A stretch of 51,819 bases of DNA from a phage. How positions within the stretch are numbered: the stretch's first letter is position 1; every line of letters starts with the position of its first letter. Of the stretch, positions 1 to 51,819 are shown in pieces. The DNA lies in assembly GCA_020279385.1 (NCBI GenBank), contig GCA_020279385.1_4133.1; one strand, written 5' to 3'. The position numbers were made by a program, and so were the translations under genes. The notes beneath the pieces were generated by a model. It saw nothing but the letters and a program-made list of their open reading frames with translations. It ran no database searches and had not been told where the DNA came from.

Positions 1-1528
1 AATTTCTTTCTTCCAGCATTGGAAGCAAGTGCCCTTCTATCCTCTTCATTACGCCAGCCTGACCAACGAAAGGTTTTACCTTTCTCGCTGATTCGTACAG
101 GGCGCGAATATTCAGGATCCCTTTGTTCGCCTTGCCGTGCCTCGTGATCAATTCAATCAATTTGCCCATTTCAGCATCATCACCAGCATAACCAGAAGCA
201 TTTGCGGCGCTAATGTATGTTTTGCTCAATTCCTGAAACATGATCAACGCCTCTTGCATTGTTTCCACGTCGATCTCTTTCGACTTCTGCGGGTATCCAG
301 CAGGATTAAACCAGTTGCGGATAACATGCAGGACGGAAGCAAGCCTGATCACCTGTTTATCCATTTTACCAAGCGCACCGCGTAACATTGTATGAGAATA
401 CTTTCCTCCGTCTGCAAGATGCGGTTCCATATCCTGGCGAGCAATGTTGAGCACTCGCATAGCTGAACGGCTTATTTTCAGCGATATATTTGATTCGCTC
501 ATGATGTTATGCACCAATTGATAATATTGGGCTTTCAATTCAGAATCCACCGCCTCATAGGTAGAATCACCATTTTCATCAATGAATGAGCGACGGCCTA
601 AGAATGATTCCTCGCGGACCAACAAAAAACGCTCACTAACACCGATGCCTCGCGATCCAGCGTCCATGATTCCGCTTATCGTTTCATCCTGGGCTATAAC
701 GCTCATACATCCAAGCGCGCGAAAACTCATATTATTGTCAGCATTAGCACGGGCAATTGATACGTGACCATTATCCCACGCCTTAAGCACTAGCTCACTG
801 TTAGTCTTCCTTTCGCTATTTGCATAGGTCAAGCCTAACAGACTGTTAATACTTGTTGCTTCGTCAGATATTACGGCAAAGTTACCTTGCTTGTTGTTGA
901 TTTTCGCCAAGCCTTCTGGAGTTGTATCTGAAACAGGAAAAGTTATATCACACATTTTTTCCAGCTTTTCCTCCAGATCCTCTTTTTCCTGGTATAGAGA
1001 TTTCATATCAGCGCCGGATCTTTCGCTTTTCATCTCCTTTGCAAGACCTGCCAGCTTTGCCTGTATTTTCTTTCTTTCCTTGCGGCGTTGCTCGTTGATC
1101 TTCTCAACTTCCGCAATCATCGGAGCGATAGCCATGCTGTTGATCGCAGATTTACCAGTTGACGGCGGCTGGCTTGTAACGACGTAAAGCGCAGTCGGCT
1201 GATCGGTTCCGTGATAGTCAACCGTAAAACGTCCAAGCATAGCGGCAGAAATGCAGCCGATAAAGTGCATGTAAGCCGATGATTCAGGGAATTGAACGGA
1301 TCGCGCAATGCTGCGTGATAACTTGCCGACAACATCAATATCATTACCAAGAGAAATAACGGGGTAGCGATCGTGACCGCTATTCACATCCTTTACGTCG
1401 CCCCAAAAGCTGGACGACTGGCGATAGCCGTTAGCCTGAATTGATACGCGAACTGGTGAAAGGTTCTGGCTTTCAGCCATAGCGATTATTTGCTGTGGAG
1501 TTAATTTGTTCGTTTCTAATGAAAACAT
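1..1528 (-). CDS. Large hypothetical protein, at least 509 aa in window; C-terminus runs off the window start
   Basis: Uninterrupted minus-strand frame from ATG at 1528-1526 (AAGGAG RBS upstream) to position 1; absent from the ORF track because it has no in-window stop; function unknown. Confidence 0.7.
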   Translation of the reverse strand, partial: MFSLETNKLTPQQIIAMAESQNLSPVRVSIQANGYRQSSSFWGDVKDVNSGHDRYPVISLGNDIDVVGKLSRSIARSVQFPESSAYMHFIGCISAAMLGRFTVDYHGTDQPTALYVVTSQPPSTGKSAINSMAIAPMIAEVEKINEQRRKERKKIQAKLAGLAKEMKSERSGADMKSLYQEKEDLEEKLEKMCDITFPVSDTTPEGLAKINNKQGNFAVISDEATSINSLLGLTYANSERKTNSELVLKAWDNGHVSIARANADNNMSFRALGCMSVIAQDETISGIMDAGSRGIGVSERFLLVREESFLGRRSFIDENGDSTYEAVDSELKAQYYQLVHNIMSESNISLKISRSAMRVLNIARQDMEPHLADGGKYSHTMLRGALGKMDKQVIRLASVLHVIRNWFNPAGYPQKSKEIDVETMQEALIMFQELSKTYISAANASGYAGDDAEMGKLIELITRHGKANKGILNIRALYESARKVKPFVGQAGVMKRIEGHLLPMLEERN

Positions 1529-1580
1529 TCGTTAGCTTCTCCTTTGTGGGCCGTAAATTTTAACGGCCCAATACTACCCC

Positions 1581-1602
1581 GTTTTGTCAAAAAGTGCTAT
1601 TT
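1581..1602 (-). promoter_or_regulatory. Copy of conserved intergenic element AATAGCACTTTTTGTTAAAAC (variant), about 55 nt upstream of the 1528 start
   Basis: Read directly: reverse complement matches the element found in about 19 copies. Confidence 0.5.
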
Positions 1603-1813
1603 GATCCGCTCTATTGCAACCAGAAGTCGATCAGGCTGGCGGTCGCTGTAGCATTCTCCTGTAATCCCATCTTTAAACGTAAAGTAAAGCGCCTTATGAT
1701 ATGAAAAACCAATCAGCCAGCCTACCGCCGTTTTTTGATGGGCCTGACTATATCGCCAGGCTTGAAAGTCTTTGTGGTAGAATGCGTTACTTTGTAACGG
1801 TTTTCACTGTTTA

Positions 1814-2200
1814 TCACAGATATTTGCCCTCAAACAGATAACATCCGCCAGCAGAGAATCCGACCTCTTCACGGTACAGGTTCCAGCGGTCGCCGCACTC
1901 ATCAAAAACATAACCCGCAACGCTTCCAAGCGGTCGCCCTTTCTCGATCTGGTATCGCTTGCCCTGCTTAAAGTGCTTTTTGCACGGCATGTTATGATCT
2001 ACAAACGTGCAAAGAACGGTTTTTGTGTTAATGGCGCGGTAATCATCTCGGTTTGCTGGAAGCCAGCGGCTACCCTTAACAAGCGTCTTAACCTGGAACT
2101 CTTCCACCTCGATCACATCATCACTTCCTGCAATCTTCTGATAAACCGTTTTAAAACGGCCTTTCATCAATACGTTGGTTTCATTACAGATAACATTCAT
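1814..2200 (-). CDS. Hypothetical protein (128 aa)
   Basis: ORF with AAGGAG RBS before ATG at 2200. Confidence 0.6.
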   Translation of the reverse strand: MNVICNETNVLMKGRFKTVYQKIAGSDDVIEVEEFQVKTLVKGSRWLPANRDDYRAINTKTVLCTFVDHNMPCKKHFKQGKRYQIEKGRPLGSVAGYVFDECGDRWNLYREEVGFSAGGCYLFEGKYL

Positions 2201-2254
2201 GATCAGATCTCCTTTGTTTGTTCGATGTGATTATGCCAGGTTTTTACACCTGGC

Positions 2255-2276
2255 TTTTAACAAAAAGTGCTATTTT
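2255..2276 (-). promoter_or_regulatory. Conserved intergenic element copy; contains the TAG stop of the 2270-2956 gene
   Basis: ttttaacaaaaagtgctatttt on plus strand; hairpin ccaggt/acctgg and CATAAT lie between it and the 2200 start. Confidence 0.5.
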
Positions 2277-2956
2277 GAGTTTGACTCAAAGACGGCGCGA
2301 GCAAATCCGCGCGGAGTGAGGGAGCGTAGTTGCTTTGTTCTGGCAGACTTACCTCCTAAAAACTTCCAACCCCAAAAGAACATTACGCCCTCATCATTGG
2401 ATAACGGCTTGCGTTCCGGTTCGGTAAATCCGTTGCCGCACCAGATAGCCGTCCTTTTAGTGTAGCCATCCTTTAGCGGCATTTTGGGGTGAAATGACCC
2501 ATCGGATTCGTCCAGGTAGTTACCAAAATCGCGCGGATTGAAATAAAAATCCGGCTTGCGCCATAGCGTTGATAGTCGGCCTACCGGATTCTCAGCCATC
2601 CAGGGAACACCGAAATGATTTCCGACTTTTTCAACCATGATTGCATTTTGGAGCGCGATATGAATATCGTCTTCGCTGCGCACATGCTTACTTCCTGATT
2701 GGGCGAACATGGTGCAGTCTGGAAAGCCAAATACAATATCAGGTTTTGGAATATCCATCTTAATGATGTTTTCAATGAAATTTTCATCAATCCACATATT
2801 CACATAATGCAGATTTTCATGCTTCATTTTGATGAAATATTCTCCGTGATTGCCTTCGTCAGCGTTAAAGCAATAGCATTGATAACCAGCCTTCGCATAT
2901 TCAAGCAACATGATTCCAGATCCATCAAACATTGAGTAAGCAACTTTATTTCCCAT
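2270..2956 (-). CDS. Short DNA C5-cytosine methyltransferase-like protein with atypical catalytic motif
   Basis: F-D-G-S-G (motif I-like) and DIVFGFPDCTMFAQSG resembling the PCQ motif IV region, plus ENP (ENV-like); start taken at internal ATG just after the HNH stop; no target-recognition domain evident. Confidence 0.45.
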   Translation of the reverse strand: MGNKVAYSMFDGSGIMLLEYAKAGYQCYCFNADEGNHGEYFIKMKHENLHYVNMWIDENFIENIIKMDIPKPDIVFGFPDCTMFAQSGSKHVRSEDDIHIALQNAIMVEKVGNHFGVPWMAENPVGRLSTLWRKPDFYFNPRDFGNYLDESDGSFHPKMPLKDGYTKRTAIWCGNGFTEPERKPLSNDEGVMFFWGWKFLGGKSARTKQLRSLTPRGFARAVFESNSK

Positions 2957-3473
2957 GATTTTTATGATACCCCAATTCATTCTCGGCTTTACGTTTTGCG
3001 GCAACAGCATCTCCAAAACTGGAGAAACAACCTATATAAATCCTACTTCCTCGCTTTCCGCTTCCAACCCTTACAATCCACTTGCCATGTTTATTTTTAT
3101 GCACACCTGGTATGCCACTTGTATTGTTTTTCTGCTTTGATGTGTTTCGCATATTTCCTTTGTGATCTTTTAACTCAAAGTTTATTGCTCTGTTATCAGT
3201 CGTAATGTGATTTACGTGATCAACCTCCATTCCTTCCGGTATAGGCCCATAGTGCATTTCATAGCATATTCTATGAACTTTCAGGTTATAACGTTTTCCG
3301 TTTACAGTAAGTGCGGTTTCTAAATATCTGCCACCACTACCCAAAGAGCCAACCTCATTACCAGCATTACAAGCATTCCATTGTTTAACTCTTGATTGGT
3401 GAATATCTTTTCTTTCTTTCCAGAACAGCTTTCCGGTTTCTGGATTGTATGTAAAGTAATCGTGCCAATTCAT
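2946..3473 (-). CDS. HNH homing endonuclease with AP2-like DNA-binding region
   Basis: HNH-type His/Asn residues (EVDHVNH..N) plus C-terminal basic domain; paralog of 48048-48533; GAGGTGA RBS. Confidence 0.7.
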   Translation of the reverse strand: MNWHDYFTYNPETGKLFWKERKDIHQSRVKQWNACNAGNEVGSLGSGGRYLETALTVNGKRYNLKVHRICYEMHYGPIPEGMEVDHVNHITTDNRAINFELKDHKGNMRNTSKQKNNTSGIPGVHKNKHGKWIVRVGSGKRGSRIYIGCFSSFGDAVAAKRKAENELGYHKNHGK

Positions 3474-3481
3474 TCATCACC

Positions 3482-3706
3482 TCAAAACGGAAAACAGCGC
3501 GCACAACTAGGATCGAAATCGCATCCACAATCATTAACAATCATAGTGGGATCTGCAAATATTGCGCTTGATTCAAGATCCATATCCATATCACCTAAAG
3601 CCTCATCAAGAGTCTTAATTTTATATGCCACTTCAAGCGCCGCCTCTTTATTTAGTCCGGCATCTTCTGCCATTTGAAGGCGCTCAAAAAATCCGTCTTG
3701 ACTCAT
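3482..3706 (-). CDS. Hypothetical acidic protein (74 aa) with C-terminal Cys cluster
   Basis: ORF with ATG start; CGCDFDPSCARC motif. Confidence 0.5.
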   Translation of the reverse strand: MSQDGFFERLQMAEDAGLNKEAALEVAYKIKTLDEALGDMDMDLESSAIFADPTMIVNDCGCDFDPSCARCFPF

Positions 3707-3819
3707 CGCATAATCCCCTTAATAACAGCCAAGATAATAGCCAGGCCAGCAGCAGTAACCAAAAAGCCAACCGCGCCAATAATCGAATAAAAAAAGAAAT
3801 CAATAGCCTTATCTATCAT
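3703..3819 (-). CDS. Possible small membrane peptide (38 aa)
   Basis: Short ORF MIDKAIDFFFYSIIGAVGFLVTAAGLAIILAVIKGIMR with one hydrophobic helix; stop overlaps the next start (ATGCGATGA); RBS spacing poor. Confidence 0.3.
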   Translation of the reverse strand: MIDKAIDFFFYSIIGAVGFLVTAAGLAIILAVIKGIMR

Positions 3820-3860
3820 TTCCACCTCATTTAAAAGGCGGCAAAACGCCGCCATATTAA

Positions 3861-4088
3861 TTAAAGAGCACGCCAACTTTGAATATAGAAAGCGTTTTCT
3901 TCCAGTAATTCTTTTAACTGATCTTTATTGTATTTGCGCACCTTACCGCCTGGATGGATACCAATAAGATAGCCGCCTTTGCCCTCGGTGATAGTGATTT
4001 GGCTAATTCCACAAGACTTATCAAGTTTTACAGCCACGCGGTGATGAGCGTCAATAGTTGACACAATGTTTAAAACTTTTGCTTTCAT
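3861..4088 (-). CDS. Hypothetical protein (75 aa)
   Basis: ORF with GAGGAT RBS. Confidence 0.5.
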   Translation of the reverse strand: MKAKVLNIVSTIDAHHRVAVKLDKSCGISQITITEGKGGYLIGIHPGGKVRKYNKDQLKELLEENAFYIQSWRAL

Positions 4089-4196
4089 TTAAATATCCTC
4101 AATTGAAATATGAATGGCGTCGTGCTCTTTTTCCGTCGCCGCCGTAATGGTCATTTGCAGCCGATACCATCCATGCATTTTTGAAAATAAATAGCC

Positions 4197-4409
4197 TCAT
4201 TTCTTATTTTTCATCTTAAATTTATGGCCTGGAACACCAGCACCAATATACCCATCGTTGTATTCCATCAAATAAAGGTGAATACCATTATCTGAAATTA
4301 CATGAGGATCTTCTTTGAGATTTCCCATTAGTGGATATTCTTTTTCGCGCGTAAATTTCCAAATTGAGTTATAAGTTTCTACGCATTTAAGTTTTAATTT
4401 CTTTGTCAT
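4197..4409 (-). CDS. Hypothetical protein (70 aa)
   Basis: ORF coupled to the upstream gene. Confidence 0.5.
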   Translation of the reverse strand: MTKKLKLKCVETYNSIWKFTREKEYPLMGNLKEDPHVISDNGIHLYLMEYNDGYIGAGVPGHKFKMKNKK

Positions 4410-4690
4410 TATGCGATACCAGTTACGTTAAAACTTACAGCCTTTGTTGCGCTAAATACATAAGCATCAACAGCGCCGCCAAATACACGAATTTTACCCT
4501 GGCCGTACTGCGCATTCATATTTCGCCAAACCGTTCTATTAGAGCAGAATGCGCTACCAGTCTTAATAAGCGTATCCATCTCTTTTCTTAGATCGCGATA
4601 GTCCAGCCAGAATCTAAAGGCACGCTGTTTAATTCGCGCCGCCTTGATTTTTTCTCTTGCGCTATTGAAATCATTCTTTTCGTATGCCAT
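4409..4690 (-). CDS. Hypothetical protein (93 aa)
   Basis: ORF with GGAG RBS. Confidence 0.5.
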   Translation of the reverse strand: MAYEKNDFNSAREKIKAARIKQRAFRFWLDYRDLRKEMDTLIKTGSAFCSNRTVWRNMNAQYGQGKIRVFGGAVDAYVFSATKAVSFNVTGIA

Positions 4691-4887
4691 TAAATGATCT
4701 CCATGTATGTTTCAAAGCCATTTAACTTGAACAGGTCGTTTTCACATTTGCGCACGTTCCAAGTTAGCCCTGAGTGGTACGCATCCATATCATCAAGGTC
4801 AATGGTGATTTCAGCACCTTTCTTAAACAAACCTTTTTCGTGAGACTTGTCGCGCTTAACAACTTTAACATCAACCTGATTTTCCAT
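4690..4887 (-). CDS. Hypothetical protein (65 aa)
   Basis: Track ORF begins at GTG 4938; internal ATG at 4887 has GAGGAT RBS. Confidence 0.5.
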   Translation of the reverse strand: MENQVDVKVVKRDKSHEKGLFKKGAEITIDLDDMDAYHSGLTWNVRKCENDLFKLNGFETYMEII

Positions 4888-4942
4888 CTTTAAATCCTCG
4901 CTTGTTGTCGATGGGTGTAATATACCATTCAGGCGCACATCG

Positions 4943-4965
4943 TTTTTAACAAAAAGTGCTATTTA
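4943..4965 (-). promoter_or_regulatory. Conserved intergenic element copy immediately after the stop of 4963-5226
   Basis: ttttaacaaaaagtgctattta read on plus strand. Confidence 0.5.
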
Positions 4966-5226
4966 GTCCAGGAATTCGATTTCACGCTCTCCAGTTAACG
5001 GATCCACAAGCCAGAATCCGAGCGGTTCGCCGTGAACACCGCCATAGAATCCAAGCGCTGTCAGATCTTCACCTTTAACGAATACCAGGTTTCCGCTACG
5101 GCTTACGTGAGAAACGTTAACGATAACCGGAAATGTGCGATCCTTAAATGCAGGCCGCAGGGCGTAACATCCGTTGTTGAGCAAACGTGCTTTGCGCTTA
5201 ACTGGAATAGGTGCATTAATTTTCAT
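4963..5226 (-). CDS. Hypothetical protein (87 aa)
   Basis: ORF with AAGGAG RBS. Confidence 0.55.
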   Translation of the reverse strand: MKINAPIPVKRKARLLNNGCYALRPAFKDRTFPVIVNVSHVSRSGNLVFVKGEDLTALGFYGGVHGEPLGFWLVDPLTGEREIEFLD

Positions 5227-5452
5227 GGTTATTACTCCTTATCGTAAAGATTTAAAGACGTATAGTTTATTGCGGTAACTATATATCCGCATTGTTATTT
5301 CTCGCAGTGCAATATATTCCTTCCTGTTTTCCGGAAGACTGGCGAGCAACAACAGGCAGTATTTATAAGCGCGGTCAAGATTTCTTTCCGTGCCCCTGCA
5401 ATATCCCTTGTTGCGCCTGGAACGGTACAGCCATAACAATTTCTTGAACATT

Positions 5453-5662
5453 TCAGATACGCCCATACAGATCACAGACTTCGTTGATAAAATTGCTTTG
5501 CGCCCCTTTGTTGTCACGCTCAAGAATTGCGCGGCATTCAAACTTATGATTATGCACGATGACTACAACCATGTTTTCAGGCATTGAGCGGTTATAGCGT
5601 TGCGCATCAGTGATTAAAACATCCATACCCATCTCATGTGCTTTCTTGATCACATCCAACAT
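5453..5662 (-). CDS. Hypothetical protein (69 aa), paralog of 5650-5916
   Basis: ATG at 5662 with AGGAG RBS; C-terminal NFINEVCDL matches ADFINDVCLL of the neighbour. Confidence 0.5.
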   Translation of the reverse strand: MLDVIKKAHEMGMDVLITDAQRYNRSMPENMVVVIVHNHKFECRAILERDNKGAQSNFINEVCDLYGRI

Positions 5663-5916
5663 TTTTTCTTCTCCTGCAATAAGCAAACATCATTGATAAA
5701 ATCAGCACGGCCCTTAATGTTGCTGATGTGGAGCGTCTTTTCAGCGTACAGGCCATCACCTTCAATCACGATCATTACGCGAGTCGGTTTATTCACGGGC
5801 GCACACGAAAAGAGTGGGCGCGCCGGAAGAAATTTAGTAGCCACATCCAGGTTAGCCCTGGCGGCCCTGCAAAATGCCTCCGCCAGATCCAAATCATTTT
5901 CGGTAATCACCGCCAT
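5650..5916 (-). CDS. Hypothetical protein (88 aa), paralog of 5453-5662
   Basis: ATG with GAGGAG RBS; shared VxIEGD...FINDVC pattern. Confidence 0.5.
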   Translation of the reverse strand: MAVITENDLDLAEAFCRAARANLDVATKFLPARPLFSCAPVNKPTRVMIVIEGDGLYAEKTLHISNIKGRADFINDVCLLQEKKKCWM

Positions 5917-6188
5917 TACTTCTTGATCTCCTCACTGATAAATTTCAGCACCTGACGCAAGAAAACCTCGTTGTTGATAGTCGCTGGCAATTCTTCCTTC
6001 ACTTCTTGCGGCAGATAGATATTGCCGTGCCAGGTCAAGCAATCGTAGTTGATACGATAAGAGCAAAGCCACTCGCAATCGTTATCTGCTTCCCAAATGC
6101 AGAGTTGCAGAACATCGCCAAAATCTTCAACAGTCAGATCCAGACCGTGACGCTTAGCGAAGTTGAAAGTGGTTTTGCTGATGTTCAT
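5916..6188 (-). CDS. Hypothetical protein (90 aa), first gene of the leftward block
   Basis: ATG with AGGAG RBS. Confidence 0.55.
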   Translation of the reverse strand: MNISKTTFNFAKRHGLDLTVEDFGDVLQLCIWEADNDCEWLCSYRINYDCLTWHGNIYLPQEVKEELPATINNEVFLRQVLKFISEEIKK

Positions 6189-6247
6189 TTACTATCTCCT
6201 GAGCGGTTCGTTTTGATGTGTGTAATGTACCCGATCAGACGGCCTGA

Positions 6248-6269
6248 GTTTTAACAAAAAGTGCTATTT
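6248..6269 (-). promoter_or_regulatory. Conserved intergenic element copy upstream of the leftward block
   Basis: gttttaacaaaaagtgctattt on plus strand, about 60 nt from the 6188 start. Confidence 0.5.
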
Positions 6270-6298
6270 GACGGTTAGCGCCAGGATTGCGATCTAAA

Positions 6299-6390
6299 TA
6301 ATCAAAAGTAATCATTCGTAATCAAATCACGTCAAAATGATGATTGCCTTTGCAAATTTGATGAGAAAAGTAATCACGTTTAATCATTGG
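6299..6390. repeat. Iteron-like direct repeats of (G)TAATCA at about 10-bp spacing
   Basis: TAATCA at about 6299, 6309, 6319, 6371, 6381 plus inverted tgatgattg at about 6338. Confidence 0.5.
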
Positions 6391-6560
6391 TTGCAGGGGA
6401 GATAGTGAAACCTTCCCCTCTTTCCTCACTTTTCCGCCCGGCTGTCAGTGGTTGTTGTCTTTTGTTCACCCCTGTTACCGATTTCAGGCGGCGTGTTTCC
6501 GCGCGGTTTTCCGGTGTAGCGAAAACGGAAAAAACAAAAAAAATCCTATATAATACATTG

Positions 6561-6750
6561 AAAATAAAGATTATTTATTTATATATATCTATAATGTTTT
6601 CTTTTTGTTCTCACTGTTACAGTGCTTTTTTTTGGGTGTGGTGTGGTTGTGTGTTGGTATATATGGATAGTTGCGCGCGCGGCGGATTGCATATGTATAT
6701 ATACTTTTTCCGGCGGATTGCGTTAACAGCGTGAACAGAAAAATAACAGC
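6561..6750. repeat. AT/GT-rich non-coding element A, homologous to 36796-36974
   Basis: Shared blocks ttatttatttat, GT-rich tgggtgtggtgtggttgtg, catatgtatatata..ccggcgg, gaacagaaaaataaca. Confidence 0.6.
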
Positions 6751-6822
6751 CCTGAAATCAACAACTTGCGCATGATTTTGTAGTTTTTCGATATTGGTAA
6801 CGTTTTGAATACAACAAAAACA

Positions 6823-6850
6823 TTGACACGCACCAAATAGCTTTTATAAT
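6823..6850 (+). promoter_or_regulatory. Consensus sigma70-type promoter for the rightward early block
   Basis: TTGACA, 16-nt spacer, TATAAT, followed by GGAGGAAAGG RBS and ATG 6882. Confidence 0.65.
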
Positions 6851-6881
6851 GCGCCAACAGTCAACAACTGGAGGAAAGGAA

Positions 6882-7346
6882 ATGGAACAGAAGACCACTA
6901 AGGACTATTGCGATTGGCTTCGCGAGCTTGGTCGCCGCCTGGCTAGTGGCGATATTGAAGAGTATAAAATGTCACTAATTGACCTGGCCGGAATGTTAAG
7001 CGGTGACGACTGCTACAAGATCACGCGCAGTTCATCCTACAGCCGGACCATTATCAACCGCGTTCCAGAAGTAAGGGCCGCAGGTCGGGTAAGCATCAAG
7101 GTAGAGGAAACGGAAGATGATAAATTTTACGTTTTCCGCATGGTCCGCGAATCGAAAAGGAAAATCATCACACCCGAAGAATTGCCAGCCATCAAGGCAA
7201 GGGCGATCAAAAAGTTTGCCGATCGCTTACTGGCAGCAATCCCGAATATCGTTGACCTGGAAGGGGATAAACTGGCTGGGGCTTGCGAGGGCGTAAGCCG
7301 CTACCAGGATATGATCCGCGAAATCATCAAAGAGGAGGAGCAATAA
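6882..7346 (+). CDS. Hypothetical early protein (154 aa)
   Basis: Internal ATG with GGAGGAAAGG RBS; the upstream track ATG overlaps the -10 hexamer. Confidence 0.6.
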   Translation: MEQKTTKDYCDWLRELGRRLASGDIEEYKMSLIDLAGMLSGDDCYKITRSSSYSRTIINRVPEVRAAGRVSIKVEETEDDKFYVFRMVRESKRKIITPEELPAIKARAIKKFADRLLAAIPNIVDLEGDKLAGACEGVSRYQDMIREIIKEEEQ

Positions 7347-7606
7347 TGAAAAAGGCATTAATCGGCGTTTTGGCGGCAATGGCATTCCTGACCGGATGCG
7401 AAAAGGCATCAGAATCAACGGTTGTCGTAGGCGTGGAGTCAGATTTTAAAGTCGGTCGCCTGTTCACTGTTGACGGATGCACAGCATACAGATTCTATGA
7501 TAACGGTCGCGCGATCTATTACACCAACTGCAAAGGCGCAACGGATAGCACGTACAACAGCGGAAAGAACGTAATGCACCAGCAAGTCACAACAGATATT
7601 AAATAG
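7346..7606 (+). CDS. Putative lipoprotein (86 aa)
   Basis: MKKALIGVLAAMAFLTGC signal peptide with lipobox; GAGGAGG RBS; TAATG coupling. Confidence 0.6.
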   Translation: MKKALIGVLAAMAFLTGCEKASESTVVVGVESDFKVGRLFTVDGCTAYRFYDNGRAIYYTNCKGATDSTYNSGKNVMHQQVTTDIK

Positions 7607-7622
7607 CACTTTTTGTTAAAAC
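7601..7622 (+). promoter_or_regulatory. Conserved intergenic element copy containing the TAG stop of 7346-7606
   Basis: aaatagcactttttgttaaaac, then GC-rich dyad and CATAAT before the 7679 start. Confidence 0.55.
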
Positions 7623-7678
7623 GCCGGGCGCAAAGCCTGGCATAATAGCCTCATCGAAACGAGATTGAGGAAACAAAA

Positions 7679-7864
7679 ATGGCACGTCGCATCACCAAAG
7701 ACCTTAAAGTCCTGAACAAAGAAAACGTAGTTAAAATCCTGGTTATCTGGGGCTACAACGAAGAAGCAGCAAAGCAGAAGGTAGAGGCAGGTTATGACCT
7801 GGCTGTAAAAGCAATGCCAAACGACGACGCCAAAGGCATTGCAAACTATGTAGCTTTCTTTTAA
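7679..7864 (+). CDS. Hypothetical protein (61 aa)
   Basis: ORF with GAGGAAA RBS. Confidence 0.5.
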   Translation: MARRITKDLKVLNKENVVKILVIWGYNEEAAKQKVEAGYDLAVKAMPNDDAKGIANYVAFF

Positions 7865-7879
7865 TTAGCGGGTGAATAA

Positions 7880-8065
7880 ATGAAAACGAAATTAGTCCAT
7901 AAATCAGAAATCAAGATTGGCGATACCGTGATTCACAACGGCGAGCTTAGAACGGTTGGCAAAGAGTCAATAAGCCACGATGAATTTATGGGGATCTTGT
8001 TGTTCGGTGACTCTTATCGTCTTGGTTACAAGATGGTTGAGCTTGTGGAAGAGGTAAAATTCTAA
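7880..8065 (+). CDS. Hypothetical protein (61 aa)
   Basis: ORF with ATG start. Confidence 0.5.
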   Translation: MKTKLVHKSEIKIGDTVIHNGELRTVGKESISHDEFMGILLFGDSYRLGYKMVELVEEVKF

Positions 8066-8085
8066 ATAGCACTTTTTGTTAAAAC
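8064..8085 (+). promoter_or_regulatory. Conserved intergenic element copy
   Basis: aaatagcactttttgttaaaac containing the stop of 7880-8065. Confidence 0.55.
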
Positions 8086-8163
8086 TCGAAAACTATAACC
8101 AGGCATAATAAATCACATAGGGCGGCACGTCGTCGCCCACAAAACCAATCAGGAGAAAGCACC

Positions 8164-9057
8164 ATGTTAAAACTTGCTGACATTAAATTCCCGATCACCT
8201 TCGAATCTCGCGGCATTGGTCATTACATTTTTACTGATGAAAAAACATGCCATAAAGTTGATTTGCATAGCTACAAGCGTGCTCCATCAGGCATGGAGAT
8301 TGAACACTTCATTGATGCACATAACAAGCACTACAGCGCACTTAAAGACTATGGCTATGCAATGCCAGGCTACACATGTTTGCACTACAAGCCATATAAG
8401 GGCCAGGTGTTACCAGTGCGATCACCGGAACGCGCAGAGATTCCGATGGTCAATATGAAAACCTGCGACTACAAAAAGCTGTGGTGCTTAAGTCTGGACA
8501 ATATCAAGTATCCGATCACGTTCCACACGACTGGCAAGTCAACGATTCGCTACACATCGCGCGACAATGGCGTTTATAGCAATGGTCAGAAATCAGGGTT
8601 TAAGGTGGATTCCTTTGTTAATGGTCATAATAAATACAATCCGCACAATGAAAAAGATAAGATTTACTATGTGGAAGACATTACAAAACACTTGTTTGGA
8701 GAAACTCCATTCGGCGGCGGGAAGACGGCAGTTCAGAAAATCATTGGCGAGGAGATCCACAAAGCGGCTGCCGAAATGAAAGCGCCTGGAGGCTGGCGTA
8801 TTGATAAGAGCGCCTTTGCAAATCAAGAAATCGTAACGCAGGGCGCGATTGAAGATATGCCAGTTGCAGCCACGCTAAAAGGAGTCCGGCTTGATGATGG
8901 TGTGTGGTTTGAAGTAACGGCTACACCAAAGACGATCGAGATTCATGATGACGTTGTTATTCTTCTGCTTCACCACGGCGGCTATAAAAACCGGACGGTT
9001 GCAGGTGAGATCAGCATCAAGCGCGGAACGATGGTTAAGTGGAAGGTCAAAGTGTAA
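8164..9057 (+). CDS. Hypothetical protein (297 aa) with internal duplication
   Basis: AGGAGAAAG RBS; repeated segment LADIKFPITFESRG / LDNIKYPITFHTTG. Confidence 0.6.
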   Translation: MLKLADIKFPITFESRGIGHYIFTDEKTCHKVDLHSYKRAPSGMEIEHFIDAHNKHYSALKDYGYAMPGYTCLHYKPYKGQVLPVRSPERAEIPMVNMKTCDYKKLWCLSLDNIKYPITFHTTGKSTIRYTSRDNGVYSNGQKSGFKVDSFVNGHNKYNPHNEKDKIYYVEDITKHLFGETPFGGGKTAVQKIIGEEIHKAAAEMKAPGGWRIDKSAFANQEIVTQGAIEDMPVAATLKGVRLDDGVWFEVTATPKTIEIHDDVVILLLHHGGYKNRTVAGEISIKRGTMVKWKVKV

Positions 9058-9078
9058 ATAGCACGAATTGTTAAAACT
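9057..9078 (+). promoter_or_regulatory. Conserved intergenic element copy (variant aaatagcacgaattgttaaaac)
   Basis: Followed by hairpin gtggggccat..atggccccac with TATAAT in the loop. Confidence 0.55.
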
Positions 9079-9130
9079 CAAATGTGGGGCCATGTATAAT
9101 GGCCCCACTTTCAACGAAGGAGATAAAACG

Positions 9131-9349
9131 ATGTACATTAGCAAGAAGATGAAATGTGTTTCCGTTAACTATGCTTGCTCTGGCATGTTCAAGCCTGGCG
9201 AAATCTATACGGCGCAAAAACTGAAATCATCAACCGGATCTTTTTACGTGCCCAATAGTAAGGGGCATCGCATGTTCCTGAACGGCGGCGAAGGCACTAA
9301 GGTTATGGCACACGCTATGGTAATGGCTGAATTTGAGGAGGTTAAATAA
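9131..9349 (+). CDS. Hypothetical protein (72 aa)
   Basis: Internal ATG with AAGGAG RBS. Confidence 0.5.
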   Translation: MYISKKMKCVSVNYACSGMFKPGEIYTAQKLKSSTGSFYVPNSKGHRMFLNGGEGTKVMAHAMVMAEFEEVK

Positions 9350-9762
9350 TGGATGACTGCATGCCGTTTCCTGGATATAGAAATAAAGATGGTTACGGTC
9401 AGGTTTGCATAAATGGTGTAGTTGTTGGTGCTCACAGGTTAGCATATTGCAGAGCTAACAACCTTTCACTTAATGATATACGTGGAATGGTTGTAAGGCA
9501 TAGGTGTGATAATCCGCCGTGCTGCAATCCTGATCATTTGGAGATAGGGACGCAAAGGGATAACGTTATTGATTGCATAAAGCGAGGAAGGTTTAAAAGT
9601 AATGCTGGTGTTAATAATCCAAGAGCAAAATTGAATTACGACACAGCAGAAGAGATTCGCAAAGAGTACGCTAGCGGCGTAGTGTCTATGGGGGCGCTAG
9701 CTGAGAAATACATGGTTGGTAAAAGCACAATAAAAAGAGTTATTGACCGGAGCATTTGGTGA
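9349..9762 (+). CDS. HNH endonuclease
   Basis: HRCDNPPCCNPDHLEIGTQRDN motif. Confidence 0.7.
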   Translation: MDDCMPFPGYRNKDGYGQVCINGVVVGAHRLAYCRANNLSLNDIRGMVVRHRCDNPPCCNPDHLEIGTQRDNVIDCIKRGRFKSNAGVNNPRAKLNYDTAEEIRKEYASGVVSMGALAEKYMVGKSTIKRVIDRSIW

Positions 9763-10472
9763 TGAAAATTTATACATTTGAACTATGGGGCAATAAGTAC
9801 GAATTTACGACAAGCAAGCCTATTGTTGTGTGCGATCTCGACGGCACACTATCGGACGGATCGCATCGTTTGCATTTGCTGCCAACTGAAAACTTGCACC
9901 TTACGGAATCGTGGAGCGAATTTAACAGGGCCGCCGCCGGAGATTCACCGATTAAAAGCACGATCGCGGTTATTAACGGTTTATGGGTGTCGGGATTTGC
10001 CATCGTCATCTTGACCGGACGCAGCGACGAGGTTCGCTATGAAACCTGCAAATGGTTGAATGAGAACGGCGTGAAGTTTGACGAAATCATCATGCGCCGC
10101 CAGGAGGACAACCGAAAGGATACGGTTATTAAAGAAGAAGCCTTGCGCGCTATTGGCCTGGACAACATTGTTTGCGCCTTTGACGATTCGCCGAACGTGG
10201 TTAAGCACTTCCGCAGCTTGGGGATCACAACCTATCAGGTCACGGAATACGACAAGCCACGCGCTCACATACAATCTCACGGCGTGGAATCAATAAAGAT
10301 CACGAAGCGCGCCCGATTCGTCGGCAGCAAAGACAGCCTGGTCAATGCCAGCTTTATCAAAGGCAAGGTTTATGATGTTCATAGCCATGATAAAAACCGA
10401 TTCTTTTTGTGGGATGAAAAAGGTTTTGGCTGGTGCTTTAAGCATGACGACGGCGATTTTGTTAATGCGTAA
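9762..10472 (+). CDS. HAD-superfamily phosphatase (polynucleotide 3'-phosphatase-like) with extra C-terminal domain
   Basis: DxDGT motif (VVCDLDGTLSD); start overlaps HNH stop (TGATG). Confidence 0.6.
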   Translation: MKIYTFELWGNKYEFTTSKPIVVCDLDGTLSDGSHRLHLLPTENLHLTESWSEFNRAAAGDSPIKSTIAVINGLWVSGFAIVILTGRSDEVRYETCKWLNENGVKFDEIIMRRQEDNRKDTVIKEEALRAIGLDNIVCAFDDSPNVVKHFRSLGITTYQVTEYDKPRAHIQSHGVESIKITKRARFVGSKDSLVNASFIKGKVYDVHSHDKNRFFLWDEKGFGWCFKHDDGDFVNA

Positions 10473-10491
10473 TAGCACTTTTTGTTAAAAC
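10470..10491 (+). promoter_or_regulatory. Conserved intergenic element copy
   Basis: taatagcactttttgttaaaac then hairpin gggcttgcgttatagtaagccc. Confidence 0.55.
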
Positions 10492-10546
10492 ATCTCAACG
10501 GGCTTGCGTTATAGTAAGCCCATCAACAACAAACGAGGATTAAATC

Positions 10547-10810
10547 ATGGCTAACAAGATCGAGTTTTTTAAAGCGGTAGACATTATTGATGGCGCGCCT
10601 AGCTTCTTTGCCATCCATTCCATTGACGGCAAGGATATTGGGTACAACGTTATCCGTCGAGATGGAATCTCAAAACTTAGCGATCTGGTAGGGCGTATTG
10701 TGTCAAACGGGAAATGCGCATGGCCGGATTCGCCACGAGAGCCACGCCGCCGCGACATGGTAGATCCTGTTCTGCTTTACACCCTGGTAGTAGAAGGAGA
10801 AAATAAATGA
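10547..10810 (+). CDS. Hypothetical protein (87 aa)
   Basis: ORF with GAGGAT RBS. Confidence 0.5.
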   Translation: MANKIEFFKAVDIIDGAPSFFAIHSIDGKDIGYNVIRRDGISKLSDLVGRIVSNGKCAWPDSPREPRRRDMVDPVLLYTLVVEGENK

Positions 10811-10992
10811 TTTGGTTACTTGCTTTTTTGGTTGTTTTTCTTTACATTTCAGGCTTGTTTACGTTCCGCGCGTTGGTGAAATATTATGACGCGACATACA
10901 AAGACGATAAAATCGTTCTCGCTTTCTGGTTTGTTTGGGTGTGGTTAGCAATTTACGAGATCATCAGAGACAAACAGAAATTTGAGTGGTGA
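10807..10992 (+). CDS. Small membrane protein (61 aa)
   Basis: Two hydrophobic segments; ATGA overlap with upstream gene. Confidence 0.45.
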   Translation: MIWLLAFLVVFLYISGLFTFRALVKYYDATYKDDKIVLAFWFVWVWLAIYEIIRDKQKFEW

Positions 10993-11048
10993 TTCTTGCT
11001 ATGGCGCATTCATGCAGTGCGCCATGTTGAGAAAACCTAAAGGGGGAA

Positions 11049-11201
11049 ATGATGCGTAACTTTGAAAAAATCATTACCAAAAAGAAGCGTCGCGGGTACG
11101 ATGAGCATGTGGAGCTTGTGAAAAAGCAACGCAAGAAGCGCAACGAAGACAAGAAGCGCGGGAAAAAATTTAATGCGATTTTTCGCTATGGAGATCATTA
11201 A
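11049..11201 (+). CDS. Small basic protein (50 aa)
   Basis: Sub-threshold ORF MMRNFEKIITKKKRRGYDEH... with AAAGGGGGA RBS. Confidence 0.35.
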   Translation: MMRNFEKIITKKKRRGYDEHVELVKKQRKKRNEDKKRGKKFNAIFRYGDH

Positions 11202-11203
11202 TC

Positions 11204-11794
11204 ATGAAACGAGACATTATCATCCTTAATGGGCCGCCAGGTTGCGGGAAGGACACTATTGCAGCTTACCTAACGGGCCATCGTTACCCAGCGGTCAAGG
11301 CGTCATTCAAACAGCCGATGTTCGATATTGCTTTTTCTATGCTGGGCGTGTACCGATACGATGAATTTATGGACCTGTACAACGACCGAGAGCAAAAAGA
11401 AAAGCCTCAAGTTATCTTGGGCGGCAAGTCACCTCGACAATTCATGATCTGGATTAGCGAGGATGTAATGAAGCCAGTTTTTGGGGAACACTATTTCGGG
11501 CGTCGAATGGTTGAAGAGATTCACGAGATGTACCGAGATTTGGCGGTTGTGATCAGTGATGGCGGATTCCCCGAAGAAATCAAGCCGCTGGTTAAGGCAG
11601 GGCATGAAGTGCATATTTGCCGATTGCATCGCGACGGCTTCACGTTTGCTGGCGATTCGAGAGACTACATTGACCTGAGCGGTTATCACTATCGAATCCA
11701 TCACTATGATTTCCACTTGCAGGACGGTAAGCCGGAACTGGCTGTAAACGAGATCGTCAATGCTGTCAAATGGAAGCACACACAGATTAAATAG
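11204..11794 (+). CDS. P-loop nucleotide kinase (dNMP kinase-like)
   Basis: Walker A ILNGPPGCGKDT near N-terminus, similar in layout to phage deoxynucleotide monophosphate kinases. Confidence 0.6.
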   Translation: MKRDIIILNGPPGCGKDTIAAYLTGHRYPAVKASFKQPMFDIAFSMLGVYRYDEFMDLYNDREQKEKPQVILGGKSPRQFMIWISEDVMKPVFGEHYFGRRMVEEIHEMYRDLAVVISDGGFPEEIKPLVKAGHEVHICRLHRDGFTFAGDSRDYIDLSGYHYRIHHYDFHLQDGKPELAVNEIVNAVKWKHTQIK

Positions 11795-11809
11795 CACGAA
11801 TTGCTAAAC
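11788..11809 (+). promoter_or_regulatory. Conserved intergenic element copy (variant)
   Basis: taaatagcacgaattgctaaac followed by GC-rich segment and TATAAT. Confidence 0.5.
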
Positions 11810-11864
11810 GCGGGGCGCAATGCCTCGCTATAATGCAAACACCAATCAACGAGAGGAAATCACA

Positions 11865-12245
11865 ATGGTTAACATCAGAAAAATCCGCGTCGGCACTAAA
11901 TTCTTAGTTACTTACGCAATTCCAGATAGCGGAATGAAGAAGGGCCAGATTGTTAAGGTTGATAGCAAAAGATTCGGAATCCCTGGTATCAATGGCTATC
12001 TAATCAATAGAGATCTTGGATTCGACGGCTTCGCTATCCGTGCGCTTGAGGGTATTGTTGCCACTCTTAAACGAATCACTAATCATCGCGGCTGCCCAAT
12101 CAAGACGATTAAAGCGCCAATAAATTACGGCAAACTGGATAATCGTCGAATCCGCCGCCTGGCGCGTAACGCGTTAAAATTCCGTGGCGTAGGCGATGAT
12201 TTCTACTATGGATACAAGAGGATTGCGCGCAATGCTGGGAAATAA
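11865..12245 (+). CDS. Hypothetical protein (126 aa)
   Basis: Internal ATG with GAGAGGAAA RBS. Confidence 0.5.
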   Translation: MVNIRKIRVGTKFLVTYAIPDSGMKKGQIVKVDSKRFGIPGINGYLINRDLGFDGFAIRALEGIVATLKRITNHRGCPIKTIKAPINYGKLDNRRIRRLARNALKFRGVGDDFYYGYKRIARNAGK

Positions 12246-12344
12246 CAATAACGCAACGAATCCTAAGCCACCTTTTGATTTTCATTCCGCAATGATTGCG
12301 GTATTATCAATGCTACTTTTTCTTTATAGCATGAGGGCGCTACT

Positions 12345-12593
12345 ATGGTTTTTAACGCATTGAAACGACTGTTTAAGCCGGAATACCGGATCGTATTTTG
12401 CCGCGACTGTTCTACTTATCATGTGCAGCGACGCAGCTTAGGCGGCAATTGGCACTATGTTACAGATGACTTTTTCGGCATCATTGCCACTGAATTTAAG
12501 TATTACAGTGATGCCTATATGTACGTCAAGAAGCGCCACCGCTTACGCAAGTGTCGTTTTTCCGTGCTGATTCACGTTAATGATTGTTACTGA
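12345..12593 (+). CDS. Hypothetical protein (82 aa)
   Basis: ORF; Cys/His-containing. Confidence 0.45.
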   Translation: MVFNALKRLFKPEYRIVFCRDCSTYHVQRRSLGGNWHYVTDDFFGIIATEFKYYSDAYMYVKKRHRLRKCRFSVLIHVNDCY

Positions 12594-12600
12594 GGTGAAA

Positions 12601-12783
12601 ATGAAAACTGGTATTATTATTCTTTTCCTGATCCTTTTCGGTAGCCATTTAACCATTAACTATGAGGGCATTATGGCCTTTTGGGGCAACTTGATGGTTT
12701 TTGCCGCTGGTTCAATTACTGGCTACTCTGACGGGAAAAAGGACGGTGTTCGCAAGATGCTGATGGGACTTAAACAAAAATAA
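12601..12783 (+). CDS. Small membrane protein (60 aa)
   Basis: ATG with GAGGTG RBS; hydrophobic N-terminus. Confidence 0.4.
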   Translation: MKTGIIILFLILFGSHLTINYEGIMAFWGNLMVFAAGSITGYSDGKKDGVRKMLMGLKQK

Positions 12784-12794
12784 GGGGATCTGAA

Positions 12795-13085
12795 ATGGCA
12801 AACAAAACTTACCGCAAACTACTAGTTAACGCTTTTGAAAACATTGCGCAGTGTAACAAGTGGAACGACTCTAAACACTCGCCAGTCACAATGAAGCGCG
12901 CCGGATTCAAAAATGCTCGTTCATGGGCGCGAGCTTTCGCAGCTTGCTATATGCCGGATGGTGGACTAGGAGCGATGAACGATTTTTTGATCAACATGAT
13001 AGAGGAAGCTGCGCGAGAGGATCGACCGCTGACACAGCGAGATTTTGACGACTTCGCGCGCGATGAGCTTTACTATCTGAGCTAA
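12795..13085 (+). CDS. Hypothetical protein (96 aa)
   Basis: ORF with AGGGGA RBS. Confidence 0.5.
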   Translation: MANKTYRKLLVNAFENIAQCNKWNDSKHSPVTMKRAGFKNARSWARAFAACYMPDGGLGAMNDFLINMIEEAAREDRPLTQRDFDDFARDELYYLS

Positions 13086-13104
13086 TAGCACTTTTTGTTA
13101 AAAC
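13083..13104 (+). promoter_or_regulatory. Conserved intergenic element copy
   Basis: taatagcactttttgttaaaac then hairpin agggcatttgataaagtgccct. Confidence 0.55.
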
Positions 13105-13160
13105 TTCCGAAAGGGCATTTGATAAAGTGCCCTTATTGAAGCGAAACAGAGGAAAGCGCA

Positions 13161-13373
13161 ATGAAAATCAAAATCACCAAAATCGACACCATCAACGGCG
13201 ACGGATCAATCACTCTTGAGCAATGCGGTTTGGTTGTTGGTGATGTGCTGGAGGTTGACGGTCATTTCAGCGACGGATCTTATTGTGTTATTGCGCCGCG
13301 TAACAGTGAGTTTATCAAGGCTGGCGATAATATTAGTGTTAACCATGACGAATGCGAGGTAGTAGAAGAATGA
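13161..13373 (+). CDS. Hypothetical protein (70 aa)
   Basis: ORF with GAGGAAAG RBS. Confidence 0.5.
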   Translation: MKIKITKIDTINGDGSITLEQCGLVVGDVLEVDGHFSDGSYCVIAPRNSEFIKAGDNISVNHDECEVVEE

Positions 13374-13633
13374 TCACGATTAACCTGTCAGAGCAGCAAG
13401 CGCGCATTATGTTAGCGGCCTTTGGCTGGCGAGATGATGACGGCATCCAGGCAACGGTTAAAATTCCTGAGCCAGTTGCGCGTGAAGTTTTCATCCAGCT
13501 AGAACACGCATTTGATCCTGCTGGGACTGAGCAAGCGGAAACTGCCGCTTGGTTCGGAGAGAACGGATACAGAGATCAGCAAGTCGAAAACTGGAAGCGC
13601 ATAAACGAGACTATGGAGGAATCAGGTTTATGA
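13370..13633 (+). CDS. Hypothetical protein (87 aa)
   Basis: ATGA-coupled start. Confidence 0.5.
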   Translation: MITINLSEQQARIMLAAFGWRDDDGIQATVKIPEPVAREVFIQLEHAFDPAGTEQAETAAWFGENGYRDQQVENWKRINETMEESGL

Positions 13634-13944
13634 TTTACATTCACTACTACCAAATCGGAACTAACGAGAACAAAAAAGAGCATCGTTTCATCCACGATGA
13701 TTTGGACAAGGCAAAGGCCCAGCAACAGGTTTTAGGCGGCGTCATTCAGGCTTTTGAGCCTGTGGAAGATATTGAGTACCGCGAGCATTTAAAAGATGTT
13801 GTTATTGATGAGATCTCTTGCTTGATTGATGATATGACAAATCACGGCCCTGGTTCCCCGTGGGAAGATGCAGGATCTGTAACGTGGGATAAGGCCAAAG
13901 TTAAGACGCTAAACAACTTTCGAGAGATTCTCGACGGTTTTTAA
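13630..13944 (+). CDS. Hypothetical protein (104 aa)
   Basis: ATGA-coupled start. Confidence 0.5.
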   Translation: MIYIHYYQIGTNENKKEHRFIHDDLDKAKAQQQVLGGVIQAFEPVEDIEYREHLKDVVIDEISCLIDDMTNHGPGSPWEDAGSVTWDKAKVKTLNNFREILDGF

Positions 13945-14014
13945 TTAAAAACTCATAGCCGTTAGAGCGCCTCAATCGCATTCTAACGAGCTATTTTTCT
14001 GGTAAGGTGATTTA

Positions 14015-14143
14015 ATGGATGAGTACAAACAACCTTCGCAGTGGTGCAAAGAGAAGCAAGAAGAGGCACTGGAGCGCGGAGATGTGGAAGAGGCTATGAA
14101 CTATTTCAAACTTGCGGAAGAATGGAAGGGGAGAGGATACTGA
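14015..14143 (+). CDS. Small hypothetical protein (42 aa)
   Basis: Sub-threshold ORF MDEYKQPSQWCKEK... coupled to the next gene. Confidence 0.35.
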   Translation: MDEYKQPSQWCKEKQEEALERGDVEEAMNYFKLAEEWKGRGY

Positions 14144-14373
14144 TGTTCGGCATGAATGAGGCGCAATTCAACGCAGCTAAACGCCAGGCTAAAAAGTGCG
14201 GCGAGGCGATGAAAGCGGATGTGGAAAAGCGCGGGAAGTATGTTGATGAAGTAATGAAGGGCATCATTGCAGAACACTACCAGCCAATCGCGCCAATGTT
14301 GACGATCACTCAATTCATTTGGCTATGTGGTTACTTGCGTGGACGTTGGGGGAACGCTTTCGACAGGGAGTGA
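14143..14373 (+). CDS. Hypothetical protein (76 aa)
   Basis: Internal ATG with GGAAGGGGAGAGGA RBS. Confidence 0.5.
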   Translation: MFGMNEAQFNAAKRQAKKCGEAMKADVEKRGKYVDEVMKGIIAEHYQPIAPMLTITQFIWLCGYLRGRWGNAFDRE

Positions 14374-14402
14374 TTGACAACTCTTTCCTGATTGGTTAGC
14401 AT
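14374..14402 (+). promoter_or_regulatory. Sigma70-like promoter ahead of a structured leader
   Basis: TTGACA, 17-nt spacer, TAGCAT; downstream hairpins and T-run at 14463-14522. Confidence 0.45.
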
Positions 14403-14535
14403 GGCGTCGTTTACATAAGAGCGGCTTAGTCCGAACGCGTGACGCGATAGTCACACAACAACGGCGATATGCAGGAGGTTTTTGCAATGCAAAATAATCC
14501 GTAAGACGTATCGCCTTTTTTAATGGAGATCCAAA

Positions 14536-14769
14536 ATGATTAAATACAAATTAACCGTTTCTTTCCGTGATACCGTTATTCATCCTTTCTACAATAGCTT
14601 TGTTAACAGCTTTACAGTAGAAGCTACAGAGGATCAGTTAGACGGTGACGAAACTTGCATTTCTATCGGTAATGTTGCTTACCCGATTCACAACATTACC
14701 AGCATTAAGCGTGAGGTTGTCGCTGATGAATTACAAAGTGAAGATGACGATCCGGCGAATGGGGCGTAA
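14536..14769 (+). CDS. Hypothetical protein (77 aa)
   Basis: ORF with GGAG RBS. Confidence 0.5.
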   Translation: MIKYKLTVSFRDTVIHPFYNSFVNSFTVEATEDQLDGDETCISIGNVAYPIHNITSIKREVVADELQSEDDDPANGA

Positions 14770-14907
14770 TTGCCAATCATGCAAACAGGAATATGAATGC
14801 GTAGTTGATGCTCTTGATGAACTGGAAGCAGTAGCAAAAGCAAAAGAGCAATCAGGCGCTAATCCTGAAACACATCAATTTTCAATTAACCTTGTGAGGG
14901 CTTTACA

Positions 14908-15132
14908 ATGATCGCATTATCTTTCTGCATTGGTTTTATCATGGCTATCATTATCTTTTCCGTTGTCATGCGCTTTGCTTATAAGTTCGTGATTAATAAA
15001 GGTTGGTACGCTTCTGCAATCTGGAGCGAAAAACAAAAGAAATGGCTTGTACGTGGTCAATACCTGATGATCGGTAGCAAGATCCTAAATTCCATTCGAG
15101 CCAAAGATGGGAAAGTAAAATATACAGCTTAA
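14908..15132 (+). CDS. Small membrane protein (74 aa)
   Basis: Hydrophobic N-terminal helix. Confidence 0.45.
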   Translation: MIALSFCIGFIMAIIIFSVVMRFAYKFVINKGWYASAIWSEKQKKWLVRGQYLMIGSKILNSIRAKDGKVKYTA

Positions 15133-15138
15133 AAATCA

Positions 15139-15162
15139 CCCGCCGCACGGCGGGTTTTTTAT
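15139..15162 (+). terminator. Rho-independent terminator
   Basis: cccgccgcacggcggg hairpin plus T-run. Confidence 0.6.
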
Positions 15163-15210
15163 TGCCCGTTGTTTGGTATAATCAGGCATCTAACAAAAGG
15201 AGGATTAACA

Positions 15211-15738
15211 ATGGCTAAAAATGTTGAGCCTGCTGTAAAGGCATTAAATTTCAAAGAGTTATACAATAAAACTTATGGAGATATTGTTACACTAAACAAC
15301 CGCCACAAGTACACGCCGGAACAGGTTTTTGATATGGCGATCCGCTATTTCACTTGGGCCGAAGAGAATCACATCCAGGCGACTGAAACTGCTTCCTTTC
15401 AGGGTGACGTGTACGAGAGCAGAGTTTACAAGCCTCGCGTTTTCACGGTTAACGGATTCAGCTTGTATCTCGGCGTGACTGAGGCCGCCGTAAGCAAATG
15501 GCGTAAAGAGCCTGGATTCTGCGATGTGATGGAGTTTGTTGATAAGGTAATTTACGAGCAAAAATTCCAGCTTGCGGCAAACAACATGATTAACGCTGGA
15601 TTCATCGGTAAAGAGATCGGAGTAGAGAAGCCAGCGACAGTGAGCGTTGAAGCGAGCGCGGCAGCTAATGCAAGCATTGACGCAGTAACTGCCGATGAGG
15701 TGAAAGAGGCTGTGATTGATATTCTGGAGCAACTTTAA
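15211..15738 (+). CDS. terS: Terminase small subunit (putative)
   Basis: Internal ATG with AAGGAGG RBS; immediately precedes and overlaps terminase large subunit; HTH-like segment. Confidence 0.55.
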   Translation: MAKNVEPAVKALNFKELYNKTYGDIVTLNNRHKYTPEQVFDMAIRYFTWAEENHIQATETASFQGDVYESRVYKPRVFTVNGFSLYLGVTEAAVSKWRKEPGFCDVMEFVDKVIYEQKFQLAANNMINAGFIGKEIGVEKPATVSVEASAAANASIDAVTADEVKEAVIDILEQL

Positions 15739-17306
15739 TGATCATATGGGAAGATTTGACGGCGGCGCAAAAGCGAGCCATTAAAGAAATCAGTGAGCAT
15801 TCATTCGAAAAGATGATCAGAATCTGGTTCCAATTATTGCAGGGGCAAAAATTCCAGAGCAACTGGCATTTTAGCTTATTGTGCAGTGAGGTAGAGAAGA
15901 TCATCAATGGAGAGTCGCAGAATGTGATTTTCAACATTACGCCAGGTAGCGGCAAGACTGAGATTTTCTCGATCCACATGTCACCCTACGCGTCATTGAA
16001 AAGCCGGAAAGTGAGAAACCTTAACCTTTCGTTTAGTGATGGCCTTGTCCAGCAAAACAGCAACCGGATAAAGGAGATTATCGGTTCTCCTGAGTGGCAA
16101 GAGCTATGGCCTGGAAAACTGGCAAAGGCGAGCGCTAAAGATCTGATAGTCACCGAAGGCGGCAAGGTTAAATTGCAAGTTAACTCACGTTCTATTGGCG
16201 GCCAGGTAACAGGTTTGCGTGGCGGATATATGGATGATGGTTTTACTGGTATGCTGGTTCTTGACGATCCAGACAAGCCGGATGATATGCTTTCTAAGGT
16301 CAAGCGCGAGGCTATTCACATGCGATTAAAAAACACAGTGCGATCGCGTCGAATGAAAGACACCACGCCAATTGTTATGGTGCAACAGCGACTACACGTT
16401 AATGATTCCACCTGGTTCATGCTTAATGGCGGGATGGGTGGTATTGAGTTTAAAGTCGTTAGCATTCCGGCGCTGGTTACGAAAGAATACCGCGAAACGC
16501 TTCCTGATTGGTTGAAGCCTGAATTTGATCGTGATGTTCTGTCAAGTAAGCCAGTGATGATAGATGGCGTTGCTCATTATTCATTTTGGCCTGCGAAGGA
16601 AAGCGCGGAGGAGTTGCTTGCATTGCGCAATGCAGATCCTTACACGTTCGCCAGCCAATACCAACAGCAACCAATCGCGCTGGGCGGGAACGTGTTTAAA
16701 ACAGAGTGGTTCCAGTATTACGGCAGCGGCGAAAAATGCGCGCTTCCTAAACCGGATCGCTTTGAATACACATTTATTACTGGAGATACCGCGCAGAAGG
16801 CCGGAGAGCTTAACGACTATTCGGTTTTTTGTTATTGGGGGATGTATAAGAATCGCGTTTACTTCATTGATGGCATTCGCGGAAAGTGGGAAGCGCCGGA
16901 TCTTGAATTAAATTTTATTGCCTTCGTTAACCAGTGCTGGAAGCGCAATAAGGAGTGTGGCAGCTTGCGACGTATCCACATTGAGGATAAGGCCAGCGGC
17001 ACGGGTTTGATTCAGGGGGCCAAAAAGAAGATCCCGATTGATATAAATCCCGTTCAGCGAAACAATGACAAGGTGACGCGAGCAATGGACGCCGCGCCAG
17101 TAATGAGGGCCGGACGTGTGGCACTGCCAGAAAATCACCCCATGCTGCCTGAGATACTGGCAGAGGTTGCAGCATTCACTTTTGATGATTCTCATCCCCA
17201 TGATGATATTGTCGATAATATAGTTGATGCTGTTAACGTCGAAATGAACTTGGCAGATGATCCGGTGGCAAGGATGAAAAAGCTGGCTGGTCTACGCAAT
17301 AAATAG
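15738..17306 (+). CDS. terL: Terminase large subunit
   Basis: 522 aa; Walker A-like PGSGKT; position between small subunit and portal. Confidence 0.8.
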   Translation: MIIWEDLTAAQKRAIKEISEHSFEKMIRIWFQLLQGQKFQSNWHFSLLCSEVEKIINGESQNVIFNITPGSGKTEIFSIHMSPYASLKSRKVRNLNLSFSDGLVQQNSNRIKEIIGSPEWQELWPGKLAKASAKDLIVTEGGKVKLQVNSRSIGGQVTGLRGGYMDDGFTGMLVLDDPDKPDDMLSKVKREAIHMRLKNTVRSRRMKDTTPIVMVQQRLHVNDSTWFMLNGGMGGIEFKVVSIPALVTKEYRETLPDWLKPEFDRDVLSSKPVMIDGVAHYSFWPAKESAEELLALRNADPYTFASQYQQQPIALGGNVFKTEWFQYYGSGEKCALPKPDRFEYTFITGDTAQKAGELNDYSVFCYWGMYKNRVYFIDGIRGKWEAPDLELNFIAFVNQCWKRNKECGSLRRIHIEDKASGTGLIQGAKKKIPIDINPVQRNNDKVTRAMDAAPVMRAGRVALPENHPMLPEILAEVAAFTFDDSHPHDDIVDNIVDAVNVEMNLADDPVARMKKLAGLRNK

Positions 17307-17323
17307 CACTAATTGCTAAAAAG
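17301..17323 (+). promoter_or_regulatory. Conserved intergenic element copy (variant)
   Basis: aaatagcactaattgctaaaaag containing terL stop; followed by TATAAT and hairpin. Confidence 0.5.
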
Positions 17324-17335
17324 TTATATAATCAA

Positions 17336-17360
17336 GGCTGGATTTTTCCAGCCTTTTTTA
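17336..17360 (+). terminator. Terminator-like hairpin before portal
   Basis: ggctggatttttccagcc plus T-run, then GGAG RBS. Confidence 0.5.
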
Positions 17361-17376
17361 TTATGGAGATTTGACG

Positions 17377-18669
17377 ATGAGTGAAAAAACAAGGCTAGTT
17401 AAGGCCGATGGATACAACGAGATTTTCAAGGGCAGCAAGGGCAATGGGCGTGTGGAGTTGCCTTTCTTTATGCAAGGGTTCGAATACACCACGCACGCTG
17501 ATTTTTACATTCGCGACGGCCTAGCAAAACGAATCATCGACGTTGTTCCAGAAGAAATGGTGACGCCTGGATTTAATATTGACGGCGTGGAAGACGAGGA
17601 AAGTTTTAGATCTTTGTGGGATGAGAAGCGACTAAACGATAAAATCATTGATGCGCTTTGCTGGTCGCGTCTTTTTGGTGGCGCTGCAATCGTGGCAATC
17701 GTTCAGGATGGCAGGGCATTAAAGTCACCTGTAGCGCCTGGTGCAATCCTTGAAGATGTTCGCGTTTACGATCGCTTTCAGGTTCGCGTAGAAAAGCGAG
17801 AAACCAATCCGCGCAAGGTGCGATATGGTGAGCCATTGATTTACACCATTACACCTGGTGCTGACCTGCCAGAATACCAGGTTCACTATTCGCGAGTCTG
17901 TATTATCGACGGTGAGCGGCTACCAAATCAGCGACGTCAGTCAAATGATGGTTGGGGTGAGTCGATCCTGAATAAGCGACTTGTTGAGGCCATTTGTGAT
18001 TATAACTACTGCGAAAACTTAGCAACTCAATTGTTGCGACGTAAGCAACAGGCGGTATGGAAAGCTAAAGGTCTTGCTGATCTTTGTGATGATGATGATG
18101 GTGTTAACGCCGCACGTTTGCGCCTTGCTCAAGTTGATGATGAGGGTGGAGTTGGCCGTGCGATCGGCATTGATGCGGAAGATGAGGAATATGATGTTTT
18201 AAATTCTGATATTTCCGGCGTCGATTCATTCCTTGAAAAGAAGATGGATCGCATTGTATCTCTTTCCGGCATCCATGAAATCATCCTCAAAAACAAGAAC
18301 GTTGGCGGTGTTAGTGCGAGCCAAAACACGGCGCTTGAAACCTTCTACAAGCTGATCGATCGAAAGCGAAAGGAAGAATACAAACCAATCCTTGAATTTC
18401 TGATCCCGTTCCTGATTCAAGAGGAAGAATGGAGTATTCAGTTTGCGCCGTTAAGCGTTCCCAGCGAAAAGGACCAGGCCGAGATCTTGAACAAGAATAT
18501 TGATTCTTTGAGCAAGGCTATTGACGGTCAATTCATGGATACAGATGAGGCGCGCGACACATTGCGAGCCATTGCGCCTAACGTTAAACTAAAAGACGGT
18601 AATGACATTAAACTACCTGAGCAGGACGTAGAGCCGGAGCCAGGAACAACCGAGGGTAGCAATCAATGA
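17377..18669 (+). CDS. Portal protein
   Basis: About 430 aa directly after terL; track start is TTG, ATG at 17377 has GGAG RBS. Confidence 0.75.
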   Translation: MSEKTRLVKADGYNEIFKGSKGNGRVELPFFMQGFEYTTHADFYIRDGLAKRIIDVVPEEMVTPGFNIDGVEDEESFRSLWDEKRLNDKIIDALCWSRLFGGAAIVAIVQDGRALKSPVAPGAILEDVRVYDRFQVRVEKRETNPRKVRYGEPLIYTITPGADLPEYQVHYSRVCIIDGERLPNQRRQSNDGWGESILNKRLVEAICDYNYCENLATQLLRRKQQAVWKAKGLADLCDDDDGVNAARLRLAQVDDEGGVGRAIGIDAEDEEYDVLNSDISGVDSFLEKKMDRIVSLSGIHEIILKNKNVGGVSASQNTALETFYKLIDRKRKEEYKPILEFLIPFLIQEEEWSIQFAPLSVPSEKDQAEILNKNIDSLSKAIDGQFMDTDEARDTLRAIAPNVKLKDGNDIKLPEQDVEPEPGTTEGSNQ

Positions 18670-19421
18670 TAGTGAAAGGCGTCGTTAAACAATGGCGCTT
18701 TCCTGAAGCAAGTGAGCGGCAATTGCGCCGCTCAATTCAGGAGGCGATAAGGGATCTTGTTGTGCTGATGCGCAGCAAAACAAAGGAAATGAAATTTGAC
18801 GCGGACACCGAAGAAATCAACGCCGCAGAGGATGAGATTAGTAGCTTCGCGTTAAAGCTAATAGCTGGCATCGCCGCATCACTTCCGGTTATCGGCCTTG
18901 CTGTTTATAAATTCAACGCAAAGCAATTTATTAACGTAGCGAAATCAACGGGAGGCAAGTCAAATTCCGCCGTTATCATCCTTATGGCTATTGGGGCCAA
19001 TGCGAATGAGAGTTGGTATAGGACGCTATACGGTCAATGGCATGACATGACGATCGCATCTCTTCAAAAACTATTTGGAAACATCGTGTCTGACTGGTCA
19101 ACAAATATCAGATCGGCAAACTTTCGCGGAATGAGAGATGGTCAGGTTAATGAATTGGCTGGTAAGAGGTTCGCAGTTTATAGCTCTTGGGGTAAGACAA
19201 GGGCGGAAAACATCATAGGCGCTTGGAATAGTAGACTCATGCGCCAGCGTCTGTATGATGCAAAAGTAACTCATTATTTTTGGCATGGTATGCTTGATGA
19301 CAGAGAGCGATTGCAGCATGTACAATGGGAAGGTAAGCGCATTGCGCTAGATTCTGAACATGATTTTCCTGGTGAGCCTTTCGGTTGTCGTTGTTGGGCC
19401 ATACCAGATTGGAACAGTTAA
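18666..19421 (+). CDS. Head morphogenesis protein (Mu F / SPP1 gp7-like)
   Basis: ATGA-coupled to portal; C-terminal ...GEPFGCRCW motif. Confidence 0.6.
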   Translation: MIVKGVVKQWRFPEASERQLRRSIQEAIRDLVVLMRSKTKEMKFDADTEEINAAEDEISSFALKLIAGIAASLPVIGLAVYKFNAKQFINVAKSTGGKSNSAVIILMAIGANANESWYRTLYGQWHDMTIASLQKLFGNIVSDWSTNIRSANFRGMRDGQVNELAGKRFAVYSSWGKTRAENIIGAWNSRLMRQRLYDAKVTHYFWHGMLDDRERLQHVQWEGKRIALDSEHDFPGEPFGCRCWAIPDWNS

Positions 19422-19431
19422 GAGGTATTAA

Positions 19432-20547
19432 ATGAAAGCAAAACAAAGATTTGATAGCGCCAAAGTAAAGGCGCACTTTGATGATAACGGGTTTTTAGTT
19501 GATCGCCCTATCGTGGCGCGAATTGGTTTACAAGTCTATCAGACTCCTTTCGGTGAGCGCAGAGAATTTCGTCCTGCGTCCGAAGTATTCAAGGCCGACT
19601 CACTCGCCACCTTCGCAGGGAAGCCAGTCACGGTTGGTCACGTTACGGTAACTCCAGAAAACGCCGAAAAGGTTGTGGTTGGTTCTTGTGCTGGCGCTGG
19701 TGTGCCGAACGGGATCGGCGTAGAGGTTCCGTTAAGCATTTACTCAAAACGAGCAATCGAAAGCGCGAAGAAGCGAGACACGGCGGAAATTTCAGTTGGT
19801 TATACATCGGTTGATATTGATAAACCAGGCTGGGGCAATAATAAAACTGGTGAGTACGTTTTCGATGAGGATGTTAGCGAAGACTGGAAACCGGATTCTC
19901 CTGATTGGGTTAAGTTTGATGCAATCCAGACTGAAATCAAGGTAAACCACATCGCGTTAGTTTTCCGAGGTCGGGCTGGTATTGCAAAATTAAACCTTGA
20001 TAGTCAGCAAGATTTTCCGTATAGTGACGAAGTTATTAACAACAAAGAGGATCAAATCATGACTGTAAAAATTAAACTGGATGGCGCTGTAGAATTTGAT
20101 GTTCCGAAAGCAGTTGCGGATCACATTGAATCACTGAAAGCTGATGCCAAAGCGCAGAAAGAAAAGGCGGACGGCCTGGAGGCTGAGCGCGATGCACTGC
20201 AAACCAAAGTAGATGGCATTCAGGATCAGATTGATGCCGCAGTCAAGAAAGCAAAAGAAGATGCCGAGCAATACGCTCAATTAGTGGCAGACGCTAAAGA
20301 GTTAGGCATCAAGTGCGACGGCCTGGACGCTAAAGCAATCAAGGTTGCTTACATCAAAGAAGTTATGGGCAATGACGTTTCTGATAAAGCTGATGCCTAT
20401 ATCGAAACAGCTTTCGACATCGCTAAAAACTCTGATAAAATGGCGGCGCAGCGTAAGAGCATTAAAGGTGACTCTTTCGCTAATGAAAAACAGGATGACG
20501 CAGGTTCTAAGCTGAATCCTAACGCTCGTTTTGAGAAACTGAAATAA
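19432..20547 (+). CDS. Capsid scaffolding protein (possibly with N-terminal protease-like domain)
   Basis: C-terminal Ala/Lys/Glu-rich coiled coil; position between portal module and capsid. Confidence 0.5.
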   Translation: MKAKQRFDSAKVKAHFDDNGFLVDRPIVARIGLQVYQTPFGERREFRPASEVFKADSLATFAGKPVTVGHVTVTPENAEKVVVGSCAGAGVPNGIGVEVPLSIYSKRAIESAKKRDTAEISVGYTSVDIDKPGWGNNKTGEYVFDEDVSEDWKPDSPDWVKFDAIQTEIKVNHIALVFRGRAGIAKLNLDSQQDFPYSDEVINNKEDQIMTVKIKLDGAVEFDVPKAVADHIESLKADAKAQKEKADGLEAERDALQTKVDGIQDQIDAAVKKAKEDAEQYAQLVADAKELGIKCDGLDAKAIKVAYIKEVMGNDVSDKADAYIETAFDIAKNSDKMAAQRKSIKGDSFANEKQDDAGSKLNPNARFEKLK

Positions 20548-20559
20548 GGAGTAATTAAG

Positions 20560-21069
20560 ATGGCTAAAATTGGAGCAAGTTATTTTGACACTATGGCGCG
20601 TGCGCTTCCTGGTCAGGTATCCGACACGTCTGCATATAACATCGACGGCGCTTGCGTTCTTGACAAGGAAGACGGCATCCCAATCCTGGTTGGCGTGGCT
20701 GTTAAGCTAAAAGGCGTTGACTCAATGGGTAATAAGCTGATCGACGCTATTTCTGGTGGTGGTGATGTTCCTTATGGCGTTGGCGTTCGTTCGCACTTTC
20801 AAACTACGGCTGATAATGGTCGAATGGTTTATGAGGCTGGCGGCGGAATCAACGTTATGACTGAGGGCCGCGTCTGGATGATTGGCGATGATTCCGATAA
20901 AGGCAAAAAGCCAGAATATCGTGAGCCTGTAAAAATTGATGAAAACTCTGGCAAGGTGAAAAGTGCTGGCGCTATCAATACAAACTGGGTTTACACTGGC
21001 GATAAAACCACTTTTGGAACTGGCAATAATATGTTGACTTTGTTTGAAGTTCAGGTCTTCCCAAGCTAA
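20560..21069 (+). CDS. Capsid decoration-like structural protein, paralog 1
   Basis: Shares SxYNIDG..V and G..VW segments with 21120-21902. Confidence 0.4.
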   Translation: MAKIGASYFDTMARALPGQVSDTSAYNIDGACVLDKEDGIPILVGVAVKLKGVDSMGNKLIDAISGGGDVPYGVGVRSHFQTTADNGRMVYEAGGGINVMTEGRVWMIGDDSDKGKKPEYREPVKIDENSGKVKSAGAINTNWVYTGDKTTFGTGNNMLTLFEVQVFPS

Positions 21070-21074
21070 AATCA

Positions 21075-21100
21075 AGGCGCTCGCTTGAGCGCCTTTTTTA
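21075..21100 (+). terminator. Terminator-like hairpin followed by RBS
   Basis: ggcgctcgcttgagcgcc plus T-run then AAGGAG. Confidence 0.55.
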
Positions 21101-21119
21101 TTATGTAAGGAGAAATGAA

Positions 21120-21902
21120 ATGGCTAAAGATTATTCATCTGTTATGGGTCTTTCTTGCCCTGGTTGTTTGGTTGATTCTACTCGCTACAATATTGATGGT
21201 ACTGGCGTTTGTGGTTCTGAATCGATCATTGCTGGTAAGGTTGTTTTCTTTAAGGAGAGAATCGGCGGTTACAACATATTTGTTGACCACAAAGAGGAGG
21301 ACGCTGTGGTTGCGGGTGTTGCGCTAAGGAGCAACATAACAACGACAGTTAACGAGGAAGACGGGTATTCCGACTACAAGGAAGGAGACGCCATCAACAT
21401 TTTGACAAGAGGTGTTGTATGGTGTGTAACTCAAACAATTGAATCTCCCCCTGAGCATGGGGATCTTGTTTATGTTAACAATGATGGTTTTGTAGCAAAG
21501 AGTGATGGCGATGAAATCGTAGATGGCTGGATTTTTACTGGTGACTTCTACAAGTTTGATGAAACAATAAACATAGTCGGAGTCAGAATAACGCCGCTTT
21601 ATCATAGAAAATATCTTCTCACTGGTGCGATCATTGAGGCTGAAAATGGATACATAGAGGGAACAGAGACGATTGATAACGTCCAATTAAAGGTAACGGT
21701 TGTTCCGACTTGGGCTGATGACAAAACGGGTCAGTGGACAATTACAAATCCACAAGATCCAAGTGTTGCCAGTGTTAGCCGCACAGGTCTTGTTGTTCCT
21801 ACTGGTGTAGGAGGCAGAGTTAACGTCAACTGGACTGCTAATGATGGTTCTGGAGTTGCTGACCAGTTTGATATTGTATTTACGAAAACCGCTGGCGAAT
21901 AA
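21120..21902 (+). CDS. Capsid decoration-like structural protein, paralog 2, with C-terminal Ig-like domain
   Basis: N-terminus similar to 20560-21069; C-terminal beta-rich segment resembling bacterial Ig-like domains. Confidence 0.45.
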   Translation: MAKDYSSVMGLSCPGCLVDSTRYNIDGTGVCGSESIIAGKVVFFKERIGGYNIFVDHKEEDAVVAGVALRSNITTTVNEEDGYSDYKEGDAINILTRGVVWCVTQTIESPPEHGDLVYVNNDGFVAKSDGDEIVDGWIFTGDFYKFDETINIVGVRITPLYHRKYLLTGAIIEAENGYIEGTETIDNVQLKVTVVPTWADDKTGQWTITNPQDPSVASVSRTGLVVPTGVGGRVNVNWTANDGSGVADQFDIVFTKTAGE

Positions 21903-21927
21903 CTAATAGCATAAAAAAACATTGCAC

Positions 21928-21946
21928 GTTTAACAAAAAGTGCTAT
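21928..21946 (-). promoter_or_regulatory. Conserved intergenic element copy in reverse orientation inside the rightward structural module
   Basis: gtttaacaaaaagtgctat on plus strand; orientation opposite to flanking genes. Confidence 0.45.
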
Positions 21947-21952
21947 CATCTA

Positions 21953-21979
21953 GGCCGTTACATTTAACGGCCTTTTTTA
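21953..21979 (+). terminator. Terminator-like hairpin before major capsid gene
   Basis: ggccgttacatttaacggcc plus T-run then GGAGG. Confidence 0.55.
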
Positions 21980-21992
21980 TGGAGGAAACAAA

Positions 21993-22964
21993 ATGGCTAA
22001 AAAATATGATGAACTAGATGCTACGATTGTAGCGAATCATTTGCAGATTCAGGGCGTTAAGAGCGACGCTTCTGATATGGGTATTTGGACCGCTCAAGAG
22101 CTACACAAGATCCGCTCTACCGCATACGAGAAAGAGTATCCGGCAGGTTCCGCGCTTCGCGTATTCCCTGTAACAAACGAGCTTTCTGATACTGACAAGA
22201 CTTTCGAATATCAGACTTTTGATAAGGTTGGCTACGCGAAAATTATCGCCGACTACACCGATGATCTGCCGACTGTGGACGCGTTGATGACTTCTGAGTT
22301 TGGCAAAGTGTTCCGCCTGGGTAACGCTTATCTGATCTCCATTGATGAGATTAAAGCAGGTCAGCGAACTGGCAAGAGCCTGTCAACTCGCAAGGCTAAC
22401 GCTGCGCAAAATGCGCATGATCAGTTGATTAACTTCCTGGTGTTCAAAGGTTCCAAGCCTCATAAGATCGTTTCCGTTTTCGATCATCCTAACCTTACGA
22501 AAATTGCATCCAAAGGCTGGATGAGCAATGACGGCAATACCAAGTTCCCGCAGGTAGCAAGCGATGAACTGGAGGCCGCAATCGAAACGATCGAGGAAGT
22601 AACAAAAGGCCAGCACCGCGCGACTAACATCCTGATCCCGCCGTCCATGCGCAAAGTACTGACGGTTCGAATGGAAAATACCACTGAAAGTTATCTGGAA
22701 TACTTCCAGAAGCAAAACGGCGGTATCACTATCGACTCTATCGCAGAGCTTGAGGATATTGACGGCAAAGGTACGAAAGGTTGCTTGGTTTACGAAAAAG
22801 ATCCAATGAACATGAGCATTGAGATTCCAGAAGCGTTTAACATGCTTCCGGCGCAGCCAAAAGACCTACATTTCAAGGTTCCTTGCACTTCTAAGTGTAC
22901 TGGCCTTACGATTTATCGTCCGTTTACGATGGTGCTCATTACCGGCTTGAAAAAAGCTGAGTAA
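21993..22964 (+). CDS. Major capsid protein
   Basis: 323 aa in the expected position with strong RBS. Confidence 0.7.
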   Translation: MAKKYDELDATIVANHLQIQGVKSDASDMGIWTAQELHKIRSTAYEKEYPAGSALRVFPVTNELSDTDKTFEYQTFDKVGYAKIIADYTDDLPTVDALMTSEFGKVFRLGNAYLISIDEIKAGQRTGKSLSTRKANAAQNAHDQLINFLVFKGSKPHKIVSVFDHPNLTKIASKGWMSNDGNTKFPQVASDELEAAIETIEEVTKGQHRATNILIPPSMRKVLTVRMENTTESYLEYFQKQNGGITIDSIAELEDIDGKGTKGCLVYEKDPMNMSIEIPEAFNMLPAQPKDLHFKVPCTSKCTGLTIYRPFTMVLITGLKKAE

Positions 22965-22975
22965 TTAGATAACAT

Positions 22976-23003
22976 GGGGAGCCTTAAGGGTTCCCCTTTT
23001 TTA
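22976..23003 (+). terminator. Rho-independent terminator after capsid gene
   Basis: ggggagccttaagggttcccc plus T-run. Confidence 0.55.
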
Positions 23004-23020
23004 TTTATGGAGTACACAAA

Positions 23021-23287
23021 ATGAGCAAAAATTTAAAACTTAAAGTAACTGGCGTTTGCATGATTATTATGGACGGTAAGCGTTATCATCCTGGTGATGA
23101 AATTGAAATTGAATCTGAACGCATTAATGATTCCGCAGTTGAATACCTGATCGCTCGCGGTGATGTGGAAGTTAAAGACAATTCCGAAATTAACGAGCAA
23201 ATCAAGGCGAAAGCGGAGAAGAAGCGCAAAAAAGATCCTACCGAGGGCAAGAGCCGCAAAGAGCTAGAGGACGGCGGCGAATATTAA
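23021..23287 (+). CDS. Hypothetical structural-module protein (88 aa)
   Basis: ORF with GGAG RBS. Confidence 0.45.
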
Positions 23288-23333
23288 TAATTGGGGCGCT
23301 TATGCGCCCTTTGTCACATCTGGAGAAAACAAG

Positions 23334-23753
23334 ATGGTAGATGAATTTTACACAGACGCTGAAATCATGCAGCAAATCGTAAAGTTAGCGCCGCCAATGC
23401 AACAAGTTGATCCCGATTTAATTGTGGCATGGATTGAGCTTGCTAAAGAGTTTGTTTGCAAAAAGCGGTTTAAAAACTCATACCCGAAAGCGGTTGCGCT
23501 TTACACTCTTCACCTTATGACCTTAGACGGGGCAATGAAACAGGAAGGTGAAAGCGTAGAAAGCTATTCCCGCCGCGTTGCCTCGTTCACTCTGACTGGT
23601 GAGTTTAGTCAGACGTTTGATCGAATTTCTTCCGATACAAGCGGAAAGCAGATCCGACAAACGCCGTGGGGCAAAATGTACGAAGTGTTAAACCGTAAGC
23701 ACGGTGGCGGCTTTGGCCTTGTGACTGGATTGCGCCGGAGATGCTGCCGATGA
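23334..23753 (+). CDS. Putative head-tail connector protein
   Basis: Position and size; GGAGAAAA RBS. Confidence 0.4.
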
Positions 23754-24121
23754 ACTACAATGAGATTGCAAGAATGGCTACGGCTGGGATTAACTTTTTC
23801 AGCGACGCTAACGGTATGTTTAAGTGCATCACGCAGCAGGGCGGAGTTGAGATTATCGGCGGAGAGGAAGTTGCCAAGCCGGAGATTTCAGTGATGATAA
23901 AGGGGCTTGTTAGATCCCCTAGAACTAGAGAGGTTGACGGTGAAACAATCCGAGTAACCGACAAGTTGGGGATATTCACCAATGAAACTGAGATCAAAAA
24001 TGGTTATCAGATTGAAATTGATGGCGAACGTTATGTTGTCGTTGAAGCAAGACCAGTCAGGCAGACTAACATCACGGCAGCTTATCGTCCGATATTAAGG
24101 AGGATTGCTGTGCATGGCTGA
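23750..24121 (+). CDS. Putative head-tail joining protein
   Basis: ATGA-coupled start. Confidence 0.4.
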
Positions 24122-24557
24122 TAATTATAAGATCAGAGAATTTCACGGTGATATAAGCAGGTGGATTGATTCAGTAAGCAGCGGCCTTGTTGATTGCGTT
24201 GAAATGTTCGCGACAAACGTCCACGAGGATCTTGTAAAGCGCTCGCCAGTTGATACGGGCCGATATAAAGCTAACTGGCAGATAACAGCAAACAAGCCGC
24301 CTCTATATGCGCTAAACCAATACGATCGCGATGGTAGTAAAACCATTGCAGAAGGCAAGCGAGCAATATATGCAATCATGCGTGGCGGTGGCGCGGTGCG
24401 GTCAATCTATTTTTCAAACATGCTCATTTACGCCAACGCGCTTGAATACGGGCATTCAAAACAAGCGCCGTCCGGCGTACTTGGAATCGTGGCGGTAAAG
24501 CTGCGATCTTATATGGCTAAGGCAATAAAGGATTCGAGGGCAAAAAATGCACTATGA
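24114..24557 (+). CDS. HK97 gp10-like tail component
   Basis: VKRSPVDTGRYKANWQ and YANALEYGHS motifs; AAGGAGG RBS. Confidence 0.5.
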   Translation: MADNYKIREFHGDISRWIDSVSSGLVDCVEMFATNVHEDLVKRSPVDTGRYKANWQITANKPPLYALNQYDRDGSKTIAEGKRAIYAIMRGGGAVRSIYFSNMLIYANALEYGHSKQAPSGVLGIVAVKLRSYMAKAIKDSRAKNAL

Positions 24558-24948
24558 TTTAATGTTGGCGGCAAGAAAGGCGCTGGCGTCGGAATATGAA
24601 TCAAGATTCAAGATCTCCTATGAAAACGTTGATTTTGTGCCGCCTGGCGATGGTTCAATGTGGTTAAAATTTGACTACATGGAAGCGGACACGGATCGCA
24701 TATCTCTTGATAGAAAATGTGTTTCTTATATCGGTTTGGTTCAGGTTGGAATTGTCATTCCTCCTGGCGGCGGCACTGATAAAGCGCGTTTGCTGGCTAA
24801 AGAGATTGCGAGATTTTTCTATGATGGTAGAATGATTGAAACTGGCTATATTAGCGAGGGGGCAAACGTCCACGCATTACTAAAAAGTGAAACAGGTTGG
24901 TTCTTGCCGATCCGTTTCAGTGTTAGGCTTGATACAAAGGAGGAATAA
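24547..24948 (+). CDS. Putative tail completion/terminator protein
   Basis: Position upstream of major tail gene. Confidence 0.4.
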   Translation: MHYDLMLAARKALASEYESRFKISYENVDFVPPGDGSMWLKFDYMEADTDRISLDRKCVSYIGLVQVGIVIPPGGGTDKARLLAKEIARFFYDGRMIETGYISEGANVHALLKSETGWFLPIRFSVRLDTKEE

Positions 24949-24950
24949 TC

Positions 24951-25613
24951 ATGCACTTGCCTAATGGTTCTCAAATTTTCATCGGCGTTAATATGGGTGA
25001 TCCGATTCAGGCTACGGCTATTTCAAATGCTGATGATCCTGTTTTTACGACTGCAAACACTCAAAGCATCAAAAAAGGCGCTTATGTTCTTATTGAAACA
25101 TCTTCCTGGGGCAAACTTGTTAGTCGCGTGCTTCGAGTTAAGGAGGTATCAGATGATGCAAGCGTTACTCTTGAGGGTGTAAGCACGAAAGACACCAATG
25201 TTTTTCCGGCTGGTTCTAATACCGCAACTTTCCGAGAAGTAAAATCATGGGTAGAGATTCCTTGCGTACAGGATCTTGCGCAGGACGGCGGCGAGCAACA
25301 GTATTACACTTATCAGTGCTTGTCCGACGACCAGGAGCAGCAGCTACCTACCTATAAGAGCGCTGTTTCCCTGACGTACACCTTTGCGCACGAGTACGAT
25401 AACTCAATCTATCCTCTGCTGCGTAAAGCAGATGAAAGCGGCGAAGTCACCGCAATGCGTATGTACGTACCGAAAGCGAAAGAAATGCGTTGCTGGGCTG
25501 GCGTGCTGTCATTCAACGAGATCCCGCAAACTGCGGTTAACGAAATGGAAACCGTCTCCCTTTCTTGCTCGCTGAAAGGCCGCTACACATTCCTTCCTGC
25601 ATCACAGGGTTAA
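24951..25613 (+). CDS. Major tail protein (putative)
   Basis: 220 aa with AAGGAGG RBS, upstream of chaperone and tape measure. Confidence 0.55.
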   Translation: MHLPNGSQIFIGVNMGDPIQATAISNADDPVFTTANTQSIKKGAYVLIETSSWGKLVSRVLRVKEVSDDASVTLEGVSTKDTNVFPAGSNTATFREVKSWVEIPCVQDLAQDGGEQQYYTYQCLSDDQEQQLPTYKSAVSLTYTFAHEYDNSIYPLLRKADESGEVTAMRMYVPKAKEMRCWAGVLSFNEIPQTAVNEMETVSLSCSLKGRYTFLPASQG

Positions 25614-25618
25614 TCACA

Positions 25619-25643
25619 AGGGGCGTTGCGCCCCTTTTTTATT
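25619..25643 (+). terminator. Rho-independent terminator after major tail gene
   Basis: aggggcgttgcgcccct plus T-run. Confidence 0.6.
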
Positions 25644-25688
25644 TGATGTAATATTACCCCAACATTTAACCACTAAGGAGAAACACCA

Positions 25689-26003
25689 ATGGCTAAAATG
25701 AAATTGACTCTTGCGCCGCTTCCAGACTTCAAACTTCCAGTTAAATTTGTATTGCCTGATGGTAACGAGCAAAAAATTGTGTTCACCGTTAAGCATAAAA
25801 AGGCAAGCGAGATTCAAGAGCTTTACCAGAAAGAAGGTATTAAAGATCCTGAATTCATTATGAATGTTGCCGTAGGTTGGGATCTGGAAGAAGAATTCAA
25901 CGAAGAAAACGCGCAACTGTTAGTTGATTACTATCCTGGCGCGGCGCTGGCTCTCATGGGATCTTACTTAAGCGCTCTGGCAGGGCAGCGAGTAAAAAAC
26001 TAA
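25689..26003 (+). CDS. Tail assembly chaperone (G-like)
   Basis: Immediately upstream of tape measure; ends just after slippery A_AAA_AAC. Confidence 0.6.
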   Translation: MAKMKLTLAPLPDFKLPVKFVLPDGNEQKIVFTVKHKKASEIQELYQKEGIKDPEFIMNVAVGWDLEEEFNEENAQLLVDYYPGAALALMGSYLSALAGQRVKN

Positions 26004-26317
26004 AACGGGCGGTTTATCTGTACTACCAGAAGCCGCCCACAGATGCAGAGCTTGAGGCCGTAGGTTTAACCCGCGCAGACTATGAAGGCGAGGAACCGCC
26101 GGAAGTTATATTTGATGAATCAATGATGCAGTCATGGGATGTATTCTGCGCAATGCAGACTCAATGGCGATCTGCTGGTGGCGGCGCTTATGGCCTTGAT
26201 TACAATGTTTTGCCTATGTTGTTCAAAATCTATAGAATAGACGATGAAGAAATGGCATTGAACGACTTGCGGATCATGGAAAGTAAAGCGCTCGAAATGA
26301 TGCACGCAGGAAAATAA
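25689..26317 (+). CDS. Tail assembly chaperone -1 frameshift product (GT-like)
   Basis: Slippery heptamer AAAAAAC at 25994-26000; the -1 frame is open from the slip site to the stop at 26317. Confidence 0.5.
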
Positions 26318-26359
26318 ACGAGCGCCTTTTGGCGCTCTTTTCTTATCTGGAGGTACTTA

Positions 26360-29263
26360 ATGGCGGAACAATACGCAGGCTTGACGTTAGGCGTTGACGT
26401 TCAGCAGGTAAACAACGCAGTTAAATCCCTGAGGGATTTTAAGACCGCTTCCGAGGGTGCGGCTGATGGTCTTGAGTCTTTCGTCAATGAGGAGCAGATT
26501 GCACGACAGAGAGCCAAAGATTTGGCCTCCGAGCTTGCAAAGCAGAGAAAGGAATTTCAGAGCGTACAGGCCGCAATAGATCCGACTGCGGCAAAAATGG
26601 AGCGACTAAAGGTTGCGGCGGCTGATCTTGATAAGCTTTGGAAAAAGGGAGTGGTTCCAGACGAGACTTTTTTCAAGCTAAGCGAAATGATTGAGGCTCA
26701 GAGCAACAAGCTAGCGATAAACCGAAGGGCTTTAACCGAAGAAGGGAGAGCGGCGCTTGAGGAGTCAAAGCAGAAAGCAAAGGCTGCGGCTGAGGCTCAG
26801 AAATTCATTGCTGCGCTTGAAGCGCAATCGGCTGCGGCTGGCAAGACGCAATCCGAACTGATGGAAATGAAAGCGGCTCAACTTGGTGTAAGTGCTCAGG
26901 CCGCGCCATTCATTGCACAGCTTAAAGCGCAAGAAAAACAGATGAAGTTAACCGGAATTAGCGCAGGGCAATATAACCAGGCCATGCGAATGCTTCCGGC
27001 TCAGATCACTGATGTTGTAACGTCTCTGGCTTCCGGTATGCCTATTTGGTTGGTTGCAATCCAGCAGGGTGGACAGATTAAAGATTCTTTCGGCGGCGTT
27101 GGTAATACGTTTAAAGCGTTGTTGTCGTTTCTGAATCCGGTAAACGTTGGCCTTGCAGCCTTAGCCGTTTCAATGGGTGCTCTTGTTAAGGCTGGTTATG
27201 ATGCGTATAAATCACAACGTGACTTGCAAGAGGCATTGGTTCTGACTGGTGGATATGCTGGCACAAGCGGCGCACAGTTTGATAAGCTGGCGCAGGACAT
27301 TAATAACAGCACTGATGCGACGATAGGAAATATCCGATCCATCGCAACAGATCTTGCAAAGTCCGGCAAGTTCACGATTGATCAGATTAAAGCAATCACG
27401 AAAACCACCGCTCAGTGGTCAACTGTAACTGGTGAATCAAGTGACAAGATAACCGATTACTTTAATAAGATTGCTGGAGATCCGGTTAAAGGTCTTGCAG
27501 AGCTAAACGAGCAATTCAACTTTTTAAGCGAAGGGCAGTTAACTTACATTGCAGATCTTGAGAAAACGAAAGGCAAGACAGAAGCAGTAACGACGGCAAC
27601 AAAGTTATTTGCTGATGTTATGGATCAGAGGTTAGCTGAACTGGCGGACTCCGCAACGCCATTAGAAAAGATGTGGACTGACATTAAAAAATGGGCGTCA
27701 GATGCTTGGGGTTGGGTTGGTGATCATACTCTGGCGGCGCTTAACCTGATCATTGACGTTGTAGCTGGAACGGTTGAGCAGGTTCGTTATTTGCTTAATC
27801 AGGGTGATATTCTCATTGGTGAGTTTATTGTATCTGCAACAAAGGCTATGCAAAAAATACCTGGTCTTAATGGCGTTGGTGACTCAGTAATTGCACAGCA
27901 ACAGAATATTATCAATAACGCTAAGGAGAACAATAAGGAGCTATTAAAATCAATTGCCGAACGTAACGAGCGAGTCAAAAAAGGCGAGCAGGGTTACATT
28001 GACATGATGAAAAATCGTGCAGCGGTTGAACAGCAATATGCGACAAAAACAAAAGAGAATATCAGGAAGGAAGCCGAGGAATTAGCTAAGCGCGATAAAA
28101 AGCAAAAGGCTGAAAAAGCTAAGGTATCGGCTGGCGATAAGCTGGAAGAACAATATCAGCGTGATATCCTTGCGCTAGAAACTCAATTAAGAGTTTTGAA
28201 AGAGCACAAGACGATCACAGATACCATAAGCCAGCAACGTAAATCTTTATGGGCTGAACAAGCTAAAATTCAGATTTTGCAAGAAGCCTCAACAAAACGG
28301 CAACTTACTGATGAAGAAAAAAGCATTTTAGCCAACAAAGATAAGATCCTGGCGATGGCTGAACAAAAAGCTATTTTGGGCGATCAGATTGTTGCGCAAA
28401 CGCGCCTTAATCAGTTGCAAGATAGCTCAATCAAGTTTATCCAGCAGCAGAAAGCAGCAACGGAAGCACTAGCAAAAACCAGAGGGTTAAGCGAGCGTGA
28501 AGCAGCAAGAGCGGCGGAACGTGCAAAAGTTGAGGCTGATTATCTTGCAAAAGGAGGCAAGGAAGGAGATCCGCAACTCACAGCAATGATGGATGCATTA
28601 GACAATCGCTATAAAGAGGAAGATGCCAAACGTGCTGATTGGTTGGCTGGCGCTAAAAATGCCTTTGCGGAGTACGGCGAGGAAGCAATGAACATGTATG
28701 ATAATGTCGGCAACATTGCGAGCCAGGCGCTAAACGGCCTATCGCAACAAATGACTGATTTTTTGACTACTGGACAAGCCAGCTTCAAAGACTTTGCAAA
28801 ATCGATCATTAGCATGATTGTTGAGATGATCACAAAAATGGTTATCTTCAATAGCATTTCCGGCATGATGGGAGGCTCAACGTGGACTATGGGATCTCTA
28901 ATGAGCGGCTTCTCGTCTGGTGGGTACACTGGCGACGGCGGCAAGTATGATCCGGCTGGCATTGTTCACAAAGGCGAGTTTGTTTTCACTAAGGAAGCAA
29001 CGCAGCGAATCGGCGCTCGCAACCTTTACCGCCTGATGCGTGGATATGCAAACGGCGGCAGCGTTGGCGGCTCAGGTTACAGCAGGGCTTCAACTGGCGG
29101 CACTGGACTTGCTTACTCGTTCGGTGATATCAACGTTGATATCAACAACGGGAACGATCCAAAAGGAATGGAAACTGGTGTTAGAATGCTTGTTGCTGAT
29201 ATGCTCAAGCGTGAAATGGGTCAAGGCGGCAGCATTTACAATTTCGTTATGGAAAGGAGGTAA
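26360..29263 (+). CDS. Tail tape measure protein
   Basis: 967 aa, coiled-coil rich N-terminal half, Gly-rich C-terminus. Confidence 0.85.
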   Translation: MAEQYAGLTLGVDVQQVNNAVKSLRDFKTASEGAADGLESFVNEEQIARQRAKDLASELAKQRKEFQSVQAAIDPTAAKMERLKVAAADLDKLWKKGVVPDETFFKLSEMIEAQSNKLAINRRALTEEGRAALEESKQKAKAAAEAQKFIAALEAQSAAAGKTQSELMEMKAAQLGVSAQAAPFIAQLKAQEKQMKLTGISAGQYNQAMRMLPAQITDVVTSLASGMPIWLVAIQQGGQIKDSFGGVGNTFKALLSFLNPVNVGLAALAVSMGALVKAGYDAYKSQRDLQEALVLTGGYAGTSGAQFDKLAQDINNSTDATIGNIRSIATDLAKSGKFTIDQIKAITKTTAQWSTVTGESSDKITDYFNKIAGDPVKGLAELNEQFNFLSEGQLTYIADLEKTKGKTEAVTTATKLFADVMDQRLAELADSATPLEKMWTDIKKWASDAWGWVGDHTLAALNLIIDVVAGTVEQVRYLLNQGDILIGEFIVSATKAMQKIPGLNGVGDSVIAQQQNIINNAKENNKELLKSIAERNERVKKGEQGYIDMMKNRAAVEQQYATKTKENIRKEAEELAKRDKKQKAEKAKVSAGDKLEEQYQRDILALETQLRVLKEHKTITDTISQQRKSLWAEQAKIQILQEASTKRQLTDEEKSILANKDKILAMAEQKAILGDQIVAQTRLNQLQDSSIKFIQQQKAATEALAKTRGLSEREAARAAERAKVEADYLAKGGKEGDPQLTAMMDALDNRYKEEDAKRADWLAGAKNAFAEYGEEAMNMYDNVGNIASQALNGLSQQMTDFLTTGQASFKDFAKSIISMIVEMITKMVIFNSISGMMGGSTWTMGSLMSGFSSGGYTGDGGKYDPAGIVHKGEFVFTKEATQRIGARNLYRLMRGYANGGSVGGSGYSRASTGGTGLAYSFGDINVDINNGNDPKGMETGVRMLVADMLKREMGQGGSIYNFVMERR

Positions 29264-29265
29264 TT

Positions 29266-29619
29266 TTGGCTAACCTGGAAATGTTTAAGTGGTGTACACA
29301 AATCCAGAGCAGCGGCGGTAGCATGACCACTGAGGACAACGTTAGGGAGGTTGTTTTCGGTAACGGTTACACTCAAGTTGCATCCTCTGGATTCAACACG
29401 ACAAAGCGGAGCTTTACGGTTGTGTACGCTGGCGCTGATTACAAGGATGTGATCAGCTTTATGCAGAGGCATTTGATTAAGCCTTTCGCGTGGGTCGCTC
29501 CTGACGGAAATGCTGGATTATTCAGGGTTAAAACTGGAACAATCGCAGCTAAACCAATCTCCCCAACCACTCAGGAGGTAACGGCGACTTTCGTCGAGCA
29601 GTTTACCAGCATGGAATAA
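29266..29619 (+). CDS. Minor tail protein M-like
   Basis: Probable TTG start 7 nt after AAGGAGG; position after tape measure. Confidence 0.6.
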   Translation: MANLEMFKWCTQIQSSGGSMTTEDNVREVVFGNGYTQVASSGFNTTKRSFTVVYAGADYKDVISFMQRHLIKPFAWVAPDGNAGLFRVKTGTIAAKPISPTTQEVTATFVEQFTSME

Positions 29620-29624
29620 TCAAA

Positions 29625-29649
29625 GCCGCCTTTGTGCGGCTTTTTTATT
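29625..29649 (+). terminator. Terminator-like hairpin
   Basis: gccgcctttgtgcggc plus T-run. Confidence 0.5.
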
Positions 29650-29688
29650 GGTGCTACAATACGCAATTATCACAAAGGAGGTCTATCA

Positions 29689-30441
29689 ATGGCTACAGGC
29701 AAAGAAGAATTTGAAAACTGCTTACAGAGCCTTTACCCTGGCGAGATCATGACGCTTGTCGAGGTTGACGGCTCTAAGTTCGGCGCTGGCGTTTACAGGT
29801 TCCACAATGAGAACGTGCAATACACGCCGGAGGAGATTATGAGGGCGGTTGAGAGCGGCACGCTACCGCCTAAGGAAATTATTTTCCAGGGCGAGGCATA
29901 CGGTGCGCGGCCTTTCGGGATCACTGGTATTAGCTTTACAAGTGACGGCAAGGCCGGAAAGCCGGAGTTAACCCTGTCAAACATTGACAGCCAGGTATCC
30001 GCACTTATCCGATCATTTAATGGGATGATGCAAGCAAAGGTCACAATATGGGTAACGTCAAAAGAAATGATTCAGAGTGACGGCAGCGTAAAAGACGGCG
30101 CTTATCGTAAACTGGTCTACTACGTCGAGCGGCCTAGCTACTGCAACAAGAGCATAGCACGCTTTGAGCTTACATCGCCGTATGATATGGATGGTATAAT
30201 GATCCCTCCGCGAATCACTCAGAGCGTTTGCTATTGGGCGCAGCGTGGATGGTATCGAAGCGGAAAGGGTTGCAGCTATAACGGATCGCGAATGTTCGAC
30301 AAGGACAATAACCCTGTAACGGATCCGAGCCTTGACCAATGCGCGGGAACATGCACGGCGTGCAAACTGCGTTTTGGTGCGGATCAAGAGTTGGATTTTG
30401 GCGGCTGCGCCGTCGCATCACTTTTAAGGAGCTACCAATGA
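29689..30441 (+). CDS. Minor tail protein L-like
   Basis: C-terminal Cys cluster (CAGTCTACK...GGC); AAAGGAGG RBS. Confidence 0.7.
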   Translation: MATGKEEFENCLQSLYPGEIMTLVEVDGSKFGAGVYRFHNENVQYTPEEIMRAVESGTLPPKEIIFQGEAYGARPFGITGISFTSDGKAGKPELTLSNIDSQVSALIRSFNGMMQAKVTIWVTSKEMIQSDGSVKDGAYRKLVYYVERPSYCNKSIARFELTSPYDMDGIMIPPRITQSVCYWAQRGWYRSGKGCSYNGSRMFDKDNNPVTDPSLDQCAGTCTACKLRFGADQELDFGGCAVASLLRSYQ

Positions 30442-31154
30442 TTAGCGCAAAAATTAAACTGGAAATAATGCGCCACGCGCAGGACGTATACCCCGCCGAG
30501 TGTTGCGGGGTTGTAACCCAAAAGTCACGCGTCCAGCGATATCACCGAATCAAGAACGTGCATGATGATCCAGAAAATCATTTCTTGATGGACGCGGACG
30601 AGTACGCAGAAATTGAGGGCGGGGATCATGAAATTATCGCAATAGTTCACAGTCACACCGGAGACGGAGCAACCACGCTACCGAGCGCACACGATACTTG
30701 CATGTGCGATGAAATGGGCGTGACGTGGGTTATCGTTTCATTGCCAGAAGGTGATATGCGCATGGTGGAGCCTGCAACACGTCCTCTGATTGGTCGCCCG
30801 TGGTCGCTCGGTTCGTATGATTGCTGGGGCTTGATTATGGCGTGGCACAAGGAGCAAGGCGTGATCTTGAATGACTTTCGCAAGCCTTACGAATGGTGGA
30901 AGCCGGAGCATGGCGAAAATCTCTACCAGGAGAACTATCTGAAAGAGGGTTTCATTCCAACAGGCAAGGAGCCGGAGCCTGGCGATATGATCATAATGCA
31001 GCTTCAAGCGCCAGTATGGAACCATGCCGGAATCTACTTAGGCAACAATCAAATCCTGCACCATGCTTTTGGCAAGCTGTCAAGATCTGATATCTATTCT
31101 GGATGGTATCAGGAGCACACGGTAATGATTTGCAGACATAAGGAGCTAAAGTAA
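30438..31154 (+). CDS. Tail assembly protein K-like (JAB/MPN plus NlpC/P60-like)
   Basis: HSHTGDGA HxH motif then Cys/His peptidase-like segment; ATGA-coupled. Confidence 0.7.
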   Translation: MISAKIKLEIMRHAQDVYPAECCGVVTQKSRVQRYHRIKNVHDDPENHFLMDADEYAEIEGGDHEIIAIVHSHTGDGATTLPSAHDTCMCDEMGVTWVIVSLPEGDMRMVEPATRPLIGRPWSLGSYDCWGLIMAWHKEQGVILNDFRKPYEWWKPEHGENLYQENYLKEGFIPTGKEPEPGDMIIMQLQAPVWNHAGIYLGNNQILHHAFGKLSRSDIYSGWYQEHTVMICRHKELK

Positions 31155-31753
31155 TGCAGACACTAAAGAGAATTAAGCTTTCTGGCTCGCTGGGGCGGCG
31201 TTTCGGCGTTTTTCATGAGTTAGCCGTTGAATCATACCCCGAAGCGATTCGTGCGCTCTCCGTGGCGCTGGAGGGCTTTAAAGACTATATGCAAAGTGAA
31301 GTTGGATCGCGTATGCACTACGCTGTTTTTGTTGACGGGAAAAATGTAGGTCAGTATGACGAAAAGGCGTGGAAGTGCGGCAAGGAAATACGAATCATCC
31401 CGATCCCGTCCGGCTCAAAATCTGGCGGATTGTTCCAGGTTGTTTTAGGCGCGGCAATCATGGCTACGGCGTTCTTTACTGGCGGTGCATCGCTTGCCGC
31501 AATGGGCGCTCTCGCCTCCTCAGCGTTCATGATGGGCGGCGCGATGGTTTTGGGCGGTGTTATGCAGATGATATCACCACAGCGCGGCGGCATGCAGATG
31601 GAAGTTAAGAGCACGGAAAACAAGCCGTCCTACGCGTTCGGCGGAGCAGTAAACACCACGGCAGCAGGTTATCCGCTACCGCTGCCATACGGCTATCGAA
31701 CGGTTGGCGGCGCTATCTGGAGTTCAGGCAGCTACGCAGAGGACAAAGTATAA
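31154..31753 (+). CDS. Tail assembly protein I-like
   Basis: N-terminus MQTLKRIKLSGSLG; Gly/Ala-rich hydrophobic C-terminus. Confidence 0.6.
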   Translation: MQTLKRIKLSGSLGRRFGVFHELAVESYPEAIRALSVALEGFKDYMQSEVGSRMHYAVFVDGKNVGQYDEKAWKCGKEIRIIPIPSGSKSGGLFQVVLGAAIMATAFFTGGASLAAMGALASSAFMMGGAMVLGGVMQMISPQRGGMQMEVKSTENKPSYAFGGAVNTTAAGYPLPLPYGYRTVGGAIWSSGSYAEDKV

Positions 31754-31758
31754 ATCAA

Positions 31759-31782
31759 GCCCCGCATTGCGGGGTTTTTTAT
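31759..31782 (+). terminator. Rho-independent terminator
   Basis: gccccgcattgcgggg plus T-run. Confidence 0.6.
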
Positions 31783-31804
31783 TGGTTGCTATAATGCAAC
31801 CTCA

Positions 31805-31826
31805 AAACAGCACAAATTGTTAAAAC
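31805..31826 (+). promoter_or_regulatory. Divergent copy of the conserved intergenic element upstream of the J-like gene
   Basis: aaacagcacaaattgttaaaac followed by GGAGG RBS. Confidence 0.4.
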
Positions 31827-31840
31827 TGGAGGCCAAAACT

Positions 31841-34800
31841 ATGATAAGCGGCAATAAGGGCGGCTCCTCTAAGCCGTATACGCCAAAGGAGATGGAGGAC
31901 AACCTGATCTCCATCAACAAAATCAAGATCCTCCTGGCGGTTTCAGACGGAGAGGTAGACGGCGAGTTTTCGCTAAAAAATCTCTACCTTGACGACGTGC
32001 CAGTGCAAAACGCAGACGGCTCGCTTAACTATAGCGGTGTTAGTGCTGAGTTCCGGCCAGGCACTCAAACGCAGGACTACATCAAGGGGTTTTCAGACAC
32101 GTCAAGCGAAATCACGATTCAGCGAGATCTGGCGCAGAATAACCCTTACAGCATTGCGGTAACAAACAAATCACTATCTGCTATCAGGATCAAAATCCTG
32201 ATGCCTCAGGGCTACAAGCAGGAGAATAACGGCGATCTGGTTGGTGTATCAGTGCAATACGCGGTTGATATGGCTGTAGACGGCGGCTCGTTCCAGCGAG
32301 TTCTTACTGATACGATCACTGGCAAGACAACAAGCGGCTATGACCGAAGCCAGCGAATCGACCTGCCAGCATTCAACGAGCAGGTGATTTTGCGCGTTAG
32401 CCGAATCACTGCGGACTCTAACACAAGCCGAGTTGTTGACGCGATCAGATTGCAGAGCTATGCGGAGGTTGTTGATGCAAAATTCCGTTACCCTCTGACT
32501 GGTCTTGTTTACGTTGAGTTTGATAGCGAGCTTTTCCCGACTCAGCTACCGAACATTTCTATCAAGAAGAAATGGAAGCTGATCAAGGTTCCTGTTAACT
32601 ACGATCCAGATTCGCGCACCTATAGCGGATCATGGAATGGTTTATTCAAGACGGCGTGGAGCAATAACCCCGCCTGGGTTCTGTATGACCTGATCACCAA
32701 TCAGCGCTACGGACTAGACCAAAGGGAGCTTGGGATTGAAATCGACAAGTGGAGCATCTACGAGGCGGCTCAGTATTGCGATCAGATGGTTCCCGATGGT
32801 AAGGGCGGTTTAGAGCCTCGCTATCTTTGTGATGTGGTTATCCAGAGCCAGATTGAGGCGTTTAACCTTATCCGCGATATTTGCTCAATCTTCCGTGGTA
32901 TGAGCTTTTGGAACGGCGAGAGCCTTTCTATCGTGGTGGATAAGCCGCGTGATCCGTCTTACATTTTCAGTAATGACAACGTGGTAAACGGTGATTTTCA
33001 GTACACCTTTGCGAGCGAGAAAAGCATGTACACACAGTGCAACGTGACTTTCGACGACGAGCAAAACATGTACAGCCAGGATATTGAGGGCGTTTTTGAT
33101 ACTGAGGCCGCTTTGCGTTTTGGTCACAATCCGACAAGCATCACCGCAATCGGATGCACACGACGCAGCGAGGCGAACCGCCGAGGGCGCTGGATTCTCA
33201 AGACCAACCTGCGCAGCACTACGGTAAACTTTGCAACTGGTCTTGAGGGCATGATCCCGACAATCGGAGACGTGATCGCAATCGCGGATAACTTCTGGGC
33301 TAGCAACTTGACGCTTAATCTTTCTGGGCGCGTCATGGAGGTTTCAGGGCTGCAAGTTTTCCTCCCGTTCCGAGTTGATGCGCGGCCTGGTGATTTTATC
33401 CTGATCAACAAGCCGGACGGAAAGCCAGTTAAGCGCACTATTTCACGAGTTAGCGCAGACGGGAAAACTATTGAGTTAAACGTTGGCTTTGGTTTCGACG
33501 TTAAGCCGGACACGGTTTTTGCAATCGACAGGACTGATCTTGCATTGCAGCAGTATGTTGTCACTGGAATCACCAGGGGAGACGATACCGAGCAATTCAC
33601 GTACTCAATAACGGCGGTCGAATACGATCCAAACAAGTACGACGAAATTGATTACGGAGTGAACATTGACGACAGACCAACAAGCATTGTAAACCCTGGC
33701 GTGATGAAAGCGCCTGAGAATGTCCAGGTGTCCTCTTACTCTCGCATTGTTCAGGGGCAGAGCGTAGAGACGATGGTTGTTAGCTGGGATAAGGTCGAAT
33801 ATGCAAGCTTGTACGAGGTGCAATGGAGGAAGGACAATAGCAACTGGCTAAACGTTCCTCAGACTGCAAACAAAGAGGTTAGCGTTGAGGGTATTTACTC
33901 AGGCAACTACTTTGTGAGGGTGCGATCTGTTTCTGCATCCGGCAGCACTTCCCCGTGGTCAAAGATTGCAACCGCAACCCTGACAGGTAAAGTTGGCGAG
34001 CCAGGAGCGCCGATTAATCTTACAGCTTCTGATAATGAAGTTTTTGGCATTCGTGTCAAATGGGGTATGCCGGAAGGGTCAGGAGATACGGCTTACATAG
34101 AGCTTCACCAATCGCCAGATGGAGCGGTGGAAAACTCAAGTTTGCTTACGCTGATCCCGTATCCTCAATATGAGTATTGGCATAGCACGTTACCAGCGGG
34201 GCAAGTTGTATGGTATAGAATCCGCAGCGTTGACAGAATAGGCAACGTTTCCGGCTGGACTGACTTTGTTCGTGGCATGGCGTCAGATGATGTTGACTCT
34301 GTTTTAGGCGACATTCTGGACAAGATTTTTGATACCGAAGCGGGTCAAGAAATCAAAGAGAACGCCATAGACAGTGCAAACAAAATCAAAGACCAGGCGC
34401 AATCAATCATCCAGAACGCATTGGCAAACGATGCTGATGTGAAGTGGACGCGAGTACAAAACGGAAAGCGTAAGGCTGAATATGGTCATGCACTGGAGCT
34501 TATTGCTACCGAAACGGAGGCGCGAGTAACTCAAATCGAAGAGTTAAAGGCGTCAATTGATGAAGATATAGTTTCAAGTATCAAAACCGTTCAGGAAGCG
34601 ATTGCCAACGAATCAGAGACGCGAGCTACTCAAGTGCAGCAACTTGATTCTAAATTTACGAAGGAAATAGACGGCGTAAAACGAGATACGGCTGCAAGCA
34701 TTGGCGAGGTAAGGCAAACCATTACCAATGAATCAGAAGCGCGTGCGCAAGCCGTTCAGCAGCTTGACGCTAAGTTTTCGAAAGAGATTAATGACCTTAA

Positions 34801-35407
34801 CGATGCAATCAAGGTTGATGTTGAGGCGAACATATCAGAAGTAAGACAGGCTATCGCTAATGAGACAGAGGCAAGGGTTCAGGCTGACCAGGCTTTAACA
34901 GCCAAATTCGGAGACGTTGAATCAGCACTAGCCGAAAAACTTGATTCGTGGGCTAACGTTGATTCGGTTGGCGCTAAGTACGCTATGAAATTGGGCCTTA
35001 CTTACAAGGGACAGAAGTACAGCGCAGGAATGATCATGCAGTTGTCGCAATCTTCTCAAGGCTTGATCTCGCAAATCTTGTTTGATGCTAACAGGTTCGC
35101 GATCATGACTAGCTCTACTGGCGGAACGTTTACTTTGCCTTTCGTTGTTGAAAACAACCAGGTTTTCATTAACAGCCTGCTAGTGAAAAACGGGTCCATC
35201 ACAAATGCTATGATCGGTAATTATATTCAGTCGAATAACTTTGTTGCTAATCAGCAGGGGTGGAGGCTGGATAAAAATGGCAGATTTGAGAACTATGGTT
35301 CTACATCTGGAGAAGGGGCCATGAAGTTGACCAACGAAACGATAAGTGTACGGGACGCAAACGGGCGCTTGCGTGTTCAGATTGGTAGGCTTACTGGTAC
35401 GTGGTAA
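31841..35407 (+). CDS. Host specificity / central tail fibre protein J-like
   Basis: 1188 aa after the I-like gene; FN3-like segment; C-terminal coiled-coil repeats. Confidence 0.8.
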   Translation: MISGNKGGSSKPYTPKEMEDNLISINKIKILLAVSDGEVDGEFSLKNLYLDDVPVQNADGSLNYSGVSAEFRPGTQTQDYIKGFSDTSSEITIQRDLAQNNPYSIAVTNKSLSAIRIKILMPQGYKQENNGDLVGVSVQYAVDMAVDGGSFQRVLTDTITGKTTSGYDRSQRIDLPAFNEQVILRVSRITADSNTSRVVDAIRLQSYAEVVDAKFRYPLTGLVYVEFDSELFPTQLPNISIKKKWKLIKVPVNYDPDSRTYSGSWNGLFKTAWSNNPAWVLYDLITNQRYGLDQRELGIEIDKWSIYEAAQYCDQMVPDGKGGLEPRYLCDVVIQSQIEAFNLIRDICSIFRGMSFWNGESLSIVVDKPRDPSYIFSNDNVVNGDFQYTFASEKSMYTQCNVTFDDEQNMYSQDIEGVFDTEAALRFGHNPTSITAIGCTRRSEANRRGRWILKTNLRSTTVNFATGLEGMIPTIGDVIAIADNFWASNLTLNLSGRVMEVSGLQVFLPFRVDARPGDFILINKPDGKPVKRTISRVSADGKTIELNVGFGFDVKPDTVFAIDRTDLALQQYVVTGITRGDDTEQFTYSITAVEYDPNKYDEIDYGVNIDDRPTSIVNPGVMKAPENVQVSSYSRIVQGQSVETMVVSWDKVEYASLYEVQWRKDNSNWLNVPQTANKEVSVEGIYSGNYFVRVRSVSASGSTSPWSKIATATLTGKVGEPGAPINLTASDNEVFGIRVKWGMPEGSGDTAYIELHQSPDGAVENSSLLTLIPYPQYEYWHSTLPAGQVVWYRIRSVDRIGNVSGWTDFVRGMASDDVDSVLGDILDKIFDTEAGQEIKENAIDSANKIKDQAQSIIQNALANDADVKWTRVQNGKRKAEYGHALELIATETEARVTQIEELKASIDEDIVSSIKTVQEAIANESETRATQVQQLDSKFTKEIDGVKRDTAASIGEVRQTITNESEARAQAVQQLDAKFSKEINDLNDAIKVDVEANISEVRQAIANETEARVQADQALTAKFGDVESALAEKLDSWANVDSVGAKYAMKLGLTYKGQKYSAGMIMQLSQSSQGLISQILFDANRFAIMTSSTGGTFTLPFVVENNQVFINSLLVKNGSITNAMIGNYIQSNNFVANQQGWRLDKNGRFENYGSTSGEGAMKLTNETISVRDANGRLRVQIGRLTGTW
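34510..34920 (+). repeat. In-frame tandem repeats (about 42 aa each) in J-like C-terminus
   Basis: ANESETRATQVQQLDSKFTKEI / TNESEARAQAVQQLDAKFSKEI / ANETEARVQADQALTAKFGD. Confidence 0.6.
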
Positions 35408-35450
35408 AATCAAAGCGGGGCGCTTGCCCCGCATTTATGGAGGTTTAATA

Positions 35451-35762
35451 ATGGCTGAATATGGAATATCAACATGGGATGCAAACGGAAAATATAACAA
35501 CTACGGCATCAAGCCATCCGTTGTTGTTGGAATGTTCTCGCTTTCTACAGGCCAGGTTTCTGGCAGTTATACGTTTAATGTTCCTTCTGGATATAAACTA
35601 TCATACGCAATATCCCTTGATGAAGGTAGCAGCGCCGGAGATAGGAGAAAAATCACAATATCAGGCAACAAAATTACTATTTCAAATGCTGGATCATCAA
35701 TAGGTGCTGACATATGGCCTACAACAAAATGCGATGTTGTTGTTTTTTTGGAGACTGCATAA
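35451..35762 (+). CDS. Hypothetical tail-associated protein (103 aa)
   Basis: ATG with GGAGG RBS; N-terminus MAEYG..W.ANG resembles the next gene. Confidence 0.5.
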   Translation: MAEYGISTWDANGKYNNYGIKPSVVVGMFSLSTGQVSGSYTFNVPSGYKLSYAISLDEGSSAGDRRKITISGNKITISNAGSSIGADIWPTTKCDVVVFLETA

Positions 35763-36353
35763 ATGGCACAATACGGAGCAAGTTTAAAATTATCCAATGG
35801 CAATGTTTTCGTTACTCCTGACGCAAGTCCTTTGTGCCTTTATAGGCGAATGACGCTAACGTCAAGTTACCAATCAGTGACAATTCCATCTGGTAAGCCT
35901 GTCATGTATTTTGCTCGTGACGCTGACGGAATATCAATGGCCTTTAGAAATTCAGCAACAGAATTGTTGGTTGGGCCTGGAAATGGAGTAGGTTACATCT
36001 TTACTATTTTTACTCCTTCGCTTCCAAAATATGGAATGGCGATCTGGAATGCTCAAGGTCAACTAATATTAACAAATGAATCAAGGATTCTTACAGATCT
36101 TGTAAAGGTTGGCACCCCTGGAAATAAAGGTGGAATATACATAGATCAGACTCTTACAGGTTCTTATGCGGTTGCGCCACAATTGCTTGGTGCTATTGTT
36201 GGAATGGGATCTGCATCTATTTATGCCGCAACAAAATATAACGGAAGCACTACAAGGATTTATGGCAAGGCAGCCGGACAGCCTCCAGGAGCTCAAGGTT
36301 ATATTAATCACGGAAATATAATTACAGCAATAAAGACTGATATTTACGACTAA
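35763..36353 (+). CDS. Hypothetical tail-associated protein (196 aa)
   Basis: Coupled to the upstream gene; shares the YG..W.A.G motif. Confidence 0.5.
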   Translation: MAQYGASLKLSNGNVFVTPDASPLCLYRRMTLTSSYQSVTIPSGKPVMYFARDADGISMAFRNSATELLVGPGNGVGYIFTIFTPSLPKYGMAIWNAQGQLILTNESRILTDLVKVGTPGNKGGIYIDQTLTGSYAVAPQLLGAIVGMGSASIYAATKYNGSTTRIYGKAAGQPPGAQGYINHGNIITAIKTDIYD

Positions 36354-36388
36354 TTAAAAAGGGGCTTTTGCCCCTTTATTTTTATTTA
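36354..36388. terminator. Bidirectional terminator between convergent genes
   Basis: A-run, ggggcttttgcccc, T-run. Confidence 0.6.
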
Positions 36389-36613
36389 CAGACTGCAATC
36401 AGCGTTTTTAAAGTTATCAATGCTCACCCACTGAAAATTAAATGGATAGCCAGCCTTGACAAGAGTGCGGTCGCCAACTCGTTTTGCCCCAAAGATAGCA
36501 ACTGAATACTGCATTCCGCTATTTTCATAAATAGCCGTGCATTCACGTTTAGGCATATTTGCGCAACCAGTCAGCGCAACGGCTGCGATTAAAACTGCAA
36601 TTAACTTTTTCAT
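36386..36613 (-). CDS. Outer-membrane lipoprotein, candidate Cor-like superinfection exclusion protein
   Basis: MKKLIAVLIAAVALTGC lipobox; small; antisense immediately after tail genes; AAGGAG RBS. Confidence 0.5.
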   Translation of the reverse strand: MKKLIAVLIAAVALTGCANMPKRECTAIYENSGMQYSVAIFGAKRVGDRTLVKAGYPFNFQWVSIDNFKNADCSL

Positions 36614-36667
36614 CTTTTCATCTCCTTTGTTGTTGTTGGTTCAACTATACACGATTTTAAGGCGCGC

Positions 36668-36688
36668 GTTTAGCAAAAAGTGCTACTT
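36668..36688 (-). promoter_or_regulatory. Conserved intergenic element copy upstream of the lipoprotein gene
   Basis: gtttagcaaaaagtgctactt on plus strand. Confidence 0.5.
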
Positions 36689-36795
36689 GTTATTTTTTGT
36701 TTTACGGTGTTATCGAATTTAAGACGGCGTAAATTTAGCTCAAATTTTAGCCAATATAAGAACAATAAATAATCAATAAAATAGATATATACATA

Positions 36796-36974
36796 TAAAA
36801 TCAATAGTTTATTTATTTATGTATGTATATTTGTTTTTTCTTGTTATCTGTGTTTCTTGTGGTTTTGGTTGTTTGTGGTGATTTTTCTTTCTGAGTATCT
36901 GCATGTGCCATCATTCATGTGTATGTATATAATCCGGCGTATCTTAGAGAACAAGGGAACAAGAAAAATAACAC
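36796..36974. repeat. AT/GT-rich non-coding element B, homologous to 6561-6750
   Basis: tttatttatttatgtatgtat, tgtggttttggttgtttgtggtg, catgtgtatgtatataatccggcg, gaacaagaaaaataaca. Confidence 0.6.
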
Positions 36975-37055
36975 ATGTTAATCATTAACTTACGCGTCAG
37001 ATTTGTTTTCTTGCCATCTTAGAACGTTTAGAAAACAGAAAAAACAAAACAACTA

Positions 37056-37083
37056 TTGACTAAATCAACCAAATGGCTACAAT
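37056..37083 (+). promoter_or_regulatory. Sigma70-type promoter for the recombination module
   Basis: TTGACT, 16-nt spacer, TACAAT; spacer shares CCAAAT.GC with the 6823 promoter. Confidence 0.6.
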
Positions 37084-37113
37084 GCACACACAAAGCAACG
37101 AGGAGCATTAAAG

Positions 37114-38169
37114 ATGAGTGATTTTAACGCCTACACTAGCGAAGAAATGAGCAACGAGCTTTATCATGATCCTAACGCGTGGACGGCTGAATACGTCAGC
37201 GGTTCCAGCCTGGCGGAGATTTACAGCACTTGCCCGGCGTACTGGAAGTACAAGCCTCGCCAGGAAACTAAGGCACTTGTTTTCGGTACGCAGTCGCATA
37301 CCAATTTTGAAAGCAAGGAGTTATTCGAAAAAACATATCGCCGCGCACCGTCGCAGGATGACTTTAAAGATCTGATCACAAGCCAAACGGCGTTAGCTGC
37401 AAAGCTGAAATCTTTTGGCCTGAAAGGTACGACTGGTAAGCAGTACCCTGAATTGCTGGAAATGCTGTACAAGTGCGGTGAGGATCTCAATGTATGGTGG
37501 CTTATCGAAATGATGGCAGAATGCCAGGCCGCAGCGGACGGCGTGCAGTTAATCGACGCGAAAGATTATGATGCCTGTGTAGCGATGCGGCGCGTACTTG
37601 AGGCAATACCTGAGCATAATGCTTGCATGAATAGCCCAACCGCGCAGCGTGAAATGTCAATATTCGGGATCATCAATGGCGTAAAAGTTAAAGTGCGCCT
37701 TGATCACGTTGACGTAAACAAGGATGTAAAGGCCACAATCATTAACGGTTACGACGAAAAAGGCCGACCGATTTATGAAGAAGTCATCTATCCAGAAGCT
37801 GTGATTATCACTGACTATAAAACAACGGTTAGCGCAAATCCGGTTGACTTCCAGCGCCTGGCTTACAATCACGGCTATTATCTCAAAATGGCTTTGCAGC
37901 ATGATTTATTTAAAAAGGCGTATCCAGACGAGGAAAGGCCAGTAATCGTGAGATTGCTTGCTCAAGAGAAGAAAGAGCCTTACTTGCCTCTCGCATTCCG
38001 CATGAACATTGAGCAATTGAAGATCGGGCGTATCCAGTACATGAGCGTGATCAACAAGTTCAACGTTTGCCAACAGTTAGATGAATGGCCTTCGTATGCA
38101 AACGGACAACCAGAAATTGATCTTGATACTCCTGATTGGGTTCGTGCTCAATTCAGGCAGTATCTATGA
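37114..38169 (+). CDS. Recombination exonuclease (PD-(D/E)XK, RecE/RecB-like)
   Basis: VIITDYKTT nuclease motif; sits with annealing protein and SSB. Confidence 0.55.
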   Translation: MSDFNAYTSEEMSNELYHDPNAWTAEYVSGSSLAEIYSTCPAYWKYKPRQETKALVFGTQSHTNFESKELFEKTYRRAPSQDDFKDLITSQTALAAKLKSFGLKGTTGKQYPELLEMLYKCGEDLNVWWLIEMMAECQAAADGVQLIDAKDYDACVAMRRVLEAIPEHNACMNSPTAQREMSIFGIINGVKVKVRLDHVDVNKDVKATIINGYDEKGRPIYEEVIYPEAVIITDYKTTVSANPVDFQRLAYNHGYYLKMALQHDLFKKAYPDEERPVIVRLLAQEKKEPYLPLAFRMNIEQLKIGRIQYMSVINKFNVCQQLDEWPSYANGQPEIDLDTPDWVRAQFRQYL

Positions 38170-38230
38170 CAAACCAAACAAATAGCTAAACTTTTATAAT
38201 GGTTGGTGATATAATTCGCCAACCAGATAA

Positions 38231-38899
<669 letters not shown>

Positions 38900-38902
38900 T
38901 AA

Positions 38903-38926
38903 ACGGGGCGCTTGCGCCCCTTTTGT
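38903..38926 (+). terminator. Terminator-like hairpin
   Basis: ggggcgcttgcgcccc plus short T-run. Confidence 0.45.
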
Positions 38927-38942
38927 CATAGGAGAAAACAAA

Positions 38943-39395
38943 ATGCACGTTATTACAGGTGAGATCAGAAAAGAGCCAAAAGTAAAGCAAATGCCTAACG
39001 GCAGCACGCTATATGTTGTTGAGCTTTCCGAGCGATACAAAGACCGAGAGGGAAATTGGCAGTATACAAACTATGTGTTTTTCTTTAACGCGAAAACAGA
39101 CGGCCTGAATGGTTGGTATGCTGAGGCTTTCCAAGTAGGAAAGGTTATTTCTGTTTCCTGCGATACCTTGCGAGTTGAAACGAGAGAATACAACGGAAAG
39201 ATTTACAGCACCGTGCAGCCTGGCGGATTTGCAAACCTGCTATTTAGCCAGCGCGGAGAAAGCCAGCAACAATATCAGCAGCGAACGCAAGGAGGCTGGG
39301 GGCAACCACAACAGCAACAGCAACAAAATACTCAACAGCAGCCACAGCAAAGCAATCAGCCGCCGATTGACTTTGACGATGATATACCATTCTAA
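38943..39395 (+). CDS. ssb: Single-stranded DNA-binding protein
   Basis: Gln/Gly-rich linker and acidic tail ending DFDDDIPF. Confidence 0.8.
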   Translation: MHVITGEIRKEPKVKQMPNGSTLYVVELSERYKDREGNWQYTNYVFFFNAKTDGLNGWYAEAFQVGKVISVSCDTLRVETREYNGKIYSTVQPGGFANLLFSQRGESQQQYQQRTQGGWGQPQQQQQQNTQQQPQQSNQPPIDFDDDIPF

Positions 39396-39399
39396 TGAC

Positions 39400-39431
39400 A
39401 AAAAGCCCCGCATATGCGGGGCATTTTTTAG
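39400..39431. terminator. Bidirectional terminator
   Basis: A-run, gccccgcatatgcggggc, T-run. Confidence 0.65.
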
Positions 39432-39970
39432 TCTAACGTGGTTGGTTTGTTTACCAGTGCCGCTACAACCGCTTTTAACTCGTCAATTTCTTTTCTCATC
39501 TCATCGTTTTCCGCTTTCAGTTTCTTAACGTGGTGAATCAGTGGAACAGTGAGGCGGTCATACATAACGCCTTCCGCCACCATGCCATTACTTGAAGCAA
39601 TGGCAGGATCTTCTCCTTCTTGCAGCGGTCGCCAGTGAACGTACTCCGGCGCAATTTCTCCAACTTCCTCTGCAATCAGTCCGTACCATCCCCAATCTTT
39701 ACGGTCGCTTTCACAGGTTGACCGATACCACACAGGACGCATTTCAAGCATCAGATCCGCATATTCATCAATAACCGATTCTACGCTGCGCTTATAACGA
39801 GAAGAGGAAGTGGAGCGTAAAACTTGCGACACTCCAGCATTTGGATCAAGCCATAAGTTTGCTGATTGAGCGGTTGTGTTTAGTCTAAACAAATAAAATG
39901 CCTCGTTACCAGTCAGGGGGGTAAAAATTGCCACCATACCTTCCGCTATCCAACTCGGACGATAGATCAT
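39428..39970 (-). CDS. Protein with C-terminal peptidase S74-like intramolecular chaperone domain; probably the 3' part of a frameshifted fibre gene
   Basis: SDRKD...YGLIAEEVGEIAPEYV...YDRLTVPLI...coiled coil; no credible RBS; 65-nt overlap with upstream ORF across a G6/C6 run. Confidence 0.45.
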   Translation of the reverse strand: MIYRPSWIAEGMVAIFTPLTGNEAFYLFRLNTTAQSANLWLDPNAGVSQVLRSTSSSRYKRSVESVIDEYADLMLEMRPVWYRSTCESDRKDWGWYGLIAEEVGEIAPEYVHWRPLQEGEDPAIASSNGMVAEGVMYDRLTVPLIHHVKKLKAENDEMRKEIDELKAVVAALVNKPTTLD

Positions 39971-40166
39971 TTTGTTTTAGATACAGCTTCAACTTATTGT
40001 CAACATCAGTAGTTGATGCTTTTCCTGCAACATCCTGTTTTAGTGTCGAAACATCACTTTTCAGCTTCGTTATATCACCAGGAATAGTAGCAACATCCTG
40101 TTTTAGTGTTGAAACATCATTTTTCAGCCTCGTTATATCACTAGGTATAACAGTTACTGTAGCCAT
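39906..40166 (-). CDS. Small fibre-like protein with tandem 21-aa repeats; probably the 5' part of a frameshifted gene
   Basis: AAGGAG RBS; DITRLKNDVSTLKQDVA / DITKLKSDVSTLKQDVA repeats. Confidence 0.5.
   Translation of the reverse strand: MATVTVIPSDITRLKNDVSTLKQDVATIPGDITKLKSDVSTLKQDVAGKASTTDVDNKLKLYLKQNDLSSELDSGRYGGNFYPPDW
40028..40150 (-). repeat. Tandem 63-bp coding repeats
   Basis: caacatcctgttttagtgtcgaaacatcacttttcagcttcgttatatcacc repeated with few changes. Confidence 0.6.
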
Positions 40167-40178
40167 TTTCCTAACTCC

Positions 40179-40457
40179 TTAAGCCCATTCTCTAATCGGC
40201 TGATCTAACTCAACCACGTAGCCATTAAAAATTACGGCATCAAACTCATCATCAATGATTCGCACATTAACGAAATAGCCGTCGTTCTTTCGCGCAATCT
40301 CCTCGCCATCGTCAGATCGTGCAATTACTGTATAAGTATTGCCGATTACATCGAGCAGGATTGCATCCTGAATGGATTCGTTATCATCCCAATTAATTTT
40401 TCCTAAAAAGGCCGAAAACTCGGCCTTGTCTGCAAATTTTAATGTTAAATCACGCAT
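40179..40457 (-). CDS. Hypothetical protein (about 92 aa) between fibre genes
   Basis: ATG overlaps the tail fibre stop (TAATG). Confidence 0.45.
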   Translation of the reverse strand: MRDLTLKFADKAEFSAFLGKINWDDNESIQDAILLDVIGNTYTVIARSDDGEEIARKNDGYFVNVRIIDDEFDAVIFNGYVVELDQPIREWA

Positions 40458-42424
40458 TAAACAATTTCCCCCAATTGATGATCTGTTAGCGCCTTGTGCC
40501 ATATACGGAAGTTTCTAACGTGCCCGAAAAGATGGCGTTCGCCTGTACTTGTTTGTCCGCCAATCCTTATAGTGGCCGTCGATCTTATGTATCTCCATTC
40601 CGTTTTTGTTTCGCTTGATATTCTGGCATTACTTACACAGCAATTATTGTAATCACTCTTTACTCTCATTCCCATGATCATCTTTTTTAGTTTCGCATTC
40701 TCGTAAACCCTTCGGTTTGAGTTACCTATATCGCAATAAGGGAATCCGTCATTATCTCCCCCAGCAGACCCAAAAGCAAGAATAATTGCCGCTCCGGTTT
40801 GATGGCCGACTGTATCAAAAACACGCGGCGCTGCGTTTGGCGTTATACTCCAGTTTTTATGAGCTTCCACAAGCACTGTAAAAGGCAAATTGTAAAGGTT
40901 GTTTTTTATTGGCAATGTAACCATATCGCTTGCCCTTGTTGCCGGAGTTCCATCAGTGATAACCAGAGACGAAGCAGATGATCCGTTTTCAACTTGGGCG
41001 GTAGCTATAGTCATAAATTGACCTGCGGTAATATCCTGGCCTGCCCTTGCTATCATCTCAACGCGAGCATACATCTTTATATCTTCTGGTGCTCTATATG
41101 TACCCTGGAATAGTACCCATCCACCTGATTCTTGCTTTACATCATACGTCAAATTAACCCCTCCAGTCACATCAAGAGTGACAAGATCAAGCATCACATC
41201 AGCTATAAATATGTTTTCTTGTCCATCAGGACTGAGTTTGGAGAATCGCAATCTTAACCTAACTGGTGAAGAATATTCCTCGCCGATTCTTGCGCGTATT
41301 GAGATAGTTCCATACTCACCATTCGCAACATCCACTACGCGAGATGTACCAGTTGAAATTGCTGTGATCGGGCCAGTATCTTGACTTTCTTTATAAGTGA
41401 ATTTAGCGGAAGTTATACCAAATTCATCTGTAGAATCAGCTGATACGTCCAGTCTGTTTACGTTTCTATTCCATTTGTTCGGTGAATTGCTATTTATGAA
41501 GTTGTTTGTTCTCTGCCCTTCAATCAGCAATCCATCTCTTTCAAAACGCGGTTCATCAATTGCTGCAACAGTAAGAATACCTGATTTGTTAATGTATGTT
41601 GCAGTTGATGCACGTTTAAATTTGACAATCTTGTCGCCCGGCATCGTGATCTCATCATCACCTATGACAATCTTTTTGTATGACGGCGAGAATCCGGTGA
41701 TCATATCCAGGGAATCATTAAATGGTATCCACACGTCAGGCAGAGGCTGCAATAAATCTTTGTAAGGTTCTTCGGCCTGCTTTGCGTATTCCTCCGCTTG
41801 ATCTCTAGCACTTTCAGCACCTGTCTTTGCGGCATTCGCAGCATCACGCGCAGTTTCAGCGCCTTTTCTTGCAGTTTCAGCGCCAGTCTTTGCGGTATTT
41901 GCAGCGTCACGCGCGGATTCAGCGGCAGCCTTTGCAGTATCAGCACCTTTCTTGCTATTCTCTGCATTTGTTGCGCTTGTCTTTGCGTTATTCTCGCTAG
42001 TTTTAGCTGCCTTCTGGCTTGCTGCGGCTGCGTCAGCATTTGTCTTTACGTCTTCCTGGATCTTCTGTAGCTTATCCCAATCAAAATCCTTGATGATCTC
42101 AATAAATCCAGCAAACTCCGATTCCTTCCCCTGGTAATAACGCAACGTTTCCGCTACGTCTTGCGCAAGACCGTCAACCGTTAACGAGTCATGAAGCAAG
42201 ATCAGGTAATTTGTCTTCTTGACTACCGCGCCGCCAGTAGTAATTGCGCGAATGCTTGTATCGCTAATCACTTCCGTAATCACAGCAGCTTGCAAAGGTT
42301 GAGCAAGAAAGAAAATAGTTGCACCTGGGCGAATCAAGGTTAATTGCTCACGCCATTTTGTACCGTAACCAGTTACATAACCTTGCGCGTCCATAGACGC
42401 TTGGCCTTGTCTGTAAATCGCCAT
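40457..42424 (-). CDS. Tail fibre protein
   Basis: 655 aa from ATG 42424 (AGGAGG RBS); Ala/Thr/Lys-rich repeats; C-terminal lectin-like beta region. Confidence 0.65.
   Translation of the reverse strand: MAIYRQGQASMDAQGYVTGYGTKWREQLTLIRPGATIFFLAQPLQAAVITEVISDTSIRAITTGGAVVKKTNYLILLHDSLTVDGLAQDVAETLRYYQGKESEFAGFIEIIKDFDWDKLQKIQEDVKTNADAAAASQKAAKTSENNAKTSATNAENSKKGADTAKAAAESARDAANTAKTGAETARKGAETARDAANAAKTGAESARDQAEEYAKQAEEPYKDLLQPLPDVWIPFNDSLDMITGFSPSYKKIVIGDDEITMPGDKIVKFKRASTATYINKSGILTVAAIDEPRFERDGLLIEGQRTNNFINSNSPNKWNRNVNRLDVSADSTDEFGITSAKFTYKESQDTGPITAISTGTSRVVDVANGEYGTISIRARIGEEYSSPVRLRLRFSKLSPDGQENIFIADVMLDLVTLDVTGGVNLTYDVKQESGGWVLFQGTYRAPEDIKMYARVEMIARAGQDITAGQFMTIATAQVENGSSASSLVITDGTPATRASDMVTLPIKNNLYNLPFTVLVEAHKNWSITPNAAPRVFDTVGHQTGAAIILAFGSAGGDNDGFPYCDIGNSNRRVYENAKLKKMIMGMRVKSDYNNCCVSNARISSETKTEWRYIRSTATIRIGGQTSTGERHLFGHVRNFRIWHKALTDHQLGEIV
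41773..42013 (-). repeat. Low-complexity tandem repeats in tail fibre gene
   Basis: AKTSENNAKTSATNAENSKKGADTAKAAAESARDAANTAKTGAETARKGAETARDAANAAKTGAESARD. Confidence 0.55.
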
Positions 42425-42438
42425 TTGTAAAATCCTCC

Positions 42439-42458
42439 TAAATAGCACTTTTTGCTAA
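42439..42458 (+). promoter_or_regulatory. Conserved intergenic element copy, antisense to both flanking genes
   Basis: taaatagcactttttgctaa overlapping the tail fibre RBS; second partial copy taatagcatttt at about 42471. Confidence 0.45.
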
Positions 42459-42488
42459 TGACAATGCAGATAATAGCATTTTCAAGCG

Positions 42489-42515
42489 CAAAAAAAAACC
42501 CCGCATAAGCGGGGC
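42489..42515 (-). terminator. Rho-independent terminator for leftward transcript
   Basis: Minus strand ccccgcttatgcgggg followed by T9. Confidence 0.65.
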
Positions 42516-42530
42516 AATACTATCGGAGTT

Positions 42531-43460
42531 TTATAGCAGTGATTCGGGCTTGTAGAGTTTTCTTTCTACGCCCTGTTTAAAATTATCGTTAACAGGCATC
42601 ATTATGTCAAGCCCTCTTTCCTCTGCCGCGATTATCACATCACGATCATCTTTCCGGCAGACTACGCGCATTCTTCTTTCTCCTTTATATCTATGCGCAA
42701 CCATTTCAAGATTTGAAGGAGTAAAACAGGCCCACACCTCTTGACCAGTTGATAAATGAACATGCTGAGAATCAACCCAATCAAGGCACAAATAGATCGT
42801 CTTATCTGTGCTACCTGTTTTAACAACAGATCCGCGCGTGTAGTCGCGAGCTAAAAACCAATCCTTTCCATCCTCATCAATGAAAAGCACGTTACACATT
42901 TCATCATCCAGCCCGTCATCATGCACCAGGTGACAAGGTAGCGCGTGAATGTATCGACCATCCTTGACGCCGCAATCATAATGACAATCTTCCGGCGGAT
43001 ATATCCCTTCATAAACACTTAAAGGTGTGCGATCGAATTTTAATGTTTTTGCCATCACTTTTTCGCAGCATTCATGACTTGCCTGTTTCCCGAACGAGTA
43101 ACCAGAAGAACGCGAAGCGCGTTTGTTTGCTCTGATCCTGTAATCCTGCGGCACTTTTCCGAGGAATCGGCCCAAAATGTTGATGGCCTCGCTGTAAGGT
43201 TCGCCAGTTAATTTCATTAACCAACCGATCCCCGTGTCGTTGCCGCATACGTTGCAGATCGCGCCGCCGTCGCCCTCTTCATTTAGCTTATCAGTCCATC
43301 TAAAACGATCCTTACCGCCGCAGTGTGGGCAAGGTTGATGCTTTTTGTTGAAAACATCGCTATGCAGTCCGCAAATGCTTTGTAGTGCTTCACGCCATAA
43401 CCCCTTCATATATGGCAAAACATCTTCTTTCTGATAGGTCATAAAGTTTTCAGTATTCAT
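42531..43460 (-). CDS. DNA primase (zinc-ribbon containing)
   Basis: CPHCGG...CNVCG zinc-binding motif; start at internal ATG with GAGGT RBS. Confidence 0.6.
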   Translation of the reverse strand: MNTENFMTYQKEDVLPYMKGLWREALQSICGLHSDVFNKKHQPCPHCGGKDRFRWTDKLNEEGDGGAICNVCGNDTGIGWLMKLTGEPYSEAINILGRFLGKVPQDYRIRANKRASRSSGYSFGKQASHECCEKVMAKTLKFDRTPLSVYEGIYPPEDCHYDCGVKDGRYIHALPCHLVHDDGLDDEMCNVLFIDEDGKDWFLARDYTRGSVVKTGSTDKTIYLCLDWVDSQHVHLSTGQEVWACFTPSNLEMVAHRYKGERRMRVVCRKDDRDVIIAAEERGLDIMMPVNDNFKQGVERKLYKPESLL

Positions 43461-43515
43461 GGCAAACCTCAATAAAAAAGCCCAGCAAATATTATCATTT
43501 CGCTGAGCCTTATCA

Positions 43516-43992
43516 TTAGCTATTTGTGCTGTTATCACCTTTGTAGAATCGTCCGCCTGGTTCGTAGTCTGAATTTTTGACTACGCGCAACATCTCGTAT
43601 TTGTCGCAACGGGTAGTAAGAGGCTTACCGTTAGAATCAAACCGCAGATCTGGACGACAAAATGATGCGCGGTATCCTTTGCATCCATTATATTTGTAGT
43701 CGTTATGCACCTTTTGTGCTCCAGCGGCTGAAATCATACCACGCTTTCGCCATTGGTTAACGACTTGCTGAGATACGCGTAGACGTCGAGCCATAGCAGG
43801 AACACCGCCATAATACTCGATCAGAATATCCAAGCGAGATTTCAGGCTTGCTTTTACCTCATCTCGCAGGATAAGAAATCCGGTTCGGTGTTTTCGTGGC
43901 TTTTTGTCTTTACCTCGTCGCGTTCCGTTGTTACCGTTAATAGTGCGCTTGTCGATCTCACCCGTAGACACCGCAATTCGTGCATCTTTCAT
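43516..43992 (-). CDS. HTH DNA-binding protein
   Basis: Helix-turn-helix GGVPAMARRLRVSQQVVNQWRKRG; basic N-terminus; GAGGTGA RBS. Confidence 0.5.
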   Translation of the reverse strand: MKDARIAVSTGEIDKRTINGNNGTRRGKDKKPRKHRTGFLILRDEVKASLKSRLDILIEYYGGVPAMARRLRVSQQVVNQWRKRGMISAAGAQKVHNDYKYNGCKGYRASFCRPDLRFDSNGKPLTTRCDKYEMLRVVKNSDYEPGGRFYKGDNSTNS

Positions 43993-44002
43993 CTAGTCAC
44001 CT

Positions 44003-44023
44003 CATAGCATTTTTTGTTAAAAC
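44003..44023 (+). promoter_or_regulatory. Conserved intergenic element copy upstream of helicase
   Basis: catagcattttttgttaaaac, about 57 nt before ATG 44080. Confidence 0.5.
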
Positions 44024-44079
44024 AGTTTATTGTAATGAGTCTATTATATACTCCAAATGGCATTTTTTAAAGGTTTAAG

Positions 44080-46077
44080 ATGATTCCAAATATCGAAAAA
44101 CAAATATCAGCGTTAGGCGAGGCAGTAATAAAAAGCATCCAAGAGCGATTCACGGTTGGCAATATAGTGCCTTATCCTTATCAGTGCGTTGCGTATGCCG
44201 AGATCGCAAAGCGCATGAAAAACTATGAGCATCCTTTCTTTGTTAAGGCTTCTGTGTCGGCTGGCAAAACATTGATGTTTGCGATGGTTGCGGCGCAATG
44301 CCGCAAAATGGGATTGAAAATGATGGTCCTTGCTCGCCAGGCTGAAATTGTTGATCAGGATTCGGAAGAGATCAGCAATCTTGGCGTGCCAAACTCAATC
44401 TATTGCGCCGGACTGAAAACAAAAAGCGCATACTTTCCGATCGTGGTCGGTTCTGAGGGCACTGTAGTAAACGGATTGTTTAAGTCGTTAGGTGATTATG
44501 TTCCGCACGTTATCGGTATTGATGAATGTCACCAGGTGGATTGGGAGGATCTCGCGGACGCGATAGAAAATAATGAATCTTACCAGCAGATGACCACTAA
44601 GAAGGATTTGCCAGTACTGATTGGAGAAGAACAGCAATTTGATTCCAATGGCGATCCAATGTTCGGAACAGGGCGCACACAGTACACCGTAATAATCATG
44701 GAAATGATGCGCAGGTGTCGCGAGGCATACGGGCACGAATTGCGAATATTCGGTATGACTGGATCTGAGTTTCGCGGCGTGGTTCCAATACTGGTTGAAG
44801 ATAAGAACAAAAAGGGATTCTGGCGTGAGCAGGTGACTAACATAGACACAAACTACTTAATCAAATTTGGTTCTGTAGTGCCAACAAATTTCGGCGACGT
44901 AGGCGACCTGGGGTATGACCTTTCAGAGTTCGAAGCCAGTAGCGAGGATGGCGTTTCAGACTTTGACGCTAAAACATTGCGCAAGATGGAAGAAAAGATC
45001 CATCAAGACGCAACAATGACACAGAAAATCATGGCTAAAGTCCATGAGATATGCAAAGACAGGAACGGAGTTTTAGTTACATGCGCAGGGGAAAGACACT
45101 GCAAGGAGGCCGCCGCCGCACTTCCGCCAGGCGTTGAATACAGGATCATAACTGGCAAGACTGGAGACAATCAGCGTAAAGAGTGGCTGAGGGAGGCATA
45201 CGAGGGAAAAGTAAAATACATCTTCCAGGTACAGGCGCTTACCACTGGCGTTAACGTTCCGTTTTGGGATACTTCGGTAATACTGAGAAAGATAGGATCT
45301 CTAACATTGCTTATCCAGCTTTTGGGGCGCGGTATGCGACTGCTTAAGCAATGGCACATTGAGCAGGGATTCAAGAAAAAAGATCATCTTGTATTGGATT
45401 TTGCCGGTACTATGGATGAGTTAGGGGATTTGTATTTCGATCCAATCCTTGAGCAAGCGCAATTCCAAAAGAGATTTACAAACGGGAAAGAGCCTAAGAC
45501 TTGTCCGATATGTGGAACGCTAAACAGCTTTTACGCTCGCCGATGTATGCACGTAGACGATAACAGGAAGAGATGCGAGCATTTTTGGACTTACAGAATT
45601 TGCGAGGACCAGGTAGATCCGAGAACAAAAAAGATAATCAAGCGCGGTTGCGGAACAAAAAACGACGTAGTGGCGAGAGTATGCCGTTGTTGCGATATTT
45701 CTCTTGTCGATCCTAACGAGAAGTTAAGCGGTAAGCACTACACCAAAAACGATTGGTGCAACGTTAAATCTTTCCGCGTTGATATGACGAAAAACCAGAA
45801 AGGAATTATTTTTTGCTATGAGCTTGAGGCCAACGGCGACACGTTCAAGGCATACGAAAGATTTTTTCCTGAGTCAGAAAGCAACATTTGCCGGACGATA
45901 TGGAGAAAAATAGCATTGCAGCACATACCGGATCGCAAGATTGCTGGTATGGTGGCGAGCTATAGAAATGCTCGCAAAATAATGTCATACGCTCATCACA
46001 TCATGCCGCCTGTACGCGTAACGCATCGCAAAAACGGCAAAGGTGAGGATAACATTGCAAAACGGGAGTTTGTTTAA
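44080..46077 (+). CDS. SF2 DNA helicase with C-terminal Cys-rich zinc-ribbon domain
   Basis: Walker A SAGKT; motif II IGIDECHQ; C-terminal CPICG...CRCC. Confidence 0.8.
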   Translation: MIPNIEKQISALGEAVIKSIQERFTVGNIVPYPYQCVAYAEIAKRMKNYEHPFFVKASVSAGKTLMFAMVAAQCRKMGLKMMVLARQAEIVDQDSEEISNLGVPNSIYCAGLKTKSAYFPIVVGSEGTVVNGLFKSLGDYVPHVIGIDECHQVDWEDLADAIENNESYQQMTTKKDLPVLIGEEQQFDSNGDPMFGTGRTQYTVIIMEMMRRCREAYGHELRIFGMTGSEFRGVVPILVEDKNKKGFWREQVTNIDTNYLIKFGSVVPTNFGDVGDLGYDLSEFEASSEDGVSDFDAKTLRKMEEKIHQDATMTQKIMAKVHEICKDRNGVLVTCAGERHCKEAAAALPPGVEYRIITGKTGDNQRKEWLREAYEGKVKYIFQVQALTTGVNVPFWDTSVILRKIGSLTLLIQLLGRGMRLLKQWHIEQGFKKKDHLVLDFAGTMDELGDLYFDPILEQAQFQKRFTNGKEPKTCPICGTLNSFYARRCMHVDDNRKRCEHFWTYRICEDQVDPRTKKIIKRGCGTKNDVVARVCRCCDISLVDPNEKLSGKHYTKNDWCNVKSFRVDMTKNQKGIIFCYELEANGDTFKAYERFFPESESNICRTIWRKIALQHIPDRKIAGMVASYRNARKIMSYAHHIMPPVRVTHRKNGKGEDNIAKREFV

Positions 46078-46496
46078 TGGCTATAACTGATAAAGGAGAT
46101 TATCTTGAGTTTTACGAAAGAGATCCAACAGACACGAGAAAGGAAGTTAATCACCAGATAGATAGTTTTCAGTGGTTGACTTATGCTCATCCTTACTTGC
46201 TGGCGTGGCATACGGTAAACGAGAATGAGAAGTCGAAAGTAACGGCGATGATTGATCAGCAGTCCGGCTTGGTTAAGGGGGTAAGCGATTTCATCATCCT
46301 GATTGGTTCAAACGGAAAATACCCCTTTGCAGCGATTGAGATCAAACGAGTGAATAAATCAGGCAAGGGGAAAGCATCACCAGTCAGCGATGAACAAAAG
46401 GCTTTTTTGCGTCGCGTTCGCAGCTTAGGAGGATTCGCTGCGGTCGCCTACGGATTTAATCAGTTTAAGTTAGCTATTGAATACATGCTTAAATAG
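46077..46496 (+). CDS. VRR-NUC domain nuclease
   Basis: DFIILIG...AAIEIKR (D..ExK core); ATG overlaps helicase stop. Confidence 0.6.
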   Translation: MAITDKGDYLEFYERDPTDTRKEVNHQIDSFQWLTYAHPYLLAWHTVNENEKSKVTAMIDQQSGLVKGVSDFIILIGSNGKYPFAAIEIKRVNKSGKGKASPVSDEQKAFLRRVRSLGGFAAVAYGFNQFKLAIEYMLK

Positions 46497-46512
46497 CACT
46501 TTTTGTTAAAAC
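46491..46512 (+). promoter_or_regulatory. Conserved intergenic element copy
   Basis: aaatagcactttttgttaaaac with TAG stop of 46077-46496, then hairpin ggcgcgatggattgcgcc and CATAAT. Confidence 0.55.
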
Positions 46513-46576
46513 TGGCGCGATGGATTGCGCCATAATTCAATAACACGAGATGGCTTTTAATAGCGGAGAAATGAAA

Positions 46577-47302
46577 ATGGCTAAAGATATTTTAGATAAA
46601 GACACCCATGACGCATTCGTTAGCTTTGAGCAGTTGGAGAGAGAAACGTTTATAGGAAATGCTCTTGCAACTGGAGGCCATTACCAGGCAGTAAAGCCAA
46701 ATCAATATTATAAGGTAAGCGGCAACCGATACGCTGGAAGCACTACGCCGGACGTTGTGCGCGATATGTGGAGCACACCTCAAGAGATCGTGGAGTGGAT
46801 GGAATCAGAATTTGGCGAATACGATCTCGACGCGGCAGCAAGCCAGGAAAACGCAGTTTGCGAGAAGTTCTACAGCAAGGAAACAAACTGCTTAAAGCGT
46901 TGGTGGGGTAGCAACAAGCACGTATGGCTTAACCCGCCGTACAGCAACCCAACTCCATTTATCAAGAAAGCAATTGAGCAAATGGAGCACAACAACCAAA
47001 TTGATGTTTTGTTGCCATCCGACAACTCTACAGCATGGTTTTATGAGGCGCAGAAAAACGCGGCTGAAATTATCTGGATCACTGGCGAGGTTTACGAAGA
47101 GGGTGGAGTAGAATACTCCCGCACCGGAAGAATTGCCTTTGTGTCTGGATTGACTGGTGAGCCTGTGCAGGGCAACAACAAGGGAAGCGTGATTTTTGTC
47201 ATGCGCAAACTTAAAGAAGGCGAGGAGCAGAAAACGCGATACGTTAAGATCAGCGATATTTGCCCTTCTGTAACCGAACGTCGCGCACGCAAACGGAGCT
47301 AA
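46577..47302 (+). CDS. dam: DNA N6-adenine methyltransferase (Dam-like)
   Basis: NPPY motif (WLNPPYSNP); alternative ATG at 46571. Confidence 0.7.
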   Translation: MAKDILDKDTHDAFVSFEQLERETFIGNALATGGHYQAVKPNQYYKVSGNRYAGSTTPDVVRDMWSTPQEIVEWMESEFGEYDLDAAASQENAVCEKFYSKETNCLKRWWGSNKHVWLNPPYSNPTPFIKKAIEQMEHNNQIDVLLPSDNSTAWFYEAQKNAAEIIWITGEVYEEGGVEYSRTGRIAFVSGLTGEPVQGNNKGSVIFVMRKLKEGEEQKTRYVKISDICPSVTERRARKRS

Positions 47303-47306
47303 CACG

Positions 47307-47564
47307 ATGGAAAAAGAGAGAAGCGTTTATTTAAATGAAACTGGCGAGTGGTTGTTATTTCGCGCTATGGTGTGCGATGCACTTGATAAAAACCCTAACG
47401 TGAAAAAGATGATTGATTGCGATCCGTGGGAATTTTCAAGCGCATTAGATATGAGCTTTGAGGAGACAAGAAAACTCCCGCTTGAAAAATGGCACGAACA
47501 AATCAGAAATGACATGCAAGAGTTTGTCGATTCGTGGAATTTTCAGCACGGAATGATCCACTAA
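47307..47564 (+). CDS. Hypothetical protein (85 aa)
   Basis: ORF with ATG start. Confidence 0.5.
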   Translation: MEKERSVYLNETGEWLLFRAMVCDALDKNPNVKKMIDCDPWEFSSALDMSFEETRKLPLEKWHEQIRNDMQEFVDSWNFQHGMIH

Positions 47565-47583
47565 TAGCACTTTTTGTTAAAAC
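47562..47583 (+). promoter_or_regulatory. Conserved intergenic element copy with hairpin; inverted partner at 51265-51307
   Basis: taatagcactttttgttaaaac then cccggcctagtgtcggg and CATAAT. Confidence 0.55.
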
Positions 47584-47639
47584 GCCCGGCCTAGTGTCGG
47601 GCATAATTATTTCAACGAAGCAAACATGAGGAAATAAAA

Positions 47640-47819
47640 ATGGTGGTATTCGATAAACGCGCTTTTAACCTTGCTCAAGAAGTAGCAAAAGGTTCAGTGG
47701 ATGGCGGTTCAAAGGAAGGGTTCCAGTTTGATTGGGAGATCGCAATGTTTTTACTGAAAGTTGCATACGGTCACGCGCCAATTGAACAAGCGGAGGCATA
47801 TTATAAGCATGAAGGTTGA
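47640..47819 (+). CDS. Small hypothetical protein (59 aa)
   Basis: Sub-threshold ORF with GAGGAAA RBS. Confidence 0.4.
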   Translation: MVVFDKRAFNLAQEVAKGSVDGGSKEGFQFDWEIAMFLLKVAYGHAPIEQAEAYYKHEG

Positions 47820-48051
47820 GCAAGGAAGAGATGCGGTATGGAATCACGCTAAAGAATGCGGTATTGCCGACGATATAAAGAAGATCGCGCAATACTTTGA
47901 TATTGCAGATGTGAGCATAATTAGCGGCGATAAGATGACTTTCCTCAAGGAAAGGCCGCGAAAAATGGTAAGAGTTCCAGCAGTTCCAACAAAAATTGAT
48001 TTCAAATCTGTAATCGACAGCAGCAGAGAGCAAAGGAAAAGATTTAAATGA
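47809..48051 (+). CDS. Hypothetical protein (80 aa)
   Basis: Track ORF starts at TTG; internal ATG 47809 preceded by GCGGAGG. Confidence 0.45.
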   Translation: MKVEQGRDAVWNHAKECGIADDIKKIAQYFDIADVSIISGDKMTFLKERPRKMVRVPAVPTKIDFKSVIDSSREQRKRFK

Positions 48052-48533
48052 TAAATTGGAGTGATTATTTTGAATATAGAAATGGAATACTTTACTGGAA
48101 AGTAAGGAGAAATGGGAGAAATGGAGGAGTCAAACCTGGAGACGTTGCAGGGTGCAAAAATGAATATGGATATGTTTTAATAGGATTTAATGGAAAACTG
48201 CACTACAGACATTCAATAGTTTGGGAAATGCACAACGGTAAGATTCCAGAAGGATTTGTCATAGATCATAAAAACCCCGTTTGTGATGGAGAGGAGGCTA
48301 ATGACAATATCGACAACCTTAGAATAATACGTCATTCAGACAACCTTAGAAAAGGTTGCGGTAGAGTTAGAAAAAGCAATACAAGCGGAATAACTGGCGT
48401 TATGTATAATAAAAGAGATGATCTATGGGTAGCTTCAATATGCGTAAACTCAAATAGAATATCAAAATCATTCAAATCAATGGATGATGCTATAAATCAG
48501 AGGATGATTTGGGAATCAGAATACATAAAATGA
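48048..48533 (+). CDS. HNH homing endonuclease with AP2-like DNA-binding region
   Basis: MINWSDYFEYRNGILYWK N-terminus, HNH residues (IDHKNPVCDG..N); paralog of 2946-3473. Confidence 0.7.
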   Translation: MINWSDYFEYRNGILYWKVRRNGRNGGVKPGDVAGCKNEYGYVLIGFNGKLHYRHSIVWEMHNGKIPEGFVIDHKNPVCDGEEANDNIDNLRIIRHSDNLRKGCGRVRKSNTSGITGVMYNKRDDLWVASICVNSNRISKSFKSMDDAINQRMIWESEYIK

Positions 48534-48627
48534 GGATAGTTATCATGTGGCGCTTGTTTGTTCTACCGTTACCCGTTATCATCGCTGTTACAGTTATGTA
48601 CCATATAGTGATGAGATAGGTAGCAGA

Positions 48628-49743
48628 ATGAAAAATGTAAAAATTACAGATGAGCAATTCAAGATCGAACGGGCGGCGGGTAAGACATATAAACAGATCG
48701 CTCAAGAGTACGGAATGAATGTTAGAAGCGTCGAGCGTCGCGCGGCGCGTCTTGCAAAGCAAGGCCAGGTATCCACCATTGGAGCGCCTGGTTTTGGAGT
48801 TCATGGTGAGTCAGTAATGACTGACAAAGAAGGCAACATAATCCTAAAGTGGACTAAAACCAGCAAGGATAAAGAGCAATTAGAAGCATTAATGCGCGCA
48901 GCAATGGAGGCATTTAGCGAGGAAGTGCCGCGATTAGATCCGGTCCCATTACAGGAGCGCGACTATAACGAAACGCTTTCTTTGTATCCGATCTTTGACA
49001 TGCACTTAGGCGCTATGGCCCATAAGCACGAATGCGGCGAAAATTGGGATACTGCCACGGCAGAGCGCGTTATGAATAACTTTATCGACTATGCTTTAAT
49101 GTGCGCACCGGATAGCGAAAAGGCTGTCATCCTGATTGGTGGCGATATGCTGCATAGCGACGGCCTGGAGGCGGTTACACCTGCAAGCGGTCACGTACTG
49201 GATCAAGATAGTCGATATGCAAAATTGGTTTACGTTGCCATCCGTGCAATGCGACGCGCAATCAATAAAATGTTGTTAAAGCATAAACATGTTGAAGTCC
49301 AGATCGTAGAGGGAAATCATGACCAATCAGGAATGATTTGGCTACGCGCAGCGATGGCGGCAGCATATGAGAACGAGCCGCGCGTTTACGTTGATGTTTC
49401 TCCTCGCGTTGTTCACCACACGCAATACGGAAAAACTTTCCTTGCGTACCATCACGGGCACACAGTGCGTAAACCTGAGACTTTGCTAATGATGTGCGCG
49501 TCAGATTGGCGGGAGGACTTCGGAAACTCAAAAACGATGTATGCGCACGTAGGGCACTGGCATCACCAGACCGTAACAGAAACGTCGCTTGGCATCGTGG
49601 AGGTGCATAGCACCCTGGCGGCAAAAGACGCATACGCCGCGCGAGGTGGCTGGAGATCTCGACGCCGTGCGGCGGTTATCATTTACGACAAAGAGCATGG
49701 AGAAGTCGGGCGATTTGTTCACTATCCAGAAATGATGAATTGA
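48628..49743 (+). CDS. Metallophosphoesterase (calcineurin-like) with N-terminal HTH
   Basis: Motifs DMHLG, GGDMLHSDG, GNHD, HHGH, GHWHH; N-terminal HTH KTYKQIAQEYGMNVRSVERRAARL. Confidence 0.6.
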   Translation: MKNVKITDEQFKIERAAGKTYKQIAQEYGMNVRSVERRAARLAKQGQVSTIGAPGFGVHGESVMTDKEGNIILKWTKTSKDKEQLEALMRAAMEAFSEEVPRLDPVPLQERDYNETLSLYPIFDMHLGAMAHKHECGENWDTATAERVMNNFIDYALMCAPDSEKAVILIGGDMLHSDGLEAVTPASGHVLDQDSRYAKLVYVAIRAMRRAINKMLLKHKHVEVQIVEGNHDQSGMIWLRAAMAAAYENEPRVYVDVSPRVVHHTQYGKTFLAYHHGHTVRKPETLLMMCASDWREDFGNSKTMYAHVGHWHHQTVTETSLGIVEVHSTLAAKDAYAARGGWRSRRRAAVIIYDKEHGEVGRFVHYPEMMN

Positions 49744-49789
49744 TGAATTTTTATTTAAATCAATGACAAATTAAATCAAAAACTTGCAA

Positions 49790-49819
49790 AGGGGCGGCGT
49801 TTGTCGCCTCTTTTTTTTG
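49790..49819 (+). terminator. Rho-independent terminator
   Basis: ggggcggcgtttgtcgcctc plus T8. Confidence 0.6.
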
Positions 49820-49888
49820 TTTAATTTTTTACCATGTGCGTTTATCATGCGGTCAATATATTGACTTTAATTAATATGGAGAATAAAA

Positions 49889-50104
49889 ATGAAAGATTTT
49901 ATTAACGCAGCTACCGCCGGATCTGGCGGTTCATCTATCGCAAGCGCCGCTACAGGGCAGTTAACCATTGCTATTGCCAGCTTTGTTTTAATGGCTGCAT
50001 TCGGTGCATGGGGCGCTTACCTTCGCTGGCGTGATAGTAAAAAATTCCACGAGGCGATCGAAAAAGGTGATATTCAAAAAGCTATTGAGATTAGGGGCAA
50101 GTAA
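49889..50104 (+). CDS. Putative holin
   Basis: 71 aa, one transmembrane helix, charged C-terminus, directly upstream of endolysin. Confidence 0.5.
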
Positions 50105-50595
50105 TGAGCATAAAGAACAGGGTAGCGGCGGCGGCCTTTGGCGTTGCGGTTGCCTTGACTTCTCCACTTCTTGAAGAGATCGAAGGGGTAAGATACAAGC
50201 CATACAAAGATATTGCGGGAGTATGGACGGTTTGCGCAGGAATCACCGGACCCGATGTTATCCTGGGGAAAACGTACACTAAAAAAGAGTGTGATGCTTT
50301 GTTGGCTAAGCATATCAAGGTTGCTAAAAAGGAAGTTGACAAGCAAGTTAAGGTTGACATTCCTGATAGTATGCGTGCAGCAATGTACTCATTCACTTAC
50401 AATGCAGGTGTGGGAGCTTTCAGAAATTCAACAATGCTGAAACTCATCAACCAGGGGAAATTAAACGAGGCTTGCGATCAGCTTTATCGTTGGACTTATT
50501 ACCATAACCCAAAAACAGGAAAGCGCGAGAAGTCTAAAGGCTTACTTAACAGGCGCAAGGTCGAATACAAATATTGCACAATGGATCTGAGATGA
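50104..50595 (+). CDS. Endolysin (T4-lysozyme-like muramidase)
   Basis: [26 protein letters not shown] with catalytic Glu/Asp/Thr arrangement. Confidence 0.8.
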
Positions 50596-50987
50596 TGAAG
50601 AAATTTTTACTTACACCAATCGCAATGGCGGTGATCTTGTCTGGATGTTCAAGCGTTACGCCACTGACCGGATTAATCGGCAGTAAGCCGGAAATCACAG
50701 CGCAGGCTGGCGCGGAGAACGTGAAGCAGACAGTTGGCATTACAGCAAGGCAGGACGACAGCACAAAACAGGAAACCACAATAAAGGAATCTGCGGTTGA
50801 CAAGGTGGACACGTCCAGCAAGAAGGATTTCACAACATCAACCATTCAGGCCAATACCATCAAGGCAGACAAAATTCAGGTCGTGCAGGGTAATAACGGC
50901 AGATGGTACGATCCAGTAATCATATGCGTGGTTGTGTTTCTTGTGCTGATTTGTCTTTACTGGATAGAAAAGAAAAAGGAGGCTTAA
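50592..50987 (+). CDS. Unimolecular spanin (lipoprotein with C-terminal transmembrane helix)
   Basis: N-terminal lipobox LSGCSS and C-terminal hydrophobic helix; start overlaps endolysin stop. Confidence 0.6.
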
Positions 50988-51005
50988 TGCCTCCTTTATT
51001 TTTAT
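50975..51005. terminator. Bidirectional terminator at convergence point
   Basis: A-run, aggaggcttaatgcctcct, T-run. Confidence 0.6.
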
Positions 51006-51226
51006 GCGTCGGGCCACATATGAGTTTCGTTTGTTGGCTTGTTCGATTCATCGTACTGCCTTACTTCAATGCTGCAAGTGTCGCCATACATTTCTGCAAT
51101 CTTGCGCTCATTTTCAACAGCCGATTGCTCACTCCATCCAAAATCCCTGTCATAAATTGTCGGGATTTCAGCAGAAGATCCGTTGTCATGATTATATACG
51201 CGAACTACTAAAAACTTGCTGGACAT
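51002..51226 (-). CDS. Hypothetical protein (74 aa)
   Basis: ORF with ATG start. Confidence 0.45.
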   Translation of the reverse strand: MSSKFLVVRVYNHDNGSSAEIPTIYDRDFGWSEQSAVENERKIAEMYGDTCSIEVRQYDESNKPTNETHMWPDA

Positions 51227-51286
51227 AATTTTACCTTTTGGTTGTTTCGTTTCGATGAAACAAATATACCCGACACTAGGCCGGGC

Positions 51287-51307
51287 GTTTTAACAAAAAA
51301 TGCTATT
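51287..51307 (-). promoter_or_regulatory. Conserved intergenic element copy with hairpin, inverted relative to the 47562 copy
   Basis: gttttaacaaaaaatgctatt preceded by cccgacactaggccggg on plus strand. Confidence 0.5.
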
Positions 51308-51423
51308 CCATACGCTTTACCGTAACCAGTAATACACCATCATCATTGCATAAAACATGTTCAGTGGTGCTAAAAGCGCGCATATCTGAATAAAGTAGCG
51401 TAAGTAAAGCATGAATAAAATCC

Positions 51424-51819
51424 TCATGTGATATTGAATTTACGGCGCAGTGCTTCAAGATCTTGTCTATTAGCTTTTGCCTGGAACAATTCATCATCGC
51501 CCATCTCCCCTATTCTAGCCATATCCCTGATCCAGTCGTTGCGCATACCATCCAGGCTATACAATTCGAATCCGAAAGGCCGCTTTGACGATCCTTTGGA
51601 CCAGTATTTACCGCAGACCCCATCTATATAGCCAGCCGTCATCATTCTTGCGCAAAATTCCTTAGATGCAAGGCTGGCGAACATTCGCGGCGTAAGTCCG
51701 GCGGCCCGTGCGAGCCGCTCACATTCTCTATGCTGATAGATAAATTTGGCTATGTGCTGCCTGTTAAACCAGTCGTATGACTCACACCATTTATACAGAT
51801 CAAGCAAAAACATAATCAT
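51424..51819 (-). CDS. Hypothetical protein (131 aa), start at or beyond window end
   Basis: ATG at the last three bases of the window; purine-rich RBS would lie at window positions 1-15 if the ends are contiguous. Confidence 0.45.
   Translation of the reverse strand: MIMFLLDLYKWCESYDWFNRQHIAKFIYQHRECERLARAAGLTPRMFASLASKEFCARMMTAGYIDGVCGKYWSKGSSKRPFGFELYSLDGMRNDWIRDMARIGEMGDDELFQAKANRQDLEALRRKFNIT

What the first reader, a model, noticed from the sequence alone, without database searches (positions are those of the whole stretch)
36386..36613. Antisense lipoprotein after the tail genes: candidate receptor-blocking superinfection exclusion protein
A 75-aa lipoprotein with a classic lipobox (LTGC) is encoded opposite to the tail module, has its own element copy upstream and a bidirectional terminator downstream. 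In T1-like and lambdoid phages, small lipoproteins in this position (Cor, Llp) inactivate the phage's own outer-membrane receptor.
Basis: partly seen in the sequence, partly recalled or inferred. Interest (0 to 1): 0.45.

Follow-up and report, generated by a model that had tools for sequence, protein, structure and literature searches.

The report
Known phage Cor exclusion lipoprotein gene
This small gene is the well-known Cor lipoprotein of T1-like phages, which makes an infected E. coli cell shut off the phage's own FhuA receptor so that further phages cannot attach; it is already annotated in a near-identical published phage.

Summary
A 75-aa ORF lies at 36386-36613 on the minus strand. It has a signal peptide, an LTGC lipobox, an AAGGAG ribosome-binding site, a copy of the phage's repeated promoter-like motif upstream and a symmetric hairpin downstream. 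The interpretation also holds. The protein passes NCBIfam's Cor equivalog model (66.8 bits, cut-off 31) and PHROG 1119 (E 2e-28). It is 100% identical to the protein annotated "Cor superinfection exclusion protein" in Escherichia phage vB_Eco_SLUR29, 56% identical to T1 Cor and 36% to phi80 Cor. dN/dS is 0.03-0.06. It closes the same three-gene cassette (N15 gp22-like, gp23-like, cor) downstream of the J-like tail-tip gene that marks FhuA-dependent phages. The closest relative with a tested receptor, PeterMerian (Bas05), uses FhuA. The best solved-structure match by sequence and by fold is T5 Llp bound to FhuA, and both mature-domain cysteines are conserved. [quoted passage not shown] This is inferred, not shown, for this protein. 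The gene is already known and of low interest. One side observation: compared with BtuB-type relatives, the swapped receptor cassette begins exactly after the lipobox.

The parts
36386..36613 (-). cor coding sequence: 75-aa prolipoprotein, 59-aa mature protein after cleavage before Cys17
   Evidence: ORF. NCBIfam Cor equivalog 66.8 bits against cut-off 31. PHROG 1119 E 1.8e-28. 100% identical to SLUR29 Cor. dN/dS 0.03-0.06.
36563..36613 (-). Signal peptide, codons 1-17, ending in lipobox LTGC (codons 14-17 = 36563-36574). Cys17 is the lipidated residue.
   Evidence: Sequence. Pfam LPAM_1 match over residues 1-18 (19.6 bits, just under the cut-off of 20). Cys17 is invariant in 114 homologues.
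36622..36627 (-). Ribosome-binding site AAGGAG, 8 nt upstream of the ATG
   Evidence: Read. Conserved in FritzSarasin, KarlJaspers and PeterMerian.
36644..36649 (-). -10-like hexamer TATAGT within the invariant block ATCGTGTATAGTT
   Evidence: Invariant across four phages while the 13-nt spacer upstream of it varies.
36669..36685 (-). Copy of the genome-wide 17-nt promoter-associated motif TAGCACTTTTTGCTAAA, oriented with cor
   Evidence: Exact match. 16 copies in the window against 0.03 expected. Same motif / -10 / RBS / ATG layout as the other copies. Conserved upstream of cor in SLUR29 and PeterMerian.
36358..36377 (.). Symmetric G+C-rich hairpin between the convergent 196-aa gene and cor. 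Probable terminator for both.
   Evidence: Terminator-like site on the + strand. Folds on both strands at -14.2 and -13.1 kcal/mol. T1 has an annotated terminator at the equivalent place.
35763..36353 (+). N15 gp23-like / T1 ST31-like gene (196 aa), second gene of the FhuA-type cassette. Candidate receptor-binding component.
   Evidence: 41% identical to T1 ST31, E 4e-45. PHROG 425 E 3.7e-46. The cassette is linked to FhuA use in PMC8594841 and PMC13164509.
35451..35762 (+). N15 gp22-like / T1 ST32-like gene (103 aa), first gene of the FhuA-type cassette
   Evidence: 52% identical to T1 ST32, E 5e-35. PHROG 557 E 4.8e-31.
31817..35407 (+). J-like tail-tip gene to which the cassette is appended. 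The true start codon is uncertain within the first about 25 nt.
   Evidence: ORF. 69% identical to T1 J over 1190 aa. Annotated tspJ in SLUR29.
35431..36559 (.). Exchangeable receptor-specificity module: the two cassette genes, the hairpin and the mature-domain part of cor. Defined by loss of DNA homology to the BtuB-type relative FritzSarasin.
   Evidence: blastn gives 93.6% identity from 36560 rightwards and 75% up to 35430, with nothing between. The alignment shows divergence beginning right after the lipobox Cys codon.

Best explanation
The gene is cor, the superinfection-exclusion lipoprotein of a T1-like lytic coliphage (Drexlerviridae, genus Warwickvirus).

Proposed mechanism:
1. cor is transcribed on its own, antisense to the tail operon, from a promoter that carries the phage's common 17-nt motif. 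That motif otherwise sits mostly in front of early and DNA-metabolism genes.
2. The 75-aa precursor is exported. [quoted passage not shown]
3. The 58-residue domain after the lipidated Cys is a small beta fold, probably clamped by a Cys25-Cys73 disulphide. It binds the periplasmic face and plug of FhuA.
4. FhuA is locked in a state that phage receptor-binding proteins cannot use, and ferrichrome transport is blocked as well.
5. An infected cell, and later its debris, therefore stops adsorbing this phage and other FhuA-dependent phages such as T1, T5 and phi80.

Shown here: the gene is real and under purifying selection. It is a sequence member of the Cor family. It has the lipoprotein signals, the conserved cysteines and the conserved motif. 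It sits in the FhuA-type cassette. Its predicted fold matches Llp best.

Inferred: the timing of expression, the localisation, FhuA as the target, and the allosteric mechanism (by analogy with T5 Llp).
For: Family membership: NF047972 Cor equivalog at 66.8 bits against cut-off 31. PHROG 1119 at E 1.8e-28 over residues 1-74. Identity is 56% to T1 Cor, 36% to phi80 Cor, and 33-34% to N15 and HK75 Cor. A profile search found 303 homologous protein clusters, and where a source named them the name was almost always 'phage exclusion lipoprotein Cor' or 'cor protein'.

Conserved residues: C17, C25, G55 and C73 are invariant, and A54, P57, F58 and V63 nearly so, in 114 sequences.

Public annotation: identical protein annotated as Cor in RefSeq NC_054895.

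Context: J, gp22-like, gp23-like, then cor on the opposite strand, exactly as in T1.

Receptor: the same cassette at 89% DNA identity occurs in PeterMerian/Bas05, whose terminal receptor was determined as FhuA. Other FhuA users with the cassette are BrunoManser, GeorgBuechner and IME18 (PMC8594841). PMC13164509 reports that the complete three-gene cassette occurs only in FhuA users of the BASEL set, and gives an AF3 Cor:FhuA model docked at the periplasmic face with ipTM 0.84.

Link to Llp: the top PDB hit by sequence is T5 Llp, 8a60_B, E 0.038, nearly full length, with Cor Cys25 aligned to Llp Cys26. The AF2 model has pLDDT 84, above 90 across most of the mature domain. In the Foldseek search 8a60_B has the highest probability (1.00) and the highest TM-score (0.61 over the target length; rmsd 2.9 A over 59 columns). 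The Cor segment containing the AGYPF motif aligns with the Llp segment containing Ile39-Trp46, which occupies the place of the FhuA switch helix. The Llp Cys11-Cys58 disulphide corresponds to Cor Cys25 and Cys73.

Promoter: the motif and the -10 block are invariant in four phages while the spacer between them varies.
Against: No experiment exists for this protein, and none found in the searchable literature for a Cor from a lytic Drexlerviridae phage. The functional data come from temperate phages, as cited.

The structural and sequence links to Llp are weak statistically: Foldseek E 0.12, phmmer E 0.038, and hhalign probability 83% over the N-terminal 43 columns only.

The receptor of this exact phage is not known. 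It is inferred from a relative with 89% DNA identity across the cassette.

The left half of the genome is closest to tonnikala. FritzSarasin, which is classified with tonnikala, uses BtuB, so the genome backbone does not predict the receptor.

The terminator is weaker in the cor direction.

The promoter is not a standard sigma-70 match. The scan found none on the minus strand upstream of cor, so timing and regulation are guesses.
Confidence: 0.9

Rival explanations
1. It is a Cor/Llp-type exclusion lipoprotein, but its target is another outer-membrane protein (BtuB, YncD, LptD or FepA) rather than FhuA.
For: Small siphophages carry receptor-matched lipoprotein alleles. BtuB-dependent FritzSarasin and KarlJaspers have an 89-aa lipoprotein in the same position with nearly the same signal peptide, and it still matches the Cor profile at hhalign probability 94%. 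Rtp45 targets LptD (PMC12685063). The left half of the window is most similar to tonnikala, with which the BtuB user FritzSarasin is classified.
Against: The mature domain is 95% identical to that of the FhuA-dependent PeterMerian and 56% to T1 Cor. With the BtuB-type protein it shares only the signal peptide and the first Cys. The two co-inherited cassette genes are the T1/N15 gp22 and gp23 type, which is found only with FhuA users. The BtuB-type cassette has a different gene order and strand.
Confidence: 0.04
2. The molecular action is the same (FhuA inactivation), but the selected benefit in this strictly lytic phage is to stop progeny virions from being wasted on receptor-bearing debris of the lysed cell. 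Excluding competing phages would be secondary.
For: This role is proposed for Llp and for siphophage exclusion lipoproteins generally (PMC12685063; PMC13164509). The phage is lytic: no integrase or repressor was noted in the SLUR29 and tonnikala annotations covering most of the genome.
Against: Nothing in the sequence separates the two benefits, and they are not mutually exclusive. The promoter type is shared with early genes, which fits early protection at least as well.
Confidence: 0.35
3. It is a lysis-related lipoprotein (o-spanin/Rz1-like) or a generic membrane lipoprotein unrelated to receptors.
For: There are weak PHROG matches to Rz-like spanins, E 0.12-0.29, confined to the signal peptide.
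Against: Those matches cover residues 1-24 only. The window has a complete holin / endolysin / unimolecular spanin cassette at 49889-50921, homologous to T1 ST13, ST12 and ST11 (SLUR29 annotation). The gene is neither embedded in nor next to an i-spanin gene. The full-length match is to Cor.
Confidence: 0.01

Closest known systems
Cor of coliphage T1 (ST30, YP_003915) and other Drexlerviridae Cor proteins
   Same: Same 75-aa length and 56% identity with no gaps. Same lipobox, cysteines and AGYPF motif. Same position and antisense orientation after J, ST32 and ST31 and before exonuclease VIII. A hairpin separates it from the convergent gene.
   Different: The promoter differs. T1 and IME18 have a canonical TTGCAA-17-TACAAT upstream of cor, whereas this phage uses the 17-nt TAGCAC...TAAA motif with TATAGT. 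About 44% of residues differ, mostly in the strand and loop region at residues 31-52.
Cor of temperate phages phi80, N15, HK022/HK75 and mEp167 (the functionally studied Cor proteins)
   Same: Same family by HMM. 33-36% identity. Conserved lipobox, two cysteines and the (A)GYPF-x-W/F-x-W-V motif. Same gp22-like and gp23-like partner genes. These phages depend on FhuA (PMC13164509).
   Different: In the temperate phages cor is on the same strand as J and is expressed from the prophage (lysogenic conversion). Here it is antisense, has its own promoter and belongs to a lytic phage. The temperate versions have a 3-residue insertion before the first mature-domain Cys.
Llp of phage T5 (PDB 8A60 chain B, FhuA-Llp complex)
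   Same: A small outer-membrane lipoprotein encoded next to the receptor-binding gene. Similar length. Both mature-domain cysteines lie at equivalent positions. It is the best solved-structure match to the model (TM 0.61, rmsd 2.9 A). The published mechanism, periplasmic binding to the FhuA plug with inward folding of loops EL7 and EL8, is the model for Cor.
   Different: Only about 20-30% identity. The sequence match is below significance (E 0.038; hhalign 83% over the N-terminal half). Llp lacks the AGYPF motif. The partner receptor-binding protein (pb5) is unrelated to the gp22/gp23-like genes. This gene is not a member of the Llp family in the strict sense.
BtuB-type and LptD-type exclusion lipoproteins of small siphophages (FritzSarasin bas04_0025; Rtp45, PDB 9RPS)
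   Same: Same genomic slot. For the BtuB type, a nearly identical promoter, ribosome-binding site and signal peptide. Same logic of one lipoprotein matched to one receptor.
   Different: The mature domain is unrelated at the pairwise level, is longer (89 aa precursor), and is linked to a different receptor and different partner genes.

Membership tests
Cor exclusion lipoprotein (NCBIfam NF047972 / PHROG 1119) | Full-length match to the family profile above the curated cut-off | tested here: met
   NF047972 at 66.8 bits against cut-off 31, E 1.2e-18, residues 1-73 on profile positions 1-76 of 78. PHROG 1119 E 1.8e-28. Pfam has no Cor model, and no Pfam family passes its cut-off.
Cor exclusion lipoprotein (NCBIfam NF047972 / PHROG 1119) | Type II (lipoprotein) signal peptide with a lipobox and an invariant Cys, and no Asp at +2 | tested here: met
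   MKKLIAVLIAAVALTG|C-A-N. Cys17 is invariant and Gly16 at least 90% conserved in 114 homologues.
Cor exclusion lipoprotein (NCBIfam NF047972 / PHROG 1119) | Two conserved cysteines in the mature domain (equivalent to the Llp Cys11-Cys58 disulphide) and the AGYPF...WV motif | tested here: met
   C25 and C73 are invariant. A54, G55, P57, F58 and V63 are invariant or nearly so. The Llp disulphide is reported in PMC9586334. Actual disulphide formation was not tested.
Cor exclusion lipoprotein (NCBIfam NF047972 / PHROG 1119) | Location at the end of the J / gp22-like / gp23-like host-recognition cassette | tested here: met
   The genes at 35451-35762 and 35763-36353 are 52% and 41% identical to T1 ST32 and ST31. 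The same order is seen in T1, IME18, BrunoManser, GeorgBuechner, phi80, N15 and HK75.
Cor exclusion lipoprotein (NCBIfam NF047972 / PHROG 1119) | The carrier phage uses FhuA as its terminal receptor | not testable with these tools
   This is indirect only. PeterMerian/Bas05 has the same cassette at 89% DNA identity and a 95% identical Cor, and is FhuA-dependent.
Cor exclusion lipoprotein (NCBIfam NF047972 / PHROG 1119) | Expression excludes FhuA-dependent phages and inactivates FhuA transport functions | not testable with these tools
   This needs plating and uptake assays. It is reported for temperate-phage Cor proteins (Uc-Mass 2004 and Arguijo-Hernandez 2018, as cited).
T5 Llp family | Significant sequence similarity to Llp | tested here: not met
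   phmmer E 0.038, 17.4 bits. hhalign probability 83% over 43 columns. It is the top hit, but below the usual thresholds.
T5 Llp family | Same fold as Llp in the FhuA-bound crystal structure | tested here: inconclusive
   For 8a60_B, Foldseek gives probability 1.00, TM 0.61 (target-normalised) and 0.51 (query-normalised), and rmsd 2.9 A over 59 columns, but E is 0.12. Tudor and chromo-like small beta barrels score similarly by E-value. Published comparisons reach the same conclusion for other Cor proteins.
o-spanin (Rz1-like lipoprotein) | Encoded within or next to an i-spanin gene in the lysis cassette, with a proline-rich mature part | tested here: not met
   The lysis cassette, with a unimolecular spanin, is at 49889-50921. 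Spanin profile matches cover only the signal peptide.

The most novel reading that the evidence does not exclude
The most novel reading concerns the gene's architecture, not its function. The cor 5' region, meaning the promoter motif, the -10 block, the ribosome-binding site and the signal peptide up to the lipobox, may be a conserved 'socket' shared by FhuA-type and BtuB-type Tempevirinae. The end of J would be the other socket. Recombination between the two sockets would swap the receptor-binding genes and the mature exclusion domain together as one unit, so that a phage never changes receptor without also changing its matching exclusion protein. The breakpoints against FritzSarasin fall at window 35430 and 36560, the latter one codon after the lipidated Cys.
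Probability: 0.55. Interest if true: 0.3.

Novelty: already known. Interest (0 to 1): 0.08.

Why it matters
The gene adds nothing new about Cor itself. It is annotated in RefSeq for a phage with a 100% identical protein. The family has a curated NCBI model. Its link to FhuA and to the Llp mechanism is already in the literature (PMC8594841, PMC9586334, PMC13164509).

Its practical value is predictive. Together with the two upstream genes it marks this phage as FhuA-dependent, which is useful for designing phage cocktails and for explaining cross-resistance to T1, T5 and phi80.

The side observation has modest interest for engineering receptor specificity in small siphophages. It is that the exchangeable receptor module starts exactly after the lipobox and shares its promoter and signal peptide with BtuB-type relatives.

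Tried and rejected
- A single-sequence search of the 5.8-billion protein set returned only 6 close relatives because of its word index. It was repeated with an alignment of distant Cor proteins, which gave 303 clusters.
- Pfam has no Cor model. The only matches are signal-peptide matches below their cut-offs.
- The Foldseek PDB search gave no hit with E below 0.001. Llp ranks second by E-value but first by probability and TM-score, so the fold link is supportive only.
- An Rfam scan of 36200-37300 found nothing near any gathering score, so no known sRNA or riboswitch overlaps the gene or its upstream region.
- The sigma-70 consensus scan found no promoter on the minus strand upstream of cor. 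The promoter call rests on the repeated motif, the -10-like box and their conservation.
- I checked whether herni-type phages, whose Cor is 95% identical, are BtuB users, because the herni relative KarlJaspers is one. They are not comparable at this locus. herni carries the FhuA-type cassette and KarlJaspers a different one.
- Wietzorrek et al. 2006 (PMC1367250) is not held in the library. A literature search for the 17-nt motif found nothing relevant.
- The o-spanin reading was rejected.

Full report
**Observation**

The window has an ATG-initiated ORF of 75 codons at 36386-36613 on the minus strand. Its product is MKKLIAVLIAAVALTGCANMPKRECTAIYENSGMQYSVAIFGAKRVGDRTLVKAGYPFNFQWVSIDNFKNADCSL. 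It begins with a typical lipoprotein signal peptide that ends in the lipobox LTGC. Residue +2 after the Cys is Ala, which by the E. coli Lol sorting rule (established knowledge) predicts transfer to the outer membrane.

An AAGGAG ribosome-binding site lies 8 nt upstream of the ATG, at 36622-36627. The gene is convergent with the tail module. The J-like gene ends at 35407, and two small + strand genes follow at 35451-35762 and 35763-36353.

Between the stop of the 196-aa gene and the stop of the lipoprotein gene lies the hairpin AAAGGGGC-TTTT-GCCCCTTT (36358-36377). It folds on both strands at -14.2 and -13.1 kcal/mol, with z-scores of -3.0 and -3.7. The consensus scan calls it a terminator on the + strand only, because on the minus strand the T-run overlaps the stem. 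"Bidirectional" is therefore reasonable, but weaker in the cor direction.

The "element copy" is real. The 17-nt motif TAGCACTTTTTGYTAAA occurs 16 times in the window against 0.03 expected. One exact copy at 36669-36685 is oriented with the lipoprotein gene. A TATAGT box follows 19 nt downstream, and the ATG lies about 70 nt from the motif. The other copies have the same layout.

The ORF is not a chance ORF. Against PeterMerian it shows 25.5 synonymous and 4.5 non-synonymous differences (dN/dS 0.03). Against herni dN/dS is 0.06.

**What it is**

The protein matches NCBIfam NF047972, "phage exclusion lipoprotein Cor", an equivalog model, over its full length at 66.8 bits against a cut-off of 31. 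It matches PHROG 1119, "Cor superinfection exclusion protein", at E 1.8e-28. Pfam has no model for this family.

The 1.9-kb stretch around the gene is 99.2% identical to Escherichia phage vB_Eco_SLUR29 (Drexlerviridae, Tempevirinae, Warwickvirus). RefSeq annotates the identical protein there as Cor.

Identity to other Cor proteins:
- T1 Cor: 56%, no gaps, E 3e-34.
- phi80 Cor: 36%, E 5e-19.
- N15 and HK75 Cor: 33-34%.

A profile search found 303 homologous clusters. Where a source named them, the name was almost always Cor. In an alignment of 114 of them, C17, C25, G55 and C73 are invariant, and A54, P57, F58 and V63 are nearly so. The window's protein has all of these residues.

**Context**

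The arrangement is J, a 103-aa gene, a 196-aa gene, then cor on the opposite strand, a roughly 500-bp AT-rich spacer, and exonuclease VIII. This is the T1 arrangement. The two small genes are 52% and 41% identical to T1 ST32 and ST31, the N15 gp22 and gp23 types.

Maffei et al. (PMC8594841) showed that allelic variants of this locus downstream of J match the terminal receptor of small siphophages. The KanT1 paper (PMC13164509) reports that within the BASEL collection the complete cassette of Cor plus both upstream genes occurs only in FhuA users.

PeterMerian (Bas05) carries the cassette at 89% DNA identity, with a 95% identical Cor. Its experimentally determined terminal receptor is FhuA. BrunoManser, GeorgBuechner and IME18 carry the same cassette type and are also FhuA users.

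The BtuB users FritzSarasin and KarlJaspers have a different cassette in this slot. It consists of three minus-strand genes, including an 89-aa lipoprotein. That lipoprotein shares only the signal peptide and the first Cys with the window's protein at the pairwise level. The window's allele is therefore the FhuA type.

The o-spanin alternative is excluded. A holin / endolysin / unimolecular-spanin cassette homologous to T1 ST13, ST12 and ST11 lies at 49889-50921, and the spanin profile matches cover only the signal peptide.

**Mechanism**

Functional work on Cor comes from temperate phages. Cor inactivates FhuA functions and excludes FhuA-dependent phages (Uc-Mass 2004, Hernandez-Sanchez 2008 and Arguijo-Hernandez 2018, as cited).

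The molecular picture comes from T5 Llp. The FhuA-Llp crystal structure shows Llp on the periplasmic face. It binds a non-native conformation of the plug and drives loops EL7 and EL8 inward over the binding site of the T5 receptor-binding protein pb5. Llp has a Cys11-Cys58 disulphide that the authors note is shared with Cor proteins (PMC9586334).

The evidence obtained here for that link is as follows:
- The best PDB match by sequence is Llp (8a60_B), E 0.038, nearly full length, with Cor Cys25 aligned to Llp Cys26 (mature Cys11).
- An AlphaFold2 model built on 114 homologues is confident, with mean pLDDT 84 and above 90 across most of the mature domain, and is all-beta.
- In the Foldseek PDB search, 8a60_B has the highest probability (1.00) and the highest TM-score (0.61 target-normalised; rmsd 2.9 A over 59 columns), although its E-value is only 0.12.
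- The Cor segment containing the AGYPF motif aligns with the Llp segment containing Ile39-Trp46, which occupies the place of the FhuA switch helix.

These links are suggestive, not statistically strong. hhalign gives 83% probability over the N-terminal half only. They agree with published comparisons for other Cor proteins.

My best explanation, at confidence 0.9, has these steps:
1. cor is transcribed independently.
2. The product is exported, lipidated and sorted to the outer membrane.
3. It binds FhuA from the periplasm.
4. It locks the receptor so that FhuA-dependent phages cannot adsorb to the infected cell or to its debris.

Localisation, target and allostery are inferred.

**Expression**

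The motif and the block ATCGTGTATAGTT are invariant upstream of the lipoprotein gene in the window, PeterMerian, FritzSarasin and KarlJaspers. The 13-nt spacer between them differs in all four. That is the pattern expected of a functional promoter.

BrunoManser has a diverged copy of the motif. T1 and IME18 instead have a canonical TTGCAA-17-TACAAT. In every case cor has its own promoter.

Elsewhere in the window the motif precedes mostly small early-region ORFs and DNA-metabolism genes, and one copy precedes the terminase gene. By inference cor is expressed with the early or middle genes and not by read-through from the tail operon. No consensus sigma-70 promoter was found there, and the motif was not found in the searchable literature.

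**Side observation**

The window is a mosaic Warwickvirus. The left 25 kb is 97% identical to tonnikala/JLBYU07, and the right half is 92% identical to SLUR29.

Against FritzSarasin, which is BtuB-type and classified with tonnikala, DNA homology of 93.6% runs from exonuclease VIII through the spacer, the promoter, the ribosome-binding site and the signal peptide. It stops at 36560, one codon after the lipidated Cys. It resumes only at 35430, at the end of J.

The exchangeable unit therefore consists of the two cassette genes, the hairpin and the mature exclusion domain. The promoter and signal peptide are common to both receptor types. The BtuB-type lipoprotein still matches the Cor profile over its full length, with both cysteines aligned, at hhalign probability 94%. 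The alleles thus look like one diverged superfamily. This fits the horizontal exchange of receptor-binding loci proposed in PMC8594841 and locates one junction precisely.

**Verdict**

The gene is a known, already annotated member of the Cor family, so novelty is "already known" and interest is low (0.08). The exclusion phenotype and FhuA as the target remain untested for this protein. Simple plating assays would settle both.

Noticed in passing
window, 16 sites: 1583, 2256, 4945, 6250, 21929, 36669 and 51289 (minus strand); 7604, 8067, 10473, 13086, 17304, 42443, 44005, 46494 and 47565 (plus strand). A 17th copy with 3 mismatches is at 9059 (+).: The 17-nt motif TAGCACTTTTTGYTAAA occurs 16 times against 0.03 expected. 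Each copy is oriented with the downstream gene. Most copies lie about 19-22 nt upstream of a -10-like hexamer (CATAAT, TATAGT or TATATT) and 60-85 nt upstream of an ATG. The motif sits too far upstream to be a standard -35 box, so it may be a -35/UP-like element or the binding site of a phage regulator. T1 has 14 copies. It was not found in the searchable literature.
   Followed up: partly
window 35431-36559, compared with L012 (FritzSarasin) 3874-4992: The receptor cassette has been swapped relative to the BtuB-type relative FritzSarasin. Homology ends at the end of J (35430) and resumes at 36560, one codon after the lipobox Cys of cor. Promoter, ribosome-binding site and signal peptide are shared. 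The mature exclusion domain and the two cassette genes are exchanged as a unit.
   Followed up: partly
L012 4777-5046 (-) (FritzSarasin bas04_0025) and L013 4546-4815 (-) (KarlJaspers): The BtuB-dependent relatives encode an 89-aa lipoprotein, annotated as hypothetical, in the cor slot. It has an N-proximal and a C-terminal Cys, and it matches the Cor profile over its full length (hhalign 94%). It is probably the BtuB-specific exclusion protein.
   Followed up: partly
window 36614-37113: The 500-bp spacer between cor and exonuclease VIII is very AT-rich (24-31% GC, against about 44% nearby). It has T/G-rich runs and short repeats that resemble 6568-6611 in the other divergent intergenic region. 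It is 93.6% conserved in FritzSarasin. No Rfam match was found, and its function is unknown. A + strand promoter-like site, TTGACT-16-TACAAT, lies at 37056-37083 in front of exonuclease VIII.
   Followed up: partly
window 1-51819: The window looks like a complete, circularly permuted Warwickvirus genome that is mosaic. Positions 1-25000 are 97% identical to tonnikala/JLBYU07, and 28700-51819 are 92% identical to SLUR29. The cor locus itself is 99.2% identical to SLUR29.
   Followed up: partly
window 41800-42060 and 40027-40149 (minus-strand lateral tail fibre region): There are tandem 63-nt and 21-nt periodic repeats (families D10, D14 and D16 in the repeat search) inside what is probably the lateral tail fibre gene. 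They are presumably a repetitive fibre shaft.
   Followed up: no

What the first reader, a model, noticed from the sequence alone, without database searches (positions are those of the whole stretch)
36796..36974. Element B: second copy of the AT/GT-rich block, upstream of the recombination module promoter
It lies between the antisense Cor-like lipoprotein gene and the exonuclease/Erf/SSB operon, again at a strand switch and ahead of a TTGACT-N16-TACAAT promoter. The pairing of a conserved upstream block with a strong promoter at both early transcription start regions suggests shared regulation, perhaps by a host factor or phage regulator that binds the block.
Basis: partly seen in the sequence, partly recalled or inferred. 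Interest (0 to 1): 0.55.

Follow-up and report, generated by a model that had tools for sequence, protein, structure and literature searches.

The report
Twin iteron-flanked origin-like early-promoter modules
The AT/GT-rich block is real: it is one of two matching, conserved non-coding modules in T1-like phages, built like a replication origin and joined to a strong early promoter, so it gives a testable candidate for the unknown origin of this phage family.

Summary
Observation confirmed and extended. The window is a Warwickvirus-like T1-family (Drexlerviridae) coliphage.

- **Two copies.** Block B (36796-36974) is the middle of a ~400-bp non-coding module (36686-37084). It is collinear with module A (~6450-6850): 75% identity over 330 nt, z=7.2 against 10-nt block shuffles. 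Each module ends in a near-consensus sigma70 promoter.
- **Conserved.** In 7 genomes from five Drexlerviridae lineages, A and B are the most AT-rich spots. Here they are also the two least stable duplex segments.
- **Short repeats.** Each module carries helically phased 4-7-bp repeats in opposite orientation around the AT core (27 found, 6 expected). The repeat cores are conserved more than their surroundings.
- **Lineage-specific.** The repeat sequence differs by lineage: GAACA-type here, TGTAACA in T1, TGTAAT in a T1 relative, TATACA in Rtp-like phage, GTAAGAT in Klebsiella phage. A and B stay alike within each genome.
- **Likely binder.** The phage encodes a primase and an MCM-like DUF3987 helicase with a fast-evolving C-terminal winged helix.

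This matches SaPI-type origins and P4 ori/crr. Best reading, inferred only: twin origin-like modules coupled to early promoters. A purely transcriptional operator array is the main rival. Small ORFs, known RNA families and simple A-tract curvature are not supported.

The parts
36644..36686 (-). Leftward promoter of the cor-like gene, of the phage-specific class: the 21-nt direct repeat (GTAGCACTTTTTGCTAAA, 36669-36686) followed 19 nt later by TATAGT (36644-36649). It forms the left border of module B.
   Evidence: 19 copies of the repeat in the window, with a -10-like hexamer 19-20 nt downstream in at least 14. The motif is described in TLS, function unknown (PMC11447400).
36688..36712 (+). 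Array L1: three TGTT[A/T] repeats spaced 10 bp apart (starts 36688, 36698, 36708).
   Evidence: Kept in 6, 11 and 9 of 11 Tempevirinae B sequences. The matching array in A starts at 6453, 6463, 6473.
36728..36742 (+). Box CGTAAATTTAGCTCA, found only in B modules.
   Evidence: present in the B modules of the window, SLUR29, A131 (one mismatch) and Klebsiella phage cp3 (two copies); absent from the A modules.
36760..36831 (.). AT-rich core, with a GAACA repeat at its left edge. It contains the second least stable 40-bp duplex window of the genome (36776-36815) and an IHF core consensus, AATCAATAGTTTA (36799-36811).
   Evidence: The same IHF-like core occurs in Henu7 modules A and B.
36832..36890 (+). 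Array L2: TGTT repeats starting at 36832, 36842, 36851 (and 36870), running into the GT-rich tract. Its orientation is opposite to the AACA repeat on the other side of the AT core.
   Evidence: Kept in 10, 11 and 10 of 11 relatives. The matching array in A starts at 6595, 6606, 6615.
36916..36939 (.). Second short AT block (CATGTGTATGTATATAAT) followed by the GC clamp CCGGCG.
   Evidence: Aligned with A 6690-6712. It holds a promoter-like TATAAT that is not conserved in relatives.
36949..36973 (+). Array R1: GAACA, GAACA, TAACA (starts 36949, 36957, 36969), the reverse complement of the TGTT repeats.
   Evidence: The first two are kept in 10 and 11 of 11 relatives. The matching array in A starts at 6724, 6733, 6744 and includes GTGAACA.
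36979..36991 (+). Conserved box AATCATTAACTTA, one mismatch from the IHF consensus. It is homologous to the perfect IHF consensus in A (6756-6768).
37004..37051 (+). Conserved TTTGTT (37004) and array R2 (AAACA at 37033, 37042, 37047) abutting the -35 hexamer. The array may also act as an A-rich UP-like element.
   Evidence: 37004, 37034 and 37043 are kept in 11, 11 and 10 of 11 relatives.
37056..37083 (+). Sigma70 promoter TTGACT-N16-TACAAT of the exonuclease VIII / Erf / SSB operon.
   Evidence: Nearly invariant in 42 of the 43 related loci aligned. Equivalent to TLS promoter P51.
6450..6850 (+). Module A, the paralogous copy: arrays L1 (6453-6477, includes TGTTCACC at 6463), AT core (least stable 40-bp window 6547-6586), L2 (6595-6619), GT-rich tract, R1 (6724-6748), IHF consensus (6756-6768), R2 (6813-6822), promoter TTGACA-N16-TATAAT (6823-6850).
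1..1528 (-). Candidate trans factor: MCM-like DUF3987 replicative helicase with a C-terminal winged helix. Its 3' end is cut off by the window start; the full-length protein is P0015, 526 aa.
42531..43538 (-). Phage primase (zinc ribbon of the primase-helicase type), the partner of the helicase.
   Evidence: Pfam Zn_Ribbon_Prim, E=4.9e-15. Weak tblastn match to the N-terminal primase region of P4 alpha, E=0.017.
6882..7346 (+). DUF7174 protein, the first gene downstream of promoter A. An alternative candidate for the repeat-binding protein (predicted winged-helix-like fold).

Best explanation
Element B is one of two paralogous, co-evolving cis-acting modules of T1-family phages. A lies at about 6450-6850 and B at 36686-37084.

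Each module has an AT-rich core that is the easiest DNA in the genome to melt. The core is flanked by arrays of short repeats (iterons), spaced about one helical turn apart, in opposite orientation on the two sides. IHF-like sites are also present. Each module ends in a near-consensus sigma70 early promoter that fires away from the core.

Most likely mechanism (inferred, not shown):
1. The modules are the phage's replication origins, or an origin plus an auxiliary cis site as in P4 ori/crr.
2. Early in infection a phage-encoded protein binds the iterons. The best candidate is the MCM-like DUF3987 helicase, acting through its C-terminal winged helix as SaPI Rep self-loading helicases do.
3. IHF bending, together with the negative supercoiling left behind RNA polymerase leaving the strong promoter, helps open the AT core.
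4. The helicase and the phage primase then start replication.
5. The same bound protein, sitting next to the -35 hexamer, may also modulate the early promoter, which would couple early transcription to replication.

Shown: the anatomy, the conservation, the lineage-specific iterons and the nature of the helicase.
Inferred: the binding, the melting and the origin activity.
For: 1. The paralogy is real. A and B are 75% identical over 330 nt, z=7.2 against composition-preserving shuffles.

2. The pair is a family-wide feature. In 7 genomes (window, T1, TLS, Henu7, SU57, A131, Klebsiella cp3) A and B are the lowest-GC 120-bp windows; in TLS they rank 1st and 3rd.

3. In this window they are the two least stable 40-bp and 100-bp duplex segments, more than 4 sd above the genome mean.

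4. Iterons are enriched and ordered. [GTA]AACA/TGTT[TAC] occurs 27 times in 753 bp against 6.0 expected (p=3e-10). The repeats sit in arrays of three spaced 9-11 bp apart, with the same order and spacing in A and B.

5. The iteron cores are under selection. Across 11 Tempevirinae B sequences, core columns are conserved at 0.87 against 0.68 for the rest of the module (Fisher p=1e-8).

6. The iterons are lineage-specific.
   - T1: TGTAACA, 6 copies in A+B and 0 elsewhere in the genome (p=6e-15).
   - SU57: TATACA, 13 in the modules against 15 elsewhere.
   - Webervirus cp3: ATCTTAC, 13 against 5 elsewhere (p=1e-21).
   - A T1 relative (L030) has switched all copies from TGTAAC to TGTAAT: 0 and 10 copies, against 7 and 3 in T1.

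7. A and B evolve in concert. All five same-genome A-B pairs score z=6.8-9.4, while orthologous pairs between subfamilies mostly score z<4.

9. The helicase's C-terminal domain diverges faster than its core, most strongly where the iterons differ: cp3 39% against 71%, T1 50% against 63%, and T1 versus L030 67.5% against 83.6%.

10. The known analogues match.
   - SaPI origins: 5-6-nt iterons, 6-12 copies, a central AT-rich region, at least two iterons on each side in opposite orientation, bound by the winged helix of a self-loading Rep helicase (PMC9371898).
   - P4: TGTTCACC repeats at 10-11-bp spacing in two separate loci, ori and crr. The same octamer occurs at 6463 and GTGAACA at 6731.

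11. The origin of T1-like phages has not been identified (PMC11447400).
Against: - There is no experimental or marker-frequency evidence of initiation at A or B.
- The iterons in this window are short and degenerate (a 4-5-nt core). Part of their enrichment could come from the T-rich and A-rich composition of the module.
- The helicase gene is not adjacent to either module, unlike SaPI rep and its ori.
- The faster divergence of the helicase's winged helix follows overall phylogenetic distance, so it is not an independent covariation test. SU57's putative recognition region resembles that of Tempevirinae although its repeats differ.
- Henu7 uses GTAACA in A but GAACA in B, so recognition cannot be very strict.
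- In T1, module A has iteron-like motifs overlapping the -10 hexamer and the early transcribed region. That looks like an operator.
- The tight, conserved link to the only consensus sigma70 promoters fits a purely transcriptional role equally well.
- GC skew follows gene orientation only and gives no origin signal.
Confidence: 0.5

Rival explanations
1. Purely transcriptional control region. The repeat arrays are operators for a phage-encoded regulator. Candidates are the winged-helix-like DUF7174 protein encoded right after promoter A, or the Cro/YdaS-like regulator at 43516-43992. Together with IHF, this regulator would activate or later shut off the two immediate-early sigma70 promoters in a coordinated way. 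There would be no role in replication.
For: - Both modules end in the strongest sigma70 promoters, and array R2 abuts the -35 hexamer.
- In TLS these are two of only three canonical sigma70 promoters.
- In T1 module A, iteron-like motifs overlap the -10 hexamer and about +20.
- DUF7174 has a predicted winged-helix-like fold, is the first product of promoter A in 6 of the 7 genomes examined, and diverges fast (21-43% identity).
- Lineage-specific sites and concerted evolution of A and B are expected for any phage-encoded binder.
Against: - Shut-off or activation does not need about 350 bp, four arrays, or the least stable DNA in the genome.
- Webervirus cp3 keeps the paired AT core and iterons but lacks DUF7174. 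Its B module precedes a promoter of the direct-repeat type.
- T1's iteron does not occur at the third early promoter or anywhere else in its genome.
- The Cro-like regulator is well conserved (50-72% identity) while the iterons change completely.
- The architecture matches SaPI-type origins point by point.
Confidence: 0.3
2. Host-factor or DNA-shape enhancer. The block is an extended UP-like, intrinsically curved or IHF/Fis/ArcA-bound upstream region. It simply makes the early promoters strong and needs no phage-specific binder.
For: - A-rich tracts lie immediately upstream of the -35 hexamer (37033-37051; 6813-6822).
- An IHF consensus occurs in each module, and a conserved IHF-like box lies between arrays R1 and R2.
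- TGTTA repeats resemble ArcA half-sites (my own knowledge, not tested).
Against: - The 10-11-bp periodicity of AA/TT is unexceptional across B: 0.1-0.8 against a genome mean of 0.36 and a 99th percentile of 1.3.
- The repeats differ completely between phages of the same host, and switch in concert. A host protein with fixed specificity would not produce that.
- The IHF core in the AT block is present in only about half of the relatives, and the genome-wide count is at chance level (5 found, 3.8 expected).
- The spacing is 10 bp, not ArcA's 11 bp.
Confidence: 0.08
3. The block encodes something: small proteins (several database records annotate up to four 'hypothetical proteins' here) or a small RNA.
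For: - A 43-aa ORF lies at 36857-36988, and some GenBank records annotate hypothetical proteins under the match.
- The plus strand folds somewhat better than shuffled sequence (z=-3.0).
Against: - The ORF is interrupted by a stop codon even in a relative whose intergenic region is 90% identical. In more distant relatives it has stops, frame shifts or no start codon. No ORF is shared by position among 11 relatives.
- No Rfam family matches anywhere in the window.
- The conservation pattern consists of short DNA motifs, not a reading frame or paired helices.
- The minus-strand fold (z=-1.7) and DNA hairpin scores are not significant.
Confidence: 0.03
4. The block is related to DNA packaging (a secondary pac site), or is a neutral AT-rich duplicate kept alike only by gene conversion.
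For: - Module A lies next to the genome ends, that is the pac region, in the T1 and TLS records.
- A and B evolve in concert, which gene conversion alone could produce.
Against: - The TGATT/GATTTGATT-type repeats next to A, where the T1 and TLS records start, lie outside the shared module and are absent from B in this phage.
- The iteron cores are conserved selectively. In T1-like phages the AT block is nearly invariant while its flanks vary. Both argue for function.
Confidence: 0.04

Closest known systems
SaPI replication origins with their Rep self-loading (MCM-like) helicases
   Same: - Iterons of 5-6 nt, 6-12 copies.
- A central AT-rich region with iterons on both sides in opposite orientation.
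- Iteron sequence specific to each lineage.
   Different: - Here the module is present twice per genome, 30 kb apart.
- It is not adjacent to the helicase gene.
- It is fused to a sigma70 early promoter.
- It has four arrays rather than two.
- The helicase belongs to Pfam DUF3987, and its binding to the repeats is untested.
Satellite phage P4 ori and crr with the alpha protein
   Same: - Two separate cis regions carry the same repeat.
- The repeat TGTTCACC (GGTGAACA on the other strand) sits in arrays at 10-11-bp spacing next to A/T-rich DNA.
- The same octamer occurs at 6463, GTGAACA at 6731, and GTGAACA occurs in both TLS modules (4 copies in all).
- The phage primase is weakly alpha-like.
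   Different: - No homologue of the helicase or origin-binding part of P4 alpha was found by tblastn.
- The helicase here is of the MCM type, not the SF3 type.
- Most copies in this window are degenerate (GAACA, TAACA, AAACA).
- Other family members use unrelated repeats.
Iteron-plasmid origins of the pSC101 / F / R6K type (from my own knowledge)
   Same: - An AT-rich unwinding region with an IHF site.
- Phased iterons.
- A promoter at the edge of the origin that is contacted by the initiator.
   Different: - No Rep-family initiator was detected.
- No DnaA boxes were seen by eye (no formal scan was run).
- The iterons are much shorter (5-7 nt against 17-22 nt).
Promoter-linked phage origins such as T7 phi1.1A/B plus its AT-rich region, T4 oriF and ori(uvsY), and oriC with gidA transcription (from my own knowledge)
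   Same: A strong promoter sits next to an easily melted AT-rich segment. Transcription could help open it.
   Different: - The AT core lies upstream of the promoter, not downstream, so an R-loop primer made from this promoter is unlikely.
- Activation would have to act through supercoiling.
UP elements and curved upstream DNA of strong phage early promoters, for example in T5 (from my own knowledge)
   Same: A-rich DNA lies from about -38 to -60 upstream of a near-consensus promoter.
   Different: - The conserved unit extends to about -370.
- It holds lineage-specific repeats.
- It shows no exceptional A-tract phasing.

Membership tests
SaPI-type origin (iterons + AT-rich centre + self-loading Rep helicase) | Multiple (6-12) short penta- or hexanucleotide iterons. 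| tested here: met
   There are 16 TGTT/AACA cores in B; 10 are kept in at least 9 of 11 relatives. In other lineages the repeats are 6-7-mers with strong enrichment.
SaPI-type origin (iterons + AT-rich centre + self-loading Rep helicase) | A central AT-rich region with at least two iterons on each side, in opposite orientation. | tested here: met
   AACA repeats lie left of the AT core and TGTT repeats right of it in TLS, Henu7 and window module A. In window B the left side has one clear copy (36760). The core is the least stable DNA in the genome.
SaPI-type origin (iterons + AT-rich centre + self-loading Rep helicase) | The element encodes an MCM-like initiator helicase with a C-terminal winged helix, plus a primase. 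| tested here: met
SaPI-type origin (iterons + AT-rich centre + self-loading Rep helicase) | The origin lies immediately downstream of the rep gene. | tested here: not met
   The helicase gene is at 1-1528 (minus strand), about 5 kb from A and about 15 kb from B around the circular map (35 kb in window coordinates).
SaPI-type origin (iterons + AT-rich centre + self-loading Rep helicase) | The helicase binds the iterons, melts the AT region, and the DNA supports replication. | not testable with these tools
   Only indirect support: the C-terminal domain diverges faster than the core, in parallel with iteron changes.
P4 ori/crr system | Type 1 repeat TGTTCACC in arrays at two separate loci. | tested here: inconclusive
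   P4 annotation confirmed. The window has one exact TGTTCACC (6463) and one GTGAACA (6731), both in A. B has only degenerate cores.
P4 ori/crr system | An alpha-type protein combining primase, SF3 helicase and a C-terminal origin-binding domain. | tested here: not met
   tblastn finds only a weak match to the primase part (aa 20-228, E=0.017). The helicase is MCM-like.
UP element / curved upstream activating DNA | A/T-rich DNA from about -40 to -60. | tested here: met
   An A-rich tract lies at 37033-37051, directly upstream of the -35 hexamer.
UP element / curved upstream activating DNA | A-tracts phased with the DNA helix. | tested here: not met
   The 10-11-bp AA/TT periodicity across B is not exceptional. 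Neither feature accounts for conservation out to about -370.
Protein-coding or known RNA gene | A conserved reading frame, or a match to a curated RNA family. | tested here: not met
   Stop codons and frame shifts in relatives. No Rfam match at gathering thresholds.

The most novel reading that the evidence does not exclude
T1-family phages carry two co-evolving, bifunctional modules that are both origin and early promoter. In each, an MCM-like self-loading helicase recognises lineage-specific iterons around the genome's weakest duplex. This would locate the long-unknown replication origin(s) of the classic phage T1 family. It would also show replication initiation physically and functionally coupled to the only host-type early promoters, with iteron and winged-helix specificity switching between close relatives much like plasmid incompatibility groups.
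Probability: 0.4. Interest if true: 0.7.

Novelty: new member of a known kind. Interest (0 to 1): 0.6.

Why it matters
T1 is one of the seven classic T phages, and its family (Drexlerviridae) is very common in phage collections and therapy candidates. Yet a 2024 re-annotation by specialists found no replication origin in the closely related T1-like phage TLS and listed basic regulatory questions about T1-like phages as open (PMC11447400).

These twin modules give a concrete, cheap-to-test candidate for both the origin and the control of immediate-early transcription. They also come with natural specificity variants, such as TGTAAC versus TGTAAT, which are well suited to swap experiments.

If the modules are origins:
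- They would be targets for engineering, for example in conditionally replicating phages or origin-based plasmids.
- They could affect superinfection or incompatibility between related phages.
- They would extend the 'self-loading MCM-like helicase plus short iterons' mode of initiation from staphylococcal islands to a major group of virulent enterobacterial phages.

Tried and rejected
- **Small ORFs in the block.** Rejected: stop codons and frame shifts in relatives.
- **Known RNA families.** None matched in the whole window. RNA folding gave z=-3.0 on the plus strand and -1.7 on the minus strand, explained by the partial symmetry of the AACA and TGTT arrays. DNA hairpin or cruciform z-scores for four AT cores were not significant.
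- **Simple curvature.** AA/TT periodicity at 10-11 bp is unexceptional in B.
- **GC skew as an origin signal.** It follows gene orientation only.
- **Homologue of the P4 alpha origin-binding domain.** tblastn matched only the primase part. PDB sequence searches with the primase and the DUF3987 helicase gave nothing useful. The 665-aa helicase is RadD-like, not an initiator.
- **DUF7174 as a universal binder.** Weakened: there is no homologue in Webervirus cp3 and the fold matches are weak.
- **Cro-like regulator as the iteron binder.** Not favoured: it is too conserved.
- **Collecting more A modules through DUF7174.** Whole genomes were fetched instead.
- **Literature searches that gave nothing useful.**. 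One search failed on a frame error and on a term that was too short.
- **DnaA boxes.** None seen by eye in B; no formal scan was run.

Full report
**What the window is.** The 51.8-kb window is a nearly complete genome of a T1-family siphovirus (Drexlerviridae, Tempevirinae, Warwickvirus-like). The intergenic DNA around the finding is 93-98% identical to phages SLUR29, atuna, tonijn and SECphi27. Genes 1-6188 run leftward. A long rightward block follows: small early genes, packaging, head and tail. Next comes a leftward cor-like lipoprotein gene (36386-36613), then the rightward exonuclease VIII / Erf / SSB operon from 37114.

**Checking the observation.**
- TTGACT-N16-TACAAT lies at 37056-37083.
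- The other copy, Element A, lies upstream of TTGACA-N16-TATAAT at 6823-6850, also at a strand switch.
- blastn of the B region against the whole window finds A as the only collinear match, in two segments of 75% and 71% identity. A global alignment gives 75% identity over 330 aligned positions and runs through the promoter.
- AT-rich DNA aligns easily, so I shuffled B within 10-nt blocks to keep its local composition. The real score is 176 against a mean of 76.5 (sd 13.8, maximum 124, 0 of 500 shuffles).

The similarity is therefore real paralogy. The unit is larger than stated, about 36686-37084.

**Conservation across the family.** I fetched whole genomes of T1 (Tunavirinae), TLS and Henu7 (Tempevirinae), SU57 (Braunvirinae, Rtp-like), A131 and Klebsiella phage cp3 (Webervirus).
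- In all seven genomes the most AT-rich 120-bp windows are at the same two places: upstream of the first rightward early gene (A) and upstream of exonuclease VIII (B). In TLS they rank 1st and 3rd.
- In this window they are also the two least stable 40-bp and 100-bp duplex segments by nearest-neighbour energy.
- In TLS, B lies between two rightward genes, so the strand switch is not essential.
- The 2024 TLS re-annotation lists only three canonical sigma70 promoters: P01 (in A), P51 (in B) and P57 (regulator/primase). That paper found no replication origin and does not describe these modules (PMC11447400). No other paper in the searchable library addresses a Drexlerviridae origin.

**Anatomy of the module.** The core motif [GTA]AACA, or TGTT[TAC] on the other strand, occurs 27 times in the 753 bp of the two modules against 6.0 expected from the rest of the genome (p=3e-10). 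The copies form arrays of three, spaced 9-11 bp apart, in the same order in both modules:

| Feature | Module B | Module A |
|---|---|---|
| L1 (TGTT) | 36688, 36698, 36708 | 6453, 6463, 6473 |
| AT core | 36760-36831 | about 6545-6594 |
| L2 (TGTT) | 36832, 36842, 36851 | 6595, 6606, 6615 |
| R1 (AACA) | 36949, 36957, 36969 | 6724, 6733, 6744 |
| R2 (AACA) | 37033, 37042, 37047 | 6813, 6818 |
| -35 hexamer | 37056 | 6823 |

- The 'GT-rich' part of the finding is array L2 and its extension.
- Across 11 Tempevirinae B sequences that are only 48-90% identical overall, the repeat-core columns are much better conserved than the rest of the module: 0.87 against 0.68, and 49 of 64 against 114 of 306 columns at 80% or more (Fisher p=1e-8). 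Ten cores are kept in at least 9 of 11 sequences.
- Each module has one match to the IHF consensus (6756-6768; 36799-36811). A conserved IHF-like box lies between R1 and R2. The genome-wide count of the consensus is at chance level.

**The repeats are lineage-specific and A and B evolve together.**
- T1 uses TGTAACA/TGTTACA: 6 copies in A+B and none elsewhere in its 48.8 kb (p=6e-15).
- SU57 uses TATACA with GTAAC. TLS uses GTGAACA and TGGAACA.
- The Klebsiella phage cp3 uses GGTAAGAT/ATCTTACC: 13 copies in the modules against 5 elsewhere (p=1e-21). Its A and B share 131 bp at 82% identity.
- A relative of T1 (locus L030) has replaced TGTAAC (0 copies) with TGTAAT (10 copies). T1 itself has 7 and 3.
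- All five same-genome A-B pairs are significantly similar (z=6.8-9.4). Orthologous modules from different subfamilies mostly are not (z<4).
- In T1-like phages the AT block is nearly invariant while its flanks vary.

This pattern is what one expects if both modules are read by the same evolving, and therefore phage-encoded, DNA-binding protein. It argues against a host factor of fixed specificity.

**Things the block is not.**
- The 43-aa ORF inside the block has a stop codon even in the relative whose intergenic region is 90% identical. No ORF is shared among relatives.
- No Rfam family matches. Fold scores are weak, or are explained by the opposed arrays.
- A-tract phasing is unexceptional.
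- The TGATT-type repeats beside A, where the T1 and TLS records begin (the pac region), lie outside the shared module.

**Candidate binding proteins and known analogues.** From memory, P4 alpha binds TGTTCACC in ori and crr. The P4 GenBank record confirms 6 and 10 such 'type 1' repeats at 10-11-bp spacing in two separate loci. The same octamer occurs at 6463, GTGAACA occurs at 6731, and GTGAACA is one of the TLS repeats.

- Only the primase part of alpha has a weak match in the window (E=0.017).
- The phage also encodes a DUF3987 protein (window 1-1528, cut by the window start; full length P0015).
- This agrees with Kazlauskas et al. 2016, who describe DUF3987 proteins as MCM-like phage replicative helicases with a C-terminal winged helix (PMC4889955). 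Helicase activity has been shown for one member (PMC11724360).
- SaPI Rep proteins are self-loading helicases. Their C-terminal winged helix binds 5-6-nt iterons, 6-12 per origin, placed on both sides of a central AT-rich region in opposite orientation (PMC9371898). That description fits the modules closely.
- The helicase's C-terminal domain diverges faster than its core, most strongly where the iterons differ: cp3 39% against 71%, T1 50% against 63%, SU57 59% against 76%, and T1 versus L030 67.5% against 83.6%. This is suggestive only, because it also follows phylogenetic distance.
- A second candidate is DUF7174, the first gene after promoter A. It has a predicted winged-helix-like fold with weak matches including RepE and evolves fast. 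It is missing from cp3.
- The Cro/YdaS-like regulator is too conserved to explain the changing repeats.

**Conclusion.** The finding is real, conserved and functional-looking. The most likely explanation (about 0.5) is that A and B are twin replication-origin modules, or an origin plus an auxiliary site as in P4. They would be recognised by the phage's MCM-like helicase, helped by IHF and by the negative supercoiling behind the strong early promoter, with possible feedback on that promoter. The main rival (about 0.3) is a purely transcriptional operator array for a phage regulator. Binding, melting and initiation are all inferred, and marker-frequency sequencing, origin-plasmid assays and footprinting would decide.

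Noticed in passing
19 sites, e.g. 7603, 8066, 9058, 10472, 11791, 13085, 44004, 46493, 47564 (+); 1600, 2273, 4962, 6267, 36686, 51306 (-): The 21-nt direct repeat ATAGCACnnnTTGnTAAA, whose function the TLS paper lists as an open question, is followed by a -10-like hexamer ((C/T)ATAAT) exactly 19-20 nt downstream in at least 14 of 19 copies. The spacer often holds a small GC-rich inverted repeat. The fixed geometry (22 nt from TTGnTA to the -10 hexamer, too long for ordinary sigma70 -35 recognition) suggests a phage-specific promoter class that needs a phage factor, in the manner of T4 MotA-box middle promoters.
   Followed up: partly
6285-6395: A cluster of TAATCA/TGATT-type repeats lies just left of module A. 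Similar GATTTGATT or TGATTG repeats occupy the same place in T1, TLS and Henu7, where the T1 and TLS records begin. This is probably the pac / small-terminase recognition region. The strongest AA/TT helical periodicity near A is here (start 6321).
   Followed up: partly
36728-36742; L052 (Klebsiella phage cp3) 15221 and 15484: The box CGTAAATTTAGCTCA, followed by an A/T run and CCAA, is shared almost exactly between module B of this coliphage and a Klebsiella Webervirus, which has two copies, each preceded by its own iterons. The box is absent from A modules and from T1, TLS, Henu7 and SU57.
   Followed up: partly
36905-36933: A promoter-like site GTGCCA-N17-TATAAT (10 of 12 consensus positions) lies inside the block. 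Its -10 hexamer is not conserved in relatives, so it is probably fortuitous.
   Followed up: partly
48547-49743: The Mre11-like 'DNA repair exonuclease' has an N-terminal helix-turn-helix. Matches to sigma70 region 4 and HTH_28 are weak (E=0.002-0.007). It is another possible DNA-binding protein of unknown target.
   Followed up: no
40027-40149 and 41804-41929: 63-nt tandem repeats (92% and 79% identity) lie inside leftward ORFs: 39906-40166, and the 40457-42448 ORF that matches the tail (stf) protein of SLUR29. They are coding repeats.
   Followed up: no
window ends (1 and 51819): The window is not a closed circle. The DUF3987 helicase gene runs off position 1, and its last ~14 codons are absent from the other end of the window. 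A closely related IMG/VR contig with an identical exonuclease protein is 51,880 bp (L005).
   Followed up: partly
L053 (MG065665, 'Campylobacter phage A131') and about 18 similar records: Records labelled as Campylobacter jejuni phages are ordinary Tempevirinae genomes. Their exonuclease is 81% identical to this coliphage's and they have the same A and B modules. A131 is marked UNVERIFIED, so the host attribution is doubtful.
   Followed up: no
44020-44075 (minus strand): The promoter of the regulator/primase operon (equivalent to TLS P57) has a perfect TATAAT but a weak -35 (TTTAAA) in this phage. It shares the 87-bp intergenic region with a divergent direct-repeat-type promoter for the RadD-like helicase. 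No TGTT/AACA arrays are evident there.
   Followed up: partly

What the first reader, a model, noticed from the sequence alone, without database searches (positions are those of the whole stretch)
39906..39970. Homopolymer G6/C6 run at a 65-nt overlap between two fibre-like ORFs, implying a frameshift-dependent fusion
The upstream ORF (39906-40166) has a good RBS and tandem 21-aa repeats. The downstream ORF (39428-39970) has no credible RBS, overlaps by 65 nt and carries a C-terminal domain resembling the autoproteolytic intramolecular chaperone of peptidase S74 fibres (SDRKD...YGLIAEEVGEIAPE...YDRLTVPLI). The two frames meet at a six-base homopolymer run (39916-39921). A one-base change or ribosomal slip there would fuse them into one fibre of about 240 aa. 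Possibilities are a programmed frameshift, slipped-strand variation that switches a fibre on and off, or an assembly indel.
Basis: partly seen in the sequence, partly recalled or inferred. Interest (0 to 1): 0.55.

Follow-up and report, generated by a model that had tools for sequence, protein, structure and literature searches.

The report
Frameshift-broken accessory tail fibre gene
The two overlapping ORFs are halves of one small tail-fibre gene of a T1-like E. coli phage, split by one extra C in a C5 run; about 40% of sequenced relatives carry their own independent knock-out of this gene, so it is a recurrent mutation, not programmed recoding.

Summary
On the minus strand an 86-aa ORF (40166-39906) and a 180-aa ORF (39970-39428) overlap by 65 nt, and their frames meet at a C6 run (G6 on the plus strand, 39916-39921).

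The window is a Warwickvirus (Drexlerviridae). Most relatives have C5 at this site and one continuous gene of 224-245 aa. The conserved motif FYPLTG spans the junction, also in homologues about 57-66% identical that lack the C run. So C6 is a +1-nt frameshift allele of a single gene, not a programmed fusion.

The protein has an N-terminal coiled coil (2 x 21-aa repeat), a short tip, and a C-terminal S74/ICA self-cleaving chaperone domain (Ser120/Lys125). It is the last gene of a conserved three-gene lateral-fibre module.

The gene is broken in 14 of 27 genomes compared in detail (15 of 36 counting annotations) by at least 10 kinds of lesion. Flanking genes are intact in all 27. C5->C6 arose at least six separate times. 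Intact copies show purifying selection, and two metagenome copies are intact.

Best reading: a dispensable accessory fibre lost repeatedly, probably during culture, as with lambda PaPa stf. The C run is simply its most mutable site. A reversible contingency switch is not excluded.

The parts
39428..40166 (-). Whole accessory tail-fibre gene (739 nt here, 738 nt when intact, 245 aa), disrupted by a +1 C
   Evidence: Continuous 738-nt CDS in SLUR29, tunus, XY3 and others. Alignment A1 shows a single extra C in the window.
39916..39921 (-). C6 homopolymer (G6 on the plus strand); the ancestral state is C5 inside codons Tyr82-Pro83-Leu84 (TAC CCC CTG)
   Evidence: It is the only G/C run of 6 or more in the window.
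39906..40166 (-). Upstream fragment: genuine residues 1-83, then 3 out-of-frame residues and a stop (86 aa)
   Evidence: The N-terminal ~25 aa matches the N-termini of other phage fibre families, and residues 4-54 resemble the trimeric coiled-coil repeats of P22 gp26 and Lpp.
39428..39970 (-). Downstream ORF (180 aa as listed). Only the part 3' of the C run (39915 onward) is genuine coding sequence, and it has no credible start of its own
   Evidence: Gene callers elsewhere pick Met12 or Val13 and report 168-169 aa.
40027..40149 (-). Tandem 63-nt (21-aa) coiled-coil repeat, 2 copies; copy number varies in frame among relatives
   Evidence: TRF. A 63-nt deletion in 9 relatives and a 42-nt deletion in 6.
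39431..39808 (-). S74 / ICA intramolecular-chaperone self-cleavage domain (fused residues 120-245), with predicted nucleophile Ser120 (39808-39806) and Lys125 (39793-39791)
   Evidence: Pfam. K125 is invariant and S120 nearly invariant (>=90%) in A2. AF2 pLDDT is 80-96 in this part. Foldseek hits the MyRF ICA domain 7dc3 at E 2e-5, and also 3gw6/3gud.
40175..40179 (-). Shine-Dalgarno AGGAG, 8 nt upstream of the gene's ATG
   Evidence: Read directly from the sequence.
39405..39422 (.). Bidirectional intrinsic terminator hairpin between this gene and the convergent ssb gene
40179..40457 (-). 92-aa gene of unknown function, middle gene of the lateral-fibre module
   Evidence: phrog_1361. Intact in 27/27 genomes. 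Syntenic in prophages and other phages.
40457..42448 (-). Lateral (side) tail fibre Stf, 663 aa, first gene of the module
   Evidence: phrog_1419 at E 1e-200. Annotated as stf or lateral tail fiber, full length, in 25 of 26 relatives (brachmannus carries no annotation).

Best explanation
This is one gene, not two. It encodes a 245-aa accessory lateral-fibre protein, and in this phage a single extra C in a C5 run (C5->C6) has knocked it out.

Predicted protein (inferred from domains): an N-terminal docking peptide and a trimeric coiled coil made of 21-aa repeats, then a ~35-aa tip, then a C-terminal S74/ICA chaperone domain. That domain should promote trimer folding and then cut itself off before Ser120, leaving a mature fibre of ~119 aa. 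By analogy with LtfB of T5-like phages, it probably sits on or beside the main Stf fibre.

Effect of the insertion (shown): translation from the good RBS ends after 86 aa. The tip and chaperone part lie in the +1 frame without their own start, so little or no functional fibre is made. At most a low level could come from spontaneous +1 slippage of tRNA-Pro on CCC-C.

Wider pattern (shown): the mutation is real and recurrent. The same insertion arose at least six separate times. Other isolates carry different nonsense, indel and deletion lesions in the same gene, while neighbouring genes stay intact and intact copies evolve under purifying selection.

Cause (inferred): the fibre is useful in nature but dispensable for plaque formation. 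It is probably counter-selected during enrichment and plaque purification, because faster or stickier adsorption gives smaller plaques, as for lambda Ur versus PaPa. The C run is simply the most slippage-prone site in the gene.
For: Single gene:
- C5 and one CDS of 224-245 aa in SLUR29, tunus, XY3, tonn, JK16, swan01, PeterMerian and others.
- The conserved FYPLTG motif spans the junction in homologues down to ~57% identity. In these, Tyr-Pro-Leu is TAC CCG CTG or TAC CCA TTA, with no C run.

Real variant:
- C6 occurs in the window, AV105, JLBYU19, orkinos, L070 and L071. Each one's closest compared relative has C5.
- orkinos was sequenced on Illumina NextSeq.
- The Logan re-assembly is identical to the window.

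Recurrent loss:
- 14 of 27 genomes are disrupted by C6 (x4), two A-run deletions, delG, a 13-nt deletion, +CC and four nonsense sites. A +TA duplication occurs in another assembly.
- 15 of 36 when annotation-only records are added.
- The flanking 92-aa gene, the Stf C-terminus and ssb are intact in 27/27; Fisher p = 1.2e-5.

Functional in nature:
- pN/pS = 0.22 among intact copies.
- Both metagenome copies are intact.
- The three-gene module is conserved in prophages; the mini-fibre gene itself matches in 742 of 5,426 complete E. coli genomes, and the module recurs in other phages.

Domain assignment: Pfam S74; PHROG match to the C-terminal 240 positions of a 1,385-position fibre family, E 6e-90; S120/K125 conserved; Foldseek to ICA/IMC structures.

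Precedents:
- lambda PaPa stf frameshift (PMC12617516).
- Lateral fibres non-essential on rough K-12 (BASEL preprint).
- Branched LtfA/LtfB fibres (PMC4728585; PMC10644984).
Against: - No reads were available, so heterogeneity within the stock, and whether C6 is fixed, are unknown.
- Selection in culture is inferred, not shown. Lesions occur on K-12 and on wild isolation hosts alike, and only two uncultured copies were found.
- All six changes at the tract are +1 and none is -1 (p = 0.03). A pure 'any knock-out will do' model does not predict this. It could hint at leaky or reversible expression of C6.
- Where the protein sits in the virion and what it binds are unknown. The middle part of the AF2 model is low-confidence.
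Confidence: 0.62

Rival explanations
1. Contingency locus or phase variation. The C run is a selected, reversible on/off switch that lets the phage population hedge between having and lacking the accessory fibre.
For: - Six independent C5->C6 events at one site, out of about 17 independent lesions.
- All six are +1, which leaves a longer and more mutable run.
- A 2025 preprint reports homopolymer contingency loci in phages and finds that Warwickvirus has the highest density of runs of 6 or more. It also sequenced SECphi27 (10.1101/2025.10.21.683753).
Against: - The ground state is only C5, shorter than typical switch tracts.
- The tract is absent from all homologues outside the genus, although the Tyr-Pro-Leu residues are conserved.
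- Most knock-outs are irreversible or lie elsewhere: nonsense changes, a 13-nt deletion, +CC and +TA. Loss does not depend on the tract.
- Reversion has not been observed.
Confidence: 0.15
2. Standing natural polymorphism or ongoing decay. The knock-out alleles already circulate in wastewater populations because the fibre's receptor is often absent. Isolation merely samples them.
For: - Lesions occur in phages isolated on wild E. coli strains as well as on K-12 (AV105, EC195, KMB46).
- The TAA175 lesion is shared by EC195 and JLBYU07, isolated on different continents.
- The +TA lesion was found in two runs from what look like complex samples.
Against: - Every lesion sits on a tip of the tree. 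Sisters are 0.1-1.4% different and intact or differently broken, so the lesions are very young.
- pN/pS is 0.22.
- Both metagenome copies are intact.
- Frequency differs by laboratory: JLBYU 4/6 against Citizen Phage Library 0/6.
Confidence: 0.15
3. Sequencing or assembly artefact. The true sequence is C5 and the extra C is a homopolymer miscall.
For: - Homopolymers are the classic site of indel errors.
- The closest relative, SLUR29, has C5.
Against: - An independent Logan assembly of SRR12199279 gives the identical C6.
- The same C6 appears in five other lineages, including NextSeq-sequenced orkinos.
- Non-homopolymer lesions in the same gene show that real knock-outs are common.
- Across the 9.8-kb conserved block shared with SLUR29, only two isolated single-base indels stand out; the other is at 46577.
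Confidence: 0.04
4. Programmed +1 ribosomal frameshift at UAC-CCC-CCU, producing the full-length fibre as the normal mode of expression.
For: - CCC-C is an intrinsically +1-prone context for tRNA-Pro (established knowledge, Gamper et al. 2015).
- The downstream frame is still fully open in all C6 genomes.
Against: - The two-frame arrangement is not conserved. 23 of the 27 relatives compared have C5, and more distant homologues have a single ORF.
- There is no stimulatory element at prfB-like spacing and no slow or stop codon in the A site.
- The C6 genomes are polyphyletic tips.
Confidence: 0.03

Closest known systems
Lambda PaPa versus Ur-lambda side tail fibre gene stf (Hendrix & Duda 1992; PMC12617516)
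   Same: A non-essential side-fibre gene of a siphovirus is split into two ORFs by a single-base frameshift. The phage still forms plaques. The fibre speeds adsorption but is dispensable in the laboratory.
   Different: Here the main Stf is intact and the small S74-bearing third gene of the module is lost. The loss is not one historical event: at least 17 independent events were found across field isolates. Selection in culture is inferred, not demonstrated.
Phage contingency loci and homopolymer tracts (T2 agt A-runs, bioRxiv 10.1101/2025.10.21.683753; poly-G tracts in Fletchervirus receptor-binding proteins, as cited there)
   Same: Slippage in a homopolymer inside a phage gene turns the gene off, and it recurs at the same site.
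   Different: The tract is only C5 in the 'on' state and is not conserved beyond the genus. Reversibility and elevated within-stock variation are untested. Many other lesion types achieve the same loss.
LtfB of T5-like phages DT57C and DT571/2 (branched lateral tail fibres; PMC4728585, PMC10713586)
   Same: A second, shorter fibre protein is encoded next to the main lateral fibre, and the fibre is dispensable on rough hosts. The C-terminal self-cleaving chaperone in LtfA/LtfB is recalled from memory, not read here.
   Different: This protein is much smaller (245 aa; mature form ~119 aa predicted). A 92-aa gene lies between it and Stf. No attachment or receptor data exist.
Peptidase S74 / intramolecular chaperone (ICA) domains of K1F endosialidase, GA-1 neck appendage, T5 pb1 and MyRF (PDB 3gw6, 3gud, 7dc3)
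   Same: Same fold (Foldseek). A Ser-x4-Lys motif at the domain start, followed by a long C-terminal helix.
   Different: Attached to a very short coiled-coil stalk rather than to a long beta-helical spike or fibre. Cleavage has not been shown.

Membership tests
Peptidase S74 / ICA intramolecular-chaperone domain | Sequence match to PF13884 at or above the gathering score | tested here: met
   22.2 bits against a cutoff of 22, E 1.7e-4, for the window's downstream ORF. Many homologues carry a precomputed PF13884 hit.
Peptidase S74 / ICA intramolecular-chaperone domain | Conserved Ser nucleophile and Lys base five residues apart at the domain boundary | tested here: met
   S120 is nearly invariant and K125 invariant across 22 homologues (…RSTSSxRYK…).
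Peptidase S74 / ICA intramolecular-chaperone domain | ICA fold | tested here: met
   The AF2 model has pLDDT 80-96 over residues 130-240. Foldseek hits 7dc3 (MyRF ICA) at E 2e-5, probability 1.0, and more weakly 3gw6/3gud.
Peptidase S74 / ICA intramolecular-chaperone domain | Trimer-dependent autoproteolytic release of the domain | not testable with these tools
   Needs purified protein or virion mass spectrometry.
Programmed ribosomal frameshift | The two-frame arrangement and shift site are conserved among relatives | tested here: not met
   23 of the 27 Warwickvirus copies compared have C5, and all Hanrivervirus, prophage and other homologues examined are single ORFs. The C6 genomes are scattered tips.
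Programmed ribosomal frameshift | A slippery site with a stimulator (rare or stop A-site codon, upstream SD-like element, or downstream structure) | tested here: inconclusive
   CCC-C is slippage-prone, but the A-site codon is CCU and the SD-like GGAAGG and GGTGG motifs lie 11-20 nt upstream, not ~3 nt. Efficiency was not measured.
Contingency locus (phase-variable simple-sequence repeat) | Recurrent length change at the repeat tract | tested here: met
   At least six independent C5->C6 events.
Contingency locus (phase-variable simple-sequence repeat) | The tract is maintained by selection (conserved where synonymous alternatives exist) | tested here: not met
   Homologues in Hanrivervirus, prophages and another phage encode Tyr-Pro-Leu as TAC CCA TTA or TAC CCG CTG. 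Conservation within the genus is uninformative at 95-99% identity.
Contingency locus (phase-variable simple-sequence repeat) | High-frequency reversible switching within a population | not testable with these tools
   No read data. Needs deep amplicon sequencing and reversion assays.
Laboratory-type loss of a dispensable side fibre (lambda PaPa type) | The gene is dispensable for plaque formation | tested here: met
   15 plaque-purified isolates carry knock-outs.
Laboratory-type loss of a dispensable side fibre (lambda PaPa type) | Loss is gene-specific and exceeds the background | tested here: met
   14/27 for this gene against 0/27 for each of three flanking coding regions, p = 1.2e-5.
Laboratory-type loss of a dispensable side fibre (lambda PaPa type) | The intact allele predominates outside culture, and knock-outs gain fitness in culture | tested here: inconclusive
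   2 of 2 metagenome copies are intact and pN/pS is 0.22. The sample is tiny, and fitness was not measured.

The most novel reading that the evidence does not exclude
Loss of this mini-fibre is actively and strongly selected, and the C run works as a quasi-reversible switch. Warwickviruses would then toggle an accessory receptor-binding branch on and off through C5<->C6 slippage, with only +1 events tolerated because C6 stays leaky or revertible. Under this reading, roughly 40% of genomes of this genus in public collections describe phages phenotypically different from their wild ancestors. It would be a natural, multi-isolate example of fibre phase variation or domestication in a virulent coliphage.
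Probability: 0.15. Interest if true: 0.65.

Novelty: new member of a known kind. Interest (0 to 1): 0.4.

Why it matters
For this window, the practical result is an annotation fix. The two ORFs should be recorded as one frameshifted fibre gene, not as two proteins and not as a recoding site.

The broader point may be worth a small study. About 40% of sequenced Warwickvirus isolates carry independent knock-outs of the same accessory fibre gene, while neighbouring genes are untouched. If isolation and plaque purification cause this, host-range and adsorption data for these phages, including collection and therapy candidates, describe fibre-less derivatives. The gene would also offer a convenient natural system for measuring selection on adsorption organelles. 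The test is simple: compare isogenic C5 and C6 phages.

Tried and rejected
- IMG/VR scan with a 28-nt degenerate pattern around the tract: no hits.
- JGI/ENA metagenome scan with an 18-mer: 34 loci, of which only one (L053) was the gene. The rest were chance matches.
- PDB sequence search with the fused protein: only weak coiled-coil hits and nothing for the S74 part. A fold search was needed.
- Full-text search for the SRA run accessions, to learn whether those samples are isolates or metagenomes: nothing found.
- Whole-genome indel census against SLUR29 as an assembly-quality check: swamped by alignment noise in divergent regions. Only the conserved 38.2-48.0 kb block was usable.
- Programmed +1 frameshift and transcriptional slippage: rejected on comparative grounds.
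- Independent translation of the downstream ORF from Met12 or Val13, as some gene callers annotate it: considered unlikely. GGAAGG is only 1 nt from the ATG, and the product would lack the conserved docking and coiled-coil part.
- Literature search for prior reports of this pattern in Drexlerviridae: none found.

Full report
**1. What is in the sequence**

The feature lies on the minus strand.
- An ORF at 40166..39906 (86 aa) follows an AGGAG box 8 nt upstream of its ATG. It contains a perfect-register 2 x 63-nt tandem repeat at 40027-40149.
- A second ORF at 39970..39428 (180 aa) overlaps it by 65 nt (39906-39970) and lies in the +1 frame.
- The only place where both frames are open and homologous protein continues is the run C6 at 39921..39916 (G6 on the plus strand).
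- The upstream frame reads ...GGC AAT TTT TAC CCC CCT GAC TGG TAA. Removing one C gives ...TTT TAC CCC CTG ACT GGT AAC GAG... and a continuous 245-aa ORF.
- The gene ends at a bidirectional hairpin terminator (39405-39422), shared with the convergent ssb gene.
This is the only G/C run of 6 or more in the 51.8-kb window, where shuffles predict 8.7 +/- 3.7.

**2. Where the window comes from**

- The region is 95-99% identical to about 40 records (35 distinct phages) of the genus Warwickvirus (Drexlerviridae, Tempevirinae; T1-like E. coli phages). The closest is SLUR29 at 99.3%.
- The local gene order is conserved: primase, stf (lateral tail fibre, ~660 aa), a 92-aa gene, this gene, then convergent ssb, erf and exonuclease.
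- A Logan re-assembly of run SRR12199279 contains a 47.6-kb contig that is 100% identical to the window over 3,261 nt, including C6. The extra C is therefore not peculiar to one assembler.

**3. One gene, not two**

- I fetched 26 relatives and aligned them. 23 of the 27 copies have C5; four (the window included) have C6. Copies without another lesion carry a single annotated CDS of 245, 231 or 224 aa. The length differences are in-frame losses of 42 or 63 nt in the repeat.
- In a 22-sequence protein alignment reaching ~30% identity, the junction lies inside a conserved motif, G-x-F-Y-P-L-T-G-x-x-A-F-Y-L. The window encodes half of this motif in each frame.
- Homologues outside the genus encode the same Tyr-Pro-Leu as TAC CCA TTA or TAC CCG CTG, so they have no C run at all. 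These are Hanrivervirus KarlJaspers and morffagbaw, a 60-kb phage contig, and an E. coli prophage protein.
- The protein is conserved and the homopolymer is not. That rules out programmed frameshifting as the normal way of expressing this gene.

**4. What the protein is**

- Pfam finds Peptidase_S74 ('chaperone of endosialidase') in the downstream half.
- PHROGs places the fused protein on the last ~240 positions of a 1,385-position tail-fibre family (E 6e-90) and on several other fibre families. Its first 25 residues match the N-termini of other fibre families.
- K125 is invariant and S120 nearly invariant (>=90%) across A2 (...LRSTSSxRYK...). This is the Ser-x4-Lys arrangement of S74 self-cleaving chaperones.
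- An AlphaFold2 model is confident for residues ~125-240 (pLDDT 80-96). Foldseek matches the MyRF ICA domain (7dc3, E 2e-5) and, more weakly, the endosialidase and GA-1 chaperones (3gw6, 3gud).
- Residues 4-54 resemble the trimeric coiled-coil repeats of P22 gp26 and Lpp.
- The predicted product is a short trimeric fibre: a docking peptide, a coiled coil of variable length, a ~35-aa tip, and a chaperone removed by cleavage before Ser120.
- The stf / ~90-aa / ~230-aa module recurs in other phages and in E. coli prophages. The prophage copy of the mini-fibre gene matches in 742 of 5,426 complete E. coli genomes.
- The BASEL authors label the gene 'putative lateral tail fiber chaperone'.
- The closest functional precedent is the short LtfB branch of T5-like lateral fibres (PMC4728585, PMC10644984).

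**5. The unexpected part: the gene is repeatedly broken**

Of the 27 genomes compared base by base, 13 are intact and 14 are disrupted.

| Lesion | Genomes |
|---|---|
| C5->C6 | window, AV105, JLBYU19, orkinos |
| A4->A3 (two different runs) | SECphi27, brachmannus |
| GG->G | ityhuna |
| 13-nt deletion | KMB46 |
| +CC | JLBYU10 |
| TAC->TAA at codon 175 | EC195, JLBYU07 |
| GAG->TAG at codon 167 | tuinn |
| GAA->TAA at codon 219 | JLBYU01 |
| GGA->TGA at codon 159 | Phunderstruck |

- Public Logan assemblies add two more C6 alleles in new backgrounds. L070 is swan01-like with one repeat, and L071 is 99.7% identical to XY3. They also add a +TA duplication, L031.
- Adding records judged from tblastn and annotation only gives 15 of 36 disrupted.
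- On a neighbour-joining tree of the 2-kb locus every lesion is a tip. Its sister differs by 0.1-1.4% and is intact or differently broken. Examples are tonn/ityhuna at 0.1%, JLBYU16/Phunderstruck at 0.36%, and window/SLUR29 at 1.4%.
- C5->C6 therefore happened at least six times.
- The flanking 92-aa gene, the last 113 codons of stf, and ssb are intact in all 27 (Fisher p = 1.2e-5). Annotated stf genes are full length in all annotated relatives.
- Intact copies show pN/pS = 0.22.
- The two copies recovered from metagenome assemblies are intact with C5.
- Nonsense substitutions and a 13-nt deletion cannot be homopolymer miscalls. The Danish phages were sequenced on Illumina NextSeq.

**6. Interpretation**

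*Shown:*
- The window carries a genuine +1 C frameshift allele of a single conserved gene.
- The same gene has been knocked out many times independently in this genus.
- The C5 run is its most frequent, but not its only, point of failure.

*Inferred:*
- The fibre is useful in nature. Supporting points are purifying selection, wide conservation of the module, and lateral fibres as presumed O-antigen binders in Drexlerviridae (BASEL preprint).
- The fibre is unnecessary for plaque formation.
- It is probably counter-selected during enrichment and plaque purification. Lambda is the precedent: its laboratory strain carries a frameshift in stf, whose fibres speed adsorption without affecting plating (PMC12617516).
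- A laboratory effect is hinted at by source: JLBYU 4/6 broken, Danish MG1655 screen 3/8, Citizen Phage Library 0/6. The numbers are small.

**7. Rivals**

- A dedicated contingency switch remains possible. The site recurs, all six events are +1, and phage contingency loci were recently proposed, with Warwickvirus having the highest homopolymer density (10.1101/2025.10.21.683753). Against it, the tract is short, it is not conserved outside the genus, and most other lesions are not readily reversible.
- Standing natural polymorphism cannot be excluded with two uncultured copies.
- A sequencing artefact is unlikely, and so is programmed +1 frameshifting, for the reasons given above.
- Low-level spontaneous +1 slippage on CCC-C may make C6 slightly leaky. 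This rests on general knowledge of tRNA-Pro frameshifting and was not tested.

**8. Novelty and score**

- The feature itself is an ordinary frameshift mutation in a known kind of gene, a new instance of the lambda PaPa situation.
- I found no report of the genus-wide pattern of parallel knock-outs. It is the more interesting by-product and is cheaply testable.
- Interest 0.4.

Noticed in passing
window 39916-39921 and the same site in L002, L006, L008, L070, L071: All six independent length changes at the C5 tract are +1 insertions. No C4 allele was seen in about 40 sequences, although C4 (TAC CCC TGA) would also inactivate the gene (binomial p = 0.03).
   Followed up: partly
relatives L004, L010, L013, L022, L026 (codons 159-219 of the gene): All five nonsense lesions are G:C->T:A transversions, although only 37 of 108 possible one-step nonsense changes in the gene are of that class (p about 0.005-0.014). 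This may reflect an oxidative-damage-type mutation spectrum in phage stocks.
   Followed up: partly
window 40027-40149; relatives L009, L012, L014-L019 and L021-L026: The 21-aa coiled-coil repeat varies in frame. The window has two copies, nine relatives have one copy (63-nt deletion), and six have a 42-nt deletion. More distant homologues have 1-3 repeats, so the stalk length of the mini-fibre is plastic.
   Followed up: partly
whole window: Homopolymer content is very asymmetric: 68 A/T runs of 6 or more, but a single G/C run of 6 or more where 8.7 are expected from shuffles. That single run is the mutant allele itself.
   Followed up: partly
L027 (E. coli GCA_001647315.1 contig LRHQ01000038.1) and 742 of 5,426 complete E. 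coli genomes: In L027 the same three-gene module (659 aa, 89 aa, 227-aa S74 protein) lies at a prophage end next to an integrase and the host dus gene. The 227-aa gene itself matches in 14% of complete E. coli genomes, including E. coli B derivatives such as C41(DE3). All 40 rows listed aligned as a single piece.
   Followed up: partly
window 40179-40502 and 38892-39395: The mechanical ORF list over-extends two neighbours. The 107-aa ORF is annotated as 92 aa in most relatives (start at 40457, overlapping the stf stop). The 167-aa TTG-start ssb ORF is annotated as 150 aa in most relatives.
   Followed up: yes
window 42498-42515 and 42582-42610 (minus strand): A near-consensus sigma-70-like promoter (TTGACA-17-GATAAT) is followed by a strong hairpin plus T-run, just upstream of stf. 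Promoter, then terminator, then gene is an odd order that might indicate attenuation or antitermination control of the fibre module.
   Followed up: no
window 11047 versus SLUR29 (L072): Just upstream of an ATG the window has AAAGGGGGAAATG where SLUR29 has AAAGGGGGGGAATG. This is a second G-run length or sequence difference between the two phages, apparently in a ribosome-binding region.
   Followed up: no

What the first reader, a model, noticed from the sequence alone, without database searches (positions are those of the whole stretch)
42439..42483. Element copy antisense to both neighbouring genes, with a second partial copy
At 42439-42458 the element is in forward orientation although both flanking genes (tail fibre and primase) are leftward. 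It overlaps the reverse complement of the tail fibre ribosome-binding site and is followed by a partial copy (taatagcatttt at about 42471) and the leftward terminator. A similar reverse copy (21928-21946) lies inside the rightward structural module next to a partial forward copy. These exceptions suggest the element is not simply a promoter for the downstream gene; it may drive antisense RNA or act as a protein-binding site.
Basis: partly seen in the sequence, partly recalled or inferred. Interest (0 to 1): 0.45.

Follow-up and report, generated by a model that had tools for sequence, protein, structure and literature searches.

The report
Regulator-binding site in tail-fibre leader
This is a promoter-less copy of the 21-base repeat that marks early promoters in T1-like phages; it sits just after the start of the side tail fibre transcript and most likely binds a phage regulator rather than driving antisense RNA.

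Summary
The window is a Warwickvirus (Drexlerviridae), 99.4% identical to vB_Eco_SLUR29 over 40000-45000.

**Observation: confirmed.** ATAGCACTTTTTGCTAA lies at 42442-42458 (+), between the leftward tail fibre and primase genes. It belongs to a family of about 20 copies (17 matches against 0.22 expected by chance). The family is already published for phage TLS as a 21-nt repeat of unknown function.

**Canonical copies are promoters.**
- In seven genomes, 118 of 143 copies carry a -10 hexamer 20-22 nt (mostly exactly 21 nt) downstream.
- They also carry G at -14 and a C/A start site, and have no -35.
- This places the imperfect palindrome TAGCA-N5-TGnTA at -42.

**The 42442 copy lacks all of this on the + strand.**
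- The "partial copy" (42471-42482) is the reverse complement of a conserved extended -10, TGcTATTAT. This is the tail fibre's own late promoter.
- The full copy therefore sits at about +7 to +21 of that transcript.
- Similar copies without a -10 occur at other late promoters: the capsid promoter (inside a TTGnnn-N16-TGcTATnAT promoter), the J gene and the portal gene.
- The leader copy is conserved in three subfamilies and lost in others.

**Best reading (inferred, not shown):** an operator for a phage DNA-binding protein, probably the Cro-like regulator at 43516-43992.

The antisense-promoter reading is not supported.

The parts
42442..42458 (+). Full copy of the Drexlerviridae repeat, ATAGCACTTTTTGCTAA. 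Its core is a perfect inverted repeat, TAGCA (42443-42447), N5, TGCTA (42453-42457). No -10 hexamer follows it on the + strand.
   Evidence: Homologous copies occur in mar001J1, Samwise, IsaakIselin, K50PH164C1, BHUENT9, T1, Shfl1 and 12469II.
42470..42478 (-). Extended -10 promoter TGcTATTAT of the side tail fibre gene (TG at 42478-42477, hexamer at 42475-42470). The predicted start is about 42463.
   Evidence: Conserved as TGcTAT(T/A)AT or TGcTAAAAT directly after the terminator in Warwick-, Hanriver- and Henuseptimavirus, K50 and BananaBelafonte. It has the same layout as the other late promoters of the window. In one search, 114 phage records cover at least 80% of an 81-nt query over this region. 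In the rows shown, Hanrivervirus-type records match only query positions 34-81 (the extended -10 and terminator part), not the element.
42434..42439 (-). Shine-Dalgarno sequence AGGAGG of the tail fibre gene. The start codon ATG is at 42424-42422.
   Evidence: SLUR29 annotation; PHROG tail fibre match.
42498..42515 (-). Intrinsic terminator ending the primase transcript (GCCCCGCTTATGCGGGGT followed by T9).
   Evidence: conserved in relatives.
21922..21949 (+). Major capsid promoter TTGCAC-N16-TGcTATCAT. The reversed element copy (21930-21946, - strand) supplies the spacer and the TGcTAT part. The palindrome centre lies at about -18.
   Evidence: The homologues are T1 TTGACG-N16-TGcTATTAT (annotated as a promoter), TLS TTGAAC-N16-TGcTATATT, A123 TTGCAC-N16-TGcTATCAT and N22 TTGACC-N16-TGcTATTCT.
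21952..21973 (+). Terminator hairpin that begins 2 nt after the capsid -10 hexamer. The predicted start falls inside its 5' arm.
31787..31823 (+). Promoter of the central tail fibre gene (J-like): extended -10 TGcTATAAT (31787-31795), then 12 nt, then a forward copy without a -10, ACAGCACAAATTGTTAA (31807-31823), then the ribosome-binding site.
   Evidence: The 12-nt gap between hexamer and core is the same as at the side tail fibre promoter, although the element has the opposite orientation. In T1 and TLS the gap is 15 nt.
17303..17332 (+). Copy between terL and portal, ATAGCACTAATTGCTAA (17303-17319), with no -10 at the canonical spacing. TATAAT lies at 17327-17332, followed after 3 nt by the terminator hairpin.
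   Evidence: A123 has the same arrangement.
44004..44020 (+). Promoter-type copy for the helicase gene (-10 TATTAT at 44042-47). The same site lies between the regulator gene's own promoter and its ribosome-binding site.
   Evidence: The arrangement is conserved in T1, Shfl1, AKS96, Call and TLS.
43516..43992 (-). Candidate binding protein: a 158-aa regulator with a Cro-like helix-turn-helix domain.
   Evidence: phrog_2856, E 1.6e-72. Weak Pfam matches to YdaS and P22_Cro. PDB Cro proteins 5w8y (E 6e-4) and 3bd1. A core gene found in 850 phage records, almost all Drexlerviridae-type. The helix-turn-helix region is conserved.
44043..44071 (-). Sigma-70 promoter of the regulator gene, TTTAAA-17-TATAAT. 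Its -10 overlaps the helicase -10 on the other strand by 5 nt.
   Evidence: Homologous promoters are annotated in T1 and AKS96.

Best explanation
The copy at 42442-42458 is a genuine member of the Drexlerviridae repeat family, but it is a binding-site-only member.

**What canonical copies are.** They are the upstream half of early and middle promoters. The imperfect palindrome TAGCA-N5-TG(C/T)TA is centred at -42. There is no -35. An (extended) -10 hexamer lies 20-22 nt (mostly exactly 21) after TTAA, and transcription starts at a conserved C/A.

**What the 42442 copy is.** It has none of the promoter parts on its own strand. It lies on the transcribed side of the side tail fibre gene's own late promoter. 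That promoter is the extended -10 TGcTATTAT at 42478-42470 on the - strand, immediately after the primase terminator. The palindrome therefore occupies about +7 to +21 (centre about +14), just ahead of the ribosome-binding site.

**Proposed mechanism (inferred).** A phage DNA-binding protein recognises the element wherever it occurs. The most likely candidate is the Cro-like regulator encoded two genes upstream at 43516-43992.
- Centred at -42, the site helps RNA polymerase, in the geometry known for lambda cI at PRM and for class II activators.
- Placed over the core or the initial transcribed region of late promoters (side tail fibre, J, capsid, portal), the site hinders polymerase or blocks read-through from the early regulator-primase genes. 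This would hold late genes down while the protein is abundant.

**Shown versus inferred.** Shown: sequence, family membership, absence of an antisense promoter signature, the conserved late promoter, and conservation of the site. Inferred: protein binding, the identity of the protein, and the direction of the effect.
For: **1. The family is far above chance.** 17 matches against 0.22 expected.

**2. Most copies are promoters.**
- 118 of 143 copies in 7 genomes from 5 lineages have a -10-like hexamer 20-22 nt after TTAA, mostly exactly 21 nt.
- Within these, G at -14 occurs in 94/118, C at -1 in 84/118 and A at +1 in 95/118.
- The best -35 match is only 2-3 of 6.

**3. The copies without a -10 are almost all in the late region, at homologous places in several genera**. 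The sites are the capsid, J, terL-portal, terS (T1) and side tail fibre promoters.

**4. The 42442 copy has no promoter on its own strand.** The hexamer at the canonical spacing is TTTCAA; in relatives it is TGCGCA or TGTGCA, and T1 also has no -10-like hexamer at offsets 20-22. The scan finds no + strand promoter.

**5. The conserved feature of this intergenic region is the - strand extended -10.** It has the same terminator-plus-TGnTAnAAT layout as the terS, capsid, L, J and other late promoters.

**6. Spacing is independent of orientation.** There are exactly 12 nt between the hexamer and the palindrome both at the side tail fibre promoter (element reversed) and at the J promoter (element forward).

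**7. Late copies vary only as the family allows.** The centre reads TTT, GAA, GTT or TAA, while TAGCA, TTG and TAA stay fixed. Examples are N22 capsid TTAGCAATTCGTGCTAT and T1 leader ATAGCACGAATTGCTAA. The element identity is therefore being maintained, not just an arbitrary spacer or leader.

**8. The variable positions sit at the centre of the inverted repeat**, as is usual for sites bound by dimeric helix-turn-helix proteins.

**9. The regulator gene is arranged like an autoregulated switch.**
- It has its own sigma-70 promoter.
- The helicase element copy lies between that promoter and the regulator's ribosome-binding site.
- The two -10 hexamers overlap on opposite strands.
- This arrangement is seen in every lineage examined here (window, T1, Shfl1, TLS, AKS96, Call, N22, 12469II).

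**10. The regulator's helix-turn-helix domain resembles Cro proteins**. T1's GenBank record reports HHpred similarity to P22 C2.
Against: - No binding, footprint or transcription-start data exist for any Drexlerviridae. Literature searches found none.
- The palindrome is imperfect. Positions 1 and 7 and the AAAAC flank are asymmetric.
- Promoter-type copies are strictly one-way. Mirror geometry is seen in only 8 of 143 copies, which is background level. The recognising factor could therefore be asymmetric, and might not bind reversed copies equivalently.
- The leader copy is absent or decayed in Tlsvirus, Hanrivervirus (a 5-nt deletion), Rogunavirus AKS96 and BananaBelafonte. At most it is modulatory.
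- Its distance from the -10 differs between lineages: 12 nt in Tempevirinae, 7 nt in T1 and Shfl1, and 6 nt in 12469II.
- Several late promoters (terS, L) have no copy.
- Other helix-turn-helix proteins are encoded in the window and could be the binder.
- Whether the protein activates at -42 or represses there cannot be decided from sequence. Many promoter-type copies have extended -10 features and could work unaided.
Confidence: 0.5

Rival explanations
1. Antisense promoter. The copy would drive a + strand RNA running antisense into the primase gene, and the 21930 copy would drive a - strand RNA antisense to the decoration gene.
For: - The element is the hallmark of about 118 real-looking promoters.
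- A GATAAT lies 11 nt after the 42442 copy.
- At the capsid copy, the - strand has TGcTATTAG at exactly the canonical spacing. Five of six genomes keep TGnTA at that position.
Against: - At 42442 the canonical position reads TTTCAA. Homologues read TGCGCA or TGTGCA, and T1 also has no -10-like hexamer at offsets 20-22.
- GATAAT is 10 nt too close. It is simply the complement of the leftward -10 and changes with it in relatives (GATTAT, AATTTT).
- The scan finds no + strand sigma-70-like site.
- There is no G at -14 and no C/A start motif.
- At the capsid copy, every homologue lacks the essential T at -7 (TATTAG, TATACA, TAGCAC, TATGGG).
Confidence: 0.07
2. Decaying relic. The copy would be a former promoter-type or capsid-type element, duplicated or inverted into this spacer, that is now neutral and slowly eroding.
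For: - The copy is lost or eroded in four lineages: Tlsvirus, Hanrivervirus (5-nt deletion), Rogunavirus and BananaBelafonte.
- The leader sequence aligns with the capsid promoter if a 2-nt gap is allowed (CATTG--TCATTAGCAAAAAGTGCTATTTA against CATTGCACGTTTAACAAAAAGTGCTATCAT).
Against: - It is retained at the same place in three subfamilies: Tunavirinae, Braunvirinae and Tempevirinae.
- All invariant family positions are intact, while the flanking spacer diverges. The element block matches Samwise at 22 of 24 positions, against about 17 of 26 for the adjacent spacer.
- Its variation follows the family's permitted variants.
Confidence: 0.2
3. RNA-level element. As part of the tail fibre 5' leader (UUAGCAAAAAGUGCUAUUU, just before the Shine-Dalgarno sequence), the copy would act in one of three ways:
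- as a small stabilising or translational hairpin;
- as a binding site for an RNA-binding protein;
- as a -10-like sequence (TGcTATTTA) in the non-template strand that causes sigma-dependent promoter-proximal pausing.
For: - The copy lies within the predicted leader and next to the Shine-Dalgarno sequence in all carriers.
- The same adjacency is seen at the regulator gene.
- The inverted repeat could form a 5-bp hairpin.
Against: - The leader fold is not better than shuffled sequence (MFE -8.5 kcal/mol, z -1.18), and the MFE structure does not use the 5-bp hairpin.
- Late copies occur in both orientations relative to transcription (J forward, side fibre reversed). The RNAs would therefore be complementary, not alike.
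- TATTTA lacks the T at -7 needed for sigma recognition.
- There is no Rfam match.
Confidence: 0.1
4. Loading site for a factor that modifies RNA polymerase. The late copies (between -35 and -10 at the capsid promoter, or just downstream of the start at the J and side fibre promoters) would let a phage protein board the polymerase. The polymerase could then read through the many terminators of the late region, in a Q-like manner.
For: - The late region is punctuated by terminators.
- Several late promoters sit 2-4 nt before a terminator hairpin.
- At the capsid promoter the element occupies the spacer between the -35 and -10 hexamers. From my own knowledge, this is where lambda Q's binding element lies.
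Against: - The candidate protein shows no similarity to Q proteins.
- The predicted starts fall inside the 5' arm of those hairpins, so transcripts made there would lack a full terminator. No antitermination is then needed.
- Many late promoters have no copy.
Confidence: 0.08

Closest known systems
21-nt intergenic direct repeats of phage TLS (aaATAGCACnnnTTGnTAAAA; PMC11447400, 2024). The paper reports that similar repeats are also present in T1, Rtp and Rogue1.
   Same: - It is the same sequence family. The window has about 20 copies, and 42440-42460 matches the consensus except for the last two bases.
- TLS Table S1 already lists the homologues of the capsid copy (DR7, negative strand) and the J copy (DR8).
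   Different: - The paper states that the repeats lie in the direction of transcription, about 76 nt before start codons. It leaves their function open, suggesting stoperator, enhancer or UP element.
- It does not describe the fixed 21-nt spacing to a -10, the palindromic core, or a separate class without a -10.
- TLS itself lacks the side tail fibre leader copy.
Activation from a site centred near -42: lambda cI at OR2/PRM and class II CRP/FNR promoters (own knowledge)
   Same: - In the promoter-type copies the inverted repeat is centred at -42 of promoters that lack a -35.
- The candidate protein has a Cro/cI-type helix-turn-helix domain.
   Different: - There is no evidence here of protein binding or of contact with sigma.
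- The site is reused about 16 times per genome in a virulent phage.
- The 42442 copy itself is not in this geometry.
Operators in the initial transcribed region, such as lacO1 centred at +11 (own knowledge)
   Same: The palindrome of the 42442 copy is centred at about +14 of the predicted tail fibre transcript, and at +8 to +9 in T1, Shfl1 and 12469II. This is inside the polymerase footprint.
   Different: The start site is predicted, not mapped. Repression has not been tested.
Stoperators of mycobacteriophage L5 (Brown et al. 1997, cited in PMC11447400)
   Same: Many copies of one short site are spread through a phage genome, in intergenic spaces, and some lie downstream of promoters.
   Different: - L5 stoperators are asymmetric and act in one orientation relative to transcription, in a temperate phage.
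- Here, most copies are phased with a -10 and a start site, so they are parts of promoters. The late copies occur in both orientations.
Extended -10 (TGnTATAAT) promoters of E. coli sigma-70 (own knowledge)
   Same: - The "partial copy" is the complement of TGcTATTAT.
- The reversed element itself supplies the TGcTAT of the capsid promoter.
   Different: This is an ordinary host-type promoter, not an element copy. Its resemblance to the element is limited to TAGCA/TGCTA.
T4 middle promoters (MotA box plus -10, no -35; PMC2988021 and own knowledge)
   Same: A phage-specific upstream box replaces the -35 in front of a sigma-70 -10.
   Different: - The MotA box is centred at -30 and needs AsiA.
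- Here the box is centred at -42.
- No MotA or AsiA homologue was looked for or seen.

Membership tests
Drexlerviridae 21-nt repeat (TLS DR family) | Match to aaATAGCACnnnTTGnTAAAA | tested here: met
   42440-42460 reads AAATAGCACTTTTTGCTAATG. All specified positions match except the last two.
Drexlerviridae 21-nt repeat (TLS DR family) | Intergenic location | tested here: met
   The copy lies between the tail fibre start (42424) and the primase stop (42531).
Drexlerviridae 21-nt repeat (TLS DR family) | Oriented with transcription, about 76 nt upstream of a start codon | tested here: not met
   Both neighbouring genes are on the - strand. The next + strand gene (helicase, 44080) is 1.6 kb away and has its own copy.
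Promoter-type copy (this analysis) | -10 hexamer 20-22 nt after TTAA, G at -14, C/A start 7 nt after the hexamer | tested here: not met
   The hexamer at the canonical position is TTTCAA, and homologues have none either. In contrast, 118 of 143 family members have these features.
Sigma-70 promoter on the + strand (antisense) | -35/-10 or extended -10 consensus at a workable spacing | tested here: not met
   The consensus scan gives no + strand site between 42300 and 42950.
Extended -10 promoter (the "partial copy", - strand) | TG at -15/-14 plus a hexamer matching TATAAT at 5 of 6 or better, upstream of a gene, conserved in relatives | tested here: met
   TGcTATTAT lies at 42478-42470. It is conserved in 8 of 11 aligned relatives. 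In one search, 114 phage records cover at least 80% of an 81-nt query over this region; in the rows shown, Hanrivervirus-type records match only the part holding this promoter (query positions 34-81).
Extended -10 promoter (the "partial copy", - strand) | Mapped transcription start | not testable with these tools
   No transcriptome or 5'-end data for Drexlerviridae were found.
Operator of a dimeric helix-turn-helix (Cro/cI-type) regulator | Inverted repeat with half-sites about 10 bp apart and a variable centre | tested here: met
   TAGCA-CTTTT-TGCTA is a perfect repeat in this copy. Across the family, 4 of 5 symmetric positions are invariant and the centre is variable.
Operator of a dimeric helix-turn-helix (Cro/cI-type) regulator | Specific binding by the protein | not testable with these tools
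   Only the candidacy of the 43516-43992 product could be assessed.
L5-type stoperator | A single orientation relative to the direction of transcription | tested here: not met
   The late copies lie in both orientations: J and portal forward, capsid and side fibre reversed.
Known RNA family (Rfam) | Match at the family's gathering score | tested here: not met
   There are no hits in the window. Near the site there are only sub-threshold hits driven by the terminator.

The most novel reading that the evidence does not exclude
One Cro-like protein and one 21-bp element would run the whole temporal programme of a large family of virulent phages.
- The protein is made first, from its own sigma-70 promoter.
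- It then flips the overlapping divergent promoter pair towards the helicase gene.
- It switches on about 16 promoters that lack a -35, from a site centred at -42.
- Through copies without a -10, placed in either orientation over late promoters (including 42442-42458), it holds back the capsid, tail-tip and side-fibre genes until replication titrates it.

A still bolder variant is that the late copies are loading sites for an antitermination activity.
Probability: 0.25. Interest if true: 0.65.

Novelty: new variant of a known kind. Interest (0 to 1): 0.45.

Why it matters
T1-like phages are classic and notorious laboratory contaminants, yet how they time their genes is unknown. A 2024 paper lists the function of this very repeat as an open question.

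The exceptions flagged here turn out to be informative. They separate the repeat (a probable protein-binding site) from the promoter parts that usually accompany it. They also show the same site placed in activating and in blocking positions.

This gives a concrete, cheap test:
- one purified protein;
- a few DNA fragments;
- one 5'-end mapping experiment.

That test could settle how early-to-late switching works in a whole phage family. It would also supply compact, well-insulated promoter and terminator modules for engineering.

Tried and rejected
**Antisense sigma-70 promoter on the + strand.** There is no site in the consensus scan and no -10 at the family spacing.

**GATAAT 11 nt after the copy as a -10.** The spacing is wrong. 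It is the complement of the leftward -10 and co-varies with it.

**A small + strand ORF after the copy (ATGACAATGCAG..., 16 codons).**
- It has no ribosome-binding site.
- Its length and sequence are not conserved (11 codons in Samwise).
- The ATGACA is explained by the conserved TGTCAT on the other strand.

**The GTG at 42448 as the tail fibre start (ORF listing).** This is an in-frame artefact. The annotated ATG at 42424 has a well-placed AGGAGG.

**RNA structure in the tail fibre leader.** It is not significant.

**Rfam.** Nothing was found.

**Terminal redundancy inflating the copy count.** There is none in the window.

**Co-occurrence of regulator and element outside Drexlerviridae.** This was not informative. 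The regulator is confined almost entirely to the family, with only weak Cro-like hits elsewhere.

**Published transcriptomes or start-site maps for T1-like phages.** None were found.

**Structure prediction of the regulator.** Not run. It could not show DNA specificity.

Full report
**What the window is.** The region 40000-45000 is 99.4% identical to Escherichia phage vB_Eco_SLUR29 (Warwickvirus, Tempevirinae, Drexlerviridae). PHROG matches confirm the genes around the finding:
- leftward side tail fibre, 40457-42424;
- leftward primase, 42531-43460;
- rightward helicase, 44080-46077;
- major capsid, 21993-22964;
- portal, 17371-18669.

**Checking the observation.**
- The + strand reads ATAGCACTTTTTGCTAA at 42442-42458.
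- With up to 3 mismatches the motif occurs 17 times in the window, against 0.22 expected. A looser search gives 20 copies.
- The copy is flanked on the left, 2 nt away, by cctcct (42434-42439). This is the complement of the tail fibre Shine-Dalgarno sequence.
- On the right lie taatagcatttt (42471-42482) and the leftward terminator (42515-42498).
- The reverse copy is at 21930-21946.
- The description is therefore correct. TAATAGCAT on its own (2 occurrences against 0.6 expected) is not a significant repeat.

**The family is already published.**
- The 2024 re-annotation of phage TLS reports 21 copies of aaATAGCACnnnTTGnTAAAA, 18 of them intergenic.
- It describes them as "in the direction of transcription", about 76 nt before start codons.
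- It says similar repeats occur in T1, Rtp and Rogue1, and lists their function as an open question (PMC11447400).
- I found no transcriptome or start-site data for any Drexlerviridae.

**What canonical copies are.** I scanned seven genomes: the window, T1, TLS, A123 (Hanrivervirus-like), N22 (Webervirus), 12469II (Braunvirinae) and BHUENT9.
- 118 of 143 copies have a -10-like hexamer 20-22 nt after TTAA. In three of the genomes, 46 of 65 copies have it at exactly 21 nt.
- In those 118, the commonest hexamers are TATAGT, CATAAT, TATTAT and TATAAT.
- G occupies -14 in 94 of them, and TG precedes the hexamer in 50.
- The best -35 match is only 2-3 of 6.
- C and A occupy the positions 6 and 7 nt after the hexamer in 84 and 95 cases, which is a start-site signature.
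- These are therefore real promoters without a -35.
- Counting from that A, the element's inverted repeat TAGCA-N5-TG(C/T)TA is centred at -42. The three variable bases of the published consensus are the centre of this repeat.
- The geometry is one-way. A mirror-image arrangement is seen in only 8 of 143 copies, which is background level.

**The exceptions form a class.** The roughly 25 copies without a -10 are almost all in the late region, at homologous places in different genera.

1. *Upstream of the major capsid gene, reversed.* The + strand reads:
   - TTGCAC-N16-TGcTATCAT in the window (21922-21949);
   - TTGACG-N16-TGcTATTAT in T1 (annotated as a promoter in GenBank);
   - TTGAAC-N16-TGcTATATT in TLS (the paper's DR7);
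   - similar sequences in A123 and N22.

   The reversed element supplies the spacer and the extended -10 of a rightward capsid promoter, and the palindrome is centred at about -18.
2. *Upstream of the central fibre gene J, forward.* Here there is a terminator, TGcTATAAT (31787-31795), 12 nt, then the core (31808-31822), then the ribosome-binding site. In T1 and TLS the gap is 15 nt.
3. *Between terL and portal* (window 17303, and A123).
4. *Before terS,* in T1 only.
5. *The side tail fibre leader,* which is the subject of this finding.

**The finding itself.** I aligned this spacer from 11 phages on the tail fibre's sense strand.
- The most conserved feature is an extended -10 directly after the primase terminator: TGcTATTAT (window, mar001J1, Hanrivervirus, BananaBelafonte), TGcTATAAT (Henuseptimavirus) or TGcTAAAAT (K50).
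- T1 has TTGCAA-17-TAAAAT there, and Tlsvirus has TTGCAT-17-CATAAT.
- The layout of terminator followed by TGnTAnAAT is the same as at the terS, L, J and other late genes of the window.
- In BananaBelafonte that promoter reads GTGCTATTAT preceded by AAAA. It is almost a reversed element, so these extended -10s may derive from the element.
- The full copy lies 12 nt downstream of the hexamer, at about +7 to +21 with its centre near +14. It ends 2 nt before the Shine-Dalgarno sequence.
- Homologous copies with all invariant positions intact are present in mar001J1, Samwise, IsaakIselin, K50PH164C1 and BHUENT9 (12 nt after the hexamer), in T1 and Shfl1 (7 nt), and in the Braunvirinae phage 12469II (6 nt).
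- The copy is absent in Tlsvirus, Rogunavirus AKS96 and BananaBelafonte. In Hanrivervirus it is broken by a 5-nt deletion.
- A BLAST search with 42420-42500 found 114 phage records covering at least 80% of the query. In the rows shown, Hanrivervirus-type records match only the promoter-terminator part (query positions 34-81).

**Why it is not an antisense promoter.**
- On the + strand the hexamer at the family spacing is TTTCAA. In relatives it is TGCGCA or TGTGCA, and T1 also has no -10-like hexamer at offsets 20-22.
- There is no G at -14 and no C/A start motif.
- The consensus scan finds no + strand promoter.
- The GATAAT 11 nt after the copy is the complement of the leftward -10 and changes with it.
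- At the capsid copy, the - strand keeps TGnTA at the canonical place, but in every genome it lacks the T at -7.

**Why a binding site is the best reading.**
- The late copies vary only in the ways the family allows: a centre of TTT, GAA, GTT or TAA, with TAGCA, TTG and TAA fixed. Examples are N22 capsid TTAGCAATTCGTGCTAT and T1 leader ATAGCACGAATTGCTAA. Selection therefore acts on the element, not on an arbitrary spacer or leader.
- In the window the gap between hexamer and core is identical (12 nt) at the J and side fibre promoters, although the orientation is opposite. This fits recognition of the symmetric core on DNA and argues against an RNA role.
- The leader RNA folds no better than shuffled sequence (z -1.18), and Rfam finds nothing.

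**The candidate protein.**
- The most likely binder is the 158-aa regulator at 43516-43992. The evidence is phrog_2856, weak Pfam Cro/YdaS matches, PDB Cro proteins at E 6e-4, and an HHpred match to P22 C2 reported in the T1 record.
- It is a core gene of the family, and its helix-turn-helix region is conserved.
- It has its own sigma-70 promoter, TTTAAA-17-TATAAT, whose -10 overlaps the helicase -10 on the other strand by 5 nt.
- The helicase element copy lies between that promoter and the regulator's ribosome-binding site.
- The same design is found in T1, Shfl1, TLS, AKS96, Call, N22 and 12469II. It looks like an autoregulated switch.
- From general knowledge, a site centred at -42 is where lambda cI activates PRM and where class II activators sit. 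A site over -25 to -11, or over +7 to +21, is where repressors act.
- The side tail fibre is also the only late gene lying directly downstream of early genes (regulator and primase) on the same strand. A block at its entrance would make biological sense.

**Caveats.**
- Binding, the identity of the protein and the sign of its effect are all inferences.
- The palindrome is imperfect, and promoter-type copies are strictly oriented. An asymmetric factor is therefore possible.
- The leader copy has been lost several times, so it is at most modulatory.
- Some late promoters carry no copy.
- At least two other helix-turn-helix proteins are encoded in the window.

**Verdict.**
- The antisense-RNA reading is not supported, and the protein-binding reading is the best supported.
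- The "partial copy" is the tail fibre's own extended -10 promoter.
- The element family is known, but the distinction between promoter-type copies and late-gene copies without a -10 is not in the literature I could search.
- That distinction turns the published open question into a simple experiment.

Noticed in passing
window 7603-7660, 9058-9110, 10472-10530, 13085-13140, 46493-46545 and others; also T1 (L012), TLS (L011), L016-L019: The roughly 33 nt from just after the element to 8 nt past the -10 fold far better than shuffled sequence in 118 promoters (mean MFE -10.1 kcal/mol, mean z -2.86; 66% have z below -2). The -10 hexamer lies inside the hairpin in 64 cases. In 25 cases the stem lies between the element and the hexamer, abutting the AAAA; on the other strand this reads hairpin plus TTTTAAC, which looks like a terminator. 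Stem sequences differ between copies. The function is unknown, and the TLS paper does not mention it.
   Followed up: partly
window 43470-43535 (- strand); TLS 35178-35242; T1 35930-35995: The primase promoter is nested in the regulator's terminator. A degenerate element (ACAGCACAAATAGCTAA) is followed by a hairpin whose loop holds the -10 (TAATAT), then a T-run, then the ribosome-binding site. Transcripts from upstream would terminate. Transcripts started inside the loop would lack the 5' arm and so escape termination.
   Followed up: partly
window 17327-17350, 21944-21980, 35402-35440; T1 10533-10570 and 15081-15121; TLS 10903-10941 and 15040-15069: A -10 hexamer followed 2-4 nt later by a terminator hairpin recurs before the portal gene, the capsid gene and the gene starting near 35450. 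The predicted starts fall inside the 5' arm of the hairpin. The terminator would then stop upstream transcripts but not those made at that promoter.
   Followed up: partly
window 42582-42610 (- strand): A near-consensus promoter, TTGACA-17-GATAAT (11 of 12), lies inside the last codons of primase, about 65 nt before the terminator. Both hexamers are kept in Tempevirinae relatives while the spacer shows synonymous changes. It could be an internal promoter, a short RNA ending at the terminator, or a second entry point for tail fibre transcription.
   Followed up: partly
window 44042-44048; also L013, L014, L015 and T1 36470-36490: The helicase -10 (TATTAT, + strand) and the regulator -10 (TATAAT, - strand) overlap by 5 nt. 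This is an overlapping pair of divergent promoters, conserved in every lineage examined.
   Followed up: partly
window 47563-47626 and 51243-51307: A 65-nt promoter module (element, hairpin and -10) is duplicated in inverted orientation at 89% identity.
   Followed up: no
window 40027-40086 and 40090-40149: A tandem duplication of about 63 nt (92% identity) lies inside a small leftward ORF downstream of the tail fibre gene.
   Followed up: no
L013 (Klebsiella phage Call) 3643-4134: In Webervirus the primase gene is followed by a 490-nt non-coding stretch rather than a tail fibre gene. It contains repeated cttacgtaaatttcgctcatttttt(a/g)accaa and aggtaagat motifs and may be a replication origin. 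An element copy follows, in front of the exonuclease gene.
   Followed up: no
T1 (L012) 18834-18850 (- strand): T1 has an extra reversed copy between the major tail gene and the tape-measure chaperone gene. It has a TAAGAT hexamer at the canonical spacing on the - strand. It is the one reversed late-region copy that could be a true antisense promoter, and it is absent from the window.
   Followed up: no
L018 (12469II) 17550-17600: In this Braunvirinae phage the leader copy ends only 7 nt before the tail fibre ATG (GTGCTATTTTACAAATG), with no Shine-Dalgarno sequence between them. The hexamer there is TATTTT with an upstream TG. This may indicate a leaderless or differently started transcript, or a mis-assigned start codon.
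   Followed up: no
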